Made by a program: the position numbers and the translations under genes. The notes beneath the pieces are model-generated. The model made no database searches, had not been told where the DNA came from, and saw only the letters and a list, made by a program, of their open reading frames with translations. Positions 1 through 64,000 of a stretch of 64,000 nucleotides of DNA are shown here, piece after piece. The first letter of the stretch is position 1. Each line of letters starts with the position of its first letter. Source of the stretch: Longimicrobiales bacterium (GTDB lineage: Bacteria; Gemmatimonadota; Gemmatimonadetes; Longimicrobiales; Gaopeijiaceae). The DNA is taken from NCBI GenBank assembly GCA_965116905.1, contig OZ220732.1:2432001-2496000 (forward strand), read 5' to 3'.

Positions 1-280
1 TCGCTGCCTGCGTCGGCGCAGGCGGTGGTTGCCAGGTGAGCAAGCGCCAATGCGGGCGCGAGTCGGGCCGGATTGGAAAACGCTGGGGCGTGTGGCATGG
101 GTGTTGGCTCCGGTTGGCGTCGGTGGCCGCGTAGGACCGGGAACGCCCACTCGACATTGTGACTTCGTCCCGTTCGTGGTCCATACGGTGGGGCCAACGG
201 GTTGGTTTACTCGGCCCCGGCCAATTCGTACCGATCCTGCAGGTTCTTCCGGCTCTGGGCGTCGGCCCCGTACCAACCCA

Positions 281-535
281 TTGAGCCGTCACTCCCAGCA
301 CTGTCAAGCCTGCAAGGACCGTGTCGGCCAGCTGTTGGAACGCATCTACGGGGGCTGCGTGCGGAATCACAGTTTCGGATGGCCAGCTGGCCTCGCCTCC
401 TACTCGGATACTCCGATCGGTGCCACGTTGCGAGACGTGGCCCGGGGCCTGGAAGGACACAGAGGATTCGGAATCGACACGTTCGTACTGCGGATTGACC
501 CGCGTGCTGACGCCCTGCTGACCCGCCCGTGTTAG
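281..535 (+). pseudogene. possible truncated fragment of a CxxC-containing hypothetical protein (putative nuclease family)
   Basis: Protein-like stretch HSQHCQACKDRVGQLLERIYG...LEGHRGF..TFV inside ORF 29..535. No clear start or RBS, and it ends right before the MTase. Family resemblance is from memory only. Confidence 0.3.
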
Positions 536-581
536 CTTGAAGCACCGGAACGCGCTGCCCTCTCGCCCACGGATCCTCTCG

Positions 582-2042
582 ATGCGCGAAACACCGACTC
601 GCAAGGATCTTGGCTCCTACTACACCCCAGCTGCCGTCGTCCGCACGCTGGTTTCGTGGGCGACAAAGAGAGGTCTCGACGGCTCGGTTCTCGACCCTTC
701 ATGCGGCGATGGGCGCTTCCTCGACGACCTCGAAGACGCGGTGGGTGTGGATGTCGACCGTGTAGCCGCCGCCGAGGCTTCCCGACGTGTGGATGCCGAG
801 ATCGTCCAGGCGGACTTCTTCGAGTGGGCCCCGAAAGCGAATCGCCGATTCGCTGCTGTTGTCGGCAACCCGCCCTTCATTCGGTACCAGCGGTTCAGTG
901 GCCAGGCCCGCCGGCGGGCACTGGACTACTGCGCCGGTCAGGGCGTACAGCTGTCGGGCCTATGTTCGTCGTGGGCACCCTTTGTCGTCGGGGCTTCGCG
1001 CCTGCTGAAGCCAGGGGGATGCTTGGCATTCGTAGTTCCTGCCGAAATCGGACACGCAGTCTACGCGCGAGATGTCGTCCGGTATCTCCTCCGTTCTTTC
1101 GAGCGCGTCGAGGTGATCGCCGTCCGGGAGAAGCTCTTCCCCGACCTCTCGGAAGACTGTTGGCTCCTGCGGGCATCCGGATTCGGCGGGTGCGCCGATT
1201 CGATTCACTTTGTTCGACTCGATGCCCTTGAGTCCGACGAAGGTGTCTGGGCCTTCGAATCGGTGTCACTGGAAGAGCTCGATCGCTGGGGCTTTCGGCT
1301 ACGCGCACTTCTGGTTCCCTCGTCGATACGGGCCGCGTACCTGGATATCGCGGTTCACACGGCAGCCAGCAGGTTAGGGAACTTGGCGCGGATCGGGATT
1401 GGCTATGTGACCGGTGCCAACGACTTCTTCCATCTGCGCCCAAGTACGGCCGACGCACTGAGAATCCCGCAGGAGTTGCTCAGGGTCTCGGTCCGTTCCA
1501 CCCGTGACTTGGCAGTAGACAAAGTCGACGAGGATGTGGTGAGATCGTGGCTCGCTGACGACCGCCCCGTTCTCCTGCTGAATCTGGCCGGGCAAACCGA
1601 CCTGCCTCCCTCGGTCAAGGATTACCTGGCATCGGACGCGGGACAGGCAGCCAAGCAATCCTACAAGTGCCGCAACCGTCAACCATGGTTCGCGGTGCCA
1701 GACGTGAGGACCCCTCATGCGTTTCTGTCGATCATGTCCGGCCGAGGACCCAGGCTCGTTGGAAACGCAGCCGCGGCAACGTGTACCAACTCTGTTCATG
1801 CGGTCCACTTCCTGGATCAGGTGGACGCAATGCGGTATGTCAGCAACTGGACCAACGAGTTGACTACCCTCTCCTGCGAGCTCGAGGGGCACGCCCTGGG
1901 GGGCGGCGTGCTGAAGATTGAGCCCGCGGAGGCACGTCGTGTGCTCATGGCTCCTGATCTGGACCTGTCGGAAGAACAAAAGGAGCTGCTTCGTAGCGGT
2001 ACCCGCGAACTAAGGAGATGGAGGCATTTTCGTGCCGCCTGA
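582..2042 (+). CDS. gamma-class amino (probably N6-adenine) DNA methyltransferase, TaqI/Eco57I/PaeR7I-like
   Basis: Motif X LGSYYTP, motif I VLDPSCGDG, motif IV VGNPPF, LAFVVP, and a C-terminal TRD with IGYVTGANDFF. ATG at 582 preferred over TTG at 537. Confidence 0.9.
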   Translation: MRETPTRKDLGSYYTPAAVVRTLVSWATKRGLDGSVLDPSCGDGRFLDDLEDAVGVDVDRVAAAEASRRVDAEIVQADFFEWAPKANRRFAAVVGNPPFIRYQRFSGQARRRALDYCAGQGVQLSGLCSSWAPFVVGASRLLKPGGCLAFVVPAEIGHAVYARDVVRYLLRSFERVEVIAVREKLFPDLSEDCWLLRASGFGGCADSIHFVRLDALESDEGVWAFESVSLEELDRWGFRLRALLVPSSIRAAYLDIAVHTAASRLGNLARIGIGYVTGANDFFHLRPSTADALRIPQELLRVSVRSTRDLAVDKVDEDVVRSWLADDRPVLLLNLAGQTDLPPSVKDYLASDAGQAAKQSYKCRNRQPWFAVPDVRTPHAFLSIMSGRGPRLVGNAAAATCTNSVHAVHFLDQVDAMRYVSNWTNELTTLSCELEGHALGGGVLKIEPAEARRVLMAPDLDLSEEQKELLRSGTRELRRWRHFRAA

Positions 2043-2928
2043 TCCGCCTGTCCTCACCAGTCTGAAGGAGGCACTCGCCCGGTTCGCGTTTCCCGATGGC
2101 AATGTTCAGTCCAGTCGGCATATCCGCCCCCTGCACTGGTACGTGGCGTGTCGGCTCGTGATCGAGGGAGGGTTCCATCCAGATCGGATTCGCCCCCGCC
2201 CGCCGATCACCGTGAGACGTAGGCGAGACGGGGTCTTTCTTCACCATGACCCCAGTGCGGCAAAGCCTGGCGAGCGGACCATACTCGGTGGACTGAAGAC
2301 CAAGCGGCTGGATGTCACGGTCACGGTTCCGACGATTGGGCCTGTACTCGCCGTGTCCCTGAAGGGCACCCACAATGCGTTCCGCAACCTCACGAACAGG
2401 ATGGAGGAGGCAGCCGGAGACTGTACCAATCTACACATGGCGTATCCGGCGCTGGTCTACGCCTTCTGGCATGTGCTTCGGGCAAACGAGGCCGACGATC
2501 CGGCTCCGATCGCTCATTTCCGGCTCACCGATGGTCGCTACGACGCGCACGATCTGGCGTTTCTGAGCGGTGGCGAACTGACAGAACCGATCCAGCGGTA
2601 TCAACACGCCTTGGAGCGGTTATCGGACCGAGACGACCTTCGGGATCACCCGTCGCGGTACGAGGCTTGTGGGTTGACTCTGGTGAAATCCAGGGGTGGG
2701 CCGGCAGAGTGCGGGGTGAATCCCGACCATCCTGCCGCCGGATCGGTCCTCAATTACAATCGGATGTTTCAGAGGCTGTACGCCATCTACGACCGCCGCT
2801 TCGTCTACAACGCCCCGGCCCTGAGATCACGGACCGAGCGCGAGGTCTGGGACAGGGAGTCGCCGCTGTTGACGGACACGATCTTCCGGGATGAAGCGTT
2901 TGCGGAGATGGAGCCGCGGGCGGGGTAG
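2032..2928 (+). CDS. putative type II restriction endonuclease, PD-(D/E)xK fold (PaeR7I/XhoI-like core)
   Basis: Overlaps the MTase stop by 11 nt. Contains K-x-x-D-V...LAVSLK...FRNLTNRMEEAAG. Confidence 0.7.
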   Translation: MPPDPPVLTSLKEALARFAFPDGNVQSSRHIRPLHWYVACRLVIEGGFHPDRIRPRPPITVRRRRDGVFLHHDPSAAKPGERTILGGLKTKRLDVTVTVPTIGPVLAVSLKGTHNAFRNLTNRMEEAAGDCTNLHMAYPALVYAFWHVLRANEADDPAPIAHFRLTDGRYDAHDLAFLSGGELTEPIQRYQHALERLSDRDDLRDHPSRYEACGLTLVKSRGGPAECGVNPDHPAAGSVLNYNRMFQRLYAIYDRRFVYNAPALRSRTEREVWDRESPLLTDTIFRDEAFAEMEPRAG

Positions 2929-2986
2929 AAGGCACCTGCCGGCTACCACATTTGTCAGGTGACTGCTGTACTACATCCCCCCCTCC

Positions 2987-5428
2987 TCAACTCACCGGCC
3001 TCCCCCGCGGCCGCAACACGAACAGCCCCTCGCTCCAGCTCGACACCACGACCACGCCGCTCTCGAAGAACGGGTAGTTGCTCCACGCCCCGCCGAACGC
3101 GGGGAGTCCCGCGTCATCCGGCACTGTATCGAAGAATCCGATCTCGATTGGATTCTCCACGTCGCTGATGTCGAGCACCCTGAGTCCACTCATCAGATTC
3201 GCCTGGTAGAGACGGTTCCCACGCACGTACTGGTTGTGGTCGATGGTTCCGGTCTCGGCGAAGTGCTCCTTGAGCAGCAGGGGGTCGTCCAGGTCGGCCA
3301 CGTCCCAAATGAGGGTGCGGGTGCGGTCGACGCCGCCCTGGGACTCGTCCGCCTCGTCGCCCATGAAGAAATGGCGGTGGTCCTCGGTCAGCCAGCCCTG
3401 GTGCGCGTAGGCGACGTTGGGGTACTCGCCGCGGGCGATGGCGACGGGGTTTTCGCGGTCGGTCACGTCGGCGATGCTGAGCGCGGTCTCGTTGGCGCCG
3501 AAGCAGATCTCGCGGCCCTGGTAGTCCTCGTCGGGGCCCCGGTAGATGACGCACTGGGCGTCGTGGGAGTAGCCGGTGCGCTGGCGTCCGGTGGTGGCAT
3601 CGGAGAAGCAGCCCAGGAAGACGGGCTCGGCGGGGGTGCGCACGTCTATCATGTGCAGGCCGCCGCCGCAGGTCTGGCCGCCCATGCTGCTGCCGACCGC
3701 GTACGCCATCCCGGTCTCCTCGTTGATGACAATGTTGTGGGCGCTGGCGATGCCGTCGTAGCGTGCGGTCTCGGTGAAGGTGACGGGCGGGCCCGCAGCG
3801 TCCCTAAGCTGGATGAGGTCGAAGATCTGCACGCCGTGCGCTCCGGCGCCGTCGGCGACGATGAACGCATGGTCCGCGTACACCTTGATGTCGCGCCAGA
3901 GGTTCTCGGTGGCGCCCTCGGTCATCGGCAGTTCGCCGGCGTACCGCGGGTTGGCGGGATCGCTCACGTCGACGAAGGCCGTAGCGTCCGAGCGCCCGAT
4001 CAGCGCCCAGTCCCTGCCGGTCACGGGGTCGGTCCAGCCCCAGATGTCGTTGAGGATCGTGCCCGGATCGGCTCCCAGCGACGCCAGCGGCACGAACGCG
4101 ACCAGGTCGACCTGCGAGCAGTCGAAGGGCCCGGTGGCGCCGTCGGTGCAGGGGGTCTCCTCGCCGGTCACTGCAGTGAGTGTTCGGGTGGATTCACGGA
4201 GCGTTGAGCTCTCGGTCCACCCGCCGTCCCGGCGCTCGAACACGACAGCCGCGCCCAGCCGCATGTCGGCGTTGGAGGCGGCGACGACGGCCACATCGTC
4301 CCGCAGGGCGACGAAGGAGCCGAAGAGAGCGCCGCGAGAGAATCCGGGCGCCGGGATGGTGGACTGGGGAACGAGGGCGATGGTGGCGGTGGGGGCGTCG
4401 GGGGAAGGAGCGTCGATGACCTGGAAGACCTGCGCGCCGCCCGCGCCCTGGCCCACACCGCTCGCGCCGACCCACGCGCTGCGGCCGTCGAAGGCTACCG
4501 CCGAGCCGTAGCCCGCCGGTCCTGACTCGGGGAAGGAGAGGCGCGCGGCCGCGGTCCACTCGTCGTCGCCGTTCCGGGTGAAAAGAACCGCTGCGCCCGC
4601 TCCTTCGTCCGCGCCGGGCGCCCCAATGAGCACGGAGGTGCCCGAGGCGGCGAGGCTTGTGCCGAAGGCGTCGCCGCCGCGGCCTTCGGGGCGCGCCAGG
4701 ATTGCGGTGGGAGAAGGGCCGGTGGCCGGAAAGCCGGCGTTGAAGGCGTAGGCCGCGCCACGATCGCCACGGGTTCCGGGCGCGCCGACGAAGAGGAGGT
4801 CGCCAGTCAGGGAGAGGGACGCGCCAAAGCGGTCGATGGTGGAGAGGACGGGGGAGGCCAGAATCGTGGCGGACCCGCCGGCCGCGTCAAACCGCAGGAC
4901 CGCGCCGGGCCCCACCTCCGATGGCGCCCCGAGGTAGACTGCGTCGCCGGACAGCGCGACGGAGGAACCCGCGCCCCGGATGTCCCGATCGGCTGGAGGC
5001 ACGAACGCGGTCGTCTGCGCCCACGCCCCATCGTTGCCCCGCTCGAAGAAATAGGCTCCGCCGACGCCATCGGCCCGCCCCGGTGATCCTACAAGCAACC
5101 GGTCCCCGTCAACCGCCAACGCGGCCCCGAACTCGTCGCCGATCTCGACATCGTCGTCGGTGATGATGTAGGCGAAATCCCACCCGTCGTCGGCACGTTC
5201 GAAGACATGGATGGTGCCGGGCGAGGGGTAGATCGCACCCGCGAGCCCGCCCCCCGTGCGTCCCACGAAGATCTCGCCGTCGCCGATCGCGATCGCGGCT
5301 CCGAAGCCGGCGGCGGCCCAGACGGATTCGAGGCCGGGGGAGCGGGACTGGGCGCTGAGCGGCGCGGGTAACGCCAGTCCGCACACCAGCACCACGCTTG
5401 CGACGATTCCATTGGCATGGCACTTCAT
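2987..5428 (-). CDS. secreted FG-GAP repeat / choice-of-anchor B (LVIVD-repeat) family protein
   Basis: Signal peptide after a strong AGGAGGAGG RBS. Repeated FGxxxAxxGDxLxVGAPG units, then NDIWGWTDP, WRDIKVY, AHNI, YSHDAQC, AHQGWL and GAWSNYPFF motifs. Confidence 0.85.
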   Translation of the reverse strand: MKCHANGIVASVVLVCGLALPAPLSAQSRSPGLESVWAAAGFGAAIAIGDGEIFVGRTGGGLAGAIYPSPGTIHVFERADDGWDFAYIITDDDVEIGDEFGAALAVDGDRLLVGSPGRADGVGGAYFFERGNDGAWAQTTAFVPPADRDIRGAGSSVALSGDAVYLGAPSEVGPGAVLRFDAAGGSATILASPVLSTIDRFGASLSLTGDLLFVGAPGTRGDRGAAYAFNAGFPATGPSPTAILARPEGRGGDAFGTSLAASGTSVLIGAPGADEGAGAAVLFTRNGDDEWTAAARLSFPESGPAGYGSAVAFDGRSAWVGASGVGQGAGGAQVFQVIDAPSPDAPTATIALVPQSTIPAPGFSRGALFGSFVALRDDVAVVAASNADMRLGAAVVFERRDGGWTESSTLRESTRTLTAVTGEETPCTDGATGPFDCSQVDLVAFVPLASLGADPGTILNDIWGWTDPVTGRDWALIGRSDATAFVDVSDPANPRYAGELPMTEGATENLWRDIKVYADHAFIVADGAGAHGVQIFDLIQLRDAAGPPVTFTETARYDGIASAHNIVINEETGMAYAVGSSMGGQTCGGGLHMIDVRTPAEPVFLGCFSDATTGRQRTGYSHDAQCVIYRGPDEDYQGREICFGANETALSIADVTDRENPVAIARGEYPNVAYAHQGWLTEDHRHFFMGDEADESQGGVDRTRTLIWDVADLDDPLLLKEHFAETGTIDHNQYVRGNRLYQANLMSGLRVLDISDVENPIEIGFFDTVPDDAGLPAFGGAWSNYPFFESGVVVVSSWSEGLFVLRPRGRPVS

Positions 5429-5515
5429 GGCTGTCCTCCTCCTTCGATGTCGGGTCTGTCGTCGCCAAGATCCGTCACCCGAAGGTGCCACGCAATGCGT
5501 AAGAGGGCCTTGAAT

Positions 5516-6328
5516 CTATGAGGGACGCGCAGAGGCCATCGGCCTCCCCCAGACAACCGACCCCGCGACCTCTCCCTGCAACCGTCCCTCTTCCATCCCC
5601 ACCGTCCCCTCCTTGACCTGCTCAGCAATCCTTGTCCTCAAGGCGTCGTCGAATGCAGCAGCCTGTTGACGGGACATTCGATCCCTGGAAAGACCGTTCT
5701 GCGAGTGTCGTCGCTCGATGTACTCCTCGACTGTCGGTCTCCACGGGACCGGATCCGTCTCCTGCTGGCCGAGGCGCTCGAACAAGCCTGCGTTTTCCAG
5801 CGCCGTCACCGGGTCCCAGCGCACATAGTCCCGGTTCAGCGAGTAGCGGGGGATAATGTCGTCCTCTCGCATTCCCACCTGCGCGCTGCGATCGACCACG
5901 GCGAGGACGCCGTTCTCGGTGAGCAGTTCGGCGAACCTGGGAATGACGACATCCAGGTCGAACCAGTGCAGACTTGCTGCCGCTGTGATCAGCGAATAGG
6001 GGCCGACGAGGTCGGCTTCCTCGATCGGCGCGCAAACCCAGCGAATACTTGGGTCGTCGCCCCCAGGCAGTGCACGGGCCGTGTCGATCATGCCCTCGGA
6101 GAAGTCGACCGCGTCCACCCGTTCACAATCCGGCGCGAGCCCGCGGGCGATGTCCCCGAGGCCGGTGCCGGCGTCCAACAGCGACCTCGGATGGTCCACG
6201 ATCAGTTGCCTGAGGAGATCAAACGTGCCGGGCGGATGCGGTGGTCGGTGGCGATAGGCGGCCACCACGCTCGGATCCTTGAACGTTTCGGCAAACTCGA
6301 CACTTCGGCAGGCGGGCCGGGTCAGCAT
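5516..6328 (-). CDS. class I SAM-dependent methyltransferase
   Basis: LLDAGTGLG motif I, VDAVDFSEGM and AASLHWFD. Start taken at ATG 6328 with a GAAGGA RBS. Confidence 0.85.
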   Translation of the reverse strand: MLTRPACRSVEFAETFKDPSVVAAYRHRPPHPPGTFDLLRQLIVDHPRSLLDAGTGLGDIARGLAPDCERVDAVDFSEGMIDTARALPGGDDPSIRWVCAPIEEADLVGPYSLITAAASLHWFDLDVVIPRFAELLTENGVLAVVDRSAQVGMREDDIIPRYSLNRDYVRWDPVTALENAGLFERLGQQETDPVPWRPTVEEYIERRHSQNGLSRDRMSRQQAAAFDDALRTRIAEQVKEGTVGMEEGRLQGEVAGSVVWGRPMASARPS

Positions 6329-6475
6329 GTCGCCGTTTCCTTCGTGACACCGTCGCCGGACAACTTGCCGCCGGGCTTGTTGAACAACATCCTCAATCCC
6401 CGCCAGCGGTCTCGCTGGCTGACCAGGCAGGCGCCCGCTCCCGTTGGCGAGGCGGGCTGATCGAAGGAAGGTATC

Positions 6476-7429
6476 ATGACGGTCCCGCGTGATACGACAC
6501 GCCGCGACTTCCTCGCGCGTATGGCGGGCCTTGGCGCGGTCTTGGCCACCCCGCGGGCTGCGCAGGGACTCACGGCCGTCGGACGAACGGCACCCACCCA
6601 GACCGCGCTCCCCACCCGCCCCATCCCCGGCACCTCCGAAGCGCTCCCCATCGTAGGCTTCGGCTCCTCCAAGCCCGTGCTCGAGATCCCCACTGAGGGC
6701 ACCGACCCCGTCGCCGCGGTAATCCGGATGCTCCTGGAGCACGGCGGCCGGGTCGTCGACACTTCCCCGCGTACGCCCGAGATCGACGAGGAGTTCGGCC
6801 AGGTTCTGACCGCCCCGGAGTTCAGCGACCGCCTTTTCGTGGCGACCAAGATCAACACGAACGGCGAATCGGCGGGCATCGCGCAGATGCGGCAGAACCA
6901 GCGGCTCGTCGGACGCCCCACGCTGGATCTGCTCCAGGTCGAGAGCATGCGCGATCTGGATGTGCACTGGCCCAACGTGCTCCGGTGGAAGGACTCGGGG
7001 GAAGCGCGCTACATCGGCGTCACGGTGTCGAGCAACGGCCAGCACGACGCCTTCGAGGCGGTCATGCGAGCAGAGCCCCTCGACTTCGTGCAGATCAACT
7101 ACTCGGTCATGGAGCCGGGGGCGGAGGATCGGTTGCTGCCGCTCGCGCAGGACCTCGGGATGGCCGTCCTGATCAACCGTCCGTTCATGAACGGCAGCTA
7201 CTTCGGGCGCGTGAGCGGGCGTGCGCTGCCGGCGTGGGCGGCCGAGTTCGACTGCGCGACGTGGGCGCAGTACTCGCTCAAGTACATCCTCGCGCATCCC
7301 GCCGTGACGTGCGTGCTCACCGAGACGACCAATCCCGAGCACATGGCGGACAACGTCGGGGCGGGGTTCGGTCGCTTCCCGGACGACGCGACGAAGCGGC
7401 GCATGCGGGAGCTGGTTCGGGACTTCTGA
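6476..7429 (+). CDS. aldo/keto reductase-family protein with Tat signal peptide
   Basis: TTRRDFL twin-arginine motif, LPIVGFGS, LFVATK, RYIGVT, VQINYS and LKYILAHPAVTCV. Confidence 0.85.
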   Translation: MTVPRDTTRRDFLARMAGLGAVLATPRAAQGLTAVGRTAPTQTALPTRPIPGTSEALPIVGFGSSKPVLEIPTEGTDPVAAVIRMLLEHGGRVVDTSPRTPEIDEEFGQVLTAPEFSDRLFVATKINTNGESAGIAQMRQNQRLVGRPTLDLLQVESMRDLDVHWPNVLRWKDSGEARYIGVTVSSNGQHDAFEAVMRAEPLDFVQINYSVMEPGAEDRLLPLAQDLGMAVLINRPFMNGSYFGRVSGRALPAWAAEFDCATWAQYSLKYILAHPAVTCVLTETTNPEHMADNVGAGFGRFPDDATKRRMRELVRDF

Positions 7430-7434
7430 GGAGG

Positions 7435-7469
7435 TTGAATGACCCGTCATGAGTGTGTATAATACACAC
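7435..7469 (+). promoter_or_regulatory. sigma70 promoter (TTGAAT-17 bp-TATAAT) overlapped by the palindromic operator GTGTGTAT-A-ATACACAC
   Basis: -35 at 7435-7440, -10 at 7458-7463, perfect 8-bp inverted repeat at 7453-7469, ATG at 7471. Confidence 0.8.
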
Positions 7470-7470
7470 C

Positions 7471-7983
7471 ATGTCATCGATGCGCTTTCCAATCGTGATC
7501 CACAAGGACGCCGACAGTGGGTATGGAGTCACCGTACCGGATCTACCTGGTTGTTTTTCGGCCGGTGATACGCTTGACGAGGCGATCGAGTCCGCCCGCG
7601 AGGCGATCGCATGCCATATCGAAGGGTTGCTGATGGACGGTGAGCCGATTCCGGCGAGGGCCTCGCTTGAGGCCCATCAGGTCAATGACGACTTTCGCGA
7701 AGGCGTCTGGGCGATTGTCGCGGTGGATATGTCGAAGCTCTCCAGCAAGACCACGCGGATCAACATCACGCTGCCGGAGCGGGTGCTGGCCATTGTGGAT
7801 CAAGCTGCAGTGCGCGAAGGACAGTCGCGCTCGGGACTGCTGGCCCAGGCGGCGCTGAGCTACATCCGGCGCCGGGCGGAGAGCGATCTTCCCGTACTCC
7901 TGACTGATAAGCCCGCATCAAGGTCTTCGTATCAGGCTGGCTCCCCGCGTCCGGGTCGTCGCCGGTTCACGGGCGGGGAATAG
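7471..7983 (+). CDS. hicB: HicB family antitoxin (HicB fold plus ribbon-helix-helix), no hicA partner
   Basis: RFPIVIHKD..SGYGVTVPDLPGCFSAGDTLDEA, and a C-terminal RINITLP...SRSGLLA RHH. Start at 7471 or 7480. Confidence 0.9.
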   Translation: MSSMRFPIVIHKDADSGYGVTVPDLPGCFSAGDTLDEAIESAREAIACHIEGLLMDGEPIPARASLEAHQVNDDFREGVWAIVAVDMSKLSSKTTRINITLPERVLAIVDQAAVREGQSRSGLLAQAALSYIRRRAESDLPVLLTDKPASRSSYQAGSPRPGRRRFTGGE

Positions 7984-8020
7984 GGCTGCACGCATCACGT
8001 ATTCGAGAAGGAGGACCTCA

Positions 8021-9052
8021 ATGACTCCGCGCCACGCAACCGCTACGCTGCTCGTCCTGGCCGCCGCCTGCACACCCGCCCCCGACCAGGCCGGCTCGGG
8101 CGCCGACCAATCCGCCCAGCCCGCCCAAATCGACAAGGCCAAGCTCCACGGCGTCTGGCAGATCATGACGGTCAGGAACCTCGAGACCGGCGAGGTCGAC
8201 TCGATTGCCAACGACCGCACGATCTGGACCCACTACACCGACTCGCACTGGACCTACGTGTGGATGGATGCCGGCCGCGAAGGCACCACCCCCGCCGAAT
8301 TCGCCGCACTTACGCCCGAGGCCCAGCACGCCGAGAACCGCGCCAAGATGCTCGACGACGAGGGCGAGTGGCGCTTCTGGGGCAGCGGCGGCGAGTGGTG
8401 GCTCGACGGGGACATGATGGGCTACACGAACGTCGTCTCCATCGAACCCTACCAGGTCCAGATGGGTGGCTTGGAGAAGGTTGTGTACGTCAACGACACC
8501 GCATACGCATACCACACGGTGGCCGCCGACGGCGAGGCGGTCCAGGAGTACACGCACCGCCGCCTCGATACGATGGGCGAGTTGGCCGTGACCCGTCAGG
8601 GCGACATCGATCCTGCGGACTTGCGGGGCAATTGGCAGATCACCTCGACGCGCAACCTTGCGACTGGGGAGGTGGATCAGGTTTGGGAGCACCGCACGGC
8701 CTGGTTCCACGTCACGGACACCCACTGGACATACGTTTGGATGAAGAAGGGTCGGCCGGTCGTCACCCCCGGCGAACTCGGGCGCATGGCTCCGGAGGCA
8801 CGCGTCTCGACCCGTTACGCTCAGATCTGGGACGATCGCAACGAGCCGGTCTTCTGGGCGAGCGGGGGCACCTACAGCATCGTCGACTCGATGTTCGTCG
8901 TGGGACCGCGGGTCCTCTCGATCGAGCCGCACTGGATTGGCGTCGAGGGAGAGGAACCGATCACACGGCTCGACCGCGACGCCTACGTCTACCTGTCACC
9001 GCCCCGCGCCGACGGCACCGTCATCGAGACGACGCACCGGCGCATCGACTGA
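8021..9052 (+). CDS. hypothetical lipoprotein with two tandem lipocalin-like domains
   Basis: AGGAGG RBS and lipobox LAAAC. Internal duplication: LHGVWQIMTVRNLETGEVD / LRGNWQITSTRNLATGEVD, TDSHWTYVWM / TDTHWTYVWM, FWGSGG / FWASGG. Confidence 0.75.
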   Translation: MTPRHATATLLVLAAACTPAPDQAGSGADQSAQPAQIDKAKLHGVWQIMTVRNLETGEVDSIANDRTIWTHYTDSHWTYVWMDAGREGTTPAEFAALTPEAQHAENRAKMLDDEGEWRFWGSGGEWWLDGDMMGYTNVVSIEPYQVQMGGLEKVVYVNDTAYAYHTVAADGEAVQEYTHRRLDTMGELAVTRQGDIDPADLRGNWQITSTRNLATGEVDQVWEHRTAWFHVTDTHWTYVWMKKGRPVVTPGELGRMAPEARVSTRYAQIWDDRNEPVFWASGGTYSIVDSMFVVGPRVLSIEPHWIGVEGEEPITRLDRDAYVYLSPPRADGTVIETTHRRID

Positions 9053-9053
9053 G

Positions 9054-9800
9054 TCAGGCCCTGGCCGGCGCCCGGCGGTTGAACTTTCGCCGATAGTACC
9101 GGGTCCAGATGGCGATCGCCGGCAGACCGACGACCGTCGGCAGGATCCATGGCAGGACAGCGAGCGGCCCGGCCAGGTCATAGGCCCACAGGCGCTGAAC
9201 CCCGAACACGGCGAACGCGGTGTGGAAGGCGATGCCGCCGCCCAGCATCGATCCCAGGTGGCTGTAGAACCAGCCCATGCGCTCCGCCTGCGGGTTTCGC
9301 ATCAGCCGCAGCATGTTGCGGCCTGTGAAGAGGCCGATGGGGCTCAGCCCGAGCAGGACCGGCGAGACGTCGGACCACACCGCGACCGCGAACGCGATGA
9401 GGGCGGCGCTGCTGCCGATGGACGCCCACGCGAGCGCCTCGTGGACGGGGGTCCGCAGCGTCTCCGGGTCCCTGCGCGTTGCCAGGACCCGTATCGCCTG
9501 GCGGACCGTCGCGAACGTGACCAACCCCAGGTAGCCCAGAAACAGGGAGATGCCGTACAGGACCGGGTCGTCGGCAAGACCGATCCCCTGAACCTGGTAG
9601 TAGACAATCCGCCCCGCCGCCGCGGTGACCGCCGACAGGGTCACCACGTAGGCGCAGTAGACGAAGACGCGCCCGGCCCGCATGTGCGCCCGGCCGCCCT
9701 TGCGCGCGAACACCGGCACCCAGAACGCCGCCAGGCCGACGAAGCCGGTCGCGACGTGCACCAGGATCAGGATGTCGAAGAGCTGGGGCATGATGGTCAT
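9054..9800 (-). CDS. integral membrane protein, DUF2306-like
   Basis: About 6-7 hydrophobic segments. ILVHVATG..FWVP..KGGRAH..AGRVF and HLGSMLGGGIAFHTAF. ATGA overlap with the padR stop. Confidence 0.75.
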   Translation of the reverse strand: MTIMPQLFDILILVHVATGFVGLAAFWVPVFARKGGRAHMRAGRVFVYCAYVVTLSAVTAAAGRIVYYQVQGIGLADDPVLYGISLFLGYLGLVTFATVRQAIRVLATRRDPETLRTPVHEALAWASIGSSAALIAFAVAVWSDVSPVLLGLSPIGLFTGRNMLRLMRNPQAERMGWFYSHLGSMLGGGIAFHTAFAVFGVQRLWAYDLAGPLAVLPWILPTVVGLPAIAIWTRYYRRKFNRRAPARA

Positions 9801-10417
9801 GACGGCGGACCCTCCTTGCGACCGGGCTCGCCGCCCACCGCGGCCTCGCCGAGTGGCGAGGTGGACGCAAGCCTCCGGTCGATCGCCGCCAGGGTCTCGT
9901 CGCACCACGCCACCTTGGACCCGATGGAATGGATGCCCATCCGGAGGGCCGCGAACTGGTGGAATCCCGCGTCGCCGTAGCGCTCGGGCGCGTCTCCGTA
10001 GGTGGCGAGAATGTCCCGCTCGACCCCTCGGAGCTCGGCCAGCCAGCGCGAGAAGTGGTCGCGAAGCTGTGACATGAAGGCCCGGGTCTCGTGGATGTCC
10101 CCGATTGTGTCCATGAAGTACAGCTGGGCCAGGTACGCGAAACGCTCCGTGCCGACCGCCGGGTCGTCGCGCAGCCAGCGCAGCAGCTCGGCGCGGCCCG
10201 CGTCCGTCAGCGTGTAGACCTTGCGGTCGGGTCCCTTCGGGGACGGCTCCCAGCGGCTGTCGAGCATTTGCCGCTGCTCGAGACGCTTGAGGGTCGGGTA
10301 GATCTGGCTGAGCCGGGCGGACCAGAAGTGCTGCACCGTCTCGCCGAACACGTTCTTGAGGTCGTACCCGGTAGCCGGCTCGCGGAGCAGGCCGAGGAGG
10401 ATGTGATCGAGGCTCAT
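9797..10417 (-). CDS. PadR family transcriptional regulator
   Basis: LDHILLGLL.EPATGYDL...FWSARLSQIYPTLKRLE...PDRKVYTLTDAGR. Confidence 0.92.
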   Translation of the reverse strand: MSLDHILLGLLREPATGYDLKNVFGETVQHFWSARLSQIYPTLKRLEQRQMLDSRWEPSPKGPDRKVYTLTDAGRAELLRWLRDDPAVGTERFAYLAQLYFMDTIGDIHETRAFMSQLRDHFSRWLAELRGVERDILATYGDAPERYGDAGFHQFAALRMGIHSIGSKVAWCDETLAAIDRRLASTSPLGEAAVGGEPGRKEGPPS

Positions 10418-10437
10418 CTCGCTATGGCATTTCCGTG

Positions 10438-10489
10438 ACTATATCAATGTCTATATAGTAACTATATAAGAGTTGCTATAGCAATGCAA
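10438..10489 (-). promoter_or_regulatory. padR promoter (TTGCAT-17-TATAGT) with two tandem ACTATAT-N8-ATATAGT type operators
   Basis: AT-rich island. Perfect IR at 10438-10459 and a 5/7 copy at 10461-10482 covering the -10. Confidence 0.7.
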
Positions 10490-10559
10490 GGGACATGGTC
10501 ACTTCACCGGTTCAGCTTGCGAGCCAGGATCGTGAAGGCTGGCGGCGGCGGCGTTGCGC

Positions 10560-12092
10560 CTACCTGCCGGAAAGCTCCGCCTCCAGATCATCCAGGGCCA
10601 CCGGCCAGCGCGGGTGCCGCGCGGCCCTGATCCGCTCCAGCGGCCCCGCCACGACGGTGACGAAGGCCGACAGATCCAGGTATTCCTGCGCGACCACCTT
10701 GACGTCCTCGGCGGTGACGGCGCCGACAGCCGCGGGCCACGCCATCAGGTGCGCCGTGCCCCCGCGCCGCACGTGTTCCACCGCCAACGTTTCGCTGGCC
10801 GTGGTCGCCAGCTCCAGCGACCGCCGCCAGACCGCGTCCACCAGCCAGCCCTTCGCGCGCGTGACTTCGGCTTCACTCACCGGTTCGTCCGGATCGTACA
10901 TCCGCGCGATCTCGTCGAGGCTGTAGCGGACGAGGGGCGCGACGGCCTCCGGGCGTCCACCCGTGCGCACGACCAGCAGGCCGCTGCCGGACCCGGTGAC
11001 CGGAATCTCGAAGTCGTCGCGGTTGGCCAGGCCGCGTATCTCCCGCGCGGCGATGTTCAGGCGCTCGGCGAGAATGAAGCGGAGCGCGGACAGCGCGGCC
11101 CGATCCGATTCCGGGACGGCACCCACGGCCCGGCCGAGGGCGATCCACCCCTCCAGACTCGGAACGTCGACGCCGTGGAATCGGCTGGAGGCCCCGCCCG
11201 ATGCGGTCGAGGCAGCGTCCGGTGTCGGCTCGACCACGTTGGCCTCCGCTGCCGGCCCACCGCTGGCGGCCCACCCGCGGGTCGCCGACTCCAGGACCTC
11301 CTCGACCTCGTCGCGCGAGACCGCCCCGCCGATTCCGAACACCACGCGGTCCGCCGTCAGACTCCTGGCGGCCAGCGCTCGCACCGCCGCGGGCGAGACC
11401 ATTGTCCCCGGCTGCGGGGGCGCCAGGGGATGCCCGCCCAGCCGCCGCTCGAGTTCCACCTTGGGACGAAAGCCGTTTCCCCCGATCCCGGCCATTGGCA
11501 TGGTGTAGCCGGGACCCGCGCGGTGCGCCCGGATCGCCGCGGCATCCAGGTCGGGATTCCGCACGAGCTCCACGAGAAGCTCCAGTCCCGCCCGCCAGTC
11601 TTCCGGAAGCACGTGGATGGAGATGTGCGTGACGTCGAGGGTCTCGACAGTGCTCAGCGAGGTGCCCAACTCGGCGAGGCGGAGCGAGAGCGGGCCGCTG
11701 GCGCCAGCCGGACCTCGGGTGGTCAACAGTTGCGTCACAAGCGCCGACGCACCCGCCTCGCCCTCGGCCTCGTGGAGTCGGCCGAGCGGAAGCGCGGCTG
11801 TGATACGCACCAGCGGATCGGCGGTCCCCCCGGGCACGATATAGGCCCTCACGCCGCCCGACGTCTCGAAAAGGGCTGCTTCCGGGTCGGGCGGTGTGAA
11901 CGCGGCGGGTCCCAGGGCGAGCTCGCTCGGGTCCGCCCAGCCGTGCTCGAAGATCGGCCGCGAGTGGCCAGGGAGCGTGTCGCCGGCCCTGTCACATCCG
12001 CCAGGCGCGCCCACCACGAGCACCATTGCTGCCACCCCAAATCGGGTGACCGGCCTCCGTCGCGAGCCTCTGACGCGCCTCCGCGCACTCAT
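10560..12092 (-). CDS. M16 (insulinase/pitrilysin) family non-catalytic subunit
   Basis: M16 features (LAERLNIAAREIRGLA, VTAEDVKVVAQEYL) but no HxxEH. ATGA overlap with the upstream M16 gene. Confidence 0.75.
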   Translation of the reverse strand: MSARRRVRGSRRRPVTRFGVAAMVLVVGAPGGCDRAGDTLPGHSRPIFEHGWADPSELALGPAAFTPPDPEAALFETSGGVRAYIVPGGTADPLVRITAALPLGRLHEAEGEAGASALVTQLLTTRGPAGASGPLSLRLAELGTSLSTVETLDVTHISIHVLPEDWRAGLELLVELVRNPDLDAAAIRAHRAGPGYTMPMAGIGGNGFRPKVELERRLGGHPLAPPQPGTMVSPAAVRALAARSLTADRVVFGIGGAVSRDEVEEVLESATRGWAASGGPAAEANVVEPTPDAASTASGGASSRFHGVDVPSLEGWIALGRAVGAVPESDRAALSALRFILAERLNIAAREIRGLANRDDFEIPVTGSGSGLLVVRTGGRPEAVAPLVRYSLDEIARMYDPDEPVSEAEVTRAKGWLVDAVWRRSLELATTASETLAVEHVRRGGTAHLMAWPAAVGAVTAEDVKVVAQEYLDLSAFVTVVAGPLERIRAARHPRWPVALDDLEAELSGR

Positions 12093-13753
12093 CGTCCGTC
12101 TCCCGGCAGGTCCGCCCACAGGAAGTCCAGCCAGCTGGGCCCGCTTCCCTCGGGAGGTTCGGCGCGCGCGGTGGCGATGACCCGGTTGGAGGGCACGAAG
12201 TACGTCGCCGCGACCCGCTGCACGTCCGCCACTGTCGCCGCGTCCCTCGCCGCGATGAGGTTGGGCAGGACCCTCCAGTTGTTCATCGCAAAGTGATGCC
12301 CGATCAGGAACGCGAGTTCCTGGGGATTGTCGAGGAACTCCGCCCACTCCACGCGCAGCCGTTTGCGTGCCCGCTCCAGCGCACCGGCGTCGATACGCCC
12401 CTCGCGCAGGTCGTCCACAACCTCCAGCAGCGCCCGCTCGACCGCCGCCAGATCACCGTCACCCGCCGCCTGCGCCACCAGGTTGAATGCGCCGGGCGAC
12501 CCGAAGCGGTGCGTATGGATCACGCGAAAGTCCGCCGACACCGCAGCCGACAAGCCACTCGCCGAAACCGCCTGGCCGGCCATGCCGTGCGGCCCGCCCA
12601 GCAGGGCGGCAACCAGGTCCAGCACCGGCCGATCCGGATGCCCCATCCCCGGAATCCGATACCGCACGTGCACCTGCGGCGACAGCGGCTCCGTCCAGTC
12701 GAGCCGAACCGATCCGCCCGGCACCTGCTCGGCCTCGACGTCCAGATCGGCGGGCGGCTCGGGCCCCCTCGGCAGCGCGCCGAAATACCGTTCCGCGAGC
12801 GGCACCACCTCGTCCATCGTCATGTCGCCCACCAGAACCAGCGTCGCGTTGTTGGGCACGAAGTAGTCGTCGTAGATCCGCCACATCGCGGCCCGCGTGA
12901 AGTTCGCAAAGTCCGGCAGATGCCCGCCGTCCGGCGTGTAGACCGGGTGCGACTGCGCCGTGACACCGTCGATCGCCTCGTTGAAGCGCGTCTGCGGCCG
13001 ACTCAGTCCCCCGAGCACCTGTTCCAGCACCGTGAACCGCTGCGCCTCCCACCCTCGCAGGACCGCGTTGACCATCCGGTCCGCCTCGAACCGGAAGAAG
13101 AGTTCCATGTGCTCCGGCGGGAGCGCCATGTTCATCTCCATGTAGTCCTGCTCGGTGCTGGCCGGAACCGGGTCCGTGTGGCGCACGTACCCGCCGTGCT
13201 CCATGTACCACTTGTAGGTGGTCCAGAAGTCCCGGTACTCGTTGTCCTGGTCCTCGAGCTCGTACAGCCGCGCCCTCAAGGCCTGCATCTCGGGGGTCTC
13301 CGGCCACCCCAGCTCATCGAAGAAGACACCCCGCTCCCGAAGCAGATTGCGGTCCCGGTTCCGCACCGCGATCAGCTCCTGCTCCGTGTCATGGATCTCG
13401 CGCAGGATCGGCAGCTCGGCGGCCAGGTCGCGGGTGCCGATCGTCGTCGTCCCCTGGTGGATCACGTGCTCCAGAAAGTGAACGATGCCGTGCAGCCCCT
13501 CGGGCTCCAGCATCGACCCGACCCGAAACCACAGGTTGGCGGCCACGCGAGGCGCCCGGTGATCCTCCACGAGCACGATCGTGAAGCCGTTGTCGAGCAC
13601 ATGCTCCTGGACCTGGAGCGATGGGGAAGGGGATTGGGGAATGAGAGCGGCGTCCGGCGGGCCCGCGGACGGCCCCGCCTCCGAATCAGGCGCCGTTGGC
13701 CACGCGAGGGCAGCGATCATGCCCACGGAAAGGATGAAGAGCAGGATCCTCAT
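12089..13753 (-). CDS. M16B zinc peptidase-family protein (HFLEH), secreted
   Basis: Signal peptide MRILLFILSVG, LDNGFTI, RVGS..E..GLHGIVHFLEHVI, YFVPNNATLVLVGD. Confidence 0.88.
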   Translation of the reverse strand: MRILLFILSVGMIAALAWPTAPDSEAGPSAGPPDAALIPQSPSPSLQVQEHVLDNGFTIVLVEDHRAPRVAANLWFRVGSMLEPEGLHGIVHFLEHVIHQGTTTIGTRDLAAELPILREIHDTEQELIAVRNRDRNLLRERGVFFDELGWPETPEMQALRARLYELEDQDNEYRDFWTTYKWYMEHGGYVRHTDPVPASTEQDYMEMNMALPPEHMELFFRFEADRMVNAVLRGWEAQRFTVLEQVLGGLSRPQTRFNEAIDGVTAQSHPVYTPDGGHLPDFANFTRAAMWRIYDDYFVPNNATLVLVGDMTMDEVVPLAERYFGALPRGPEPPADLDVEAEQVPGGSVRLDWTEPLSPQVHVRYRIPGMGHPDRPVLDLVAALLGGPHGMAGQAVSASGLSAAVSADFRVIHTHRFGSPGAFNLVAQAAGDGDLAAVERALLEVVDDLREGRIDAGALERARKRLRVEWAEFLDNPQELAFLIGHHFAMNNWRVLPNLIAARDAATVADVQRVAATYFVPSNRVIATARAEPPEGSGPSWLDFLWADLPGDGR

Positions 13754-13973
13754 AACTGCGGCCCTCCGAATCCCTGGTGACGAACGGTGCTGCCATGCAG
13801 AATGCGGCGCGGTGCTGCGTCGGGCCAGTGGGGGCGGCTGAAATCCGGCCCATTCAGCCATTCGAGCGCCCCTGCGTTCCACCCAACTTGGTCTCTGGTC
13901 CACGCCCCAAGGCCCCGTTCACAGAACCCCGGAGACCAGCCCCTTGCGAAACGTCAGGAATCCAACCCCGTCC

Positions 13974-14003
13974 TTGCCCACGTGTACCGCATGGCGGTAC
14001 GTT
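13974..14003 (+). promoter_or_regulatory. putative higBA promoter (TTGCCC-18-TACGTT) with operator GTACCGC-N3-GCGGTAC
   Basis: Perfect 7-bp inverted repeat at 13984-14000 overlapping the -10. GTG of the higB stub at 14009. Confidence 0.6.
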
Positions 14004-14008
14004 TCGCC

Positions 14009-14086
14009 GTGATCCGATCGCTTCGGCACAGGGGTCTGAAGCGGTTCCATGAGCGCGGAGACGGAGAACTGCCAACATGCCCATGA
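14009..14086 (+). pseudogene. higB: HigB (RelE/ParE) toxin remnant, N-terminal ~18 codons only
   Basis: [18 protein letters not shown] matches the typical HigB start (MIxSFxHKGLKxF.E.G) and then runs straight into the higA RBS. Confidence 0.8.
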
Positions 14087-14385
14087 AGGATCCCCCCCAC
14101 CCCGGACTGAGCATCCTGATAGACTGCTTGGAGCCCTTGGGCCTGACCGTAACCAGGGCATCTGAAATCCTCGGTGTGGCCCGTCATACGCTTTCCCGGG
14201 TTCTCCATGGTCACGCGGCGATTTCGCCGGAGATGGCGATCCGCCTGGAGAAGGCCGGCTGGTCCAACGCCGACTTCTGGATGCGTCGGCAGGCAGCGTA
14301 CGACCTCGCCCAGGCTCGGAAAAACGAGGACCGGATCAAGGTCGAGCGATGCTGGTCGCCTGACGCCCGCCCGGCTAACCGTTAA
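14077..14385 (+). CDS. higA: HigA family antitoxin (HTH)
   Basis: MKDPPHPG...[38 protein letters not shown]...[11 protein letters not shown]. Confidence 0.92.
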
Positions 14386-15391
14386 TCCACGCCCTCCAAG
14401 CCTCGACATCCGTTCCGAAGTCCTCGCCACTGACGGCCCTCAGGAAGTTCACGGCGGGCTCTCGGGTCCGTTCATGCTCGGCCCCGACGTGCGCAAGCAG
14501 CAGGTCCGGGCTCTCGCGTACCAGCTGCCGCGCGAGCTCGGGGTCAACGTCCGTAGCAACCAGGACTTGCAGGATCTCGCGAAACGCCCACGGATTGGTG
14601 CCGTCGAGTAGCGCCGACAAATGAGCGCGGGCCCCGGTCCATTCGACGGGGTCCATCACTGGCGCAACCAGGCTCTCGAACATGATCAGGGCCACCGAGC
14701 TGACCTGGTAGGCGGGATCGACCAGCGAACCGATCAGCGCGTGCCACGACGTGTCGTCGTCCATGAAGTTGCCGAGCACAAGGGTCGCGATCGACCGTGC
14801 CGCCCAGGATGGGTCGCTGGCCAGAACTTCATGGGCGAGGAGGCGGTCTTCCTCGCCGTCCGCACTGTCGATGAGGTCCCACAGTTCATCAACGGTCTCG
14901 GGATCGGCACCCATTCGTGCGGCACGGCGCCCGGCGCGGTCGAAGACGGTATTGAAGAGGCCAGCGCGCAGGTGGCGCGTCTCCGCAGCCGCTCTGAGCA
15001 ACCGAATGTCCTCGCGAGCAACCGTGCTCAGGTCTCGCCAGGTCTCCGGAAGAGTAACCGACTCACTGCCTGGCGCGCGATGCCGGACTCGGGTGCTGTC
15101 CTCCACGCCGATCACAACCGTGTATGAGTCGCGTGCCAGCAGGTTGTGGTAGCTGGTCGCGGTCGCCTCCGCAAATCCCAGTTCGAACCTCATGACGGCG
15201 GCGCAGGCGCTGAAGGGACGGTCGGGATCGAGCTCCTGAATGGCGTCGAACAGCTCCTGGGCGCTCCAGTCCTGCAACCCGATGAACTCGACGGGTCCGT
15301 CGGGTCCGGCAATGACCTGACCGGCGCCTTGCGACGCGGTCACGGTCAGTGCCAGCAACACGCCCACGACCACTCCAGCGACCGCGCGCAT
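14375..15391 (-). CDS. secreted hypothetical protein, possibly helical/HEAT-like repeats
   Basis: Signal peptide and natural composition. Starts 1 nt after the tricorn stop. Confidence 0.7.
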
Positions 15392-15392
15392 C

Positions 15393-18300
15393 CTACATCC
15401 CCCCCGGCCGTCTGGCCCGCACCGGCGGATCCGGCTCCGCCAGGATCTCCACGGCCTCCGTCTCCAGCAGCCGCATCGCCTCGGCCACCGCGGCCTCCAG
15501 CTGCGGATCGCGCCCCGCGATCACGTCGGCCGGGATCTGCCGCACCTCGATGTCGGGCGCGACCCCCTCGTTCTCCACCTTCCACTCGCCGTTCAGGTCG
15601 AAGAAGCCGCCGCGCGGCGCGGTCACCAGGCCGCCGTCGATCAGCGGGGGCACGTCCCAGATCCCGACCAGACCGCCCCACGTCCTTGTTCCCACCAGCG
15701 GGCCGATCCCCCGGAAGCGGAACATGTACGGCAGAAGGTCGCCGCCCGATCCCGCCGCGTCGTTGATGATCATGACCTTGGGGCCCCAGATCCCGGCCCC
15801 GGGCAGCCGGAACGGGGTTCGGTCGCCGGCGGGGTTGTTGAAGTAGCCCATCAGCGGCCGGGCCATCAGGTCGACGATGTAGTCGGCCGCCGAGCCGCCG
15901 CCGTTGTAGCGCTCGTCCACGACCGCGCCGTCGCGGTCCTGCTGCGCGAAGTAGTAGCGGTTGAAGTAGGTGTAGCCGCCCTGCGCCGTGTTGGGGAGCC
16001 AGACGTAGGCGAGCCGGCCGCCTGACATCTCGTCGACCTTGCGGCGGTTGTCCTCGACCCACTCGCGCGACCGCAGCGCGCCCTCGTTGCCCACCGGGAC
16101 GACCTGCACGACCCGTGAGCTCTCGCCGTCCGGCGTCGCGCCCACCCGCAGCGCCACCTGCCGCCCGACCGTGCCCTCGAACAGGCTGTACGGGTTGGTG
16201 GGCGCGCGCAGTTCGACCCCGTCCACCGCGATGATGTAGTCGCCCTCGGCGACATCGGTCCCGGGCGCGCTCAACGGCGATTCCAGCCCCGGGTTCCAGT
16301 TCTCGCCGGTGTAGATGTGGGCGATGCGGTAGCGCCCCGCGTCCTCCTCCAGGTCCGCGCCCAGGAGCCCGACGGGCACGGTCTCGACATCGGGGTTGTC
16401 GCCGCCGAAGACGTACGAGTGCCCGATCGCGACCTCGCCGGCGAGCATGTCGAGGAGGTAGTTCATGTCGGAGCGGTGCGCGACGTGGTCGATCCAGGGC
16501 TCGTACATGCCACGGACGGCAGGCCAGTCGGCACCGTGGACGTTCTCGACGTAGAGGAAGTCGCGCTGGTAGCGCCACGCTTCGCGGAAGAGCTGCCGCC
16601 ACTCCTCGCGCGGGTCCACGCGCATGCGCACCGCCGTGTCGATCGTGCCCTCGCCGACGCTGGGGCTCCCGGAGGTCCCGACCACGCCCCACGACGGGCC
16701 GCTCTGGTAGAGCAGCTTCTGCCCGTCCGCCGAGACGCTGAACTGCTGGACCGGCGTCAGGAAGGGGGTGGCCTCGTCGTCATCGAGCGAATAGCGGTAG
16801 AGCGTGCCGGCGCCGGGACCCGTCAGGGCCGCCATGGCCCCCGCGCCGCCCGCGCCCGGTCCGGTGAAGAAGACGACCCCTTCGGGCCCCGCCGCGAGAG
16901 CCGAGTAGTTGCGCGCCGGGATCCCGGCCGCGAGGATGCGCTGCCCCATCCCTTCGAAGTCGATGCGGATGTCGTCCCCGCCGGTGTCGTCCGCGTCGCC
17001 GCCGCCCATGTCGCCGCTCTCATCCCCCTCATCCTCGTCCGCCGTGTCGTTTGCCGCCTCCTCGTCGCTCACGGGCAGGAACGGAGAGGGCTCATCGGCC
17101 TGGAGCACGGCCAGGTAGAGCGCGCGGCGCACCGGACGCTCGTAGGAGGTCATGTCGAGCCAGCCGCTGCTCAGCGCGTAGTCGGTGCTGGCCAGGAAGT
17201 AGAGGTACTTGCCGCCCGCGTCCCAGGCGGGGGCGAGCGCGTCGGAGAGGCCGTCGGTGAGCTGGCGGGTGTTGCCGTCGGCGAGCGAGTGGACCATGAC
17301 GACGTGGAACTGGCTGTCGAGGCGCTTGGCGTAGGCCAGCCAGCGGGAGTCGGGGGACCATACGGGATCGATGGTGCGCAGCGGATGCGCGTACCGGTCG
17401 GTGTCGACGAGGGTGACGTCGCCGCTCGCGACCTCGACGCGCCAGAGGTTGAGGTCGGTGTCGGTGAAGGCGAGGTGTTCGGAGTCGGGGGACCAGGTGG
17501 GGGTGAAGAAGAAGGTGGGGTTCGGAATGACGATTTCGCGGGGCTCGCCCTGGCCGTCCTGCGAGCCGATCATGAGCCGGTACTCGCCCGACGCATCCGA
17601 GAACCAGGAGACGTGGCGGCCGTCGGGGGACCACGCGGGGCTGCGGTCGGCGACCCCGGAGGTGCGCGTCAGGTTGCGCCAGTCGCCGTCCTCGGTGGGC
17701 ACGGTGAAGATGTCGCCGCGGGCCTCGAAGAGCGCGCGCACGCCGGTGGGCGAGAGCGACGCGTTCTGCAGGGCGCCGCCGACGTCCTCCCAGTGGGCGC
17801 GCAGCCAGGGGAAATCGCCCCGCACGGTGATGTCGACCTGCTCGGCCGTGCCGCTGGCCGGGTCGAGAAGATGGATGTAGCCGCCCTGCTCGTAGACGAC
17901 CGCGCCGCCGCCCGCGTCGAGGCCCTTGACGTCGAAATCGGCGTGCCGGGTGACCTGCCGCACGGTCTGCGAGCCGGTGTCGTAGGCCCAGATGTTGGTC
18001 GCCCAGTCGCGGTCGGAGAGGAAATACACCTCGCTGCCGAGCCAGACCGGATCAAGGTCGTTGCTGTCCTCCCACGGGACCTCCTCGAGCGCCCAGTCAT
18101 CCGTGTCGACGATCCACACCGGGTTGACCTGGCCGCCGCGGTAGCCCCGCCACTCGGCGTCGTTGAGCTGCCGCTGCTGGTACGCGAAGCGCGAGCCGTC
18201 GGCGGAGAAATCGCCCGTCAGCCCGCGCGGAATCGGCATTTCCTCGGGCAGGCTGCCGTCGAGGCCGACCGTGAAGAACCGGGGGTACGCGATCGGCGCG

Positions 18301-18686
18301 CTGGTGCGCCCGGAGTTGAAGACGACGCGGCCGCCGTCGTGCGTCCAGCCGACGACCTGATCCGAGCCGGGATGCCAGGTAAGGCGTTTTGGGGTCCCTC
18401 CTTTGGAGGGCAGGACGTAGACATCGGTATTGCCGTCGTACTGGGCGCTGAAGGCGATGTGCCGCCCGTCAGGGGAGAAGTGAGGGTCGGTTTCCTGGCC
18501 CTGGAAGGTGGTGAGGCGCATGGCCTCCCCGCCGGCCCGGTCCACGATCCACAGGTCGTTGGCGTACGCGAACGCGATGTGCGTGGCGCTGACCGTGGGC
18601 TGGCGCAGGAGCCGAGTGGACTCCTGGGCGGTGGCGGGGGGCGCGGCGAGGGCGGCGGCCGTGGCGATGGCGAGTAGGAAAGTCAC
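15393..18686 (-). CDS. tricorn protease homolog (S41 family, PDZ)
   Basis: LLRQP..S..HIAFAY, PD40-like SPDG repeats, AIGHSY, VDERYNGGG, catalytic AGSGGD and GTRTWGG. GTG start with GGAG RBS. Confidence 0.95.
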   Translation of the reverse strand: MTFLLAIATAAALAAPPATAQESTRLLRQPTVSATHIAFAYANDLWIVDRAGGEAMRLTTFQGQETDPHFSPDGRHIAFSAQYDGNTDVYVLPSKGGTPKRLTWHPGSDQVVGWTHDGGRVVFNSGRTSAPIAYPRFFTVGLDGSLPEEMPIPRGLTGDFSADGSRFAYQQRQLNDAEWRGYRGGQVNPVWIVDTDDWALEEVPWEDSNDLDPVWLGSEVYFLSDRDWATNIWAYDTGSQTVRQVTRHADFDVKGLDAGGGAVVYEQGGYIHLLDPASGTAEQVDITVRGDFPWLRAHWEDVGGALQNASLSPTGVRALFEARGDIFTVPTEDGDWRNLTRTSGVADRSPAWSPDGRHVSWFSDASGEYRLMIGSQDGQGEPREIVIPNPTFFFTPTWSPDSEHLAFTDTDLNLWRVEVASGDVTLVDTDRYAHPLRTIDPVWSPDSRWLAYAKRLDSQFHVVMVHSLADGNTRQLTDGLSDALAPAWDAGGKYLYFLASTDYALSSGWLDMTSYERPVRRALYLAVLQADEPSPFLPVSDEEAANDTADEDEGDESGDMGGGDADDTGGDDIRIDFEGMGQRILAAGIPARNYSALAAGPEGVVFFTGPGAGGAGAMAALTGPGAGTLYRYSLDDDEATPFLTPVQQFSVSADGQKLLYQSGPSWGVVGTSGSPSVGEGTIDTAVRMRVDPREEWRQLFREAWRYQRDFLYVENVHGADWPAVRGMYEPWIDHVAHRSDMNYLLDMLAGEVAIGHSYVFGGDNPDVETVPVGLLGADLEEDAGRYRIAHIYTGENWNPGLESPLSAPGTDVAEGDYIIAVDGVELRAPTNPYSLFEGTVGRQVALRVGATPDGESSRVVQVVPVGNEGALRSREWVEDNRRKVDEMSGGRLAYVWLPNTAQGGYTYFNRYYFAQQDRDGAVVDERYNGGGSAADYIVDLMARPLMGYFNNPAGDRTPFRLPGAGIWGPKVMIINDAAGSGGDLLPYMFRFRGIGPLVGTRTWGGLVGIWDVPPLIDGGLVTAPRGGFFDLNGEWKVENEGVAPDIEVRQIPADVIAGRDPQLEAAVAEAMRLLETEAVEILAEPDPPVRARRPGGM

Positions 18687-18889
18687 TTCAGGTTCTCCGT
18701 TGGGCTGGCGTTTCGCTTCGGGTGGTGTCCCGCACTCTCTGTGTGCGGCGGGCCATGGACAATAGTTGCTTGCGACGGCCACCGCAGTTTGGCGCCGCGC
18801 CGAGTGCCCACGACGATAGGCTCCGGCAGGCGATGGCAAAAATTGGCAAAGTGGTCCGCGACGGCTCCCGCGACCCTCGCTTGCGCCCC

Positions 18890-18943
18890 GGCCTGCCGTG
18901 GCCTACCCGTGGGCCTACCGTGGCCTACCGTAGGGGCCTACCG
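18890..18943. repeat. five degenerate tandem copies of GGCCTACCGT
   Basis: Read directly; the last copy contains the stop codon of the CocE/NonD gene. Confidence 0.8.
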
Positions 18944-20803
18944 TTCCCTTCGGATGACGGGCAGCACGACGTGCGACGCCCTCTCCCCCCCGTGGTACAC
19001 GCGCTGGGTCGCCACCACCGCCTCGTCGGCGCTCACCGTCGCTACATTGTCGGCGCCCGTGTTCAGGTTGGGCAGGTAGTACGGGTACCAACTCGACGAG
19101 ATTTCGATTCCGATACGGTGGCCCTCGAGGAAGAGGTTCCCGGTGCCTCGCCAGAAGCGCAGCGTGTATTCGTAGACCTCGTCCGGCTCGATGGTGCTGA
19201 GTTGCGCGCTGTTGAAGCGTCCCTCGTTGTCGGGATCGCGATTGCGTGCCCGCATGACGGCCTCGGTAAGGAGCGCCGAGTACCCGTCGGGACCGATGTC
19301 GACGAGACGCACGAACCAGTCCGTGTCGCGGGCGGAAGTCGACGCATGGAACTTGATCTCGATCGGGCCGGTGACCTCGACGGCCTCTTCGAGCGGCGGC
19401 GTGCGGAAGACGAGCACTTCCTCGCCCGCCGCCGAGGCGCGGGTGTCGAGCGCGCCGTCGATGTGACCGTTCTTGTTGGGCCAGGTGTCGAAGGGGTCGC
19501 GGGTGGGGCTGAGGGGGTCGTAGACGTAGGTGTCGTGGCCCTCGTCGGCCGGCGGTGAGGTGCTGAGGAGGCCGTCGCCGTCGGACGAGTTGGCGCCGGT
19601 GGCACTGGTCAGGTAGTAGTTGGTCCACTCGGTCTGGGGCAGGGGCCAGTCTTCCTCGGCGTACCACCTGTTCTCGCCCATGACGAAGACGTGGACAGGC
19701 GGGTCGTTCTCGACGCCGTTGTCCTCGCCCTTGAGGAAGTGGTCGAACCAGCGGACGACGTAGCCGTCCACGTCGATGACCGCGTCGGGGCCGTAGTCGA
19801 TGCCGCCGGAGGACTGCGTGTTGATGCCGTGTACCCAGGGCCCGATGATCATGCTGGGCCGCCGGGCCTCGGGTGTTGCGCCGTGCTCCTTCATCCCCAG
19901 GTAGTTCATCGGCGACCCCGGGTAGTTGGCGTCGAACCACCCCGTGAACGACAGCGATGGCACGGTGACGCGGGAGTACGATTCCGGAGTCTGGTAGGCG
20001 ATGCCCTGCCAAAGCGGCGCGGTCGAGAGGTTGCTGCGGTACCAGTCCTCGAACCAGGGTCCCGTCCGAAGTCCCCGCGACTCGTTGATCTCGATGTACG
20101 GCGTGTGCGGCGGATCCTGGCGGTTCTCCGACCAGCCCAGGTATCCGCCCGCGCCGGCGATCTGCTGGGTGCGGCCGGACAGCATGGCTGCCCAGTCGAG
20201 CATCCAGCCGCCCACGAGGACGCCGTTCTGGTACGGCAGGTTCTCGAAGTGATCGGGCGGTGCCACCTTGGGTGCGATGGCGGCCAGGTGGGGCGGCGCA
20301 GTGCTGGCTGTCCACCACTGCGTCCACCCCAGGTACGACCCGCCGATCATGCCCACCCTGCCGGTGCACCACGGCTGCGCGGCGATCCACTCCACCAGGT
20401 CGTAGCCGTCCGTCTTGTGGAGCGCGTTGAAGGGCCTCCACTCGCCCTCCGAGTCGTAGCGTCCACGCACGTCCGCCGCGACGACCGTGTAGCCCCGCGC
20501 GGCGAACCACTCGGCACCGGAACGCGATCCGTTGTTGTCGTAGGGGGTCGAAGTCAGGATCCCGGGCACCGGTCCATCCGCCCCCGCCGGAGCGTAGATG
20601 TCGACGGACAGGCGCACGCCGTCCCGCATGGGCACGAGCACGCCCCGGGTGACCTCGACGTCGTAGCTGGCCGCAGAGTAGTCGCCGGCGTCCGGAGCCT
20701 GGGAGCCCGCAGGGCTGGCTGGCGCCTGCGTCGCGTTTTCGCAGGCGGCCGCGGCAAGAAGAACTGCTATCGTCGGGAGGTGGATATTCTTCCGTATCAT
20801 CAT
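18938..20803 (-). CDS. CocE/NonD family hydrolase (S15 / X-Pro dipeptidyl-peptidase-like), lipoprotein
   Basis: Lipobox AAAAC, VPMRDGVRL, TPY, DVRGRYDSEG, nucleophile GGSYLG, GWFD, IGPWVH, and a PepX-type C-terminal domain. Confidence 0.92.
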   Translation of the reverse strand: MMIRKNIHLPTIAVLLAAAACENATQAPASPAGSQAPDAGDYSAASYDVEVTRGVLVPMRDGVRLSVDIYAPAGADGPVPGILTSTPYDNNGSRSGAEWFAARGYTVVAADVRGRYDSEGEWRPFNALHKTDGYDLVEWIAAQPWCTGRVGMIGGSYLGWTQWWTASTAPPHLAAIAPKVAPPDHFENLPYQNGVLVGGWMLDWAAMLSGRTQQIAGAGGYLGWSENRQDPPHTPYIEINESRGLRTGPWFEDWYRSNLSTAPLWQGIAYQTPESYSRVTVPSLSFTGWFDANYPGSPMNYLGMKEHGATPEARRPSMIIGPWVHGINTQSSGGIDYGPDAVIDVDGYVVRWFDHFLKGEDNGVENDPPVHVFVMGENRWYAEEDWPLPQTEWTNYYLTSATGANSSDGDGLLSTSPPADEGHDTYVYDPLSPTRDPFDTWPNKNGHIDGALDTRASAAGEEVLVFRTPPLEEAVEVTGPIEIKFHASTSARDTDWFVRLVDIGPDGYSALLTEAVMRARNRDPDNEGRFNSAQLSTIEPDEVYEYTLRFWRGTGNLFLEGHRIGIEISSSWYPYYLPNLNTGADNVATVSADEAVVATQRVYHGGERASHVVLPVIRRER

Positions 20804-20816
20804 CGTATTGGTGTTC

Positions 20817-22142
20817 CTACAGGTTCGGGTTCGAGTCCTTTTCCCCGCGCGGGATCTGCATGCAGGTGGTCGTGCCGTACGTGTTGCCGTCGTACGGGTG
20901 GGTCCCCGTCGCGAAGGGCAGGTCGTGGCGCAGGAAGTCGAACAGCCTGCGGCCCTCCAGGTACAGTTCGCGGTAGCGCTCCTCCATGACCTGCGCCATC
21001 ACTTCGGCACGATCGTTCACGTCGGCGGGCTCGTACGGCGGCAGCCCCGCGGCCGCATGGAAGCCGTTGATGATGTCCACGGCCGTCTGGCCGAGTTCGA
21101 GCTCCGCGATGATGAGTTGCGCCTCGGCAGAGTTCGCGATCGCGATGGGGCTCGTCCACGCCGGGTACTTGTGAATCAGGCGCAGCGGCGAGCCGTCCTG
21201 CCCGATGCCCGAAAGCGTGCTTTCCACGCGCGGGTCGACCACGCCGCCGAACATCAGATTCTCGCCGTCGGCGGTGGGCTGGCCGTTCTCGTCGTTGAAT
21301 TCCGGCGAGATGAACCCATCCACGTGGTTGTGGTGGTAGATCCGGTTGTAGCGGTAGAGGTCCGCCGCCGAGTAGTTGGCGTCGAAGCGGAAACCCTCCG
21401 GCACCGCCGAGGCGTCGGACATGGCTCCCGAATTGTCGCCGAGGAACAGCCGCACCCCGGCGCGCCGGATCTGGGCCGCCATCGCCAGATCGGTCCGTCC
21501 CGCCGCCTGGGCGAGCGACATGGCCTCGCCCAGCGCCGACTCGGCGCTCTGCAGCATCTCGGTCTTCGACATGAGGGGTCCGACATCGATGGTCATCTCG
21601 CAGAACGCCTCGCCGAGAATGGCGCGCGAGAACGCACCATAGGTGGCCACGGTGGCGATCTTCTCGGCCCGGCCGGGCACGTCGCCGTCGCCCCACTCCT
21701 CGAAACGGGCCCGTGACGACTCGGCCGACACGCGTGCTTTCTGCACGGGTGTAAACACCCCGTAGCCGAACGCGGTGTTGCACAGCCTGACATCCCGGTC
21801 CTGTCCGATCTTGCGGTGATCCCACTCCGTCATCACGAGCCAGCCGGAACTGTGCCTCAGTTCGTCGGTCAACTGTCCGCTGGCCGCCACGAACTGGCTG
21901 AACGCGCACTCGAATTCGCCGATCGCGCTGTTCACCAGCACATCGGCGACCGATGGATTCTCCAGGTTTTCAGCGGCGACCTTGGTGGGCAGATCCACCT
22001 GCAGGAGGTCCTCGCACGCCGAGTTGAGGGTGGCGAGCATGAGCGCCGTCACGATTGGCATGAGGCGCGATCTGCCCGCCGGCATCCGGGACCGTACCGA
22101 TCCGCGCCGCCGGCGAGCCCCGTTGTTCATATGGGTCAACAT
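20817..22142 (-). CDS. RagB/SusD family nutrient-uptake lipoprotein
   Basis: Lipobox LNSAC, EAQLIIAE, EERYRELYLEGRRLFDFLR, IPRGEKDSNPNL. Directly downstream of SusC. Confidence 0.88.
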   Translation of the reverse strand: MLTHMNNGARRRRGSVRSRMPAGRSRLMPIVTALMLATLNSACEDLLQVDLPTKVAAENLENPSVADVLVNSAIGEFECAFSQFVAASGQLTDELRHSSGWLVMTEWDHRKIGQDRDVRLCNTAFGYGVFTPVQKARVSAESSRARFEEWGDGDVPGRAEKIATVATYGAFSRAILGEAFCEMTIDVGPLMSKTEMLQSAESALGEAMSLAQAAGRTDLAMAAQIRRAGVRLFLGDNSGAMSDASAVPEGFRFDANYSAADLYRYNRIYHHNHVDGFISPEFNDENGQPTADGENLMFGGVVDPRVESTLSGIGQDGSPLRLIHKYPAWTSPIAIANSAEAQLIIAELELGQTAVDIINGFHAAAGLPPYEPADVNDRAEVMAQVMEERYRELYLEGRRLFDFLRHDLPFATGTHPYDGNTYGTTTCMQIPRGEKDSNPNL

Positions 22143-22175
22143 CTTGATATCTCTCCGTTTCCGTGCGGGGGTCGG

Positions 22176-25100
22176 TCAGTAGTTGAGCCGCAGGGTCACC
22201 CCCACGGTGGTTGCGGGCGGCATCGACGTCTGGTGGTAGGCTCCGCCTTCCCGGGCGGCGAACCACTGCCGCGTGAGCTCGACATCGATCTCCCTGCGTC
22301 CGAACGTGCCGGATTGCGCTTCCCAGAGGTTGAAGAGGTTGCGCGCCGCGATGGTCAGCGACCCGCCGGAGCTCCCTGCCAGCGAGGCGATGTCCTCGGA
22401 AAGCGTGTACGAGAGCGACAGTTCGCGCAGCTTGGCGAGTCCGCCCTTCAGCACCCCTGCCTGGACCCAGTTGCCCACGATTTCGCTCATCGCTGCGAGC
22501 CTCGCGTCCTCGCGCTCCAGGATCTGCCGCGAGTTCTGGAAGAGCAGGTGGGATGCGGCCAGGTCGCCGCTGATCTTTGTGTAACCGCCGGAGAAGTCGA
22601 CGAGCGCGAAGAGGCGGAAGTTCTGCATGAAGCGCAGCGATGTGTTGACGCCGCCGTACCAGGTGGGCACCGATGGCCCGCGGTACACCGGCTGGGCCAT
22701 CGAACACGGCACGGTGCCGCCGCCCTGCTCGGGAGTGGCCTCGCACTGGTCGTTGACGATGTTGCCGTTGGCGTCGAAGTCCGCCGAGATCACGTTCTCG
22801 ACGAAGATGCCGCCGATCGGCAATCCCTCCTGGTGCCTCTGGCCGAAGAGGAAGATCGTGGGCAGCCCGCCCAGATCGACGACTTCGCTGTTGTTGGTTG
22901 CATAGTTGAAGCCGATGTCCCAGTCCAGGAGGCCGCTCCGTACCAGCGTCGCGGTCCCCTCGATCTCGATTCCGCGGTTGTTGAGCTGTCCGACATTCAC
23001 GAACTGGGTGCCCGCGAATCCGCTGGACGGCGACACCGGCCGCGCGACGATCGCGTCCTTGGTGTTTTTGTTGTAGAAGGTGAATCCCAGCCCGATGCGG
23101 TCGTTCATCAGGCTGGCGTCGAATCCGACCTCGAGTTCCTCGCCCACTTCCGGCTGGAGGTCCGGATTGCCCACCGCGTCGGTGGTCAGGCCGGGCTGGT
23201 CACCGCCGGCCGTGATCGGCGCATACAGCCGGCGAGCCGCGAAGACATCCGGCTGTCGGCCGGCCCGTCCCCAGGCCGCCCGGAGTTTCAGGTTGTCGAC
23301 GAACGACGCGTTGAAGAATGCCTCTTCGCTCACGACCCACGAACCGCTGATCTTCGGGTACAGGACGAAGTCGTAGTTCGTGCCGAAGGCGCTGTTGTCG
23401 TCGCCCCGCATGGCGCCGGTCAGGAACAGGCGATTGCCCCAGCTCAGCCGTTCCTGGATGTAGACGCCCAGCGTCTTGTTCTCGATGAAGTCTTCCCAGC
23501 CGGTCTTGACGGCAGCCGATGACACCGTCCCGGGCCCTGGGGCGGGGAACTGGTCGCCCACCGCGCCGAACTCGTGGGTCCTCTTCACGTAGTACTGGGC
23601 TCCCGCCGAGGTTTCGGACGTGGTTCCCAGGAACGGGAGGTCCACGGTGGCCGTCGCCCCGTAGTCAAAGTTTGCCTGGGTCACGGCGCGGTCCGTGGTC
23701 TCGACGTGCCCGAGGCTCATCGAACCGAAGAAATCCGAGGATCCGATCGGTGACCTCGGCACCATGCGGCCGGAGATCGCGCTCCCGAAGTCGGCACCCC
23801 CGGTCACCCGGTGGACGAGCCAGGGGAATGGGTTGTGGCGAATCGTCGCGCTCGCGATGAGCCGGTCGATCCCCTCCGTGACATCGACTGTTTCCAGTGC
23901 CCACGGGGGCGTCCAGTTCCATCCGCGCCGGCGCTCGTCCTCGGCGGCGGCCGGCGTACCCCAGTAGATCGACGATACGAACTCGACGGGGAAGGGGCCA
24001 CCGCCATTGAAGCGTGATTTGGAGCGCACGAATCCCATGTTGGTCGCGATGCTCAGCTGCTCGTTGGGCGTCAGTTCCAGGTTGGCCCGCGCGGAATACC
24101 GGTTCCGGTGGTTCCAGTCGACGAACCCCTCGTCCCGGTCCATCTGTGCCGACACATAGTACCGGACGAGGTCCGTTCCGCCCCGCGAGGAGATCCCGTA
24201 CGTCTGATCGTGGCCGTAGTTGAACGGGATCCCGTGTCCGAGCGCCTGCTCGGACTTGAGGACCTCGAATTTTCGGACGCCGCTCGGCAGCAGTTCACAG
24301 TTGGGGCATGGGGCGGTCCCCTTGTCGTATACCGCGGGCCAGCGGTCGACGGCATTGGACAGGTAGGAGACTCCCTGACGCACCGTAACCTCCCACTGCG
24401 GTGCGCCCGCGGAGCCTCGTTTCGTGGTGATCTGGATGACGCCGGCCGAAGCTTCGGTGCCGTAGAGCGTTGCGGCGGCGGGACCCTTGATGACCTCGAC
24501 GCTCTCGATCTCCTCCGGATTCAGGTCGTTGAGCCGGCTGACGGCACCGCCGCGCATGGTGCTGTTCCCCTGATCGCTTCCGATGCGCGCGTTCGAGTTG
24601 TTGTCGATGCGCACGCCGTCGACGTAGACAAGCGGCCCGCTGCCCAGGCTCACGCTGCCGATGCCGCGGATCTTGATGGCCCCGCCCGTCCCGACATTGC
24701 CTGGCCCGGACGCCATGTTGAGTCCCGACACGTTGGAACTGAGCAACTCCTGAATCGTGCCTGACTGACCCACCTGCATCGCCTCGGCCATGTTGACCTG
24801 GGCGATCGTGGTCCCGATCGCGCGTGTCTGCGACCCTCCCGCGGTTCCCGTGACGACAATGGCGTCCAGATCGATCGCCGTCTCTTCCAGGTCGATTCGA
24901 ATCGAGCTCCCGGCGGCCACGGTTTCGGTGTGGTCACGATATCCAATCAGGACGACCCGCAGTGTCACCGTCTCTCCTTCGACATCCGTAAACAGGAACC
25001 TGCCGCTGGCATTGGTGACGGTCCCCTGCGCGGTGCCTTCGATCACAACCTGAGCGCCCGCGAGGGGCTGGCCGGTGCGGGCGGAGACGACGAGCCCCGT

Positions 25101-25232
25101 CACCGGTTCCTGGCTCAAGAGCAGCGGTACCGCCTCGACCGCCCAGCCGCCAGGGCCGTTAAGGGAGCTGGCCGGCAAAGCGATGAGGAGTGTCAGACAC
25201 CCCCCCGCCATCATTCTTGCAAGCCATTTCAT
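22176..25232 (-). CDS. SusC/RagA family TonB-dependent receptor
   Basis: Carboxypeptidase-regulatory-like N-domain, LDAIVVTG, DLNPEEIESVEVIKGPAAATLYGTEASAGVIQITTKRG, C-terminal VTLRLNY. GAAGGAG RBS. Confidence 0.95.
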   Translation of the reverse strand: MKWLARMMAGGCLTLLIALPASSLNGPGGWAVEAVPLLLSQEPVTGLVVSARTGQPLAGAQVVIEGTAQGTVTNASGRFLFTDVEGETVTLRVVLIGYRDHTETVAAGSSIRIDLEETAIDLDAIVVTGTAGGSQTRAIGTTIAQVNMAEAMQVGQSGTIQELLSSNVSGLNMASGPGNVGTGGAIKIRGIGSVSLGSGPLVYVDGVRIDNNSNARIGSDQGNSTMRGGAVSRLNDLNPEEIESVEVIKGPAAATLYGTEASAGVIQITTKRGSAGAPQWEVTVRQGVSYLSNAVDRWPAVYDKGTAPCPNCELLPSGVRKFEVLKSEQALGHGIPFNYGHDQTYGISSRGGTDLVRYYVSAQMDRDEGFVDWNHRNRYSARANLELTPNEQLSIATNMGFVRSKSRFNGGGPFPVEFVSSIYWGTPAAAEDERRRGWNWTPPWALETVDVTEGIDRLIASATIRHNPFPWLVHRVTGGADFGSAISGRMVPRSPIGSSDFFGSMSLGHVETTDRAVTQANFDYGATATVDLPFLGTTSETSAGAQYYVKRTHEFGAVGDQFPAPGPGTVSSAAVKTGWEDFIENKTLGVYIQERLSWGNRLFLTGAMRGDDNSAFGTNYDFVLYPKISGSWVVSEEAFFNASFVDNLKLRAAWGRAGRQPDVFAARRLYAPITAGGDQPGLTTDAVGNPDLQPEVGEELEVGFDASLMNDRIGLGFTFYNKNTKDAIVARPVSPSSGFAGTQFVNVGQLNNRGIEIEGTATLVRSGLLDWDIGFNYATNNSEVVDLGGLPTIFLFGQRHQEGLPIGGIFVENVISADFDANGNIVNDQCEATPEQGGGTVPCSMAQPVYRGPSVPTWYGGVNTSLRFMQNFRLFALVDFSGGYTKISGDLAASHLLFQNSRQILEREDARLAAMSEIVGNWVQAGVLKGGLAKLRELSLSYTLSEDIASLAGSSGGSLTIAARNLFNLWEAQSGTFGRREIDVELTRQWFAAREGGAYHQTSMPPATTVGVTLRLNY

Positions 25233-25678
25233 GTCGATCTCCTTCCCGCTGAAGTGTCGGGCCTCGGGATACAACCCGGGGCGAAGGCGCACGTGGTGCA
25301 CGGTGCGATCGGGCAGGGAATTGCGAGAGATGGATCGGCGAGCGGCAGTTGCCGGACCGCACTCGCCCCCAGAGCCCCGTTTCCGACGTGAAAACGGCGT
25401 TCCTACAGTCAATCGCACCCACGAAAGGCGCGGTGGTGATGGCGTCCCGCACAGCCATCAAGGACCTCCCAGGACAGCGCACTACGTCCGCCACAATAGC
25501 GCCGTGCGAGGGGCTTGGCCAGTATTGACGACAAATAAGTATACGAAACCGGATACCTGAATGACTGTACCCGAACCGCGCTTCCGTGCTACTCTTGAAA
25601 GCTGGGCGCCGGAATCGCGGCGGTGACTGCCGCGTTCCCCACCATGCAACGTTCCCCATCCTGCCCCGGACGAACTCC

Positions 25679-26935
25679 ATGAGCGACACGAAGACGGACA
25701 CCCGCAATCACGATTGTTCCGCGATCGACGACGACCCCGGCCCGACAGCTGCGCCGGAATCGGCGGCTGAGGCTTCCGGGCTGATCGTGCCTCCGGCGGC
25801 CGTCGACCGCCGCGGATTCCTCGGCAAGGCCGCCGTGGGGGCCGCCGGCGTGGCAGGCGCGGGCCTCGTCACGGCCTGTGGCGCCGAGGCCGGCGACGCG
25901 ATCGAGGGGGCTCCCGCCGTGCAGACGCAGCAGCGCGTGATGTGGCGGCTGGCTTCGAGCTTCCCCCGTGGCCTGGACGCCATCTACGGCTCGGCCGAGA
26001 TGCTGGGCGAGATCACAGCGTCTCTGACCGGCGGCCGTTTCCAGATCCGCGCGTACCCCGCGGGCGAACTGGTGCCGGGCCTGCAGGTCATGGACGCGGT
26101 CCAGCAGGGCACCGTGCAGGTCGGCCAGAGCACCAGCTACTACTACACGGGCAAGAACCAGGCGCTGGCCTTCGACGCCGGCGTGCCCTTCGGCATGACC
26201 GCGCGCCAGCAGGACGCGTGGCTGAACGAGGGCGGGGGACTGGAGGTGGTCCGCAGCGTCTTCGCCGACTTCAACATCATCTCGTTCCCGGGCGGGAACA
26301 CGGGCGGGCAGATGGGCGGCTGGTTCCGCAGGGAGGTGAATTCGGTCGAGGACCTGCGCGGCCTCAAGATGCGCATTCCCGGACTGGGCGGAGACGTCAT
26401 GGACCGGATGGGCGTCACGGTCCAGGTGCTCGCCGGCGGTGACATCTACCCGGCGCTCGAGCGCGGCGCCATCGACGCCACCGAGTGGGTCGGGCCCTAC
26501 GACGACGAGAAGCTCGGCCTGCACCAGGCCGCGCCCTACTACTACTACCCCGGCTGGTGGGAGCCGTCGGCTTCCGTTTCCTACGAGGTGAACCAGCAGG
26601 CGTGGGACAGCCTTTCCAGCGAATACAAGTCGGTCTTCGAGGTGGCCGCCCAGGCCACCGCGCGCCGGATGCTCTACTACTACGACGCCAGGAATCCGGG
26701 GGCGCTACAGCGCCTCATCGACGGCGGCACGCAGATGCGGTCGTTCTCGGACGACATCATGGTGGAGGCGCGGCGCACGATCGGCGAGATCCTCGAGGAC
26801 TACGCCGGGGCCGACCAGCAGTATCGCGAGGTCTACGACCACTGGCGCAACTTCAAGGAGGCGTCCTACCGCTGGTTCGGCACCGCGGAACTGCGGTTCG
26901 CGAGCTTCGCGTTCCCGGAGGGGACGTCGGCGTAG
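25679..26935 (+). CDS. dctP: TRAP transporter substrate-binding protein (TakP / 2-oxoacid type), Tat signal
   Basis: VDRRGFLG, WRLASSFP, GNTGGQMGGWF, LKMRIPG, DATEWVGPYDD, YYPGWWEP. Confidence 0.92.
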   Translation: MSDTKTDTRNHDCSAIDDDPGPTAAPESAAEASGLIVPPAAVDRRGFLGKAAVGAAGVAGAGLVTACGAEAGDAIEGAPAVQTQQRVMWRLASSFPRGLDAIYGSAEMLGEITASLTGGRFQIRAYPAGELVPGLQVMDAVQQGTVQVGQSTSYYYTGKNQALAFDAGVPFGMTARQQDAWLNEGGGLEVVRSVFADFNIISFPGGNTGGQMGGWFRREVNSVEDLRGLKMRIPGLGGDVMDRMGVTVQVLAGGDIYPALERGAIDATEWVGPYDDEKLGLHQAAPYYYYPGWWEPSASVSYEVNQQAWDSLSSEYKSVFEVAAQATARRMLYYYDARNPGALQRLIDGGTQMRSFSDDIMVEARRTIGEILEDYAGADQQYREVYDHWRNFKEASYRWFGTAELRFASFAFPEGTSA

Positions 26936-26936
26936 T

Positions 26937-28259
26937 TCAGTTCACCAGCCCGGTCACCAGGCCCGGCCACTGGATGATCAGCAGCAGGCCGATGATCTGG
27001 ATGATGATGAACGGAATCACCGCACGGTAGAGGTCTGTCGTCTTCACCTCCGGGGGAGCCACACCCCTCAGATAGAATAGAGCGAAGCCGAAGGGCGGCG
27101 TCAGGAACGATGTCTGCAGGTTCATCCCGATCATGACGCCGAACCAGACGAGATCGATGCCGAGAAGCGCTGCCGCCGGGGCCAGCAGCGGGATGATGAT
27201 GAAGGCGATCTCGAAGAAGTCCAGGAAGAATCCGAGGATGAAGATCACCAGGTTGGCCACGAGCAACAGGCCGATGTGGCCACCGGGCAGGTTCGTCAGC
27301 AGGTCCTCGATCCAGATGTCGCCGTAGAGGCCGCGGAAGACCAGCGCGAAGGCGGTCGACCCGATCAGCAGGAACATCACCATCGTGGTCAGCTTGGTCG
27401 CGCCGATACACGCTTCCCGCAGCACCTTCAGCGACATGCGGCGGCGCGCGGAAGCGAGCAGAATCGCGCCAACCGACCCGATCGCTCCCGCCTCCGTGGG
27501 CGTTGCGACCCCCGCGAAGATCGACCCGAGCACGATCAGGATGAGCGCCAGCGGCGGCAGCATCACCACGGCCACCTTCTTCATCAGCGTGCCGAAATCG
27601 ATGTCCGTCATCTCGCGGGGCAGGGCGGGCGCGGCTTCCGGCTTCACGATGGCGACGCCACCCACGTACATCGCGTACATGGCGGCCAGCATGAGCCCCG
27701 GGATGAGTCCCCCGATGAACAGGTCGCCCACCGAAATGCCCAGCTGATCCGCGAGGACGACCAGCACGATGCTCGGCGGAATGATCTGTCCGAGCGTCCC
27801 CGAGGCGAGGATGACGCCCGAAGACAGCCGCGCCGAGTACTTGTAGCGCAGCATGACGGGGAGCGAGATGCTGCCCATGGCCACGACCGACGCGCCCACC
27901 ACGCCGGTGGCCGCCGCCAGCATTGCGCCCACGACGACCACTGCCAGCGCCAGGCCGCCGTTGTGCCGGCCGAAGAGGGTGCCGATCGTGGTCAGCAGGT
28001 CTTCTGCCAGCTTCGCCTTCTCGAGGACAAGTCCCATGAAGATGAAGAACGGGACGGCGAGAAGGACATAGTTCGACATCACCCCGAAGATCCGCTCGGG
28101 CATGGCGAACAGAAGTTGCCAGTCGAAGAAGCCGAGCTGCACGCCGATGAAAGCGAAGATCAGCGAAGCTCCGCCCAGTGCGAACGCGACCGGATACCCG
28201 CTGAAGATGATCAGGAAGATCACCACGAACATCAACGGAGCGAGGATGTTCGTTTCCAC
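26937..28259 (-). CDS. dctM: TRAP transporter large permease
   Basis: GYPVAFALG, LLAVPFFIFMG, SGTLGQIIPPS, ATPTEAGA, QTSFLTPPFG. Confidence 0.95.
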   Translation of the reverse strand: METNILAPLMFVVIFLIIFSGYPVAFALGGASLIFAFIGVQLGFFDWQLLFAMPERIFGVMSNYVLLAVPFFIFMGLVLEKAKLAEDLLTTIGTLFGRHNGGLALAVVVVGAMLAAATGVVGASVVAMGSISLPVMLRYKYSARLSSGVILASGTLGQIIPPSIVLVVLADQLGISVGDLFIGGLIPGLMLAAMYAMYVGGVAIVKPEAAPALPREMTDIDFGTLMKKVAVVMLPPLALILIVLGSIFAGVATPTEAGAIGSVGAILLASARRRMSLKVLREACIGATKLTTMVMFLLIGSTAFALVFRGLYGDIWIEDLLTNLPGGHIGLLLVANLVIFILGFFLDFFEIAFIIIPLLAPAAALLGIDLVWFGVMIGMNLQTSFLTPPFGFALFYLRGVAPPEVKTTDLYRAVIPFIIIQIIGLLLIIQWPGLVTGLVN

Positions 28260-28834
28260 TACAAACCGATCCCTCCGGCGGGTGCTTCAGCGCCCTCCTC
28301 GCCCTCGTCCCCGGCCTCCTCGCCGCGCCGCAGGATCGCGATGTCCTTGATCAGTTCCGAGACCCCCTGGACGACCAGTAGCACGAAGGCGACGATGATC
28401 ACCGCCTTGAGCGGATAGCGCGGCAGTCCGCCCGGATCCGGGGACGCTTCGCGCACCGCCCACGAGGCCTGAATCGAGGGCCAGGACACCCACAGCACGA
28501 AAACGGAGAAGGGCAGCAGCATGAGGACCGACCCCACGACGTTGATCCATGCGCGTGCCCGGGTCTGCAGTCGACCGTAGAGCACGTCGACGCGAACGTG
28601 CGCGTTCTCCTTGAGCGCGAACCCGGCGCCGAGCAGGAAGATCAGCGAGAAAAGGTACCACTGCAGTTCCAGGTAGAGATTGGAACTCAGGTTGATCCCG
28701 ATGAAACGCCCGAGATAGCGGACGATCGCGTTGTAGGCGCCGATCAGCACCATCGCCAGCGCCAGCCAGGAGATGAACCTTCCGAGGCCGGTGGTGACCC
28801 GGTCGACGACGCGGGTGTAGGGGTTGTCGTTCAT
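28259..28834 (-). CDS. dctQ: TRAP transporter small permease
   Basis: Four TM segments, ELQWYLF, HVRVDVLY, EASPDPGGL. Confidence 0.92.
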   Translation of the reverse strand: MNDNPYTRVVDRVTTGLGRFISWLALAMVLIGAYNAIVRYLGRFIGINLSSNLYLELQWYLFSLIFLLGAGFALKENAHVRVDVLYGRLQTRARAWINVVGSVLMLLPFSVFVLWVSWPSIQASWAVREASPDPGGLPRYPLKAVIIVAFVLLVVQGVSELIKDIAILRRGEEAGDEGEEGAEAPAGGIGL

Positions 28835-28846
28835 GTCGCGATCAGA

Positions 28847-30505
28847 CTACCACGCGGCGGCAGGGGTCAGCAAGCTTCGGCCCGTCATTTCGCGTGGTCG
28901 CGGTATTCCGAGCAATCGGAGGATCGTCGGCGCCACGTCCGCCAGCACGCCGTCGTCAAGCGAGGAGGCCGCCGGCCTTGCACGTCCTCCGTCGGCGGGC
29001 CGCCAGCCGTCGGCCGCCACCAGGAACAGCCGGACAGGGAAGGTCGTGTGTGCCGTGAATGCACTCCCGTCGTCGTCCAGCATCTTCTCGGCGTTGCCGT
29101 GGTCGGCGGTGACCAGCGCGATTCCGCCCGCTTCGGCGACGGCGTCCAGGACCCGCCCCACGCACGCGTCCACCGTCTCCACCGCCTCGACCGTCGCCGG
29201 GATGCTCCCCGTGTGGCCCACCATGTCCGCGTTGGCGTAGTTGACGAGGATGAAATCGTGCCGAGCCTCGTCAATGTGGCCGAGCAGCGCGTCCGTGAGC
29301 TCACAGGCACTCATGTCGGGCTTTAAGTCATACGTCGCAACGTTAGGTGAAGGAATGAGATGACGGTCTTCACCAGAGAAGGATTCTTCGACACCGCCAT
29401 TGAAGAAATAGGTGACGTGCGGGTACTTCTCCGTCTCGGCCATGCGGAGCTGGGTGCGCCCCGCCTCGGCGAGCACCGCCCCCAGCACGTTGTCGAGAGT
29501 TTGGGGCGGGAAGAGGACAGGGTGGGGGAATCCGTCCTCATAACGGGTCATGGCCACGAGGCTGGCGAAGGTGCCGCGCGGGCGGTCGAAGTGGGGGAAC
29601 GTGTCTTCGGTGAGGGCGGTCGTGAGTTGGCGGGCCCGGTCGGCGCGGAAGTTGAAGAAGAGGATGCCGTCTTCGGGCCGGATGCCATCCTCCGGCCGGA
29701 TGCCATCCTCGGGCCGGATGCCATCCTCCGGCCGGATGCCATCCTCGGGCCGGATGCCATCCCCGTCGATCACGACCGGAGGCAGGAATTCGTCGGTGGT
29801 GCCGGCCTCGTAGCAGCGGACCACGTACTCGGACGCGCCCTCCGCTCGGGGGCCGGACCCCTCGGCGATCGCCCGGTAGGCCCGCTCGGTGCGCGGCCAG
29901 CGGCGGTCCCGGTCCATCGCGAAGTACCGCCCGGATACCGTGGCGATCCGGAGGTCCCCGCTGCTGCTCTTCGCCCGCGACTCCAGTTCCCGGATCCAGA
30001 GGATGCCCGACGTGGGGGACGTGTCGCGCCCGTCCGTGATGCCATGGATCCGCACCGGCAAGCGTTCGCGCTCGGCCCAATCCAGGAGCGCATGGAGATG
30101 GCCGATTTCGCTATGGACACCCCCGTCGGAGCAGAGTCCGATCAGGTGCAGAGTGCCGCCGGTGGCCCGCAGTCCGTCCGCCAGCACCGCCAGTTCGGGG
30201 AGGGCGAAGAACGACCCGTCCCGGATCGCCGCCGAGATCCGCGTGACGTCCTGATGCACGATCCGGCCCGCACCGAGGTTCAGGTGTCCCACCTCGGAAT
30301 TGCCCATCTGTCCCGCGGGCAGGCCGACTGCTTCGCCCGAGGTGGCGAGCATGCTCCAGGGACACTCGGCCAGCAGCCTGTCCCGCACCGGTGTGCGAGC
30401 CATGGCAACCGCGTTGCCCCAGCGTTCGACTTCGTGCGGATCGGTCGCCCCCACGCCCCACCCGTCACAGACGATGAGGACGACGGGCTTCCTGCTATCG
30501 TTCAT
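28847..30505 (-). CDS. gpmI: 2,3-bisphosphoglycerate-independent phosphoglycerate mutase
   Basis: DGWG, QMGNSEVGH, DGGVHS, DGRDT, FNFRADRARQ, AETEKYPHVT, DMVGHTG, TADHGNAE. Confidence 0.97.
   Translation of the reverse strand: MNDSRKPVVLIVCDGWGVGATDPHEVERWGNAVAMARTPVRDRLLAECPWSMLATSGEAVGLPAGQMGNSEVGHLNLGAGRIVHQDVTRISAAIRDGSFFALPELAVLADGLRATGGTLHLIGLCSDGGVHSEIGHLHALLDWAERERLPVRIHGITDGRDTSPTSGILWIRELESRAKSSSGDLRIATVSGRYFAMDRDRRWPRTERAYRAIAEGSGPRAEGASEYVVRCYEAGTTDEFLPPVVIDGDGIRPEDGIRPEDGIRPEDGIRPEDGIRPEDGILFFNFRADRARQLTTALTEDTFPHFDRPRGTFASLVAMTRYEDGFPHPVLFPPQTLDNVLGAVLAEAGRTQLRMAETEKYPHVTYFFNGGVEESFSGEDRHLIPSPNVATYDLKPDMSACELTDALLGHIDEARHDFILVNYANADMVGHTGSIPATVEAVETVDACVGRVLDAVAEAGGIALVTADHGNAEKMLDDDGSAFTAHTTFPVRLFLVAADGWRPADGGRARPAASSLDDGVLADVAPTILRLLGIPRPREMTGRSLLTPAAAW
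29662..29762. repeat. in-frame 18-bp VNTR (~5.6 copies) encoding (DGIRPE)n inside gpmI
   Basis: GGATGCCATCCTC(C/G)GGCC repeated with alternating C/G. Confidence 0.95.
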
Positions 30506-30615
30506 CAGGGCACAGTGCACAGTGCGGATGTGCGGTCGGGGATTCGATGGAGGTCGGCGAAGCGACGGTACGCCGTTCCGTGCGGTGACCAATCTAACAG
30601 GAGAGCGGCGGACAC

Positions 30616-31680
30616 TTGAGCGACGCCTGGAGAACCAGCTTTGACCTGGACGGTCGTCCCGCGGCGCGGGTGGCCTGGCTGCCCGCGGCTCCGACCGCCG
30701 ACAATGCGGCGCACCAGCCGTGGCGTGCGGCCGTGGGTCCGGCGAGGGTTGGCAACGCAGCGCCCGCTGCCCCCGGCGCTCCCGTGCATTGGCCTCTGGC
30801 CGTGGTGGTCTGGAACGCACGCGTGGGTGGCGGAGCGATGCGGGCCTTCCGGGACCACCTTCTGACGGGCTCGCCGATGGTGCTGCTGCTGCAGGAGGTT
30901 TTCGCGACCGGGGCCACTACGGGGGTCACTGCGGGGGCCGCTGCGGGGGCTGGTGCGGGGGCCGCTGGGGTCAGCCTGCCCTCTGGCGATGCGCGTTGGG
31001 CCGCTCGGATCGCCGACCGCCCCGAGGAGGAGGATCGCACCGACATCGTTACGTTCGCGCTTGAGGCGGGCCTCTCGTTGCTGTACGTGCCTTCCATGCG
31101 GAACGGTGGTCCGGACGGCACCCCCGATGGCGATGCTCCCGAAGACAGGGGGTGTGCGATCCTGGCCAACGTGCCGCTGGCCCGGCCGCGAGCGATCGAG
31201 CTGCCCTTCGAGCGCCAGCGCCGGGTCGCGGTCGCCGCCAGCGTGACCCTGGAGGATCACACGATCGATCTCTGCTCGGTGCACCTGGACAACCGGGCGC
31301 CGTGGAGCCGGGCCTGGCGCACCCTGGGAGCCGCCCGCCGCCGCCAGATGGCCGGGCTTCTCGATGTGTTCCCGGCGGACGACCGCGCCCAGGCGCATGT
31401 CCTCGGCGGTGACCTGAATACCTGGGTCGGTGGTCGCCGCGAGAGCGCCTATCGCCTTGCCAGGCAGTGTTTTCCACTGCCCGACCGCCCCGACTCCAGA
31501 CCCACGCATCATTTCGAGATCGGCGGCTGGTTGCGGCATTCCGACCACCTCATGTTCCGGCTGCCTTCCAAATGGCGCGGCGAATACCGTCGCCTGGACG
31601 ACACCTTCGGGTCCGATCACTATCCGCTGGTGGGGACGGTGCGCCCGGAGGTGCACGGCGCGGCAAGGGGCAGCATATGA
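30616..31680 (+). CDS. endonuclease/exonuclease/phosphatase (EEP) family protein
   Basis: VWN, LLQEV, SVHLD, GGDLN, DH and GSDHYP motifs. Start uncertain. Confidence 0.85.
   Translation: MSDAWRTSFDLDGRPAARVAWLPAAPTADNAAHQPWRAAVGPARVGNAAPAAPGAPVHWPLAVVVWNARVGGGAMRAFRDHLLTGSPMVLLLQEVFATGATTGVTAGAAAGAGAGAAGVSLPSGDARWAARIADRPEEEDRTDIVTFALEAGLSLLYVPSMRNGGPDGTPDGDAPEDRGCAILANVPLARPRAIELPFERQRRVAVAASVTLEDHTIDLCSVHLDNRAPWSRAWRTLGAARRRQMAGLLDVFPADDRAQAHVLGGDLNTWVGGRRESAYRLARQCFPLPDRPDSRPTHHFEIGGWLRHSDHLMFRLPSKWRGEYRRLDDTFGSDHYPLVGTVRPEVHGAARGSI
30910..30970 (+). repeat. 12-bp degenerate tandem repeat x5 (GGGGCCGCTGCG-like)
   Basis: Encodes GATTGVTAGAAAGAGAGAAG; six G4-G5 runs. Confidence 0.8.
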
Positions 31681-32876
31681 ATCGGGATTCCAGGAAAACC
31701 GCAGAAAAGTCGCGTCAGGTCGGCGCATCGGCGACTCCTGGCGCGACCGTGATCGCGCTGGTGGTCGCACTTTGGTCGTGTGGCGACTCAACCGGGCATA
31801 GGGAGGTCCCGCCACTTGCATCTCTATCGCCTGATCCGATCTGGGCAGTGGGCAGCGCCGATGGTCCCGACGCAGAGGTCTTTTGGCGGATATCGGGCGC
31901 GAGGCGGTTGGCGGACGGCAGTGTTGTTGCAGGCATCGAAGGATTCCACGAAATCCGGAAGTTCGGGCCGGACGGCACCCTCCGCTGGACGGCTGGCCGC
32001 AGGGGTGTCGGACCAGGCGAGTTCGAACGGCTGCAACTCCTGCGAGGGTGCTCCGGAGACAAGGTTGTCGCCTATGACCGAAGCGCCTTCAGGGTTACCG
32101 AGTTCGATCAGGACGGCGAGCGGTTGGCCACGTGGCAGGTGCCCTCCGGTGCGGGTGCTCCGTTCGGGGTGACGTGCGCGCCCGATGGAAGGATCGTCTA
32201 CTTCCCATGGGGTGAATTCCCGTCGGAACCCGGGATCGTACGATGGCAGGTGCCCATCTTGTGGAGTTCCCGTGGCACGGGAGGTCCGGAACTCATCAGA
32301 GACGAAGTGCCGGGGTTGGAGCGCGTTCTGGACCCAGGTGGCGGCGGGTACTGGGAACGCCCGTGGTCACGAAGACTGGTGTTCGGAGCGACCAATGAAG
32401 GCGTGTGGATCGGGACCAGCGACGACTACATGCTGGAGTTCGTCGGTTGGGACGGGGTGGGCCTGAAAACGCTTGCATGGTCGGGAAGAGACCGCACGGT
32501 GACCCAGGCGGACATTGACCAACTGCGTGATGAGTTTACCGAGGACGATGACGAGGAGGAAAAGGCCAGATTCCTCAGGGAAAGCTGGCCCGACTATGAG
32601 AGCGTGCTGCCCACCACTGTGCCGGCTTACTCACGTCTGCTTGTCCTGGATGACGGCACTGTGTGGGTCGGACAGTGGGATGGCTACGTGTGGCTGCCGC
32701 GGCTGCCTGGGCACCCCGGGAAGCGCTGGGATGTCTTCGGCCCCGCCGGCGAACGGGTTCGTCAGGTGATCATCCCGACGAACATGCGCCTTCTGGATGC
32801 CGGCGAAGGCTGGGTTCTGGTGGTGGTCCGGGATAGCCTTGGAGTCCAGACGCTTGCCGTCTATGAGTTCAGTTGA
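31677..32876 (+). CDS. 6-bladed beta-propeller (TolB-like) lipoprotein
   Basis: Lipobox LWSC, GRRGVGPGEF, LLVLDDGTVWV, WDVFGPAGE, RDSLGVQ. ATGA overlap with the EEP gene. Confidence 0.75.
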   Translation: MNRDSRKTAEKSRQVGASATPGATVIALVVALWSCGDSTGHREVPPLASLSPDPIWAVGSADGPDAEVFWRISGARRLADGSVVAGIEGFHEIRKFGPDGTLRWTAGRRGVGPGEFERLQLLRGCSGDKVVAYDRSAFRVTEFDQDGERLATWQVPSGAGAPFGVTCAPDGRIVYFPWGEFPSEPGIVRWQVPILWSSRGTGGPELIRDEVPGLERVLDPGGGGYWERPWSRRLVFGATNEGVWIGTSDDYMLEFVGWDGVGLKTLAWSGRDRTVTQADIDQLRDEFTEDDDEEEKARFLRESWPDYESVLPTTVPAYSRLLVLDDGTVWVGQWDGYVWLPRLPGHPGKRWDVFGPAGERVRQVIIPTNMRLLDAGEGWVLVVVRDSLGVQTLAVYEFS

Positions 32877-32990
32877 GGCACACGTTGGCGCGGTCATCCG
32901 GCGAGGGTCGCCAAACGCGATTGTTGCCCCAACCTGACGTTACGTCAGGGTCGTCCTGGCGCCCCTACACCTCGTCTTCGGCCCGGCCCC

Positions 32991-34379
32991 CTACCGGCCC
33001 CCGCCCGTCGCCCAATACCCCCCTTGCGCGCGGTCGAACACGATCTCGCGGCCCACGGCCTCCGTCTCCACGCGCCCATCCGCGAACACCGTCCGCCCGC
33101 CCACCCACGTCCTCACGGGCCAGCCCTGGAGTCTGGTCCCGTGCCATGGACTCCAGCCGGACTTGCACCGCTGATCCTCGTTTCTCACTACCTGCTCCTT
33201 CTCCATGTCCACCAGCACCAGGTCGGCGTCGTAGCCCGGCTCGATCCGGCCCTTGCCCACGATGTCCCAGATCCGCGCGGGACGGTCGCACATCCAGGCG
33301 GCCACCTCCTCAAGCGTGCAGCGGCCCTCGTTGACCTCGTGGAGCATGAGGGGCAGGAAGACCTCGACGGCCGGCACTCCGGACGGTGATCCGGGGTAGG
33401 GGACCGCCTTCTCCTCGAGGGTGTGGGGTGCGTGATCGGTGGCCACGATCTGGATCGCGCCTTCCTTGAGCCCCCGCCAGAGTGCCTCCCGGTCCGCAGC
33501 CGTCTTGAGCGAGGGGTTCATCTGGGCCAGCGTGCCGAGGCGATCGTAGTCGGAGGTGTCGAAGAAGAGATGATGGGGGCACGCTTCCGCCGTGACGACA
33601 CGGTCGCGAGCTGCGGTGAGCCGATTATGCTCGGCGATGATCCGCACCTCCTCGGCAGTGGAGACGTGCAGGACGTGGAAGCGGTGGCGATGGCGGTGCG
33701 CGAGGTCGATGGCGCGGAGCGTGGCGGTGACCGCCGCCCTGTGATCGCGAATGCGGGAGTGGTCGTGCACGGTGAGCGGCCCGCCCAGGCGTGCCCGGTT
33801 CGCGCGCACCGTGCCCTCGTCCTCACAGTGGGCCGTGATCGGCAGCGTGGTCTCGGCGAAGATCGCCTCGAGGCACTCCTGATCGTCGACCAGCATGTTC
33901 CCCGTGCTCGACCCGATGAAGATCTTGATCCCGGGCGTGGCGACGCCGGGTGTCCGTCCGGCGCGGCAGAGTTCGTCCAGGTTGCCGGTCGTGGCGCCCA
34001 TGTAGAAGCCGTAGTTGACGACCGAACGACGCGCGGCCAGTTCCAGCTTGGCCGCCAGCGCCTCGACCGTGATCGTCTGCGGCACGGTGTTCGGCATTTC
34101 CAGGAACGAGGTGACGCCGCCCGCCGCGCACGCCCGGCTTCCCGTGCGCAGATCCTCCTTGTGCGTCAGCCCCGGGTCGCGGAAATGGACCTGGTCGTCG
34201 ATCACGCCGGGGAGCAGGTGGAGGCCGGCCCCGTCCACCACCTCGTCCGCACGCGTGTGTCGAGCCGCATCCACACCCGCGATCACGCCGTCCTCGATCA
34301 GCACCGAGGTGCGCGCCACCTTACCCGGCAGCACGACCTGCGCGTTCCGGATCAGCGTGCGGTGCGCCACGGGCGCCAC
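32991..34379 (-). CDS. pyrC: dihydroorotase (amidohydrolase superfamily)
   Basis: [56 protein letters not shown]. Confidence 0.85.
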
Positions 34380-34380
34380 C

Positions 34381-34971
34381 TCACGAGAAGTAGGGATTCT
34401 CCCCGCTCGCGTGGTCGGTCACGTCGTGGATCGCGGTCACCTCGGGCACCGACTGCGACACCATGCGCTCCACACCCTGACGTAACGTCATGCGTGACAT
34501 GGCGCACCCCTGACACCCCCCCGCCATCTCAATGAAGATCTCGGTGCCCTGCACGTCCACCAGGTTGATCACGCCACCATGCGCGGCGATCGCCGGGTTG
34601 ATCTCGGTGTCCAGCACATGGCTCACGCGGTCGGCGAGTTCGCCCGAAGGGCCCGAATCCTCGATCGCGGCCTTCGTGACGTTGGGATCCGGCGTGATCT
34701 GAAATCCGCTCTCCTGGATCTTCTCGACAAAGTCCACCCTGGCGCCGTTCAGCCGGTCCACGCTCGCCTCGTCGACGAGCACCGTAAACGATCCCGCGTC
34801 GACTTCGATATCCGTGTCGGCGCGTTGTTCGGCGTCCACCAGGGTGAGTTCGTAATTCGGGGCGAAGGGACTTCCGTCGACCGCGATCCGCAGCGCCTGA
34901 AGTCCGTCCTCCTCCATGTCCATGAAGGACACGACCATGTCCCGCGCCTTATCTGTAAACGTCAGCTTCAT
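34381..34971 (-). CDS. nfuA: Fe-S cluster biogenesis protein NfuA
   Basis: Degenerate A-type-carrier N-domain plus NifU-C domain [10 protein letters not shown]...GGCQGC. Confidence 0.9.
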
Positions 34972-35047
34972 CCGTATGCCTCTGGGTCGGGTAAACCGGG
35001 AGGGAGTAGTTTGAAAGGTGTCCTCTTGAACCGGGAGAAGCAACGAC

Positions 35048-35884
35048 GTGAACACGGTCATCATCACCGGCGGCAACCGCGGCATTGGATTGGCGGCGGC
35101 GCGCCAAGTCGCCCATGCGGGCCACCCGGTCATCCTCGTGTGCAGGGACCGGGAGCGTGGCGAGGAAGCCCGCGCCCGGCTAGCCCAACCGGCCGCACCG
35201 CATCGCCATCGCCTCGTCGTCGCCGACCTCGCCTCGCTGGCGTCCGTGCGCGAAGCTGCTGCCCGTATCAGCGAAATCGAGCCGTCGATCGCTGCGCTGA
35301 TCAACAACGCGGCCGTGCTCCCCAAGCGCCGCGCGGTCAGTCGGGACGGCTTCGAAATGCAGCTCGCGGTCACCCATCTTGGGCACTTCCTCCTCACGAA
35401 CCTCCTGTTGCCGCTGCTGAGCCGGTCCCCGCGCCCCTGCCGCGTCGTGACCGTGTCCTCGGCGGCCCACGAGGGTCCTGCCTTCGACTTCAGCGACCCC
35501 AACTGGGAGCGGCGTCCCTACCGCAAGGGACGGGCCTACCAGCAGAGCAAGCTTGCCAATGTCCTCTTTTCTCTCGAGCTCGCGCGCCGGTCCGACGGGA
35601 CGAGCGTCGAAGCGGTAGCGCTTCACCCGGGCGTGTACGATACGGGATTGCTTCGCGACTACGTGGGAGGCGGTCCCGGGGGCGGTGCTGTGGCGCGCGT
35701 GATGGGCCGCCGCGCCGGTCGGGGCGGTCCCGTCCTGGCCGAGCTCGCCGTGGGACGCCGGGATGAGGACCTGAACGGCGCATACTTCAGCAAGACCAGG
35801 CGCTCGTCGCCTTCGTCGGCGGCGCGTGACGCGCAGGCGCAGTCGAGGCTGTGGGCGTGGAGCGCCGAGGCCGTGGGACTTTAG
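35048..35884 (+). CDS. short-chain dehydrogenase/reductase (retinol dehydrogenase-like)
   Basis: TGGNRGIG, LINNAA, HLGHFLLT, YQQSK, LHPG. Confidence 0.92.
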   Translation: MNTVIITGGNRGIGLAAARQVAHAGHPVILVCRDRERGEEARARLAQPAAPHRHRLVVADLASLASVREAAARISEIEPSIAALINNAAVLPKRRAVSRDGFEMQLAVTHLGHFLLTNLLLPLLSRSPRPCRVVTVSSAAHEGPAFDFSDPNWERRPYRKGRAYQQSKLANVLFSLELARRSDGTSVEAVALHPGVYDTGLLRDYVGGGPGGGAVARVMGRRAGRGGPVLAELAVGRRDEDLNGAYFSKTRRSSPSSAARDAQAQSRLWAWSAEAVGL

Positions 35885-35979
35885 CCCGCACTGCGGACTT
35901 CGGTACCTTTCGGACTCGTTTTGCGCGGCCCGGCGGGGCAGCGCGCGGTGCACTCACACAACATCCCGGGGGACGTGAC

Positions 35980-37302
35980 GTGGCGGACCGGATGGAAACA
36001 ATCGTCTCGCTGTGCAAGCGGCGGGGATTCGTCTTTCAGTCGTCGGAGATCTACGGCGGTGCGGCGTCGGTGTGGGACTACGGACCCCTCGGCGTCGAGC
36101 TGCGGAAGAACGTGGCGGACGTCTGGTGGTCCGCGATGGTCCACGCGCGCGACGATATCGAGGGGCTGGATGCCGGGATCCTCATGCACCCCCGGGTGTG
36201 GGAGGCGTCGGGTCACGTCTCCGGCTTCACCGATCCGCTGCTGGAGTGCAAGACCTGCAAGAAGCGCTGGCGGGCGGACCACATCGAGCAGGCCGGCTGC
36301 GCGCGGAAGCCCTCGGTCGTCCCGGGTGCCCACGCCGACTGCGACCTGGGCGAGCCCCGCCTCTTCAATCTCATGTTCAAGACGTTCATGGGGCCGGTGG
36401 AGGAGGATGCCTCGGTCGTCTACCTGAGACCCGAAACCGCGCAGGGGTCGTACGTCAACTTCCTCAACGTCCAGCAGACCTCACGACAGCGTGTTCCGTT
36501 CGGAATCGCGCAGCTCGGCAAGGCGTTCCGCAACGAGATTACACCGGGCAACTTCATCTTCCGCACCCGCGAATTCGAGCAGGCCGAGATGCAGTTCTTC
36601 GTCAAGCCCGGCAGCGACGACGAGTGGTTCGACTACTGGCTCGAGCAGCGCATCGCCTGGCACCACGAGATCGGCATCCGGCCGGAGAAGCTGCGGCAGC
36701 ACGCCCACGGCCCGAACGAGTTGGCCCACTACGCCAAGACCGCCGTCGACATCGAGTACGAGTTCCCATTCGGATGGCAGGAGCTGGAGGGCGTCCACAA
36801 CCGCACCGACTTCGACCTGTCACGCCACCAGGAGTTCTCCGGCAAGCGCCTCATCTACATCGATCCCGCGGGTGGCGAGCGTTACCTGCCTTTCGTTGTG
36901 GAGACGGCGATGGGGGTCGGACGGGCGGCCCTGGTCGCGCTGGTGGACGGATACCGCGAGGAGGAAGTCGGAGGTCAGCAGCGCGTTGTACTGGGACTCA
37001 GTCCGCGCCTGGCGCCCATCAAGGCGGCGGTCTTCCCGTTGATGAAGAAGCACGGGCAACCCGAAGTGGCGCAGTCGCTGCTCAAGGCGCTTCGCCGCGC
37101 GCGCATCCCCGCGGCCTACGACCAGGCGGGCTCGATCGGCCGCCGCTACCGCCGTCAGGACGAGGCGGGGACGCCCTGGTGCGTCACCATCGACGGCCAG
37201 ACCCGTGACGACGACAGCGTCACGATCCGAGACCGCGACACCCTGGCCCAGGAGCGCGTTGGCCTCGACCACGTAGTCGGCTGGATCACGGAGCGGCTGT
37301 AG
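35980..37302 (+). CDS. glyQS: glycine--tRNA ligase (homodimeric type)
   Basis: KRRGF..SSEIYGG, LRPETAQG, FRNEITPGNFIFRTREFEQ, GSIGRRYRRQDEAGTP. Confidence 0.96.
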   Translation: MADRMETIVSLCKRRGFVFQSSEIYGGAASVWDYGPLGVELRKNVADVWWSAMVHARDDIEGLDAGILMHPRVWEASGHVSGFTDPLLECKTCKKRWRADHIEQAGCARKPSVVPGAHADCDLGEPRLFNLMFKTFMGPVEEDASVVYLRPETAQGSYVNFLNVQQTSRQRVPFGIAQLGKAFRNEITPGNFIFRTREFEQAEMQFFVKPGSDDEWFDYWLEQRIAWHHEIGIRPEKLRQHAHGPNELAHYAKTAVDIEYEFPFGWQELEGVHNRTDFDLSRHQEFSGKRLIYIDPAGGERYLPFVVETAMGVGRAALVALVDGYREEEVGGQQRVVLGLSPRLAPIKAAVFPLMKKHGQPEVAQSLLKALRRARIPAAYDQAGSIGRRYRRQDEAGTPWCVTIDGQTRDDDSVTIRDRDTLAQERVGLDHVVGWITERL

Positions 37303-37308
37303 CCCGCG

Positions 37309-37347
37309 ACCCGCCGGCCGCCGGTCGCCGGCCGCCGGCCGCCGGCC
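37309..37347. repeat. 7-bp GC tandem repeat (CCGCCGG)n between convergent genes
   Basis: ccgccggccgccggtcgccggccgccggccgccggcc; self-complementary and could form a hairpin. Confidence 0.6.
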
Positions 37348-37372
37348 AAATCCGCGGATCGCCAACCCCCCG

Positions 37373-38383
37373 TCAGCCGGAAAGCAGTTCCCGCCCGAGG
37401 AACCTTGCGGCCTCCCGCTCCGCCCAGAAGCGCGGGCGCCACGGGAGCGCGCCCTCGATGAACCCGAGGTGCCCTCCCCGGTCGGCGAAGGCGGCCGCCA
37501 GGTGGGGGTTGTCCGCGACAATGGCATCGGGCGCCGCGCCCCGAGGCAGAAACGGGTCGTCCCGGGACTGGATGAGGAGCGCCGGCACCCGGACGTGTGC
37601 AAGGTGGCGTCGCACGTCGGCGCGAGCATAGTAGTCGTCGGCTCCGGCGAAGCCGTGCAGCGGTGCCGTACAGGCATCGTCGAAGTCCCGGAGCGTTCGG
37701 GCCGCCAGCGTGCGGTCCACGTCAACCGCACCGTCGAGCAGCTGCCGCTTTGCACGCACCTTGCGGCGCAGCGAACGCAGGAAGTACGCGCCGTACGTGC
37801 GTCCCATGATACCGGTCGACAGACGCTCCGCGCAGCCGGGGAGATCGAAGGGCACCGATACGGCTGCGGCGGCGTCGATTCCGGCCGAGCCCCGGCGCTC
37901 GCCCAGATACTTGAGCAGGACGTTGCCCCCGAGGCTGAACCCGGCCGCACCGACGGGACGCCCGGGATGGCCGTGACGGAGCCGCGCGACCACATGCGCC
38001 AGATCGCCCGTATCGCCGGAATGGTAGGCCCGGGGCAGCCGGTTGGGCTCGCCGCCGCAACCGCGAAAGTTCATGCCCACCCCTCGAAGCCCTCGGTCGA
38101 AGAGTTCGCGGAAGATCAGGGACATGTACTCGCGCCGGGTCGAACCTTCGAGGCCGTGCAGCACAACGACCAGCGGCGCCCCCGGCTTGGGTCGGGGGGC
38201 GAAATCGAGGTCGAGGAAGTCCCCGTCCGGGGTGTCGACTCTGCGCCGTTCCAGCGGCAGCCCCCGGCTGGAGCGCAAGTACTTGCCGGCCAGGGTCTGG
38301 GCATGCCGGTTTCGGAGCCACCATGCGGGCCGAAATGGGGCCCGGCGGACGTGTGTTGACACTTGGGTATCGCGCGCACTCAT
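37373..38383 (-). CDS. YheT family alpha/beta hydrolase
   Basis: NRHAQT, LHGLEGS, NFRGC, YHSGDT.D, GFSLGG, DDPF, GGHLGF. Confidence 0.9.
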   Translation of the reverse strand: MSARDTQVSTHVRRAPFRPAWWLRNRHAQTLAGKYLRSSRGLPLERRRVDTPDGDFLDLDFAPRPKPGAPLVVVLHGLEGSTRREYMSLIFRELFDRGLRGVGMNFRGCGGEPNRLPRAYHSGDTGDLAHVVARLRHGHPGRPVGAAGFSLGGNVLLKYLGERRGSAGIDAAAAVSVPFDLPGCAERLSTGIMGRTYGAYFLRSLRRKVRAKRQLLDGAVDVDRTLAARTLRDFDDACTAPLHGFAGADDYYARADVRRHLAHVRVPALLIQSRDDPFLPRGAAPDAIVADNPHLAAAFADRGGHLGFIEGALPWRPRFWAEREAARFLGRELLSG

Positions 38384-38417
38384 GACGCTCGGCGCCGGAT
38401 AGGCGACGACTACGGCA

Positions 38418-41400
38418 CTATTGTCGCCATGACCGCGCACCCCGGGCCCGCTTCCCGGCACCCGGGACGAGCGCGTACTGTGCCCCTTGGCTCGCGTCCT
38501 GCGACGAAGACGCGGGAACGTAGACGGCAAACCGGAGCTGGGCGCTCCTGCCCCCTGGATCCGTGGCGGTGACCTGGCCGAAGGAGGCTCCGTCGGCGAC
38601 CTTGCCGATAATGTGGAGCGTGTCGCCCGAGACCACGACCGTAGCAGCCGCACCCACCGTGGCTGAATAGGTCAGTTCATCGCCGTCCGGGTCGCTGAAG
38701 TAGTTGGAAAGCAGATAGGTCAGGGTGTCGCCGACGTTGACTTCCAGAATGCCATCGAAGCTGCCCGTCGCTCGGGGCGGCCGGTTGCTCTCGACCGTTA
38801 CCGGGAACGATTGCGAGGCCGACAGCCCACCCAGGTCCGTCGCGGTCATCGTCACCGTGGCACTCCCCACGGCAACGCCTCGGACCTCCGCATAGATCCC
38901 GTAATAGCCGTCGTTCTGGACAGAAACGGAGACAACGGCCGTGTTCGACGACGATACCGATAGCCTGAGTTCGTCACCGGCATCATCGTCGTCGAAGTGC
39001 CCGTTGAGGGTGAATATGTCGACCTGCCCCGGTGAGGACGTCAGCGAGCCTGCCTCGGCCTTTACCGTGGGTGCGTTGTTGCCGGCGTTGCCGACCTTGA
39101 CCGTGAAATCGACCGATTCCGACAAGCCATCGGGATCCCGCGCCGTAATCGTAATCGTTGCGGTCCCGTCGGACTTGCCAACAACCCCGAACAGGAACTC
39201 GTCGCTCTGGTTGATGCCTGCCACCGCGGTGTTCGAACTGCTCCCGCTGTAGGTCAGTTCATCGCCATCGGGATCTTCGAAGTAATGCCATCCCTGCACC
39301 GGCAGCTGCTTGCCCTTCACGAGGGCCCGATCCGGAGGCTGCGCTGTCACGATCGGCGCCCGGTTGGACGTTGGTGGTGTCTTGCTGACGGTAACATCGA
39401 AGCTGATCCTGGAGGACAGTCCCGCGGGATCCTCGCCCGCGACCGATATCGACGCGATTCCTTCGGCGACGGCGTTTACCGTCAGGTCGCTGCCGGACAG
39501 TGAAGTGGTTGCCACCGCCTCGTTGGAACTCGACGCGGCAAAGGTGAGATTGTCGTCGTCGGGATCGGTGAAGTGGTTTCGCAGGTTTCTCGAAACACTG
39601 CCGTCGAGGCCCACGTGCTGATCCACAATCGGGGCCGCAGGGGCAGGTGGGCGGTTGCCGGGATTGGTCTGTTCGACGATAACCCGGAAACGGGTCGAGA
39701 CCGAGGCCCCATGGGGATCCGCTGCGGTTACGGTAACGCTGGCGGTGCCTTCTCCGACCGCGGTCACCGTCATTTCGTCGTCGTCAACTTCGACCTTTGT
39801 CACCGTCCTGTCGGAACTCTTCGCATTAAAGGTCAGGTCGTCCTTGTCGGGATCACTGAAGTAGCGGTCGAGATCAAATGTTTCGGTCTCGCCCTCATCG
39901 AAACTTCGCGTAGCGATGTCGCGTGTCGCGAGCGGCGGCCGGTTGGGTACCGTCACCGGGAAGGTCAGCGTGGCGACCAGACCCTCGGTATCGGTCGCCG
40001 ATACGGTCACGCTCGCCTCGCCCCCCGACAACGCGGTAACGGTGACGGTGGAGCCGGTCGCGGAAGCCGCAGCAACCGTCAGGTCCGAGGTTGTTACCGC
40101 ATAGGTCAGCGCGTCCCCGTCCGGATCGCTGAAGTAGTCCGCCGCTTCGACCGTGAACACCGAGCCGACGCGCACGGTCTGTGCCGGGATGGATCCCACC
40201 GCCAGCGGCGGCTGGTTGGGCACCGTGACCACGAAATCCTGGGTGACCGCCAGGTCCTCCGTGTCGGTCGCCGTCACGGTGATCGTGGTCTCACCCTTCG
40301 CGACCGCCACGACACTGACGGAACTCGCCACGACCGACACCAGGGCCACGCTGCTGTCAGCCGAAACGGCCGTATAGGTCAGCGAGTCGCCGTCCGGATC
40401 GCTGAACAACGGTGCCATGTCGAGGTCTTCGGATTGGCCCACGCCCACCACCTGGGCGGGAATCGACTGCATGACGAGAGGTGGCCGGTTGGGGACCATC
40501 ACGGCAAAGCTCTGCGTCGCCGTGAGCCCTTCGGTGTCCGTCGCGGTCACGCTCACGCTTGCCTTGCCCTTCGCGTGCGCCGTGACCGTGATCATGCTTT
40601 CCACGACCGAAGTCGACGCGATCAGCGTGTCGCTGGCCACGGCCTTGTAGGACAGCGCGTCCCCGTCCGGATCACTGAAAAAGGGCGAGACGTCCACCAT
40701 GGCGCTGTCGGCCACTTCGACGGTGTGTTCGGGCACCGAACCCTCCGCGAACGGCGGCCGGTTGGGAACCATTACCAAAAAGCTCTGGACGGCATTGAGG
40801 CCGCCGGGATCGATCGCGGTCAGCGTGACCGTGGCCGTTCCCTTCGCAATCGCAACGACCGTCAGCATGGCCTCTGCAACGGAAGCGTTCACCAGGCTGC
40901 TGTCTGCCGCCACTTCGTAGGTGAGTCCCTGGCCGTCGGGTTCACTGAAAAAGGCCGAGACGTTCACCGTCGAAGAGTCGCCCACGGCGATTTCCCGATC
41001 CTCGATCTGGCCGATCGCCAAAGGCGGCCGATTGGGGACCAGCACGCTCATGCTCTGTTGGGCCTTCAGACCGTTGTTGTCGGCCAGAATGGTCACCAGC
41101 GCATCGCCGGGACTCACGGCCGTGACGGTGACGGTCGCGCCCGCACCGCTGACCGCCACCACACCCGCATCCGATGTCCACACCTTGTAGGCCAGGGGGT
41201 TCCCGGCAGGATCATCGAAACACGCGGTGACCGTCGCGGACTCACCCACCACAAGGGTCTGTTGCGGCAGCGCGCCGCAGACGACCGGGGGTCCGGGGGC
41301 TTCGCAGGCCGAGAGGCCCGACAGCATCGCCAGCGCTGCGAGCGCGACCCCGCGGAACCTTCGTTGGGAACGTCGGAGTTCGGAGATTCTCGCCGACAAC

Positions 41401-41444
41401 TTGACCTGCATCATCATCTCGACTGGCTTCGCTCGGGTCCACAT
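38418..41444 (-). CDS. surface lipoprotein with ~10 Ig/cadherin-like repeats
   Basis: Lipobox LSAC. About 88-aa repeats NRPP...FSDPDGDxLTY...ATDxxGL. GGGAGG RBS before ATG 41444. Confidence 0.85.
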   Translation of the reverse strand: MWTRAKPVEMMMQVKLSARISELRRSQRRFRGVALAALAMLSGLSACEAPGPPVVCGALPQQTLVVGESATVTACFDDPAGNPLAYKVWTSDAGVVAVSGAGATVTVTAVSPGDALVTILADNNGLKAQQSMSVLVPNRPPLAIGQIEDREIAVGDSSTVNVSAFFSEPDGQGLTYEVAADSSLVNASVAEAMLTVVAIAKGTATVTLTAIDPGGLNAVQSFLVMVPNRPPFAEGSVPEHTVEVADSAMVDVSPFFSDPDGDALSYKAVASDTLIASTSVVESMITVTAHAKGKASVSVTATDTEGLTATQSFAVMVPNRPPLVMQSIPAQVVGVGQSEDLDMAPLFSDPDGDSLTYTAVSADSSVALVSVVASSVSVVAVAKGETTITVTATDTEDLAVTQDFVVTVPNQPPLAVGSIPAQTVRVGSVFTVEAADYFSDPDGDALTYAVTTSDLTVAAASATGSTVTVTALSGGEASVTVSATDTEGLVATLTFPVTVPNRPPLATRDIATRSFDEGETETFDLDRYFSDPDKDDLTFNAKSSDRTVTKVEVDDDEMTVTAVGEGTASVTVTAADPHGASVSTRFRVIVEQTNPGNRPPAPAAPIVDQHVGLDGSVSRNLRNHFTDPDDDNLTFAASSSNEAVATTSLSGSDLTVNAVAEGIASISVAGEDPAGLSSRISFDVTVSKTPPTSNRAPIVTAQPPDRALVKGKQLPVQGWHYFEDPDGDELTYSGSSSNTAVAGINQSDEFLFGVVGKSDGTATITITARDPDGLSESVDFTVKVGNAGNNAPTVKAEAGSLTSSPGQVDIFTLNGHFDDDDAGDELRLSVSSSNTAVVSVSVQNDGYYGIYAEVRGVAVGSATVTMTATDLGGLSASQSFPVTVESNRPPRATGSFDGILEVNVGDTLTYLLSNYFSDPDGDELTYSATVGAAATVVVSGDTLHIIGKVADGASFGQVTATDPGGRSAQLRFAVYVPASSSQDASQGAQYALVPGAGKRARGARSWRQ

Positions 41445-41792
41445 CCGTTCGCCTCCCTGCGGCTTCTTCACTTCCACCCTTCGTCGGCTCCCTATCAGGA
41501 ACTCCCGCCACCTCCGCGCCACTCCCGCCGACGCGACCAAAGCGTGCCCCAAGCCTGTCGAAAACCTATGGGTGGACTCCTGAATCACGCAATGGTCTGG
41601 CAGCACGGACCCATCGTACCGGAATAGCAATGTTCGGGGGTTCGAGCACAACAGAATTATCCCCCTGCGATCCGGGCATCGCGGTCGCGCGACCGTGCCG
41701 CACCCCTATGGCCATCGGACACCCAAGGCGGTAGCGTATCAGCGCCGTGGCTGTTCCATCCGTACGCCCCGCAAACAAGGAGTCTGAACGTC

Positions 41793-43286
41793 GTGTCCAC
41801 CCGATCCCAGGTCTTCACCACCCGCTGGGGAATGCTCCTCGCCATGCTCGGCATGGCCGTCGGCACCGGCAACATCTGGCGTTTCCCACGCATCGCGGCG
41901 TCGAACGGGGGCGGATCGTTCCTGGTTGCGTGGGCGGTCTTCCTGCTCTTGTGGTCGGTTCCCCTGCTGATCCTCGAGTTCGGGATGGGGAAGGCGACGC
42001 GCCGCGGTACCATCGGTTCGTTCATCAAGACGATCGGACCGAAGTTCGCGTGGATGGGGGCGTGGATCGCCTGGGTCGCCGTCGCGATCATGTTCTACTA
42101 CTCGGTGGTGATGGGCTGGACGATCCGCTTCTTCGTCGCAACGCTCTCGGGCGAAATTCCCACGGCGGTCCCGGGCAGCTTCTGGGACGCGTTCAACTCC
42201 ACGCCGCAGGCCCTCATCTTCCACGCGATCGCGGTGGGGCTCGGCGTCTTCGTCGTGTCGCGCGGCGTGCGCGGGATCGAAAAGGCGGCGCGGTTCCTGA
42301 TCCCCTCGCTGATCATCCTCGTGGTGGTGCTCGCGATCAAGGCGCTGACGCTGCCCGGGGCGTCGGCCGGGCTGGCGTTCCTCTTCACTCCGGACTTCAG
42401 TCAGCTTGGCGATGTCAGGATCTGGCTGGAAGCGCTCACCCAGAACGCGTGGGACACGGGCGCGGGATGGGGACTGGTGCTGTCGTACGCGGTCTACATG
42501 CGGGCCCGCGAGGACACCGCGCTCAACGCCTTCGTGATCGGCTTCGGCAACAACTCGATGTCGCTGCTGGCCGGCATCATGGTGCTCTGCACGATCTTCT
42601 CGATCATGCCCGAGGCGGCCGGCGAGATCGTGGGTGCGGGCAACGAGGGGCTGACCTTCATCTGGGTGCCGCAGCTCTTCGCCCAGATGGCGGGCGGCCA
42701 GTTCTTCATGGCGCTCTTCTTCCTGGCGCTGATCTTCGCCGCGTGGTCGAGCCTGGTGGCCATGATCGAACTGGCGTCGCGCATCCTGATCGACCTGGGG
42801 CTGACCCGACGTCACGCGATCATCGCGGTTGGCTCGGCCGGCTTCCTCTTCGGCATCCCGTCCGCGCTCCGGATCGGCATTTTCCAGAATCAGGACTGGG
42901 TGTGGGGCGTCGGCCTCATGCTGTCGGGTTTCTTCTTCGCTTTCGCCGTGATCAGGTACGGCGTGACGAAGTGGCGCGAGAAGTTCATCAACACCGGCGA
43001 CTCCGACGTGCGGATCGGGAAATGGTGGGACTGGGCGATCCGCCTGGTGATGGTCCAGGCCGTGGTGCTGATGGGCTGGTGGCTCGTACAGGCCGCCGGG
43101 GACGACTTCGGCTCCGCCGCGACATGGACGCTCTTCTCGCCGTACAACGTGGGCTCGGTGCTGATCCAGTTCGGGGTGGTGATCCTGGTTCTGCTGGCAT
43201 TGAATCGCTGGCTCGTGGCCCGGGTTGCGGCGGCGAGCGGCGGACCAGCTCCCGCAAGCTCCGCCGGCGATGGCGGAGGCGGGTAG
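41793..43286 (+). CDS. sodium-dependent transporter, NSS/SNF family
   Basis: GMAVGTGNIWRFP..A.NGGGSF, FYYSVVMGW, GIEKA, GLTF; about 12 TM segments. Confidence 0.93.
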   Translation: MSTRSQVFTTRWGMLLAMLGMAVGTGNIWRFPRIAASNGGGSFLVAWAVFLLLWSVPLLILEFGMGKATRRGTIGSFIKTIGPKFAWMGAWIAWVAVAIMFYYSVVMGWTIRFFVATLSGEIPTAVPGSFWDAFNSTPQALIFHAIAVGLGVFVVSRGVRGIEKAARFLIPSLIILVVVLAIKALTLPGASAGLAFLFTPDFSQLGDVRIWLEALTQNAWDTGAGWGLVLSYAVYMRAREDTALNAFVIGFGNNSMSLLAGIMVLCTIFSIMPEAAGEIVGAGNEGLTFIWVPQLFAQMAGGQFFMALFFLALIFAAWSSLVAMIELASRILIDLGLTRRHAIIAVGSAGFLFGIPSALRIGIFQNQDWVWGVGLMLSGFFFAFAVIRYGVTKWREKFINTGDSDVRIGKWWDWAIRLVMVQAVVLMGWWLVQAAGDDFGSAATWTLFSPYNVGSVLIQFGVVILVLLALNRWLVARVAAASGGPAPASSAGDGGGG

Positions 43287-43304
43287 GCGCCTGCGGCGAA
43301 GAGC

Positions 43305-44174
43305 GTGGCCACGCACGATGCATACGCCCGGCTGACTCCCTACGAGCTGCTGCAGCCGGACGCAGGGTTTCCGGACCGTCACTTTCCGGGGATTGCGGAC
43401 GAAGCGGACCAGCGGGGCGCCGACCCCGCCAACCCCGCCGCTTTCGTGATGCTGGGCTCGGTGCAGGGGGCGCTCGCCGACCTCCGCGCCGAAGACGCCG
43501 CGCCCGAGTCCGCCAACGACCACGGCAGCGTGCTCTTCTTCGCCTACCACCTGTGGCGGACCGAAGGAACGGTCGTGCTCGCGCAACAAAAAACGTTGCG
43601 CGCGCTTTTGTCGGGCGAAGGCGAACCGTGGTCCACGGATCATAAAACCATGTGGGAAAAGGAAATAACCGAAAAAGCAGGGTACGTTCAACTGCCGCAG
43701 CATTTCGTGTGGCTCGAAGAGGCGCGCAACGATCCGCAGGAGTCACGCGACGTTTCACAGGAAACGCGGGATCCCCCCGAATCGGTCGACGGCTTCTTCT
43801 GGTTCGGCGACTCCCACGGAGCGCTCCACCTGTCCCTGGTCGCCGGCATGCGCAGTGATCGTCCCGGTTTTGCCGTCGTGCCCGTCCCGCCGCTGCCGCT
43901 CGATAGCCTGCCGGATTGGGCCGCGGGCCCCGCGCGCGAAGGCGGCGGTGACTTTGCCACCTCACTGCCTGGCGCCGAACTCGATGGCCTCCTGGGCATC
44001 CGTACGCCGGCCGAAGTGTTCAAGCTGGCGGCGCTGCTACTCGGTCGAATGGCCGAGGAGCGGCCCGAGGCGTCCCCGCCGCCGGAAGTCGTCCCTCAGC
44101 CTCCGGGCACCCGCGAGGACCGCCCCACGGCCGCCGGACCTCGCCCGTCGGCTCTGCCCTACGCTACCCTCTGA
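43305..44174 (+). CDS. hypothetical protein
   Basis: Natural-looking ORF (RLTPYEL, GYVQLPQHFVW, VDGFFW) filling the gap between the NSS gene and nth. Confidence 0.75.
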   Translation: MATHDAYARLTPYELLQPDAGFPDRHFPGIADEADQRGADPANPAAFVMLGSVQGALADLRAEDAAPESANDHGSVLFFAYHLWRTEGTVVLAQQKTLRALLSGEGEPWSTDHKTMWEKEITEKAGYVQLPQHFVWLEEARNDPQESRDVSQETRDPPESVDGFFWFGDSHGALHLSLVAGMRSDRPGFAVVPVPPLPLDSLPDWAAGPAREGGGDFATSLPGAELDGLLGIRTPAEVFKLAALLLGRMAEERPEASPPPEVVPQPPGTREDRPTAAGPRPSALPYATL

Positions 44175-44195
44175 GCCCCTCCCTGTGACTGACCC

Positions 44196-44849
44196 ATGAG
44201 CCCCCGCGAATCGAAGAAGGCCAGGACGGCCCGCGCCGCCGAGATCTACGACATCCTCGAGGCCGAGTACCCTGACGCCGAATGCGCCTTGCGCCACGCG
44301 TCGCCCTACGAACTCGCCGTTGCGACGATCCTCTCGGCCCAGTGCACCGATGCCCGCGTGAACATGGTCACGCCCGAACTGTTCCGCCGCTACCCGGACC
44401 CGTACGAGCTGGCGGCCGCGCTCCCGCACGAGCTCGAGGAGGTCATCCGCTCGACCGGCTTCTTCCGGAACAAGACCCGCAACCTGATCGGCATGGCCAA
44501 CGCCCTGATCGACGAGCACGGCGGCGAGCTCCCCCGCAACATGAAGGAGCTCTCGGCGCTCCCCGGCATCGGGCGCAAAACGGCCAACGTCATCCTGGGA
44601 AACGCCTTCGGGATCGATGAGGGCGTGGTCGTCGACACGCACGTGAAGCGCCTCTCGGGCCGCATGCGCTTCACCACGCACACCAACCCGGTCAAGATCG
44701 AAAAGGACCTGATGGCGATCTTTCCGCGCGGCGTCTGGACGATGCTGGCGCATCTGCTCATCTATCATGGGCGCCAGGTCTGCAACGCTCGCAAGCCGCG
44801 CTGCAACCAGTGCGCGATCTCGCACCTGTGCCCGTCTAGCGCGGTGTGA
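44196..44849 (+). CDS. nth: endonuclease III
   Basis: ILSAQCTD, HhH LPGIGRKTANV, VDTHV, and a C-x6-C-x2-C-x5-C Fe-S motif. Confidence 0.97.
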   Translation: MSPRESKKARTARAAEIYDILEAEYPDAECALRHASPYELAVATILSAQCTDARVNMVTPELFRRYPDPYELAAALPHELEEVIRSTGFFRNKTRNLIGMANALIDEHGGELPRNMKELSALPGIGRKTANVILGNAFGIDEGVVVDTHVKRLSGRMRFTTHTNPVKIEKDLMAIFPRGVWTMLAHLLIYHGRQVCNARKPRCNQCAISHLCPSSAV

Positions 44850-44875
44850 GGCCACCCCAACACAAGGACCTGAAG

Positions 44876-45460
44876 ATGCACACCCGATCCGACGCCGTCG
44901 CGCTCCTCGAGGAATGGGTCGCGAGCGAAGCGCTCAGGAGGCACATGTATGCCGTCGAGGCCGCGGTCCGGCACTACGCCCGCCTCATGGGCGAGGATGA
45001 GGACCTGTGGGGCCTGGCCGGGCTCCTGCACGACCTGGACTGGGAGAAGCATCCCGACGCCCACCCGCGGATCGGCGTGGCTCGGCTCCGCGAACTCGGC
45101 TATCCGGAAGAGGTCGTGCACGCGATCGAGGCCCACGCCTACCCCGACCGCACGGATGTCGTCCCCACGTCGCAACTCGATCGGGTGCTCTACGGCTGCG
45201 ACGAACTCAGCGGCCTCATCTACGCGTGCTGCCTCGTGCGGCCGAACGGGATCGACGACCTCAAGTCGAAGTCCGTGGCCAAGAAGATGAAGGACAAGTC
45301 GTTCGCGGCGGGCGTGCACCGCGACGCGGTCCACCGCGGCATCGAGCTGATCGGACTCCCGCGCGCCGAGCACATCCAGAACGTGATTGACGGACTAAGG
45401 ACGGTCGGGGATGTGCTGGAGGTGAGGGGGGTGGATCAGGCGAGGCGGCGGGCGGGGTGA
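44876..45460 (+). CDS. HD/HDIG domain metal-dependent hydrolase
   Basis: LRRHMYAVE, GLLHDLD, AIEAH, DELSGLI, KMKDKSFAAGV. Confidence 0.88.
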   Translation: MHTRSDAVALLEEWVASEALRRHMYAVEAAVRHYARLMGEDEDLWGLAGLLHDLDWEKHPDAHPRIGVARLRELGYPEEVVHAIEAHAYPDRTDVVPTSQLDRVLYGCDELSGLIYACCLVRPNGIDDLKSKSVAKKMKDKSFAAGVHRDAVHRGIELIGLPRAEHIQNVIDGLRTVGDVLEVRGVDQARRRAG

Positions 45461-45461
45461 G

Positions 45462-46823
45462 TCAAGGGTTGGCGAGGATTGTCTCCTGTAGCCGCCACAC
45501 CCAGCCGGCGGTTGCCTCCGACGGGATGTGTAGCACCCGCATTCCGCCTGGCTCAGCACGCGCCTTCTTTAGTCGTTCATACCACTTTTGCCAGTAATCG
45601 TCACAGACCCCGTTTGGCTCGACGATCCAACGACATCCTGGCGAGCCATCGTAGACGAGCCGCCTTACGTCTGGGTCGCTGTTGCTGGTCATGTCGTAGG
45701 TAAAGACCCACTCGGTTGGTGGTTTGCCAGCGGGTTCCTCCGACAGGGTGACCAACTCGGCCGCATCCACTGGCGCCGTCGGCATCGGCTGGTCTGCGAA
45801 CCCGCAATACACCATCCCCAGAGGCAGCATGCAGACGGCCGCTGCGGCGCCTCGCCTGCGAAGCCACCGGGGCGATTGAGCAAGCGATCTTTCGGAGACA
45901 AGCATCCTGATTCTCCTCTCAAGGGCCTGGTGACTTCGGCCGCTCGCAACGCCACTGGCGAATGCCGGGACCGGTGGCGTCGGCGGCCTGGACAGGAGCT
46001 CCACGACGCGGAGCAGGGACTTCGCATAGTCGCGCGGTGCACACCCGAGCGTCGCCGCACCCAACGCGTCACACGATGCCTCCTCCGTGGTCCTCAATTC
46101 ACGCCGTGCCCACCAGGCCACGGGGTTCCACCAGAAGGCCGAGCACGCGAGCCACTCGAGCCAGCGCACCAGGTGGTCGCGTCTGCGGACGTGTGCGAGT
46201 TCGTGGGCCAGCATGGCTCGGAGTTCATGCCGATCCAGGGCCGCCAGAAGAAACGACGGAACCACGACGCGGACCCTTCCACCGGTCCAGCAAACCATCG
46301 GGGACACGCGGGCGGCCGTGGTGTGAACCGCCGGAATGCGGGTCAAGCCCAGCCTGAGGCCAATGCCGGCGACCTCGTCTCGCAGTTCCGGTGGCGCGGG
46401 TTGCCAGGTTCGGACAAGCCAGTGCCGGAAGCGGAGGACCCGCAGTAGGGTCCACCCGAGCAAAAGGACCGTACCAAGGAGCCACATGAGCACAAGCCCG
46501 GCCTTTGCGTCCTGCGCGATTCGGGTGGGGGAGGGTGTGCCGAACTCGGGGCGCAGACCGTTGGCGGTACTGGCCTGAACCGGGGCAGTCGGGTCCGGAG
46601 AGAACGGAGACCCGCCAAAGCCCGCAGCAGCCGCACCGTCTGCCCCCGGAAGCACCGGAATCGCGACCACTGCCGGAAGCAGCAGCGCGACCAACACCAG
46701 CAACCAGAATCGGTGAATGAGGATGGGGTGACCCACACGCCGCTGCACGATCATTACCAAGCAAGCCAGCACAGCCGATACCAACAGTTTGGTAATACCG
46801 ACCTGAAGCACAACATCAATCAT
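45462..46823 (-). CDS. BlaR1-like M56 family metallopeptidase (signal transducer)
   Basis: TM segments, SPM, LAHELAHVRRRD, FWWNPVAW, EEASCD, LERRIRML. Confidence 0.9.
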   Translation of the reverse strand: MIDVVLQVGITKLLVSAVLACLVMIVQRRVGHPILIHRFWLLVLVALLLPAVVAIPVLPGADGAAAAGFGGSPFSPDPTAPVQASTANGLRPEFGTPSPTRIAQDAKAGLVLMWLLGTVLLLGWTLLRVLRFRHWLVRTWQPAPPELRDEVAGIGLRLGLTRIPAVHTTAARVSPMVCWTGGRVRVVVPSFLLAALDRHELRAMLAHELAHVRRRDHLVRWLEWLACSAFWWNPVAWWARRELRTTEEASCDALGAATLGCAPRDYAKSLLRVVELLSRPPTPPVPAFASGVASGRSHQALERRIRMLVSERSLAQSPRWLRRRGAAAAVCMLPLGMVYCGFADQPMPTAPVDAAELVTLSEEPAGKPPTEWVFTYDMTSNSDPDVRRLVYDGSPGCRWIVEPNGVCDDYWQKWYERLKKARAEPGGMRVLHIPSEATAGWVWRLQETILANP

Positions 46824-46824
46824 G

Positions 46825-47190
46825 TTACTCCTCCAGAATACGCCGCAGCTTGTCGATCTCGGCCGGCGAAAGCCGATTATCCGCCACAAGCCGCGTGATC
46901 ATCGGGACCAGCGAGCCGTGGGTGAGCCGGTTCGCGAGGGACTCCAGTTGCTCGCTCGCGTATTCCTCGCGGCTGATCGTGGGCGAGAACACGTTCACGC
47001 CCAGGTCGCGTGTGCGGACCACAACGCCCTTGGCGCGAAGCCGCTGCAGGAGGCGCTGGACGGTGCCGTGTTGCGGCTTGGCGACGTCGGGGTAGAGCTG
47101 GTCGAGGATCTGCCGGGCGGTGAGGCGGCCCTCCCTCCACAGCAGTTCCATGACCGCGAGTTCGGCGTTGGGTAGCGATGGCGTCGTCAC
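46825..47190 (-). CDS. BlaI/MecI/CopY family repressor
   Basis: AELAVMELLW, TVQRLLQRLRAKG, ISREEY, LSPAEIDKLRRIL. Confidence 0.92.
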   Translation of the reverse strand: MTTPSLPNAELAVMELLWREGRLTARQILDQLYPDVAKPQHGTVQRLLQRLRAKGVVVRTRDLGVNVFSPTISREEYASEQLESLANRLTHGSLVPMITRLVADNRLSPAEIDKLRRILEE

Positions 47191-47217
47191 GGTCGCTCTT
47201 TTACTCCGTCCACAAGC

Positions 47218-47267
47218 TTGACACGACAATATGTCGTAGTATTAAGACACAATGTCGTGGAAGTCAA
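47218..47267. promoter_or_regulatory. two BlaI-type operators, ACGACA-N3-TGTCGT (47223-47237) and AAGACA-N3-TGTCGT (47244-47258)
   Basis: Palindromes 21 bp apart in an AT-rich island upstream of blaI, flanked by TTGACA (+) and TTGACT (-) hexamers. Confidence 0.75.
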
Positions 47268-47324
47268 GTCATGATCGGGAATGGACTGGACGCGACCGCT
47301 CCGGGGCGGTCCGGACTTCCTCGT

Positions 47325-48779
47325 CTAGCGCGGGCTCGTCGCCACCGGCTCGAAGGCCTTGAGCACCTCGCGCGTCATGTCCCAGCGGTCGAATCCCTGG
47401 CGGCCGTAGTCCAGGCCGCGGCGGACGATGACCACGTCGTGCGAGGGCACCACGACCACGAACTGACCGCGGTTGCCGGCCGTGGAATAGGCGTCGGACG
47501 GGACATCGGTGCGGTCGTCCGGGACCAGCCAGAACTGGCCGCCGTAGAAGTTGCCCGTCTCGGATGTGGCGGGCGCCGGGGTCCGCACGAAGTCGATCCA
47601 CGCCTCCGACACGAGCCGCTCGCCCTTCCACACCCCGTTCTGGGCATAGAGCATCCCGAAGCGGGCGAGGTCGCGGGCCGTCGTGTAGACCTGGCTGCTG
47701 AGGATGAAGTCGCCGAAGCGGTCGGTGCTGAGGAGCGTGCTCCGCATGCCGAGCTTGTCGAGGAGGCGTTTTCGCGGGAATTCGAGATAGTCCTGCGCGT
47801 CCCCGATCATCAGCTTCATCGCGTAGACCCCGAGCAGGGTGTCGTAGTTCTCGTAGTCCCAGAAGGTGCCGGGCTGGCGCATGAGCGAGCGGTTGCGCGC
47901 CCCGTCGACCGAACTCGCGCCGGCCCAGTAGGAGAAGCCCGAGCCGGTCGCGTATTCCATGCCCCAGCTGTCCACGGGGTAGAGGCCGCTGGACATGTTG
48001 AGGACGTGGCGGAGGGTGATCTGGCGCCGGGGATCCGTCTCGGCGGAGCCGGCGTTGCCCGGCAGCCAGTCGAAGGGGAGGGGATCGTCGAGCGCCAGCT
48101 TGCCCTCGTCGACGAGCATGCCGATCAGGGTCACGGCGATGCTCTTCGCGGTCGACCAGGTGCGGGTCTTTGTGGACACGTTGACGCCGGGGGCGTAGCG
48201 CTCGTGAATGATCCGGCCGTCGTGCACCACGATCAGGCTGAGGGTCACCTGCTCCGGCGACTCGCGGTCGAAGGCCCAGTCGGAGGCGTCCTGGAGGGCG
48301 GCCGGATCGATGCCGGCCGAGAGTGGCCGATCGTCGATGAGGTCGCCATCCGGCCAGGGCATGCTGGAGGGATCGCCTGCTGGCGGCGGGGTCTCCAGGA
48401 CGGGCAGGTCGTCGATGTCATCGAACGTCTGATCCGGCGACATGATCACGCACCCGATCCCCTCGCGGAACGCGGCCCTCATGGTCGGGATTGCGCCGGC
48501 TGCCCCGATCGCGACCGCCTTCCTCTCCCAGTCGACGACGTAGTCCCCGCCCTCGGCGGTCCCGACGGGATTCGCGAGGTAGGCCAGTTCCTGGTCGAAC
48601 ACCTGCTCCGGCGTCCGGTCGCTCGTGAAGAGGCCGTTGCACTGCAGGATGGCCTGCACACCGCGCTGGATCATCTCCCGCTGGGGCGCGAAGTAGTCGT
48701 AGGAGCGCTCCTGCTGGCCGTGCGCGGCCGTTGGCGGGAGGAGGACGAGCGCGATGGCGGCGGCGGTGAGGCGGTTCAT
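47325..48779 (-). CDS. secreted serine hydrolase, beta-lactamase (class C-like) family
   Basis: Signal peptide, SxxK (WSTAKS), LRHVLNMSSGL, YxN (YEN), ARDLARFG. Confidence 0.9.
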   Translation of the reverse strand: MNRLTAAAIALVLLPPTAAHGQQERSYDYFAPQREMIQRGVQAILQCNGLFTSDRTPEQVFDQELAYLANPVGTAEGGDYVVDWERKAVAIGAAGAIPTMRAAFREGIGCVIMSPDQTFDDIDDLPVLETPPPAGDPSSMPWPDGDLIDDRPLSAGIDPAALQDASDWAFDRESPEQVTLSLIVVHDGRIIHERYAPGVNVSTKTRTWSTAKSIAVTLIGMLVDEGKLALDDPLPFDWLPGNAGSAETDPRRQITLRHVLNMSSGLYPVDSWGMEYATGSGFSYWAGASSVDGARNRSLMRQPGTFWDYENYDTLLGVYAMKLMIGDAQDYLEFPRKRLLDKLGMRSTLLSTDRFGDFILSSQVYTTARDLARFGMLYAQNGVWKGERLVSEAWIDFVRTPAPATSETGNFYGGQFWLVPDDRTDVPSDAYSTAGNRGQFVVVVPSHDVVIVRRGLDYGRQGFDRWDMTREVLKAFEPVATSPR

Positions 48780-48865
48780 GACTTTCCTTCGCGGTGGGCG
48801 GTACGGATCGGATCGGCTTCAACATGCACCGTGCGAGTCGCCCGGCCAAGGCGGTATCTTTCCGC

Positions 48866-49597
48866 ATGCTGATCAACTGCGACATGGGCGAGAGCTACGG
48901 CCCCTGGGAGAAGGGGGCCGACGCTGCCGTGATGCCGCTCATCGACTGGGCCAACATCGCGTGTGGCGGCCATGCGGGGGACCCGGACACGATGGCGCGC
49001 ACGCTGACGCTGGCGGCCGAGCACGGCGTGCAGGCGGGTGCGCATCCGGGCTATCCCGACCGCCGCAACTTCGGGCGCCTGCGGCTGGACTGGCCGCTCG
49101 ATTCGCTCGTGCTCGAGATCCAGGCGCAGATCGGGGCGCTGCAGGCGGTTGCGGCCGCGGTGGGGACGGGACTGCGTCACGTCAAGCCGCACGGGGCCCT
49201 GTACCTGGCGATGATGAACGACGACCGGCTGCTCACGCGCCTGGCCGAAGGCGTGGCCGCCGTGGATCCGTCGCTGACGTTCGTCCTGCAGGCGACGCCG
49301 GATCGCGGACGGCACGCGGCGATGCTCGAGCACACGGGACTGCCGCTGGCGTTCGAGGCGTTTGCCGACCGAGCCTACGCGGCCGACGGGCGGCTTCAGT
49401 CGCGATCGCTGCCGGGAGCGGTCCTCACCGACCACGGCGCGGTCGCGAGGCACGTCGCGAACCTGGTCGACGGCTTTGCGGAGACGCCGGCGGGAAGGCT
49501 GCCGGTCGTAGCCGAGACGTTGTGCGTCCATGGCGACAACCCGTCGGCACCGGAGGCCTTGCGCCGCATCCGTGAGCTGGTGCCACGCCGCGCGTGA
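48866..49597 (+). CDS. pxpA: 5-oxoprolinase subunit A (LamB/YcsF)
   Basis: INCDMGESYG, ANIACGGHAGD, GAHPGYPD, HVKPHGALY, EAFADRAY, CVHGD. Confidence 0.93.
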   Translation: MLINCDMGESYGPWEKGADAAVMPLIDWANIACGGHAGDPDTMARTLTLAAEHGVQAGAHPGYPDRRNFGRLRLDWPLDSLVLEIQAQIGALQAVAAAVGTGLRHVKPHGALYLAMMNDDRLLTRLAEGVAAVDPSLTFVLQATPDRGRHAAMLEHTGLPLAFEAFADRAYAADGRLQSRSLPGAVLTDHGAVARHVANLVDGFAETPAGRLPVVAETLCVHGDNPSAPEALRRIRELVPRRA

Positions 49598-50265
49598 TCA
49601 CCTTTCCGGGCCCAATCAGCGCCCTGGTCACTCTGCCGGTGCCCGCCGACCGGGAGGGGATCGCGCGCGTGGTTGGCCTGGAGCGGCTGGCCCGCGACGC
49701 GCTGCCGGATGTGCGCGCAACCATCCCGGCGTTCAACCGGTTGCTGGTCGAGGGCTCGCCGGACACGTGGGATCCGGCAGAGGTCGAGGCCCGGCTGTCG
49801 GCGGCGGCGAAGGAATGCATGCTGCGGGTGCCCGAGATGGAGGCGACGGATCTCGTTTCGCTGCCGGTGTGCTACGACCCGGAGCTGGCTCCGGACCTCG
49901 AGGATGTGGCGGCGAGCGCGGGCATGAGCGCGGAGGAGCTCGCCAGCCTCCATGGCGGGACCGCGTATACCGTGCTGGCGACCGGGTTCGCCCCGGGGTT
50001 CGCATACCTGGGGGACCTGGATGCCGGGATTGCCATGCCTCGTCTTGCCACGCCCCGCCGGCGGGTCGAAGCGGGCTCGGTCGGGATCGCGGATCGGCGC
50101 ACGGGCATCTACCCCGCGGCGGGCCCGGGCGGCTGGCGCATCGTCGGCCGGGTGCCGGAGCCGTTTTTCTCGGACCCCACGGAGCGGATCTCCCGCTTCC
50201 GGCCGGGCGGCACGGTCGAGTTTCGCGCGATCAGTCGTGACGCCTACGAGGCGCACTGCGGATGA
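49594..50265 (+). CDS. pxpB: 5-oxoprolinase subunit B (allophanate hydrolase subunit 1-like)
   Basis: LPVCY, GFAPGFAYLG, PR..V.AGSVGIA..TGIYP...PGGW.IVGR. Confidence 0.9.
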   Translation: MITFPGPISALVTLPVPADREGIARVVGLERLARDALPDVRATIPAFNRLLVEGSPDTWDPAEVEARLSAAAKECMLRVPEMEATDLVSLPVCYDPELAPDLEDVAASAGMSAEELASLHGGTAYTVLATGFAPGFAYLGDLDAGIAMPRLATPRRRVEAGSVGIADRRTGIYPAAGPGGWRIVGRVPEPFFSDPTERISRFRPGGTVEFRAISRDAYEAHCG

Positions 50266-50290
50266 GTGCGCACTGCGGATGAGTGCGCAC
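50251..50290. repeat. 17-bp tandem duplication spanning the pxpB stop / pxpC start
   Basis: GCGCACTGCGGATGAGT x2 plus GCGCAC. Confidence 0.9.
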
Positions 50291-51235
50291 GGCGTAGTGG
50301 AGCGCCCCGGACCGTTTTGCACGATTCAGGATCTGGGGAGACGGGCCGGCCGCCGCGCCGGGCTTGCCCCCGGGGGCGCCATGGACCAGCGGGCATACCT
50401 GTGGGCCAACCGGCTCCTGGGGAACGACCCGGCGGCGGCCGCGCTCGAGATCACGCTGGGGGGGCTCGCCCTGCGCTTTGCCGCCGATACCGTTGTCGCG
50501 ATCACCGGGGTGTGTCATGCGGCCACGCTGGACGGCGTCGAGACGGGCGCGTGGCGCACCGTGCGGGCGCGGGCCGGGCAGGTGCTCCGCCTCGGCTACG
50601 GACCGGTGGGCATGCGCGCCTATGTGGCCTTCCCCGGCGGCCTGGATTCCGCCACCGCGTTCGGCTCGGCGTCGGCCGTGGGGCGTGACGGGCTGCCCGG
50701 TCTGCTCGGCCGAAGCCTCCGGCCCGGCGAGCCGCTGCGCTGGCACGCACCCGACTTTCAGTGCCCCGTGCGGCGCGTACCCGACGCACTGATCCCGCCG
50801 CCCCCGGATTCGCTGAACTTGCCGCTGGTCGCCGGCTACGAGTGGGCGGAGTTCTCGCGTGCAGACCGGGACCGCATGCTCGACGCGACCTGGACCATCG
50901 ACCCCGCGAGCGACCGCACGGCGACCCGCCTGGCCGGTCCCGCGCTCACCACGGGTCCGCGCGTCCTCGACTCGACGCCCCTCGTGGACGGCACGGTTCA
51001 GGTCACCGGCGACGGCCTGCCGCTGGTGTTCATGCGGGACCGCCCGACGATCGGCGGCTACGCCAAGCTCGGTTCCGTCGACCCGATCGCTCTCGACGCG
51101 CTCGCCCAGGCCCGGCCCGGGACGTCTGTCGGCTTTGCCCGGGCCGAACCCGGCGTGCTGCGCGCCGCGCTCGCCCGGCGCGAGTCGTTTTTCCGAATCA
51201 CGTCTTGCCCCGGCACCCCCGTTTCCGCACCTTAG
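50279..51235 (+). CDS. pxpC: 5-oxoprolinase subunit C (allophanate hydrolase subunit 2-like)
   Basis: TIQDLGR, GAMD..A..WANRLLGN, LEITLGG, GTVQV..DG.P.VFMRDRPTIGGYAK. Confidence 0.9.
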   Translation: MSAHGVVERPGPFCTIQDLGRRAGRRAGLAPGGAMDQRAYLWANRLLGNDPAAAALEITLGGLALRFAADTVVAITGVCHAATLDGVETGAWRTVRARAGQVLRLGYGPVGMRAYVAFPGGLDSATAFGSASAVGRDGLPGLLGRSLRPGEPLRWHAPDFQCPVRRVPDALIPPPPDSLNLPLVAGYEWAEFSRADRDRMLDATWTIDPASDRTATRLAGPALTTGPRVLDSTPLVDGTVQVTGDGLPLVFMRDRPTIGGYAKLGSVDPIALDALAQARPGTSVGFARAEPGVLRAALARRESFFRITSCPGTPVSAP

Positions 51236-51335
51236 TCCGGCCCCGGAAAAGGCGCTCCCCGCCCGGCGCGCGTCGTCGGCCTCTTCCGCGGCTGCCGAAT
51301 ACGCCCACCGCGATTTCGAAGGGAGCCGGTCACAG

Positions 51336-51449
51336 ATGACCACCGCCACCTGGATCACCATGATCGTGATCATGGCGTTCGTGTGGGGAGGCCTCACCGT
51401 GGCCCTCCGTACCGCGGTCCGGAAGGAATCCGCCAAGAGCGCCGACTAG
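51336..51449 (+). CDS. 37-aa single-TM protein, MetS-like NSS transporter small subunit
   Basis: [31 protein letters not shown] with GGGAG RBS; the M...VWGG pattern is typical of NSS small subunits. Confidence 0.75.
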
Positions 51450-51468
51450 CCGACGGTGCACGGAATCA

Positions 51469-54400
51469 TTGCCTAAACGGACAGACATCGACTCGATCCT
51501 GATCCTGGGGTCGGGTCCCATCGTGATCGGGCAGGCCTGCGAATTCGACTATTCCGGCACGCAGGCTGTGCGCGCGCTCAAGGAGGAGGGCTACCGGGTC
51601 GTCCTGGTCAACTCCAATCCGGCGACGATCATGACGGACCCGGACCTCGCCGACCGGACCTATATCGAGCCGCTGACGCCCGAGTGGGTCGAACGGGTGA
51701 TCGAACGCGAGAAGCCGGACGCGCTGCTGCCCACGATGGGGGGACAGACCGCCCTCAACATCGCGATGGACCTGCACCGGAAGGGCGTGCTGGCGGCGCA
51801 CGGTGTCGAGCTGATCGGGGCTGACGAGCGCTCGATCGTGATGGCCGAAGACCGGGAGGAGTTCACGGCCGCCATGAACAGGATAGGGCTGGCCGTGCCG
51901 CACGGCGGCTTCGCGCGCAGCATCGACGACGCGCTCCGGATCATCGAGGACACCGGCTATCCCGCGATCATCCGGCCGTCCTTCACCCTCGGGGGCACGG
52001 GCGGCGGTACCGCCTACAACCTCGGCGAGTTCGAGGCCCAGGTGCGCAGGGGGCTCGACGCGAGCCCCATCACCGAGGTGCTGATCGACCGCTCGGTGAT
52101 CGGGTGGAAGGAGTACGAGCTGGAGGTCGTGCGGGACGGCGTCGACAACGTGATCATCGTGTGCTCGATCGAGAACTTCGACGCGATGGGGGTGCACACG
52201 GGCGACTCGATCACGGTGGCGCCCGCGCAAACGCTCTCCGACGTGGAGTACCAGCGCATGCGCGACGCCGCGATCGCGATCATCCGGGAGATCGGCGTCG
52301 AGGCGGGCGGCTGCAACATCCAGTTCGCGGTGAACCCCGAGGACGGCGAGATGCTGGTGGTCGAGATGAACCCCCGCGTGTCGCGCTCCTCGGCGCTGGC
52401 GTCCAAGGCCACAGGTTTTCCCATCGCGCGCGTGGGCGCGAAGCTGGCGGTGGGGTATCATCTCTACGAGCTCCCCAACGACATCACGAAGACGACGCCG
52501 GCGTCCTTCGAGCCCGCGCTCGACTACGTGGTCGTGAAGTTCCCGCGCTTCGCGTTCGAGAAGTTCCCGGACGTGGACGACACGCTGGGCGTGCAGATGA
52601 AGGCCGTCGGCGAGACGATGGCGATCGGGCGCACGTTCCGCAGCGCGTGGCAGAAGGGGCTGAGGGGGATGGAGGTGGGGCGCGTCGGCTGGGTCACGGG
52701 CGGGACCCCGGGCGACGACGGACTCGATTCGGACGATCCGGAGGCACTGCTTGCCGCCGTCCGCAGACCCACCACGTTCCGGAAGTACCAGCTGAAGCGC
52801 GCACTCGAGGCCGGCATTTCGGTCGAGCGCCTGCACCGCGCGACCGGGATCGACCCGTGGTTCCTGGACCAGCTGACCGAGATCCTCGAGGTGGAACGCT
52901 GGTTCGCGGCCCTGCCGTCCCTCGATGCGGCCTCGCTCCGGCGCATGAAGCGCGAGGGGTTCGCGGACGCGCAGCTGGCGGCGCTGCGTGGGGTGGACGA
53001 GGCCGCCATACGCTCGCAGCGCTGGGAGTGGGGGATCCGTCCCACGTACAACGTCGTCGACACCTGCGCGGGAGAGTTCCCCGCGGCGACGCCCTACTAC
53101 TACTCCTCCTATGAATCCGAGGATGAATCCGACCCCACCGATGCGCGCAAGATCGTCATCCTGGGCAGCGGGCCGAACCGGATCGGGCAGGGGATCGAGT
53201 TCGACTACTGCTGCGTGCAGGCGGTGCTGGCGCTCAAGGAAGCCGGCTTCGAGACGATCATGGTGAACTCCAACCCGGAGACCGTGTCGACCGACTTCGA
53301 CGTGAGCGACAAGCTCTACTTCGAGCCGCTGACGCTGGAGGACGTGGTCGAGATCGTGGAGCGGGAACGGCCCGTGGGAGTGATCGTGCAGCTCGGCGGC
53401 CAGACGCCGCTGAATCTGGCGCGTCCGCTGGAGGAGCTGGGGGTGCCCATCCTGGGGACTTCGGTCGACGCGATCGACCGCGCCGAGGACCGCCGGCGAT
53501 TCGAGGAGGTGTGCCGGCGGATCGAGGCCCGCGTGCCCGCCAACGGCACCGCGATGAGCGTAGACGAGGCCCTTGCGATCGCGCGGGAGATCGGTTTTCC
53601 CGTGCTGGTGCGGCCGTCGTACGTGCTGGGCGGGCGCGCGATGGAGATCGTGTACGACGAAGCGTCGCTCAAGGACTACTTCGCGCGGGCCGTCAAGGCG
53701 TCGCCGGACCACCCGGTGCTCATCGACCGCTTCCTCGAGGACGCCTTCGAGGCCGACGTGGACGCACTCTCCGACGGGACCGACGTCGTGATCGGCGGGA
53801 TCATGCAGCACATCGAGGACGCGGGGGTCCACTCCGGCGACTCGGCATGCGTGCTGCCGCCCTACCTCCTCGGGCGCGCCGAGCTGGACGAGATGCGGCG
53901 CCTGACGAGGCGTTTTGCGCTGGAGCTGGGCGTGGTGGGGCTCCTCAACGTCCAGTACGCGGTCAGGGACGGGCAGGTGTATGTGCTGGAGGTCAACCCG
54001 CGGGCGTCGCGTACCGTTCCGTTCGTGGGCAAGGCCACCGGCGTGCCGCTGGCGCGGCTGGCCGCCCGCCTGATGGCCGGCGAGAGGCTTGCGGATCTGA
54101 ACGTGCCTTCGGAGCCGGAGGTGAACGGAGTCGCCGTCAAGGAGGCGGTGTTCCCGTTCAACCGTTTCGACGTGGACACGCTCCTCGGACCCGAAATGCG
54201 CTCGACGGGCGAGGCCATGGGCGTGGACGACTCCTTCGGGATGGCCTTCGCCAAGGCGCAGGTGTCGGCGGGGAACCGTCTGCCCGAGGGGGTCGACGAA
54301 CTCTCGGTCATCGTGACCGTGAACGATGGCGACAAGCCCACGGTCACGCCGCTTGTGCGCCGCCTGGCCGACCTGGGCTTCGCGGTCTACGCGACGAGCG

Positions 54401-54726
54401 GAACGCGCAACCATCTCAATCAGCTCGGCATCCCGTGCGAGCGCATCTACAAGGTCGGCGAGGGCCGGCCCCACATCGTGGACCGCATCGTGAGCGGACG
54501 GGTGGCCCTGCTGATCAACACGCCGCTGGGCAAGAAGTCCCAGTACGACGACTATGCCATGCGGCGCGCGGCGATCGCGTACGGCGTGCCGTATCTGACA
54601 ACCATGTCGGCGACGAGCGCGGCGGTCGACGCGGTGACCGCGCAGCGCACCCGGCGGCCCGAGATCCTGAGCATCCAGGAGCGCATTGCGGGCAAGGCGG
54701 CCCTTGCGGGCGCCTCGGCGACATAG
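51469..54726 (+). CDS. carB: carbamoyl-phosphate synthase large subunit
   Basis: [28 protein letters not shown], two ATP-grasp domains and an MGS domain. TTG start. Confidence 0.98.
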
Positions 54727-54730
54727 CGCA

Positions 54731-55744
54731 GTGTCGACGGCCTTCCTCATGCATGCCGCGGCCGTGCTGCACGACACCGGATGGGGGCACCCGGAACACC
54801 AGGGACGCCTGCGCGCGGTGGCGTCCGCCGTGAAGAACGACCTGGTCGCGCTGCACGGGCGCGTCGAGCAGGTCGCGCCGGATGCGGCCCGTGAAGAGGA
54901 CCTGAGGCTCGTGCACAGCGACGCGCTGATCGACCAGGTGAGCGGTGCGGTGCGGACGGCGCGGGAACGCGGGCGCGTGGGTTCGCTCGACCCGGACACC
55001 CGGCTTTCGGGTGCTTCCTGGGAGGCGGCCCTGGGCACCGTTGGCGCGGGTCTCGAAGCTGCGAGCGGCGTCGCCGAGGGGCGCTTCCGAAACGCGTTTG
55101 TGGCGGCGCGGCCCCCGGGACACCACGCCACGCCGGAGCGCGCGATGGGGTTCTGCCTGTTCAACAACATTGCAATCGCGGCGGCGGCACTGCGGGCGCG
55201 GGGGCTCGCACGCCGGGTGCTGATCGTGGACTGGGACGTGCACCATGGAAACGGCACGCAGGACGCCTTCTACGATGATCCCAACGTTTTCTTCCTGTCC
55301 CTGCACCAGTATCCGCATTACCCGGGTACGGGTGCGGCGGACGAGACCGGCAGCGGCGCCGGGGAGGGCTTCACGCTGAACGTGCCCCTGGCGCTGGCCA
55401 CGCCGCGGCGGGACTACCACGAGGTCTTCCGGCTGGCTCTTGAGACGGCGGTGGACCGAAGCACACCGGACTTCATCCTGGTTTCGTCCGGTTTCGACGT
55501 GCTCGCGGGCGACCCGCTGGGGGGCCAGCTTCTCGAACCCGGGGACCTCCACGGGATGACGAGGCAGGTCATGGATGCCGCGGACCGCTGTTGCGGCGGC
55601 CGTGTCGTGGTATTCTTGGAGGGTGGATACGACCCGGAGCGCACGGGGGAGGGGTGTGTGGCGGTGCTCCGTGCCCTCGCCGGGGTCGGGATGGACGGGG
55701 CTGCGATGGACGGGGTCGCGATGGACGGAGGCAGTGACGCATGA
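54731..55744 (+). CDS. histone deacetylase family (AcuC/AphA-like) amidohydrolase
   Basis: HPE, RPPGHHA, GFCLFNN, DWDVHHGNGTQ, SSGFD, LEGGY. Confidence 0.93.
   Translation: MSTAFLMHAAAVLHDTGWGHPEHQGRLRAVASAVKNDLVALHGRVEQVAPDAAREEDLRLVHSDALIDQVSGAVRTARERGRVGSLDPDTRLSGASWEAALGTVGAGLEAASGVAEGRFRNAFVAARPPGHHATPERAMGFCLFNNIAIAAAALRARGLARRVLIVDWDVHHGNGTQDAFYDDPNVFFLSLHQYPHYPGTGAADETGSGAGEGFTLNVPLALATPRRDYHEVFRLALETAVDRSTPDFILVSSGFDVLAGDPLGGQLLEPGDLHGMTRQVMDAADRCCGGRVVVFLEGGYDPERTGEGCVAVLRALAGVGMDGAAMDGVAMDGGSDA
55681..55728. repeat. 15-bp tandem repeat x3 at the HDAC 3' end
   Basis: CGGGGNNGNGATGGA units encoding GVGMD-GAAMD-GVAMD. Confidence 0.8.
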
Positions 55745-56304
55745 ACGCGCGCTCGGAAAGGGAAGTTCGGCGGATGGGGGCCGGGCACAGGGTTGCCGGG
55801 CACAGGGTCGCCCTCGTGGCGGCGTGGCTGGCGGCGGCTCTCCCCGTCGCGGCGGCTTTGCTCGGCCCCTCCGCTGCCTTCGCCCAGGAAAGCGAGGCCC
55901 ACCAGTACCACCCGGCCGCCGAGGAGGCGATCTCGAAGATCCGCTCGCCCTTCTGTCCCGGACAGACCCTGGAGATCTGCCCATCGTGGCAGGCCGAGGT
56001 CCTGCGCGACAGCATCGACGAGTGGGCGTCGAGCGGCCTGACCGCCGACAGCCTCATCGAACTTGTGGTCGCTACTCACGGCGAGGAGTACCGCGGCTTC
56101 CCCCAGCGGAGCGGCACCGGACTTCTGGCGTGGGTCATGCCTCCGGCCGCGCTGGTCCTGGGGTTGGGGCTGGTCGTGCTGGCGTTGCGCCGTCTGAGGG
56201 GTCCCGCGAGGCCGGCGGTCGAGCAGAGCGGCCTTACGGAGCAGGAGAGGGAGCAGCTCGACACCGCCCTCGCCGAACTTGAAGCCATGGAGGATGCTGA
56301 ATGA
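55741..56304 (+). CDS. ccmH: cytochrome c-type biogenesis CcmH-like protein (variant cysteine motif)
   Basis: Signal peptide, IRSPFCPGQTLEICPS..A..LRD.I, HGE, LLAWVMP plus TM helix. Confidence 0.7.
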   Translation: MNARSEREVRRMGAGHRVAGHRVALVAAWLAAALPVAAALLGPSAAFAQESEAHQYHPAAEEAISKIRSPFCPGQTLEICPSWQAEVLRDSIDEWASSGLTADSLIELVVATHGEEYRGFPQRSGTGLLAWVMPPAALVLGLGLVVLALRRLRGPARPAVEQSGLTEQEREQLDTALAELEAMEDAE

Positions 56305-57518
56305 GCAGGGCCCCAACGGACGTCTCCGGCGCGCGGCTGGCGTCTGCCGCGGGTGTTGCCGAGGTCCAGGACGCGCTCAGGGAGCGCGGCTTCGACGCCT
56401 GGCTGATCTACGACTTCAAGGACCGCAACCCGATCGGGCGCTCCCTGCTCGGCCTGGAGTGGACCACCCGTCGCGGCTTCGCCCTCATCCCGGCGGAGGG
56501 ATCGCCGCGCCTCCTGATCCACGCGATCGAGCACTCCTCATGGCGCCACCTCGACTGGCCCAGGCGAAGCTATGCGAGCCGCCAGGGCATGGAGAGCGAG
56601 CTGCGCGAACTGCTCAGCGGGCATTCCCGGGTGGCCACCGAGACGTCGCCGCGCAGCAACGTCCCGTACCTCGACCTGCTCCCGGCCGGCATCCGCGACG
56701 TGATCCTGGACACGGGCGTCGAACTCCACAGTTCCGGCGACCTGGTTTCGACCTTCTACGCCGTGTGGACCCCGGAGCAGCGCGAGGAGCACGGCCGCGC
56801 GTCGGAGATCGTCAAGACGGTGGCGCGGGACGCGTTCGCGCGCGCGGCCAGCCATGTGGTGCAGGGCCGACGCATCACGGAGGGCGCGCTCGCCACCTGG
56901 ATCCGGCACGAGCTGAGGCGGCGGGGCCTGCCCGACCAGACCGACTGCATCGTCGCGATCGGTCCCAGAGCCGCCGATCCCCACTACGATCCGGGCGAGG
57001 TGGGCGAGAACATCAGCGCCGGCGACCTCCTGCTCATCGACCTGTGGGGCGCATTCCACGAGGGCTCCGTGCCCGCCGACCAGACCTGGATGGGGTTCCT
57101 CGGCGCCGAACTGCCGCCGCGCATCGGTGAGCTGTGGACCGCGGTCAAGGCCGCGCGCGACGGCGTCGTACGCTCGTTGCGGGAACGCCACGCGCGGGGC
57201 GAGACGATCCGCGGCTTCGAGGCCGACGACGTGGCCCGCAAGATCATCGGCGATGCGGGATACGGGGAGTACTTCATCCACCGCACCGGCCACTCGATCG
57301 ACCGCGACATCCACGGGCGTGGCCCCAATCTCGACAATCTCGAGACGCGAGACGACCGCGTGCTGGTGCCCGGTGTGGGGTTTTCGGTGGAGCCCGGCAT
57401 CTACATCGCCGGAGACGTGGGTCTGCGGACCGAGATCAACGTCCACATGGGTCCGAACGGCCCGGAGGTCACGGTCGAGAAGCCCCAGCAGGACATCTTC
57501 CTGCTCCTGGACGGCTGA
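56301..57518 (+). CDS. M24 family metallopeptidase (Xaa-Pro aminopeptidase-like)
   Basis: PHY, LLIDLW, ADQTW, HRTGHSI, FSVEPGIY, GLRTE. Confidence 0.9.
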   Translation: MSRAPTDVSGARLASAAGVAEVQDALRERGFDAWLIYDFKDRNPIGRSLLGLEWTTRRGFALIPAEGSPRLLIHAIEHSSWRHLDWPRRSYASRQGMESELRELLSGHSRVATETSPRSNVPYLDLLPAGIRDVILDTGVELHSSGDLVSTFYAVWTPEQREEHGRASEIVKTVARDAFARAASHVVQGRRITEGALATWIRHELRRRGLPDQTDCIVAIGPRAADPHYDPGEVGENISAGDLLLIDLWGAFHEGSVPADQTWMGFLGAELPPRIGELWTAVKAARDGVVRSLRERHARGETIRGFEADDVARKIIGDAGYGEYFIHRTGHSIDRDIHGRGPNLDNLETRDDRVLVPGVGFSVEPGIYIAGDVGLRTEINVHMGPNGPEVTVEKPQQDIFLLLDG

Positions 57519-57545
57519 TCGCCGGCCCTGCCGGGGAGGGGCCGC

Positions 57546-59867
57546 GTGCCTGACGTCAGGCCGGCGGGACGGCGGTCGCTGGTAAAGGTCGCGCTGCCGG
57601 TCCCGGTGCGCCGGGCGTTCACGTATAGCGTCGAGGGCGAGGCGCCCCCGGTCGGGGTCCGCGTTGTGGTTCCGTTCAGTGGACGAACCATGGTCGGGTG
57701 GGTGCTGGGACCGGGGCACGAGGTGCCGCGCGTGCGGGCCGTGCGTTCGGTTCTCGACACCGACCCCGTGATTGGCGACGAGCTGCTGAAGCTGGCCCGC
57801 TGGATGGCCGACTACTACGTGGCGCCGTTGGGGATCGTCCTCAGGGCCATGCTGCCGGCCCGCATGGCAAGCGCGTCCGCAAGACGCCCGCGTCCCCGGA
57901 TGCGCGCAGTGGTCACCGTTGCCCGGCCGATCGGCACCCTCGATGAGCTCGAAAGCACCTTCGGCCGGGCGGTGCGCCAGAGGGAGGCGTACGAGCGGCT
58001 TCAGGAGGCCGGAGGAAGGAAGACGCTGGCCGCCCTGGGCGAGAGCGGCTTCAGTCGCAGCGTGATCAGGGGACTGGAGGCCAGGGGACTGGTGCGCGTG
58101 ACCCGGGAGCCGGTCCTTCGCGACCCGTTCGGCGACCAGCCGGCCGGGAACGCGAAGACGCTGGTCCCGACTGCGGGGCAGCGCGGCGTGCTGGAACCCA
58201 TGTGCGCCGCAATGGGCGAGGGCGGGGGCACGTTTCTTCTGCACGGGGTCACGAGCTCGGGGAAGACGCTGGTCTACATCGAGCTCATCCGCCGCGTTCT
58301 CGAGCGCGGTGGTGGCGCGGTCGTGCTCGTGCCCGAAATCGCGCTGACACCGCAGACCGTCTCACGCTTCCGGGGAGCGTTCGGCGATCTCGTCGCCGTG
58401 TTGCACTCCGGCCTCTCGGACGGGGAGCGCTACGACGCGTGGACCCAGCTCCGGTCGGGTGAGCGGCGCATCGCCATCGGGCCCAGGTCGGCGGTGTTCG
58501 CGCCGGTCGCGGACATCGGCGCGATCGTGGTCGACGAGGAGCACGACGGCAGCTACAAGCAGTCGGAATCTCCGCGCTATCATGCCCGCGACGTGGCGGT
58601 CGTACGCGCCGCGAAAAGCGGGGCCCTGTGCGTGCTGGGATCGGCCACGCCTTCGCTGGAGAGCTGGCAGAACGCGCGTTCGGGAAAGTACGCGCTGCTG
58701 GAGCTTCCGGATCGCGTGGGCGGAGGCGTTCTTCCCGACGTGCGCGTCGTGGACCTCAGGTCGCGGCCGGCCCCGGGAGCCGAGGGTCCGGTCGGCCCGC
58801 CGGAGCCCGGCGTCGGGGGACGGGGCGCTGTCCCGACGGCCCCCCCGGACTCGCGCGCACACCCCGCCGATCCTCCCCCGCGGACACTGTCCCCAGGGCT
58901 TGCGGATGCACTGCGCGAGCGGCTCGAACGGGGTGAGCAGACGATTCTCCTGCTCAACCGGCGCGGCTACGCCTCGTTCGCCCTCTGCGAGACCTGTGGA
59001 GCGGTCGGCGAGTGCTTTCAGTGCTCGGTCTCGATGACCCTCCATCGCGGCCGCGGCCTCATGATCTGCCACCACTGCGGCCACACCGAGGTCCCGGCGC
59101 GGAGCTGCGCCCATTGCGGCTCCAGGGATCTGTCGTTCGGCGGGCTCGGCACCGAACAGGTGGAACGGATCCTGCTGGAGTGCTTTCCCGGCGCACGCGT
59201 GGCGCGGATGGACGTGGACACGACACGGGGCAAGTGGTCCCACCGGGACATCCTGGACCGGGTTCGTGCCGGGAAGGTGGACATCCTGCTGGGCACGCAG
59301 ATGATCGCCAAGGGACTGGATTTTCCACGCGTGACGCTCGTGGGCGTGATCAACGCCGACATCGGGTTGCACCTGCCCGACTTCCGCAGCTGCGAGCGGA
59401 CGTTTCAGCTCCTCGCGCAGGTCGCCGGCCGGGCGGGCCGGGCACGTCTGCCCGGCGAGGTGATCGTGCAGACCTACGTGCCCGACCACTACGTCATCCG
59501 CGCCGCGGTCGCCCACGACTACCGGGGGTTTGCGGATCGCGAACTGGAGGCGCGCCGCGACCCCCCGTATCCGCCCCGCGTTCGAATGGGCAGGGTCCTG
59601 CTGAGCAGCCCGGTCCAGAAGGACGCGCTTGCGTCGGCGGAGCGCCTCGGGAGCTGGCTGCGCGGCCGCCGCGGACCGTGGCCGGATGTGCTGGGCCCGG
59701 CCCCGGCTCCGATCGAGAAGCTGCATGGGCGTTTCAGGTGGCACGTGCTGCTGCGGGGGAGCGTTTCCGACGTGGGACGGGCGTTTCGCCGTATCGCCGA
59801 CGATTTTCGCCCGGTGGGCAAGGACGTGAGGGTTTCGCTCGACCGCGACCCGCAACAACTGATGTGA
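57546..59867 (+). CDS. priA: primosomal protein N'
   Basis: GVTSSGKT, VPEIALTPQ, DEEHD, GSATPS, NRRGY, 4x CxxC, GTQMIAKGLDF, QVAGRAGR. Confidence 0.97.
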   Translation: MPDVRPAGRRSLVKVALPVPVRRAFTYSVEGEAPPVGVRVVVPFSGRTMVGWVLGPGHEVPRVRAVRSVLDTDPVIGDELLKLARWMADYYVAPLGIVLRAMLPARMASASARRPRPRMRAVVTVARPIGTLDELESTFGRAVRQREAYERLQEAGGRKTLAALGESGFSRSVIRGLEARGLVRVTREPVLRDPFGDQPAGNAKTLVPTAGQRGVLEPMCAAMGEGGGTFLLHGVTSSGKTLVYIELIRRVLERGGGAVVLVPEIALTPQTVSRFRGAFGDLVAVLHSGLSDGERYDAWTQLRSGERRIAIGPRSAVFAPVADIGAIVVDEEHDGSYKQSESPRYHARDVAVVRAAKSGALCVLGSATPSLESWQNARSGKYALLELPDRVGGGVLPDVRVVDLRSRPAPGAEGPVGPPEPGVGGRGAVPTAPPDSRAHPADPPPRTLSPGLADALRERLERGEQTILLLNRRGYASFALCETCGAVGECFQCSVSMTLHRGRGLMICHHCGHTEVPARSCAHCGSRDLSFGGLGTEQVERILLECFPGARVARMDVDTTRGKWSHRDILDRVRAGKVDILLGTQMIAKGLDFPRVTLVGVINADIGLHLPDFRSCERTFQLLAQVAGRAGRARLPGEVIVQTYVPDHYVIRAAVAHDYRGFADRELEARRDPPYPPRVRMGRVLLSSPVQKDALASAERLGSWLRGRRGPWPDVLGPAPAPIEKLHGRFRWHVLLRGSVSDVGRAFRRIADDFRPVGKDVRVSLDRDPQQLM

Positions 59868-59956
59868 CCCCGGCCGGGCGATGCGTTATCGTGTTGTGGC
59901 CGGGGCAGATGACTCCGGTGTCCGGCGGCATGCACGACCAAGCAGGAGGTTGCGGG

Positions 59957-60523
59957 GTGAGTTGCCTGGCTCTCAACGCATCGTATGAGCCATTGATGAT
60001 CGTCCCGGCCCGACGGGCGATCCGGCTGGTGCTCGACGAGAAGGCCGAAGTGCTCGAGGCGGATGCCCAACGGGCGTTTCGCTCCGTCCGGTCGCGGCAC
60101 CCCTTCCCGCTCGTGATTCGGCTGGTGCGCTACGTGCACGTGCCCAAGCGATTCCGCCGCCAGGTCACCAACACGTTCCTGTTCGCGCGCGACGAGTACA
60201 CCTGCCAGTACTGCCAGCGCCACAAACGGGAATTGCGCGTTCGCGAGTTCCTCACCCGCGACCATGTGCTTCCGGTCTCGCGGGGCGGGGGCAACTCCTG
60301 GGACAACGTCGTCACGTCGTGCTCCACCTGCAATCACCGCAAGGGCAACCGCTTGCCGCATGAAGTCGGGTTGACGCTTCCCCGGCGTCCCATCGAGCCC
60401 AACCATGTGCAGCTCGTGTGGGCCGTGCGGCGGGTGACGCCCATTCAGGCGAAGTACATCCGCATGTTCTTCGGTGACGACGCCGTGCCCTTCGTGCGGG
60501 ACTCCACGGCCCCGGGCCGCTGA
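59957..60523 (+). CDS. HNH endonuclease (McrA-like)
   Basis: AGGAGG RBS, LALNASYEPL, RDEYTCQYC, LTRDHVLP.SRGG...WDNVVTSCSTCNHRKG. Confidence 0.9.
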   Translation: MSCLALNASYEPLMIVPARRAIRLVLDEKAEVLEADAQRAFRSVRSRHPFPLVIRLVRYVHVPKRFRRQVTNTFLFARDEYTCQYCQRHKRELRVREFLTRDHVLPVSRGGGNSWDNVVTSCSTCNHRKGNRLPHEVGLTLPRRPIEPNHVQLVWAVRRVTPIQAKYIRMFFGDDAVPFVRDSTAPGR

Positions 60524-60527
60524 CGCA

Positions 60528-61139
60528 ATGGATCGATCGGACGACACCAGGCGGGAGCCACCCGGTCAGCCGGCACCACCCGTGCAGCCGGCGCCACCCG
60601 CGCAGCGGGAGCCACCACCCGCGCAGCCGGCGGCGCCCGCCTCGGTGCGCGAAGTCATGAGTCAGCCGCGCAGATACCAGCCCGCGCGTGGTGTACGGCC
60701 GGGACCCCCCGGGCGGAAGCGTTCGGGCGGCTCCGGCAGGCCGTCTCCGGCGAACGCCCAGGCCCCGCTGCAGGCGGCGCGCGAGGCCGCCCAGGGCGTG
60801 CCCTCAGCGAGCTTGTCCCGGGAGATCGAGGTCGACCAGGAGCAGTGGACGGTGCGCGTGACGGGTACAGCCAGCGTAGGTACGGGGACCGACGCGGGGC
60901 CGCGGTTGCTGCACCTTGCCTTCCAGGCGCCTGGCGACCGGCCGAATCCGGAACGCACGGCATACGTATTGGCCAGAGGGATCGACGAGATACCCGAAGA
61001 GGAGCTGGCAAGTGTGGTTGCCGACGTGCAGCGAAGCCCTGACAGGAAGTCGGGGCCGGAAAAGGGACGGAGACACAATAGTTCGAGGACGCGTTCGGCT
61101 CGTCGCGGCCGGCCCGGCAGGAAGTCGAAGCGGCCGTGA
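60528..61139 (+). CDS. hypothetical protein with Pro/Gln-rich N-terminus
   Basis: Low-complexity ends around a globular-looking core (REIEVDQEQWTVRVTG...PRLLHLAF). 18-bp repeats at about 60552-60638. Confidence 0.6.
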   Translation: MDRSDDTRREPPGQPAPPVQPAPPAQREPPPAQPAAPASVREVMSQPRRYQPARGVRPGPPGRKRSGGSGRPSPANAQAPLQAAREAAQGVPSASLSREIEVDQEQWTVRVTGTASVGTGTDAGPRLLHLAFQAPGDRPNPERTAYVLARGIDEIPEEELASVVADVQRSPDRKSGPEKGRRHNSSRTRSARRGRPGRKSKRP

Positions 61140-61205
61140 CGGCCCGGCCAGGCTAACAACTGCCCCGGCAGGGCTGTCCATCCATCGACCACCAGGCGGA
61201 ACTGC

Positions 61206-61235
61206 TTCAACGGGGAGGCCGATACAGGTGTCTAA
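61206..61235 (+). promoter_or_regulatory. possible ECF sigma autoregulated promoter (TTCAAC...TGTCTAA)
   Basis: AAC -35 and GTC -10 elements about 17-18 bp apart, ending 9 nt before the sigma ATG. Confidence 0.4.
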
Positions 61236-61244
61236 TCCCAAGGA

Positions 61245-61802
61245 ATGAGGGAACGGTCCGACGCGGAGTTGGTTATCCGGGCGCGCAGCGGACACGCTGA
61301 ATCGTTTGGGGAGTTGGTCCGGCGTTATCAGAGGCCGGCGTACTCCGTCGCGCTCAGCGTGATCGGCAGGCAACAGGACGCGGAGGACGCGGTTCAGGAG
61401 TCGTTCATGGTGGCGCTGCAACGGCTGGATGACTGTCGGAACCCGGATCGGTTCGCGGGCTGGTTTTTGACGATCGTCCGCAACCGCTCGCGCAACCTTA
61501 TCCGGCGGGAGAGTCTGCGCAGTGGAGATCCGATACCGGCCAGCGCGAGCATCAGGGGCCCGAGCCCCGAAAAGGCTGCAAGCCTGGCCGAACTGCGGGA
61601 AAACCTTCGGGAGGCGTTGAACAGATTGAGCGAAGTCCAGCGGGAGATCGTTCTGCTGCATGATCTGGAAGGCTGGAAGCACTCCGAGATCGCCGAACGG
61701 CTTGGAATGCCTTCCGGGACGGTGCGATCGCACCTGCACTTCGCGAGAAAGGCATTGCGGGTGGAATTGTCCGATTGGCGGGACTACCTAACTGCGAGTT
61801 GA
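61245..61802 (+). CDS. ECF RNA polymerase sigma factor
   Basis: SDAELV, DAEDAVQE, F..W...I.RN, EIAERLGMPSGTVRSHLHFARK. Confidence 0.95.
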   Translation: MRERSDAELVIRARSGHAESFGELVRRYQRPAYSVALSVIGRQQDAEDAVQESFMVALQRLDDCRNPDRFAGWFLTIVRNRSRNLIRRESLRSGDPIPASASIRGPSPEKAASLAELRENLREALNRLSEVQREIVLLHDLEGWKHSEIAERLGMPSGTVRSHLHFARKALRVELSDWRDYLTAS

Positions 61803-61810
61803 GGGTCGCT

Positions 61811-62197
61811 ATGGAAAAGGAAAGACGTGTCACTCTGCTGCGGGCCCTGGACCCGGCGCACGAGCGCCCGGGCTACTGGGAGCGCTTCCGCGCGGAGATC
61901 ATGGAGAGGGCCGCGTTCGAGCTCGCCCGTCGCCGTGATCTGGCAAGGGAATCCGTTGAGCTCGTTCTTTCGGGGTGGTCGCGCAGCCTCATTCCCGTGG
62001 CGCTGGCCGCCGCGGTCATCGCCGCGATCATGGTAAGCGGCGAGGTGGCGCGCGACACCGGTCCGGATGCGGCGCTCGTTCTCGAGGACGTGCTGGCAAG
62101 CGAATTCAGCGATGAGGTGCTGGAGACCGCCATCACCGGTGAAGCACACGAGAGTGCGGTGGCCTTCATGGCCTTCGTGGAAGGGAACCGTCCGTGA
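61811..62197 (+). CDS. putative single-TM anti-sigma factor
   Basis: Directly after the ECF sigma; PGYWERF..EIM followed by an Ala-rich TM segment. Confidence 0.6.
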   Translation: MEKERRVTLLRALDPAHERPGYWERFRAEIMERAAFELARRRDLARESVELVLSGWSRSLIPVALAAAVIAAIMVSGEVARDTGPDAALVLEDVLASEFSDEVLETAITGEAHESAVAFMAFVEGNRP

Positions 62198-62706
62198 TGG
62201 CCCGGTTGAAGCGAGCGCGGGTGGTTTCGGGCGCCCTCCTGGTCCTGGTCGCGGCGGCCGGGTTCCTCGGGGGCCTGGCGTGGCAGGCGAGCCGCACGGA
62301 CTCGGCGCCCTCGGAGTCGCGGGAATCGAGGGACGATCGCGGCCGGGAAGACAGGCGCCTGGTCATCGACCAGGTCGGCCTCACATCCGAAAAACGTGCG
62401 GAGGTGGAAGAGATCATCCAGCACTTCACGGTCCGCATGCGGGCCCTGGACGAGGAGTTTCGGGCGGCGTACCAACCGCTTCGAGAGGCGTATGAACCGC
62501 AGCGCAGGAATCTCTTCCGCGACACCAGGGACTCGATCAGGGCCATTCTGCTGCCCGAGGAGCGGGCGCTGTACGACTCGCTCCTGGCAATCAGGTTCGG
62601 CGACCGTGACCGTGAGCGCGACCGTGACCGTGACCGCGACCGCGACCGCGATTCGTCCGACGAGGAGCGGCGGGGTGAACGGCCGGAGAGAAACGGAGAC
62701 TGTTGA
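62194..62706 (+). CDS. membrane-anchored helical protein, Spy/CpxP / heavy-metal-sensor-like
   Basis: N-terminal TM, VGLTSEKRAEV..I and IRAILLPEERALYD (LTxEQ-like motifs), and a (DR)n tail. Confidence 0.6.
   Translation: MMARLKRARVVSGALLVLVAAAGFLGGLAWQASRTDSAPSESRESRDDRGREDRRLVIDQVGLTSEKRAEVEEIIQHFTVRMRALDEEFRAAYQPLREAYEPQRRNLFRDTRDSIRAILLPEERALYDSLLAIRFGDRDRERDRDRDRDRDRDSSDEERRGERPERNGDC
62602..62649. repeat. hexamer microsatellite GACCG(T/C) x8 encoding (DR/ER)n
   Basis: Read directly from the sequence. Confidence 0.9.
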
Positions 62707-62710
62707 TATT

Positions 62711-64000
62711 GTGAGACATACGTTTGGAATATCGTTCGCCGGTCTGGCCATAGCGCTGACCGCGACCGCTTCGGACCGCGCTCTTGCCCAGGACGCCGGA
62801 CAGGAGATGACGCTGGACGAGGCGCTGGAAATGGCGCTGGTCCACAGTCCGCAACTGGCCCAGAGTCAGGCCAACCTGAGCAACGCGGGGAGTTCGCGCC
62901 GGCGTGCATGGGGGTCCTTCCTGCCCAACCTCAGCGTCGGCTCGGGCGCGTCCGTGCAGAGCCTCGACCGCTTCGATCCCAACACCCAGCGCGTCGTGAC
63001 CGGGAGCAACGACTCCTACAACGCTTCGCTGAACGCGAACTACCAGGTCTTCCAGGGTGGGCGCAAGTTCCATGAACTGGGGCGCACCGAGTCGAGCATC
63101 ATCGAGGCCGAAGCGCGTCTTCAGGACCAGCGTTTTGCGGTGGTGCTGCAGACGCGCACGCTGTTCATGAACGCGTTGCGTGAGTTCGAACTGGTCGCCG
63201 TTGCGGAGGCGAGCGTCGCGCGGGCCGAAGAGAGCCTTGCGATCAGCCGGGCGCGGATGCTGGCCGGGACGGCGACGCGGTCCGACACGCTGCGTACGAG
63301 GCTGGAACTCGCCAACGCGCTCCAGGCGGCGTTGCAGGCACGCAATCAGCTGCGGGTCGCTCGCTTCTCCCTGGGTCGCCAGGTGGGTGCCAGCGGTCCG
63401 GTGGTGCCGGTCCTTCCCGAGGATCTGGATCCGGCGCCGCTGCTGATCAGCGAACGGGAGATCATCGCGTTGGCCGAGTCCGTTTCGCCGGCCGTGCGCG
63501 CGGCCGAGGCGGCATCGGCGGTAGCACGATCCGCGGTCGGCAACGCCCGGAGCTCGTACCTGCCCTCGCTTTCGGTCTCGTCCGGGTACACGTGGGCCAA
63601 CCAGGATCCGACGTTCAACGGCGGCAACACGAGCTGGAACTTCCGCCTTTCGGGCAGCTACCAGCTCTTCGACGGCTTCCAGCGCGAGCAGAACGTCAGC
63701 CAGGCGTCCGAGAGCAGGCGGGTGGCGCGGCTTTCGGAGGACGATGCCCGCAGGAGCGTGCGCCAGAGCGTCGACGGCGCTTTGCGGACGCTGGAAACGC
63801 AGGAACAGGCCATCCTGATCGCGCAGGACGCGGTCGTCGTGGCCGAAGAGGACCTGAGGCTCATTCGTGCGCGCTACGGCGTACAGGAGGCCGCGATCCT
63901 CGATGTGATCACCAGCCAGGTGGCGCTGGATCAGGCCGAGGCCAATCTGGTGACCGCAAGGTATGACTACGCGCTTGCAAAAGCGGAACTCGAATCGATT
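62711..64000 (+). CDS. TolC family outer membrane protein (3' end beyond window)
   Basis: GTG start, signal peptide, MTLDEALEMALVHSP, FLPNLS, YLPSLS, ending in frame with RYDYALAKAELESI. Absent from the ORF track, consistent with no stop codon inside the window. Confidence 0.9.
   Translation, partial: MRHTFGISFAGLAIALTATASDRALAQDAGQEMTLDEALEMALVHSPQLAQSQANLSNAGSSRRRAWGSFLPNLSVGSGASVQSLDRFDPNTQRVVTGSNDSYNASLNANYQVFQGGRKFHELGRTESSIIEAEARLQDQRFAVVLQTRTLFMNALREFELVAVAEASVARAEESLAISRARMLAGTATRSDTLRTRLELANALQAALQARNQLRVARFSLGRQVGASGPVVPVLPEDLDPAPLLISEREIIALAESVSPAVRAAEAASAVARSAVGNARSSYLPSLSVSSGYTWANQDPTFNGGNTSWNFRLSGSYQLFDGFQREQNVSQASESRRVARLSEDDARRSVRQSVDGALRTLETQEQAILIAQDAVVVAEEDLRLIRARYGVQEAAILDVITSQVALDQAEANLVTARYDYALAKAELESI

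What the first reader, a model, noticed from the sequence alone, without database searches (positions are those of the whole stretch)
10560..25232. Candidate peptide-utilisation locus: SusC-SusD-CocE/NonD-tricorn-unknown-M16/M16
Seen: seven co-oriented minus-strand genes, apparently all exported, interrupted only by the higA cassette. Gaps are 33 nt (susC-susD), 13 nt (susD-hydrolase) and 1 nt (tricorn-unknown), with an ATGA overlap in the M16 pair. No glycoside hydrolase is present. Known: SusC/D pairs define Bacteroidota polysaccharide loci, RagAB imports peptides, tricorn makes short peptides, and S15-like enzymes cleave X-Pro or ester bonds. Inference: an outer-membrane peptide or amide capture and degradation system in a non-Bacteroidota lineage. 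This is the best candidate for an undescribed system here. The larger gaps (about 250 and 620 nt) mean it may be several transcription units.
Basis: partly seen in the sequence, partly recalled or inferred. Interest (0 to 1): 0.7.

Follow-up and report, generated by a model that had tools for sequence, protein, structure and literature searches.

The report
Non-sugar SusCD importer paired with hydrolase

Summary
All seven genes, their gaps and the lack of a glycoside hydrolase are confirmed. The seven-gene 'system' is not. In 20 of 52 same-genus genomes with the SusD orthologue, susC-susD-cocE is intact in 20/20, tricorn follows in 13/20, the unknown gene in 4/20; the M16 pair is near in 13/20, no better than background synteny (carB 14/15), and travels with other genes in Acidobacteriota. 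The triad recurs in a 52%-GC Gemmatimonadota contig, and a second SusCD paralogue carries a sister CocE (10/10). The sister tandem SusCD sits behind a DPP IV. The genome has 17 SusC and few glycosidases found, none beside a SusC. The CocE is an intact Ser-Asp-His lipoprotein closest to cocaine esterase and lacks the acid cluster that binds a free alpha-amine, so it is not a plain aminopeptidase. Best reading: import of peptide-like, possibly N-acylated, amides with CocE as dedicated deblocking hydrolase and tricorn as accessory; small non-peptide esters/amides are the main rival. No ligand or expression evidence. Peptidase-flanked SusCD loci are known in Bacteroidota and SusCD is known in Gemmatimonadota (read there as polysaccharide markers): a new variant of a known kind.

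The parts
22176..25232 (-). susC, SusC/RagA-family TonB-dependent transporter, 1018 aa (core)
   Evidence: TIGR04056 406 bits over cut-off 368; plug, barrel, CarbopepD_reg_2; present in 20/20 orthologous loci
20817..22142 (-). susD lid lipoprotein, lipobox Cys codon at 22016 (core)
   Evidence: PF07980; model pLDDT 94.8 with SusD fold, Z up to 31.8
18938..20803 (-). CocE/NonD (S15-type) serine hydrolase lipoprotein, 621 aa; Y88, S156, D291, H325 (core)
   Evidence: TIGR00976 414 bits; best PDB match cocaine esterase E 1e-87 with catalytic residues aligned; directly after susD in 20/20 loci
15393..18686 (-). Tricorn-type S41 protease, 1097 aa, second copy in the genome; H756 and S980 intact (accessory)
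   Evidence: Pfam tricorn domains; alignment to 1k32; orthologue in 15 other genomes, 14 of them directly behind cocE
14375..15391 (-). Exported protein with POTRA-like N-domain and HEAT/ARM solenoid; passenger
   Evidence: No Pfam hit; model pLDDT 90, best Z 7.4 to helical repeats and about 6 to POTRA domains, within the range of common arrangements; Atlas HEAT_2 look-alikes; 4/20 loci, 0-4 scattered copies per genome
14077..14385 (+). higA antitoxin; passenger in a variable insertion site
   Evidence: TIGR02607; 13/20 loci
13991..14086 (+). higB remnant (N-terminal ~18 codons; rest deleted)
   Evidence: matches the start of intact higB in L025, L027, L034, L037, L038
12089..13753 (-). M16B metallopeptidase, catalytic subunit (H92-x-x-E95-H96, E244), with an ~85-residue insertion; separate module
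   Evidence: PF00675/PF05193; best PDB 4nnz and 3amj, gap between query 111 and 198; motifs
10560..12092 (-). M16B partner subunit without HxxEH, lipobox-like Cys33; ATGA overlap with M16a; separate module
   Evidence: PF05193 only; no HxxEH; follows M16a in 44 of the 45 close M16a loci

Best explanation
The conserved unit is susC-susD-cocE, which likely imports peptide-like amides through a TonB-powered SusC barrel capped by the SusD lid and likely opens them with the membrane-anchored CocE serine hydrolase. Shown: the three genes are adjacent, co-oriented and kept together; the catalytic residues are intact; no CAZyme is adjacent. Inferred: SusD/SusC bind an oligomeric non-glycan ligand; CocE, lacking a site for a free alpha-amine, removes an N-terminal acyl or other blocking group (or cleaves an internal amide/ester); the extra tricorn copy, where present, shortens the freed peptide to di/tripeptides in the periplasm; products enter by PTR2/Opp or TRAP carriers encoded elsewhere. 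The unknown gene and higA sit in a variable insertion site, and the M16 pair is an independent heterodimeric peptidase module of the same scavenging island.
For: cocE directly after susD in 20/20 loci; SusCD1 is patchy on a carB tree of 41 genomes (8 changes, 6 forced by well-supported branches) and the CocE orthologue (84-91%) is found only in the SusD1 genomes plus G025. Same order in a 52%-GC contig at 70/72/76% identity (L153), whose SusC cluster holds a Gemmatimonadota-labelled member. A second SusCD (SusD ~36%) has a sister CocE (70-72%) directly behind it in 10/10 loci, followed by a D-aminoacylase-like amidohydrolase in 6/10. In the SusC tree the sister tandem SusCD has a DPP IV directly upstream in 16 of 17 other genomes with it (against 11). 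The 89-96% tricorn orthologue is an extra copy found at this locus in 14 of 15 genomes. M19-like metalloamidohydrolase genes flank or enter the operon in 8/20 loci and follow CocE in 3 of the 27 closest metagenome loci. Genome (97% complete): 17 SusC, 7 TonB_C matches, one PTR2 and one SBP_bac_5; GH13, GH20, GH29 and sulfatase not found, GH3 x3, GH2, GH16 present away from SusC.
Against: No ligand or enzyme data. The SusD model matches glycan- and peptide-binding lids alike (RagB Z 24-26, starch SusD Z 25-26) and SusC matches several solved SusCs alike. CocE is nearer cocaine esterase (E 1e-87) than aminopeptidase AP/AEH types (E 1e-43 to 1e-39). The third CocE clade sits with TRAP, enoyl-CoA hydratase and CoA-transferase genes in 9/9 loci and lacks a nearby SusCD in 4 of them; L153 has an acyl-CoA ligase upstream. 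Most distant CocE relatives have no SusCD (2 of the 27 closest metagenome loci show susC; none of 4 other-family genome loci). SusD and CocE distances are not correlated across 7 lineages (Mantel p 0.19). G025 keeps cocE and tricorn with susCD deleted (L059). Hydrolase enrichment near SusC is weak (19 vs 10.7 expected, p 0.047, seeds partly taken from those neighbourhoods). The M19-like proteins lack the N-terminal H-x-D zinc ligands, like 2i5g, so 'dipeptidase' is not secure. Gene sets at unlinked loci are lost together, so co-occurrence partly reflects lifestyle.
Confidence: 0.55

Rival explanations
1. The triad scavenges a non-peptide ester or amide (an aromatic, alkaloid-like or acylated dissolved compound); CocE cleaves it like cocaine esterase or DEET hydrolase, and the acid is taken up by TRAP and activated as a CoA thioester. 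Tricorn is a bystander of the island.
For: Closest solved relative is cocaine esterase; family includes a DEET amide hydrolase (10.1101/2023.09.27.559296, one passage); no amine-binding acid cluster; CocE3 with TRAP/ECH/CoA-transferase/FAD oxidase in 9/9 loci; acyl-CoA ligase upstream in L153; a TRAP system lies next to susC in the window.
Against: Extra tricorn copy sits directly behind cocE in 14 of 15 genomes that have it; DPP IV marks the sister SusCD; characterised SusCD ligands are oligomers such as ~13-residue peptides (10.1101/755678 passages); the window's TRAP dctP is adjacent in only 4/20 loci.
Confidence: 0.27
2. One reading: all seven genes form one peptide-utilisation system in which the M16 pair and tricorn degrade proteins or peptides imported by SusCD (similar to the TonB-transporter plus M16 protease arrangement FusA/FusC, recalled).
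For: Co-orientation and tight gaps; M16 orthologue found in 17 of 20 SusD1 genomes and 2 of 32 others; within about 17 kb of susD in 13/20.
Against: carB stays within 52 kb in 14 of 15 assessable genomes, so this linkage is background; M16 is on another contig or 2.2 Mb away in G029, G030, G075 and not found in G003, G017, G062; none of the Acidobacteriota-titled M16 loci has susCD within 10 kb, and most have an M28 peptidase, TRAP and SDR instead; the stretch between tricorn and M16a differs in nearly every genome; unknown gene 4/20.
Confidence: 0.1
3. SusCD imports an esterified glycan or glycopeptide; CocE removes the ester group and glycosidases are encoded elsewhere.
For: SusD fold is shared with glycan lids; susCD are treated as polysaccharide-locus markers in this phylum (PMC10469786); some BNR/sortilin and DUF5916 proteins of unknown activity lie near other SusCs.
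Against: No glycoside hydrolase, lyase or sulfatase family among 106 of 125 neighbours of the other SusCs scanned or in the locus clusters scanned; few glycosidases found in the genome, and the GH16/GH3/GH2 cluster has no SusC beside it.
Confidence: 0.08

Closest known systems
RagAB of Porphyromonas gingivalis and BT2263-2264 (peptide-importing SusCD)
   Same: SusC/RagA family barrel plus lipoprotein lid, no adjacent CAZyme, host poor in glycosidases (10.1101/755678 and PMC10132118 passages)
   Different: Different phylum; lid only 11-18% identical in structural alignment; P. gingivalis has one ragAB, this genome has 17 SusC; a dedicated CocE hydrolase is encoded directly behind the lid
Peptidase-containing susCD loci of Bacteroidota (Flavobacterium collinsii TRV642_0198-0209 with S9/S37/M24/M43; Petrimonas mucosa PUL_06 with an S15)
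   Same: susCD with peptidase-family genes, inferred oligopeptide uptake; S15 precedent
   Different: Gemmatimonadota; a single CocE clade repeatedly paired with several SusCD paralogues; tricorn accessory
Gemmatimonadota PULs (PMC10469786)
   Same: susCD pairs widespread in the phylum
   Different: Paper counts susCD as polysaccharide markers; here no CAZyme was found beside any SusC scanned
Cocaine esterase CocE / DEET hydrolase (CocE/NonD family)
   Same: Three-domain S15-type fold, Tyr oxyanion residue, Ser-Asp-His, Trp at the W166 position
   Different: Lipoprotein; W151, F261 and F408 positions differ (numbering and roles recalled); own conserved cap-domain residues D203, R211, D230, R243, D453
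Thermoplasma tricorn protease (1k32)
   Same: Domain order, catalytic Ser and His
   Different: Exported; the R131-R132 anchor is deleted and D936 is Phe in the alignment (roles recalled), so specificity likely differs
Heterodimeric M16B peptidases (Sphingomonas 3amj, Pseudomonas 4nnz)
   Same: Active HxxEH subunit followed by an inactive partner
   Different: ~85-residue insertion after HxxEH; lipoprotein partner; 77-87% identical across phyla

Membership tests
SusC/RagA transporter | TIGR04056 over cut-off with plug and barrel | tested here: met
   406 vs 368 bits; PF07715, PF00593
SusC/RagA transporter | TIGR04057 signature over cut-off | tested here: not met
   40 vs 46.2 bits; a near miss, main model passes
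SusD/RagB lid | Lipoprotein with SusD fold directly after susC | tested here: met
   PF07980; lipobox; Z 31.8, rmsd 3.1 over 348 residues to 3l22
Polysaccharide utilisation locus | CAZyme or sulfatase encoded with susCD | tested here: not met
   none in the window or in scanned clusters of the 20 orthologous loci
RagAB-type peptide transporter | Peptide ligand bound at the SusC/SusD interface | not testable with these tools
   needs pull-down or structure with ligand
RagAB-type peptide transporter | Closer in sequence or fold to RagAB/BT2263-4 than to glycan SusCDs | tested here: inconclusive
   scores to both kinds overlap
CocE/NonD hydrolase | TIGR00976 and GxSYxG nucleophile with Asp and His | tested here: met
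   414 vs 66 bits; S156, D291, H325 aligned to cocaine esterase
Alpha-amino acid ester hydrolase / AP-type aminopeptidase subgroup | Acid cluster (D-x-E-D after the catalytic Asp and G-D-D upstream) that binds the alpha-amine (role recalled) | tested here: not met
   present in 4pf1, 1mpx and two other paralogues of this genome, absent in this protein and in the listed motifs of 120 homologues
Xaa-Pro dipeptidyl-peptidase (PepX) | NCBIfam PRK05371 models over cut-off | tested here: not met
   69 vs 642, 37 vs 711, 24 vs 881 bits
Tricorn protease (S41B) | Propellers, C1, PDZ, S41 with catalytic His and Ser | tested here: met
Heterodimeric M16B peptidase | HxxEH...E subunit coupled to a motif-less partner gene | tested here: met
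Heterodimeric M16B peptidase | Physical heterodimer | not tested
   no complex prediction was run for this pair
TonB transporter plus M16 protease import system (FusA/FusC type, recalled) | M16 gene conserved beside the transporter | tested here: not met
   separable in relatives and tied to other genes in other phyla
Single seven-gene operon | Co-transcription | tested here: inconclusive
   only assembled contigs of one RNA run, DNA-like cover

The most novel reading that the evidence does not exclude
These Gemmatimonadota have turned a whole expanded SusCD clade to non-glycan food: each paralogue is paired with its own deblocking enzyme (CocE clade, DPP IV, D-aminoacylase-like and M19-like amidohydrolases) to import and open N-acylated or D-amino-acid peptides such as bacterial cell-wall fragments and non-ribosomal peptides in the sponge, with the CocE lipoprotein working at the transporter as a peptide counterpart of the glycan utilisome.
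Probability: 0.2. Interest if true: 0.72.

Novelty: new variant of a known kind. Interest (0 to 1): 0.45.

Why it matters
If right, susCD counts in Gemmatimonadota cannot be read as polysaccharide use, and an abundant symbiont lineage has a defined, testable route for taking up modified peptides or amides. The triad also gives a substrate handle on a large uncharacterised CocE/NonD clade (2,623 proteins at E<=1e-100 among the 7,999 scored): the SusD ligand and the CocE substrate should be the same molecule, so one pull-down tests both.

Tried and rejected
Expression: one RNA run held the stretch (share 0.26) and only as contigs; cover is flat across genes and gaps and low over susCD, so it says nothing on co-transcription. 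Promoter/terminator scan: 1 promoter-like and 5 terminator-like sites, equal to shuffles. SusD orthologue outside the genus: not found in the 219 other-genus genomes of the order searched (6 candidates scored per genome); CocE at E<=1e-130 in 4 of 281 other-genus phylum genomes, none beside susCD. Deep SusD-CocE co-divergence: rejected (Mantel p 0.19, trees differ); the three-lineage agreement rests on quick trees and three tips. Catalytic role for the unknown gene: no support. Direct M16a-M16b similarity: none by BLASTP. Earlier-findings look-ups returned nothing. Literature: searches listed no paper on a susC-susD-CocE/NonD locus or on peptide-type SusCD in Gemmatimonadota; subscription papers are mostly outside the library, PMC2808448 was not held, and no supplements were read (Fig. 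S7 and Table S3 of PMC10469786 may bear on this).
Full report
Observation. The seven minus-strand genes, the gaps of 33, 13, 251, 1 and 621 nt and the ATGA overlap are as described. Pfam and NCBIfam confirm SusC (TIGR04056 over cut-off), SusD, CocE/NonD, tricorn, two M16 subunits and HigA, with no family for the 338-aa gene and no glycoside hydrolase. The window lies in a 4.2-Mb, 97%-complete single-contig genome. Titles of the records with the closest M16a and the same neighbours are Longimicrobiales or Gemmatimonadetes MAGs; the one RNA run holding the stretch is labelled sponge metagenome. The host is therefore taken as a likely sponge-associated Gemmatimonadota.

What is conserved. A SusD orthologue (81-90%) was found in 20 of 52 other genomes of the genus; next hits fall to 46% or less. 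All 20 loci were fetched. susC precedes and cocE directly follows susD in 20/20; a full tricorn orthologue is present in 13/20 (one more broken, one contig ends), higA in 13/20, the unknown gene in 4/20, the M16 pair inside the 20-kb stretch in 10/20 and within about 17 kb in 13/20 by the coordinates. As a control, the housekeeping gene carB stays within 52 kb of susD in 14 of the 15 genomes where both share a contig (read), so distant synteny is background here. On a carB tree of 41 of the 53 genomes the locus needs 8 changes (FastTree, one gene), and the CocE orthologue follows it except in G025, which keeps cocE and tricorn around a susD fragment.

The triad recurs. A 52%-GC metagenome contig has susC-susD-cocE at 70/72/76% identity with an acyl-CoA ligase upstream (L153); its SusC cluster includes a Gemmatimonadota-labelled protein. 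A second SusCD paralogue carries a 70-72% CocE directly behind it in all 10 loci found and fetched, then a D-aminoacylase-like amidohydrolase in 6 of 10, and S9, class-A-like serine hydrolase, zincin and alanine racemase genes further on. In the window's own genome those flanks persist but susCD2-cocE2 is missing as a unit. A third CocE clade (62-64%) sits behind TRAP, enoyl-CoA hydratase and CoA-transferase genes in 9 of 9 loci examined, with a divergent SusCD in 5. These SusCs form one clade among the genome's 17 SusC; its remaining own members, a tandem SusCD, have a DPP IV directly upstream in 16 of 17 other genomes that carry it. Three more distant SusD and CocE proteins share exact contig lengths, indirect evidence of further pairs. 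Against strict coupling: SusD and CocE distances do not correlate over 7 lineages (p 0.19), and only 2 of the 27 closest metagenome CocE loci show a susC, though many contigs are short.

The enzymes. CocE has Y88, S156, D291 and H325 and is closest to cocaine esterase (E 1e-87) rather than to alpha-amino acid ester hydrolases or the archaeal aminopeptidase 4pf1 (E 1e-39 to 1e-43). The acid cluster seen in 4pf1, 1mpx and two other paralogues of this genome is absent here and from the motifs listed for 120 homologues (its amine-binding role is recalled). A lipobox is visible in the orthologues inspected, while tandem duplicates and the second clade have cleavable-type signals (by eye). The tricorn keeps H756 and S980 but lacks the equivalents of R131-R132 and D936 (roles recalled); it is an extra copy, 89-96% orthologues occurring in 15 genomes, 14 directly behind cocE, beside a 56-61% copy found across most of the genus. 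M19-like genes flank or enter the operon in 8/20 loci and follow CocE in three unrelated contigs and two own paralogues, but they lack the N-terminal H-x-D ligands (ligands from PMC9305348, passages).

The passengers. The 338-aa protein models confidently as a POTRA-like domain plus a HEAT/ARM solenoid with only generic fold matches and occurs in 0-4 scattered copies per genome. higA is the survivor of a higBA module. M16a has HxxEH and E244 and an ~85-residue insertion; M16b has no motif. The pair is 77-87% identical in Acidobacteriota-titled and other Gemmatimonadota records with no susCD within 10 kb; in most Acidobacteriota-titled loci it follows an M28 peptidase, TRAP and SDR whose 74-89% counterparts lie about 16-24 kb left of M16b in this genome. 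It is unlinked in G029, G030, G075 and not found in G003, G017, G062. It does co-occur with SusD1 (17/20 against 2/32), but so does the unlinked DPP IV locus, which points to a shared scavenging lifestyle.

Genome setting. No glycoside hydrolase family was hit among 106 of the 125 called neighbours of the other SusCs (19 left out as evident housekeeping, mobile or repeated genes). GH13, GH20, GH29 and sulfatase were not found; three GH3, one GH2 and one GH16 lie away from SusC; only these seven families were tested. TonB, PTR2 and an Opp-type binding protein are present. 199 of 3,205 called genes are peptidase or amidohydrolase types, and their excess near SusC is slight and biased by seed choice. 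The SusD model (pLDDT 94.8) fits glycan and peptide lids equally. RNA data were uninformative.

Mechanism. Most likely (0.55) SusCD imports peptide-like amides and the anchored CocE opens or deblocks them, tricorn finishing where present; N-acylated substrates would explain both the missing amine site and the CoA-ligase, CoA-transferase and D-aminoacylase-like neighbours. Every step of binding, cleavage and localisation is inferred. Rivals: small non-peptide ester or amide (0.27), the full seven-gene system (0.10), esterified glycan (0.08).

Known context. Passages were read of PMC10469786 (also section 12; susCD widespread in Gemmatimonadota, treated as PUL markers), 10.1101/755678 (RagAB), PMC10132118 (peptidase PUL), PMC7768429 (S15 in a PUL), PMC7029141 (SusC beside peptidases), PMC8163846 (gene transfer among sponge symbionts), 10.1101/2023.09.27.559296 (DEET hydrolase); passages of 10.1101/2024.06.04.597336, PMC6298971 and PMC6246565 added nothing specific. 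No supplements were read. Ten searches listed no description of this triad. FusA/FusC, M19 preference for L-D dipeptides and residue roles in tricorn, AEH and cocaine esterase are recalled.

Verdict. Real, conserved three-gene core; new variant of a known kind; interest 0.45.

Noticed in passing
window 10560-13753 and G000 2,418,755-2,426,327; L056-L066, L081-L084: M16 pair, M28 peptidase, TRAP dctPQM and an SDR are 74-89% identical between this Gemmatimonadota genome and Acidobacteriota-titled records, where they form one block: likely cross-phylum transfer of a peptidase/TRAP module.
   Followed up: partly
L047, L048: Records titled Gammaproteobacteria carry the M16 pair; L047 has the same neighbours as Gemmatimonadetes loci, so the label or binning may be wrong.
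   Followed up: no
L097 (G000 2,400,780-2,418,735): Second SusCD 25 kb left of the window, divergent from TRAP, enoyl-CoA hydratase, CoA-transferase and a 62% CocE, followed by an FAD/Fe-S oxidase, amidohydrolase and glyoxalase-like gene; TRAP-to-CocE part conserved in 9/9 loci.
   Followed up: partly
L143 (G000 1,163,765-1,175,410): DPP IV directly upstream of a tandem susCD-susCD, conserved in 16 of 17 genomes.
   Followed up: yes
G000 1,225,298-1,242,615: Site where relatives hold susC2-susD2-cocE2; here replaced by two other genes while the flanks persist.
   Followed up: partly
G000 212,334-215,278 and 1,222,273-1,225,296: Two other CocE/NonD paralogues abut M19-like genes; CocE plus M19-like looks like a recurrent pair.
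   Followed up: partly
window 20817-22016: This SusD family keeps four cysteines besides the lipobox (C37, C79, C139, C385 of the mature protein) in 90% or more of 134 sequences, suggesting disulfides.
   Followed up: no
window 25679-28834: TRAP binding protein on + (Tat-like signal) converges on dctM-dctQ on -, an unusual layout.
   Followed up: no
L098:12119-13258 (G000 about 2,427,100-2,428,260): ERG4/ERG24 sterol-reductase family gene in the same island.
   Followed up: no
window 537-2928: Eco57I-like methylase with an unassigned downstream gene, probably a restriction-modification pair.
   Followed up: no
window 5516-7492: The long minus-strand ORF is a methyltransferase (5516-6328) overlapped by a real plus-strand aldo/keto reductase (6476-7429).
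   Followed up: partly
window 18889-18949: Three imperfect 16-nt direct repeats at 22-23 nt spacing just after the cocE stop.
   Followed up: no
G000 3,848,431-3,859,795: GH16/GH3/GH2/MFS/ROK beta-glucan-type cluster without an adjacent SusC, in a genome with 17 SusC.
   Followed up: no
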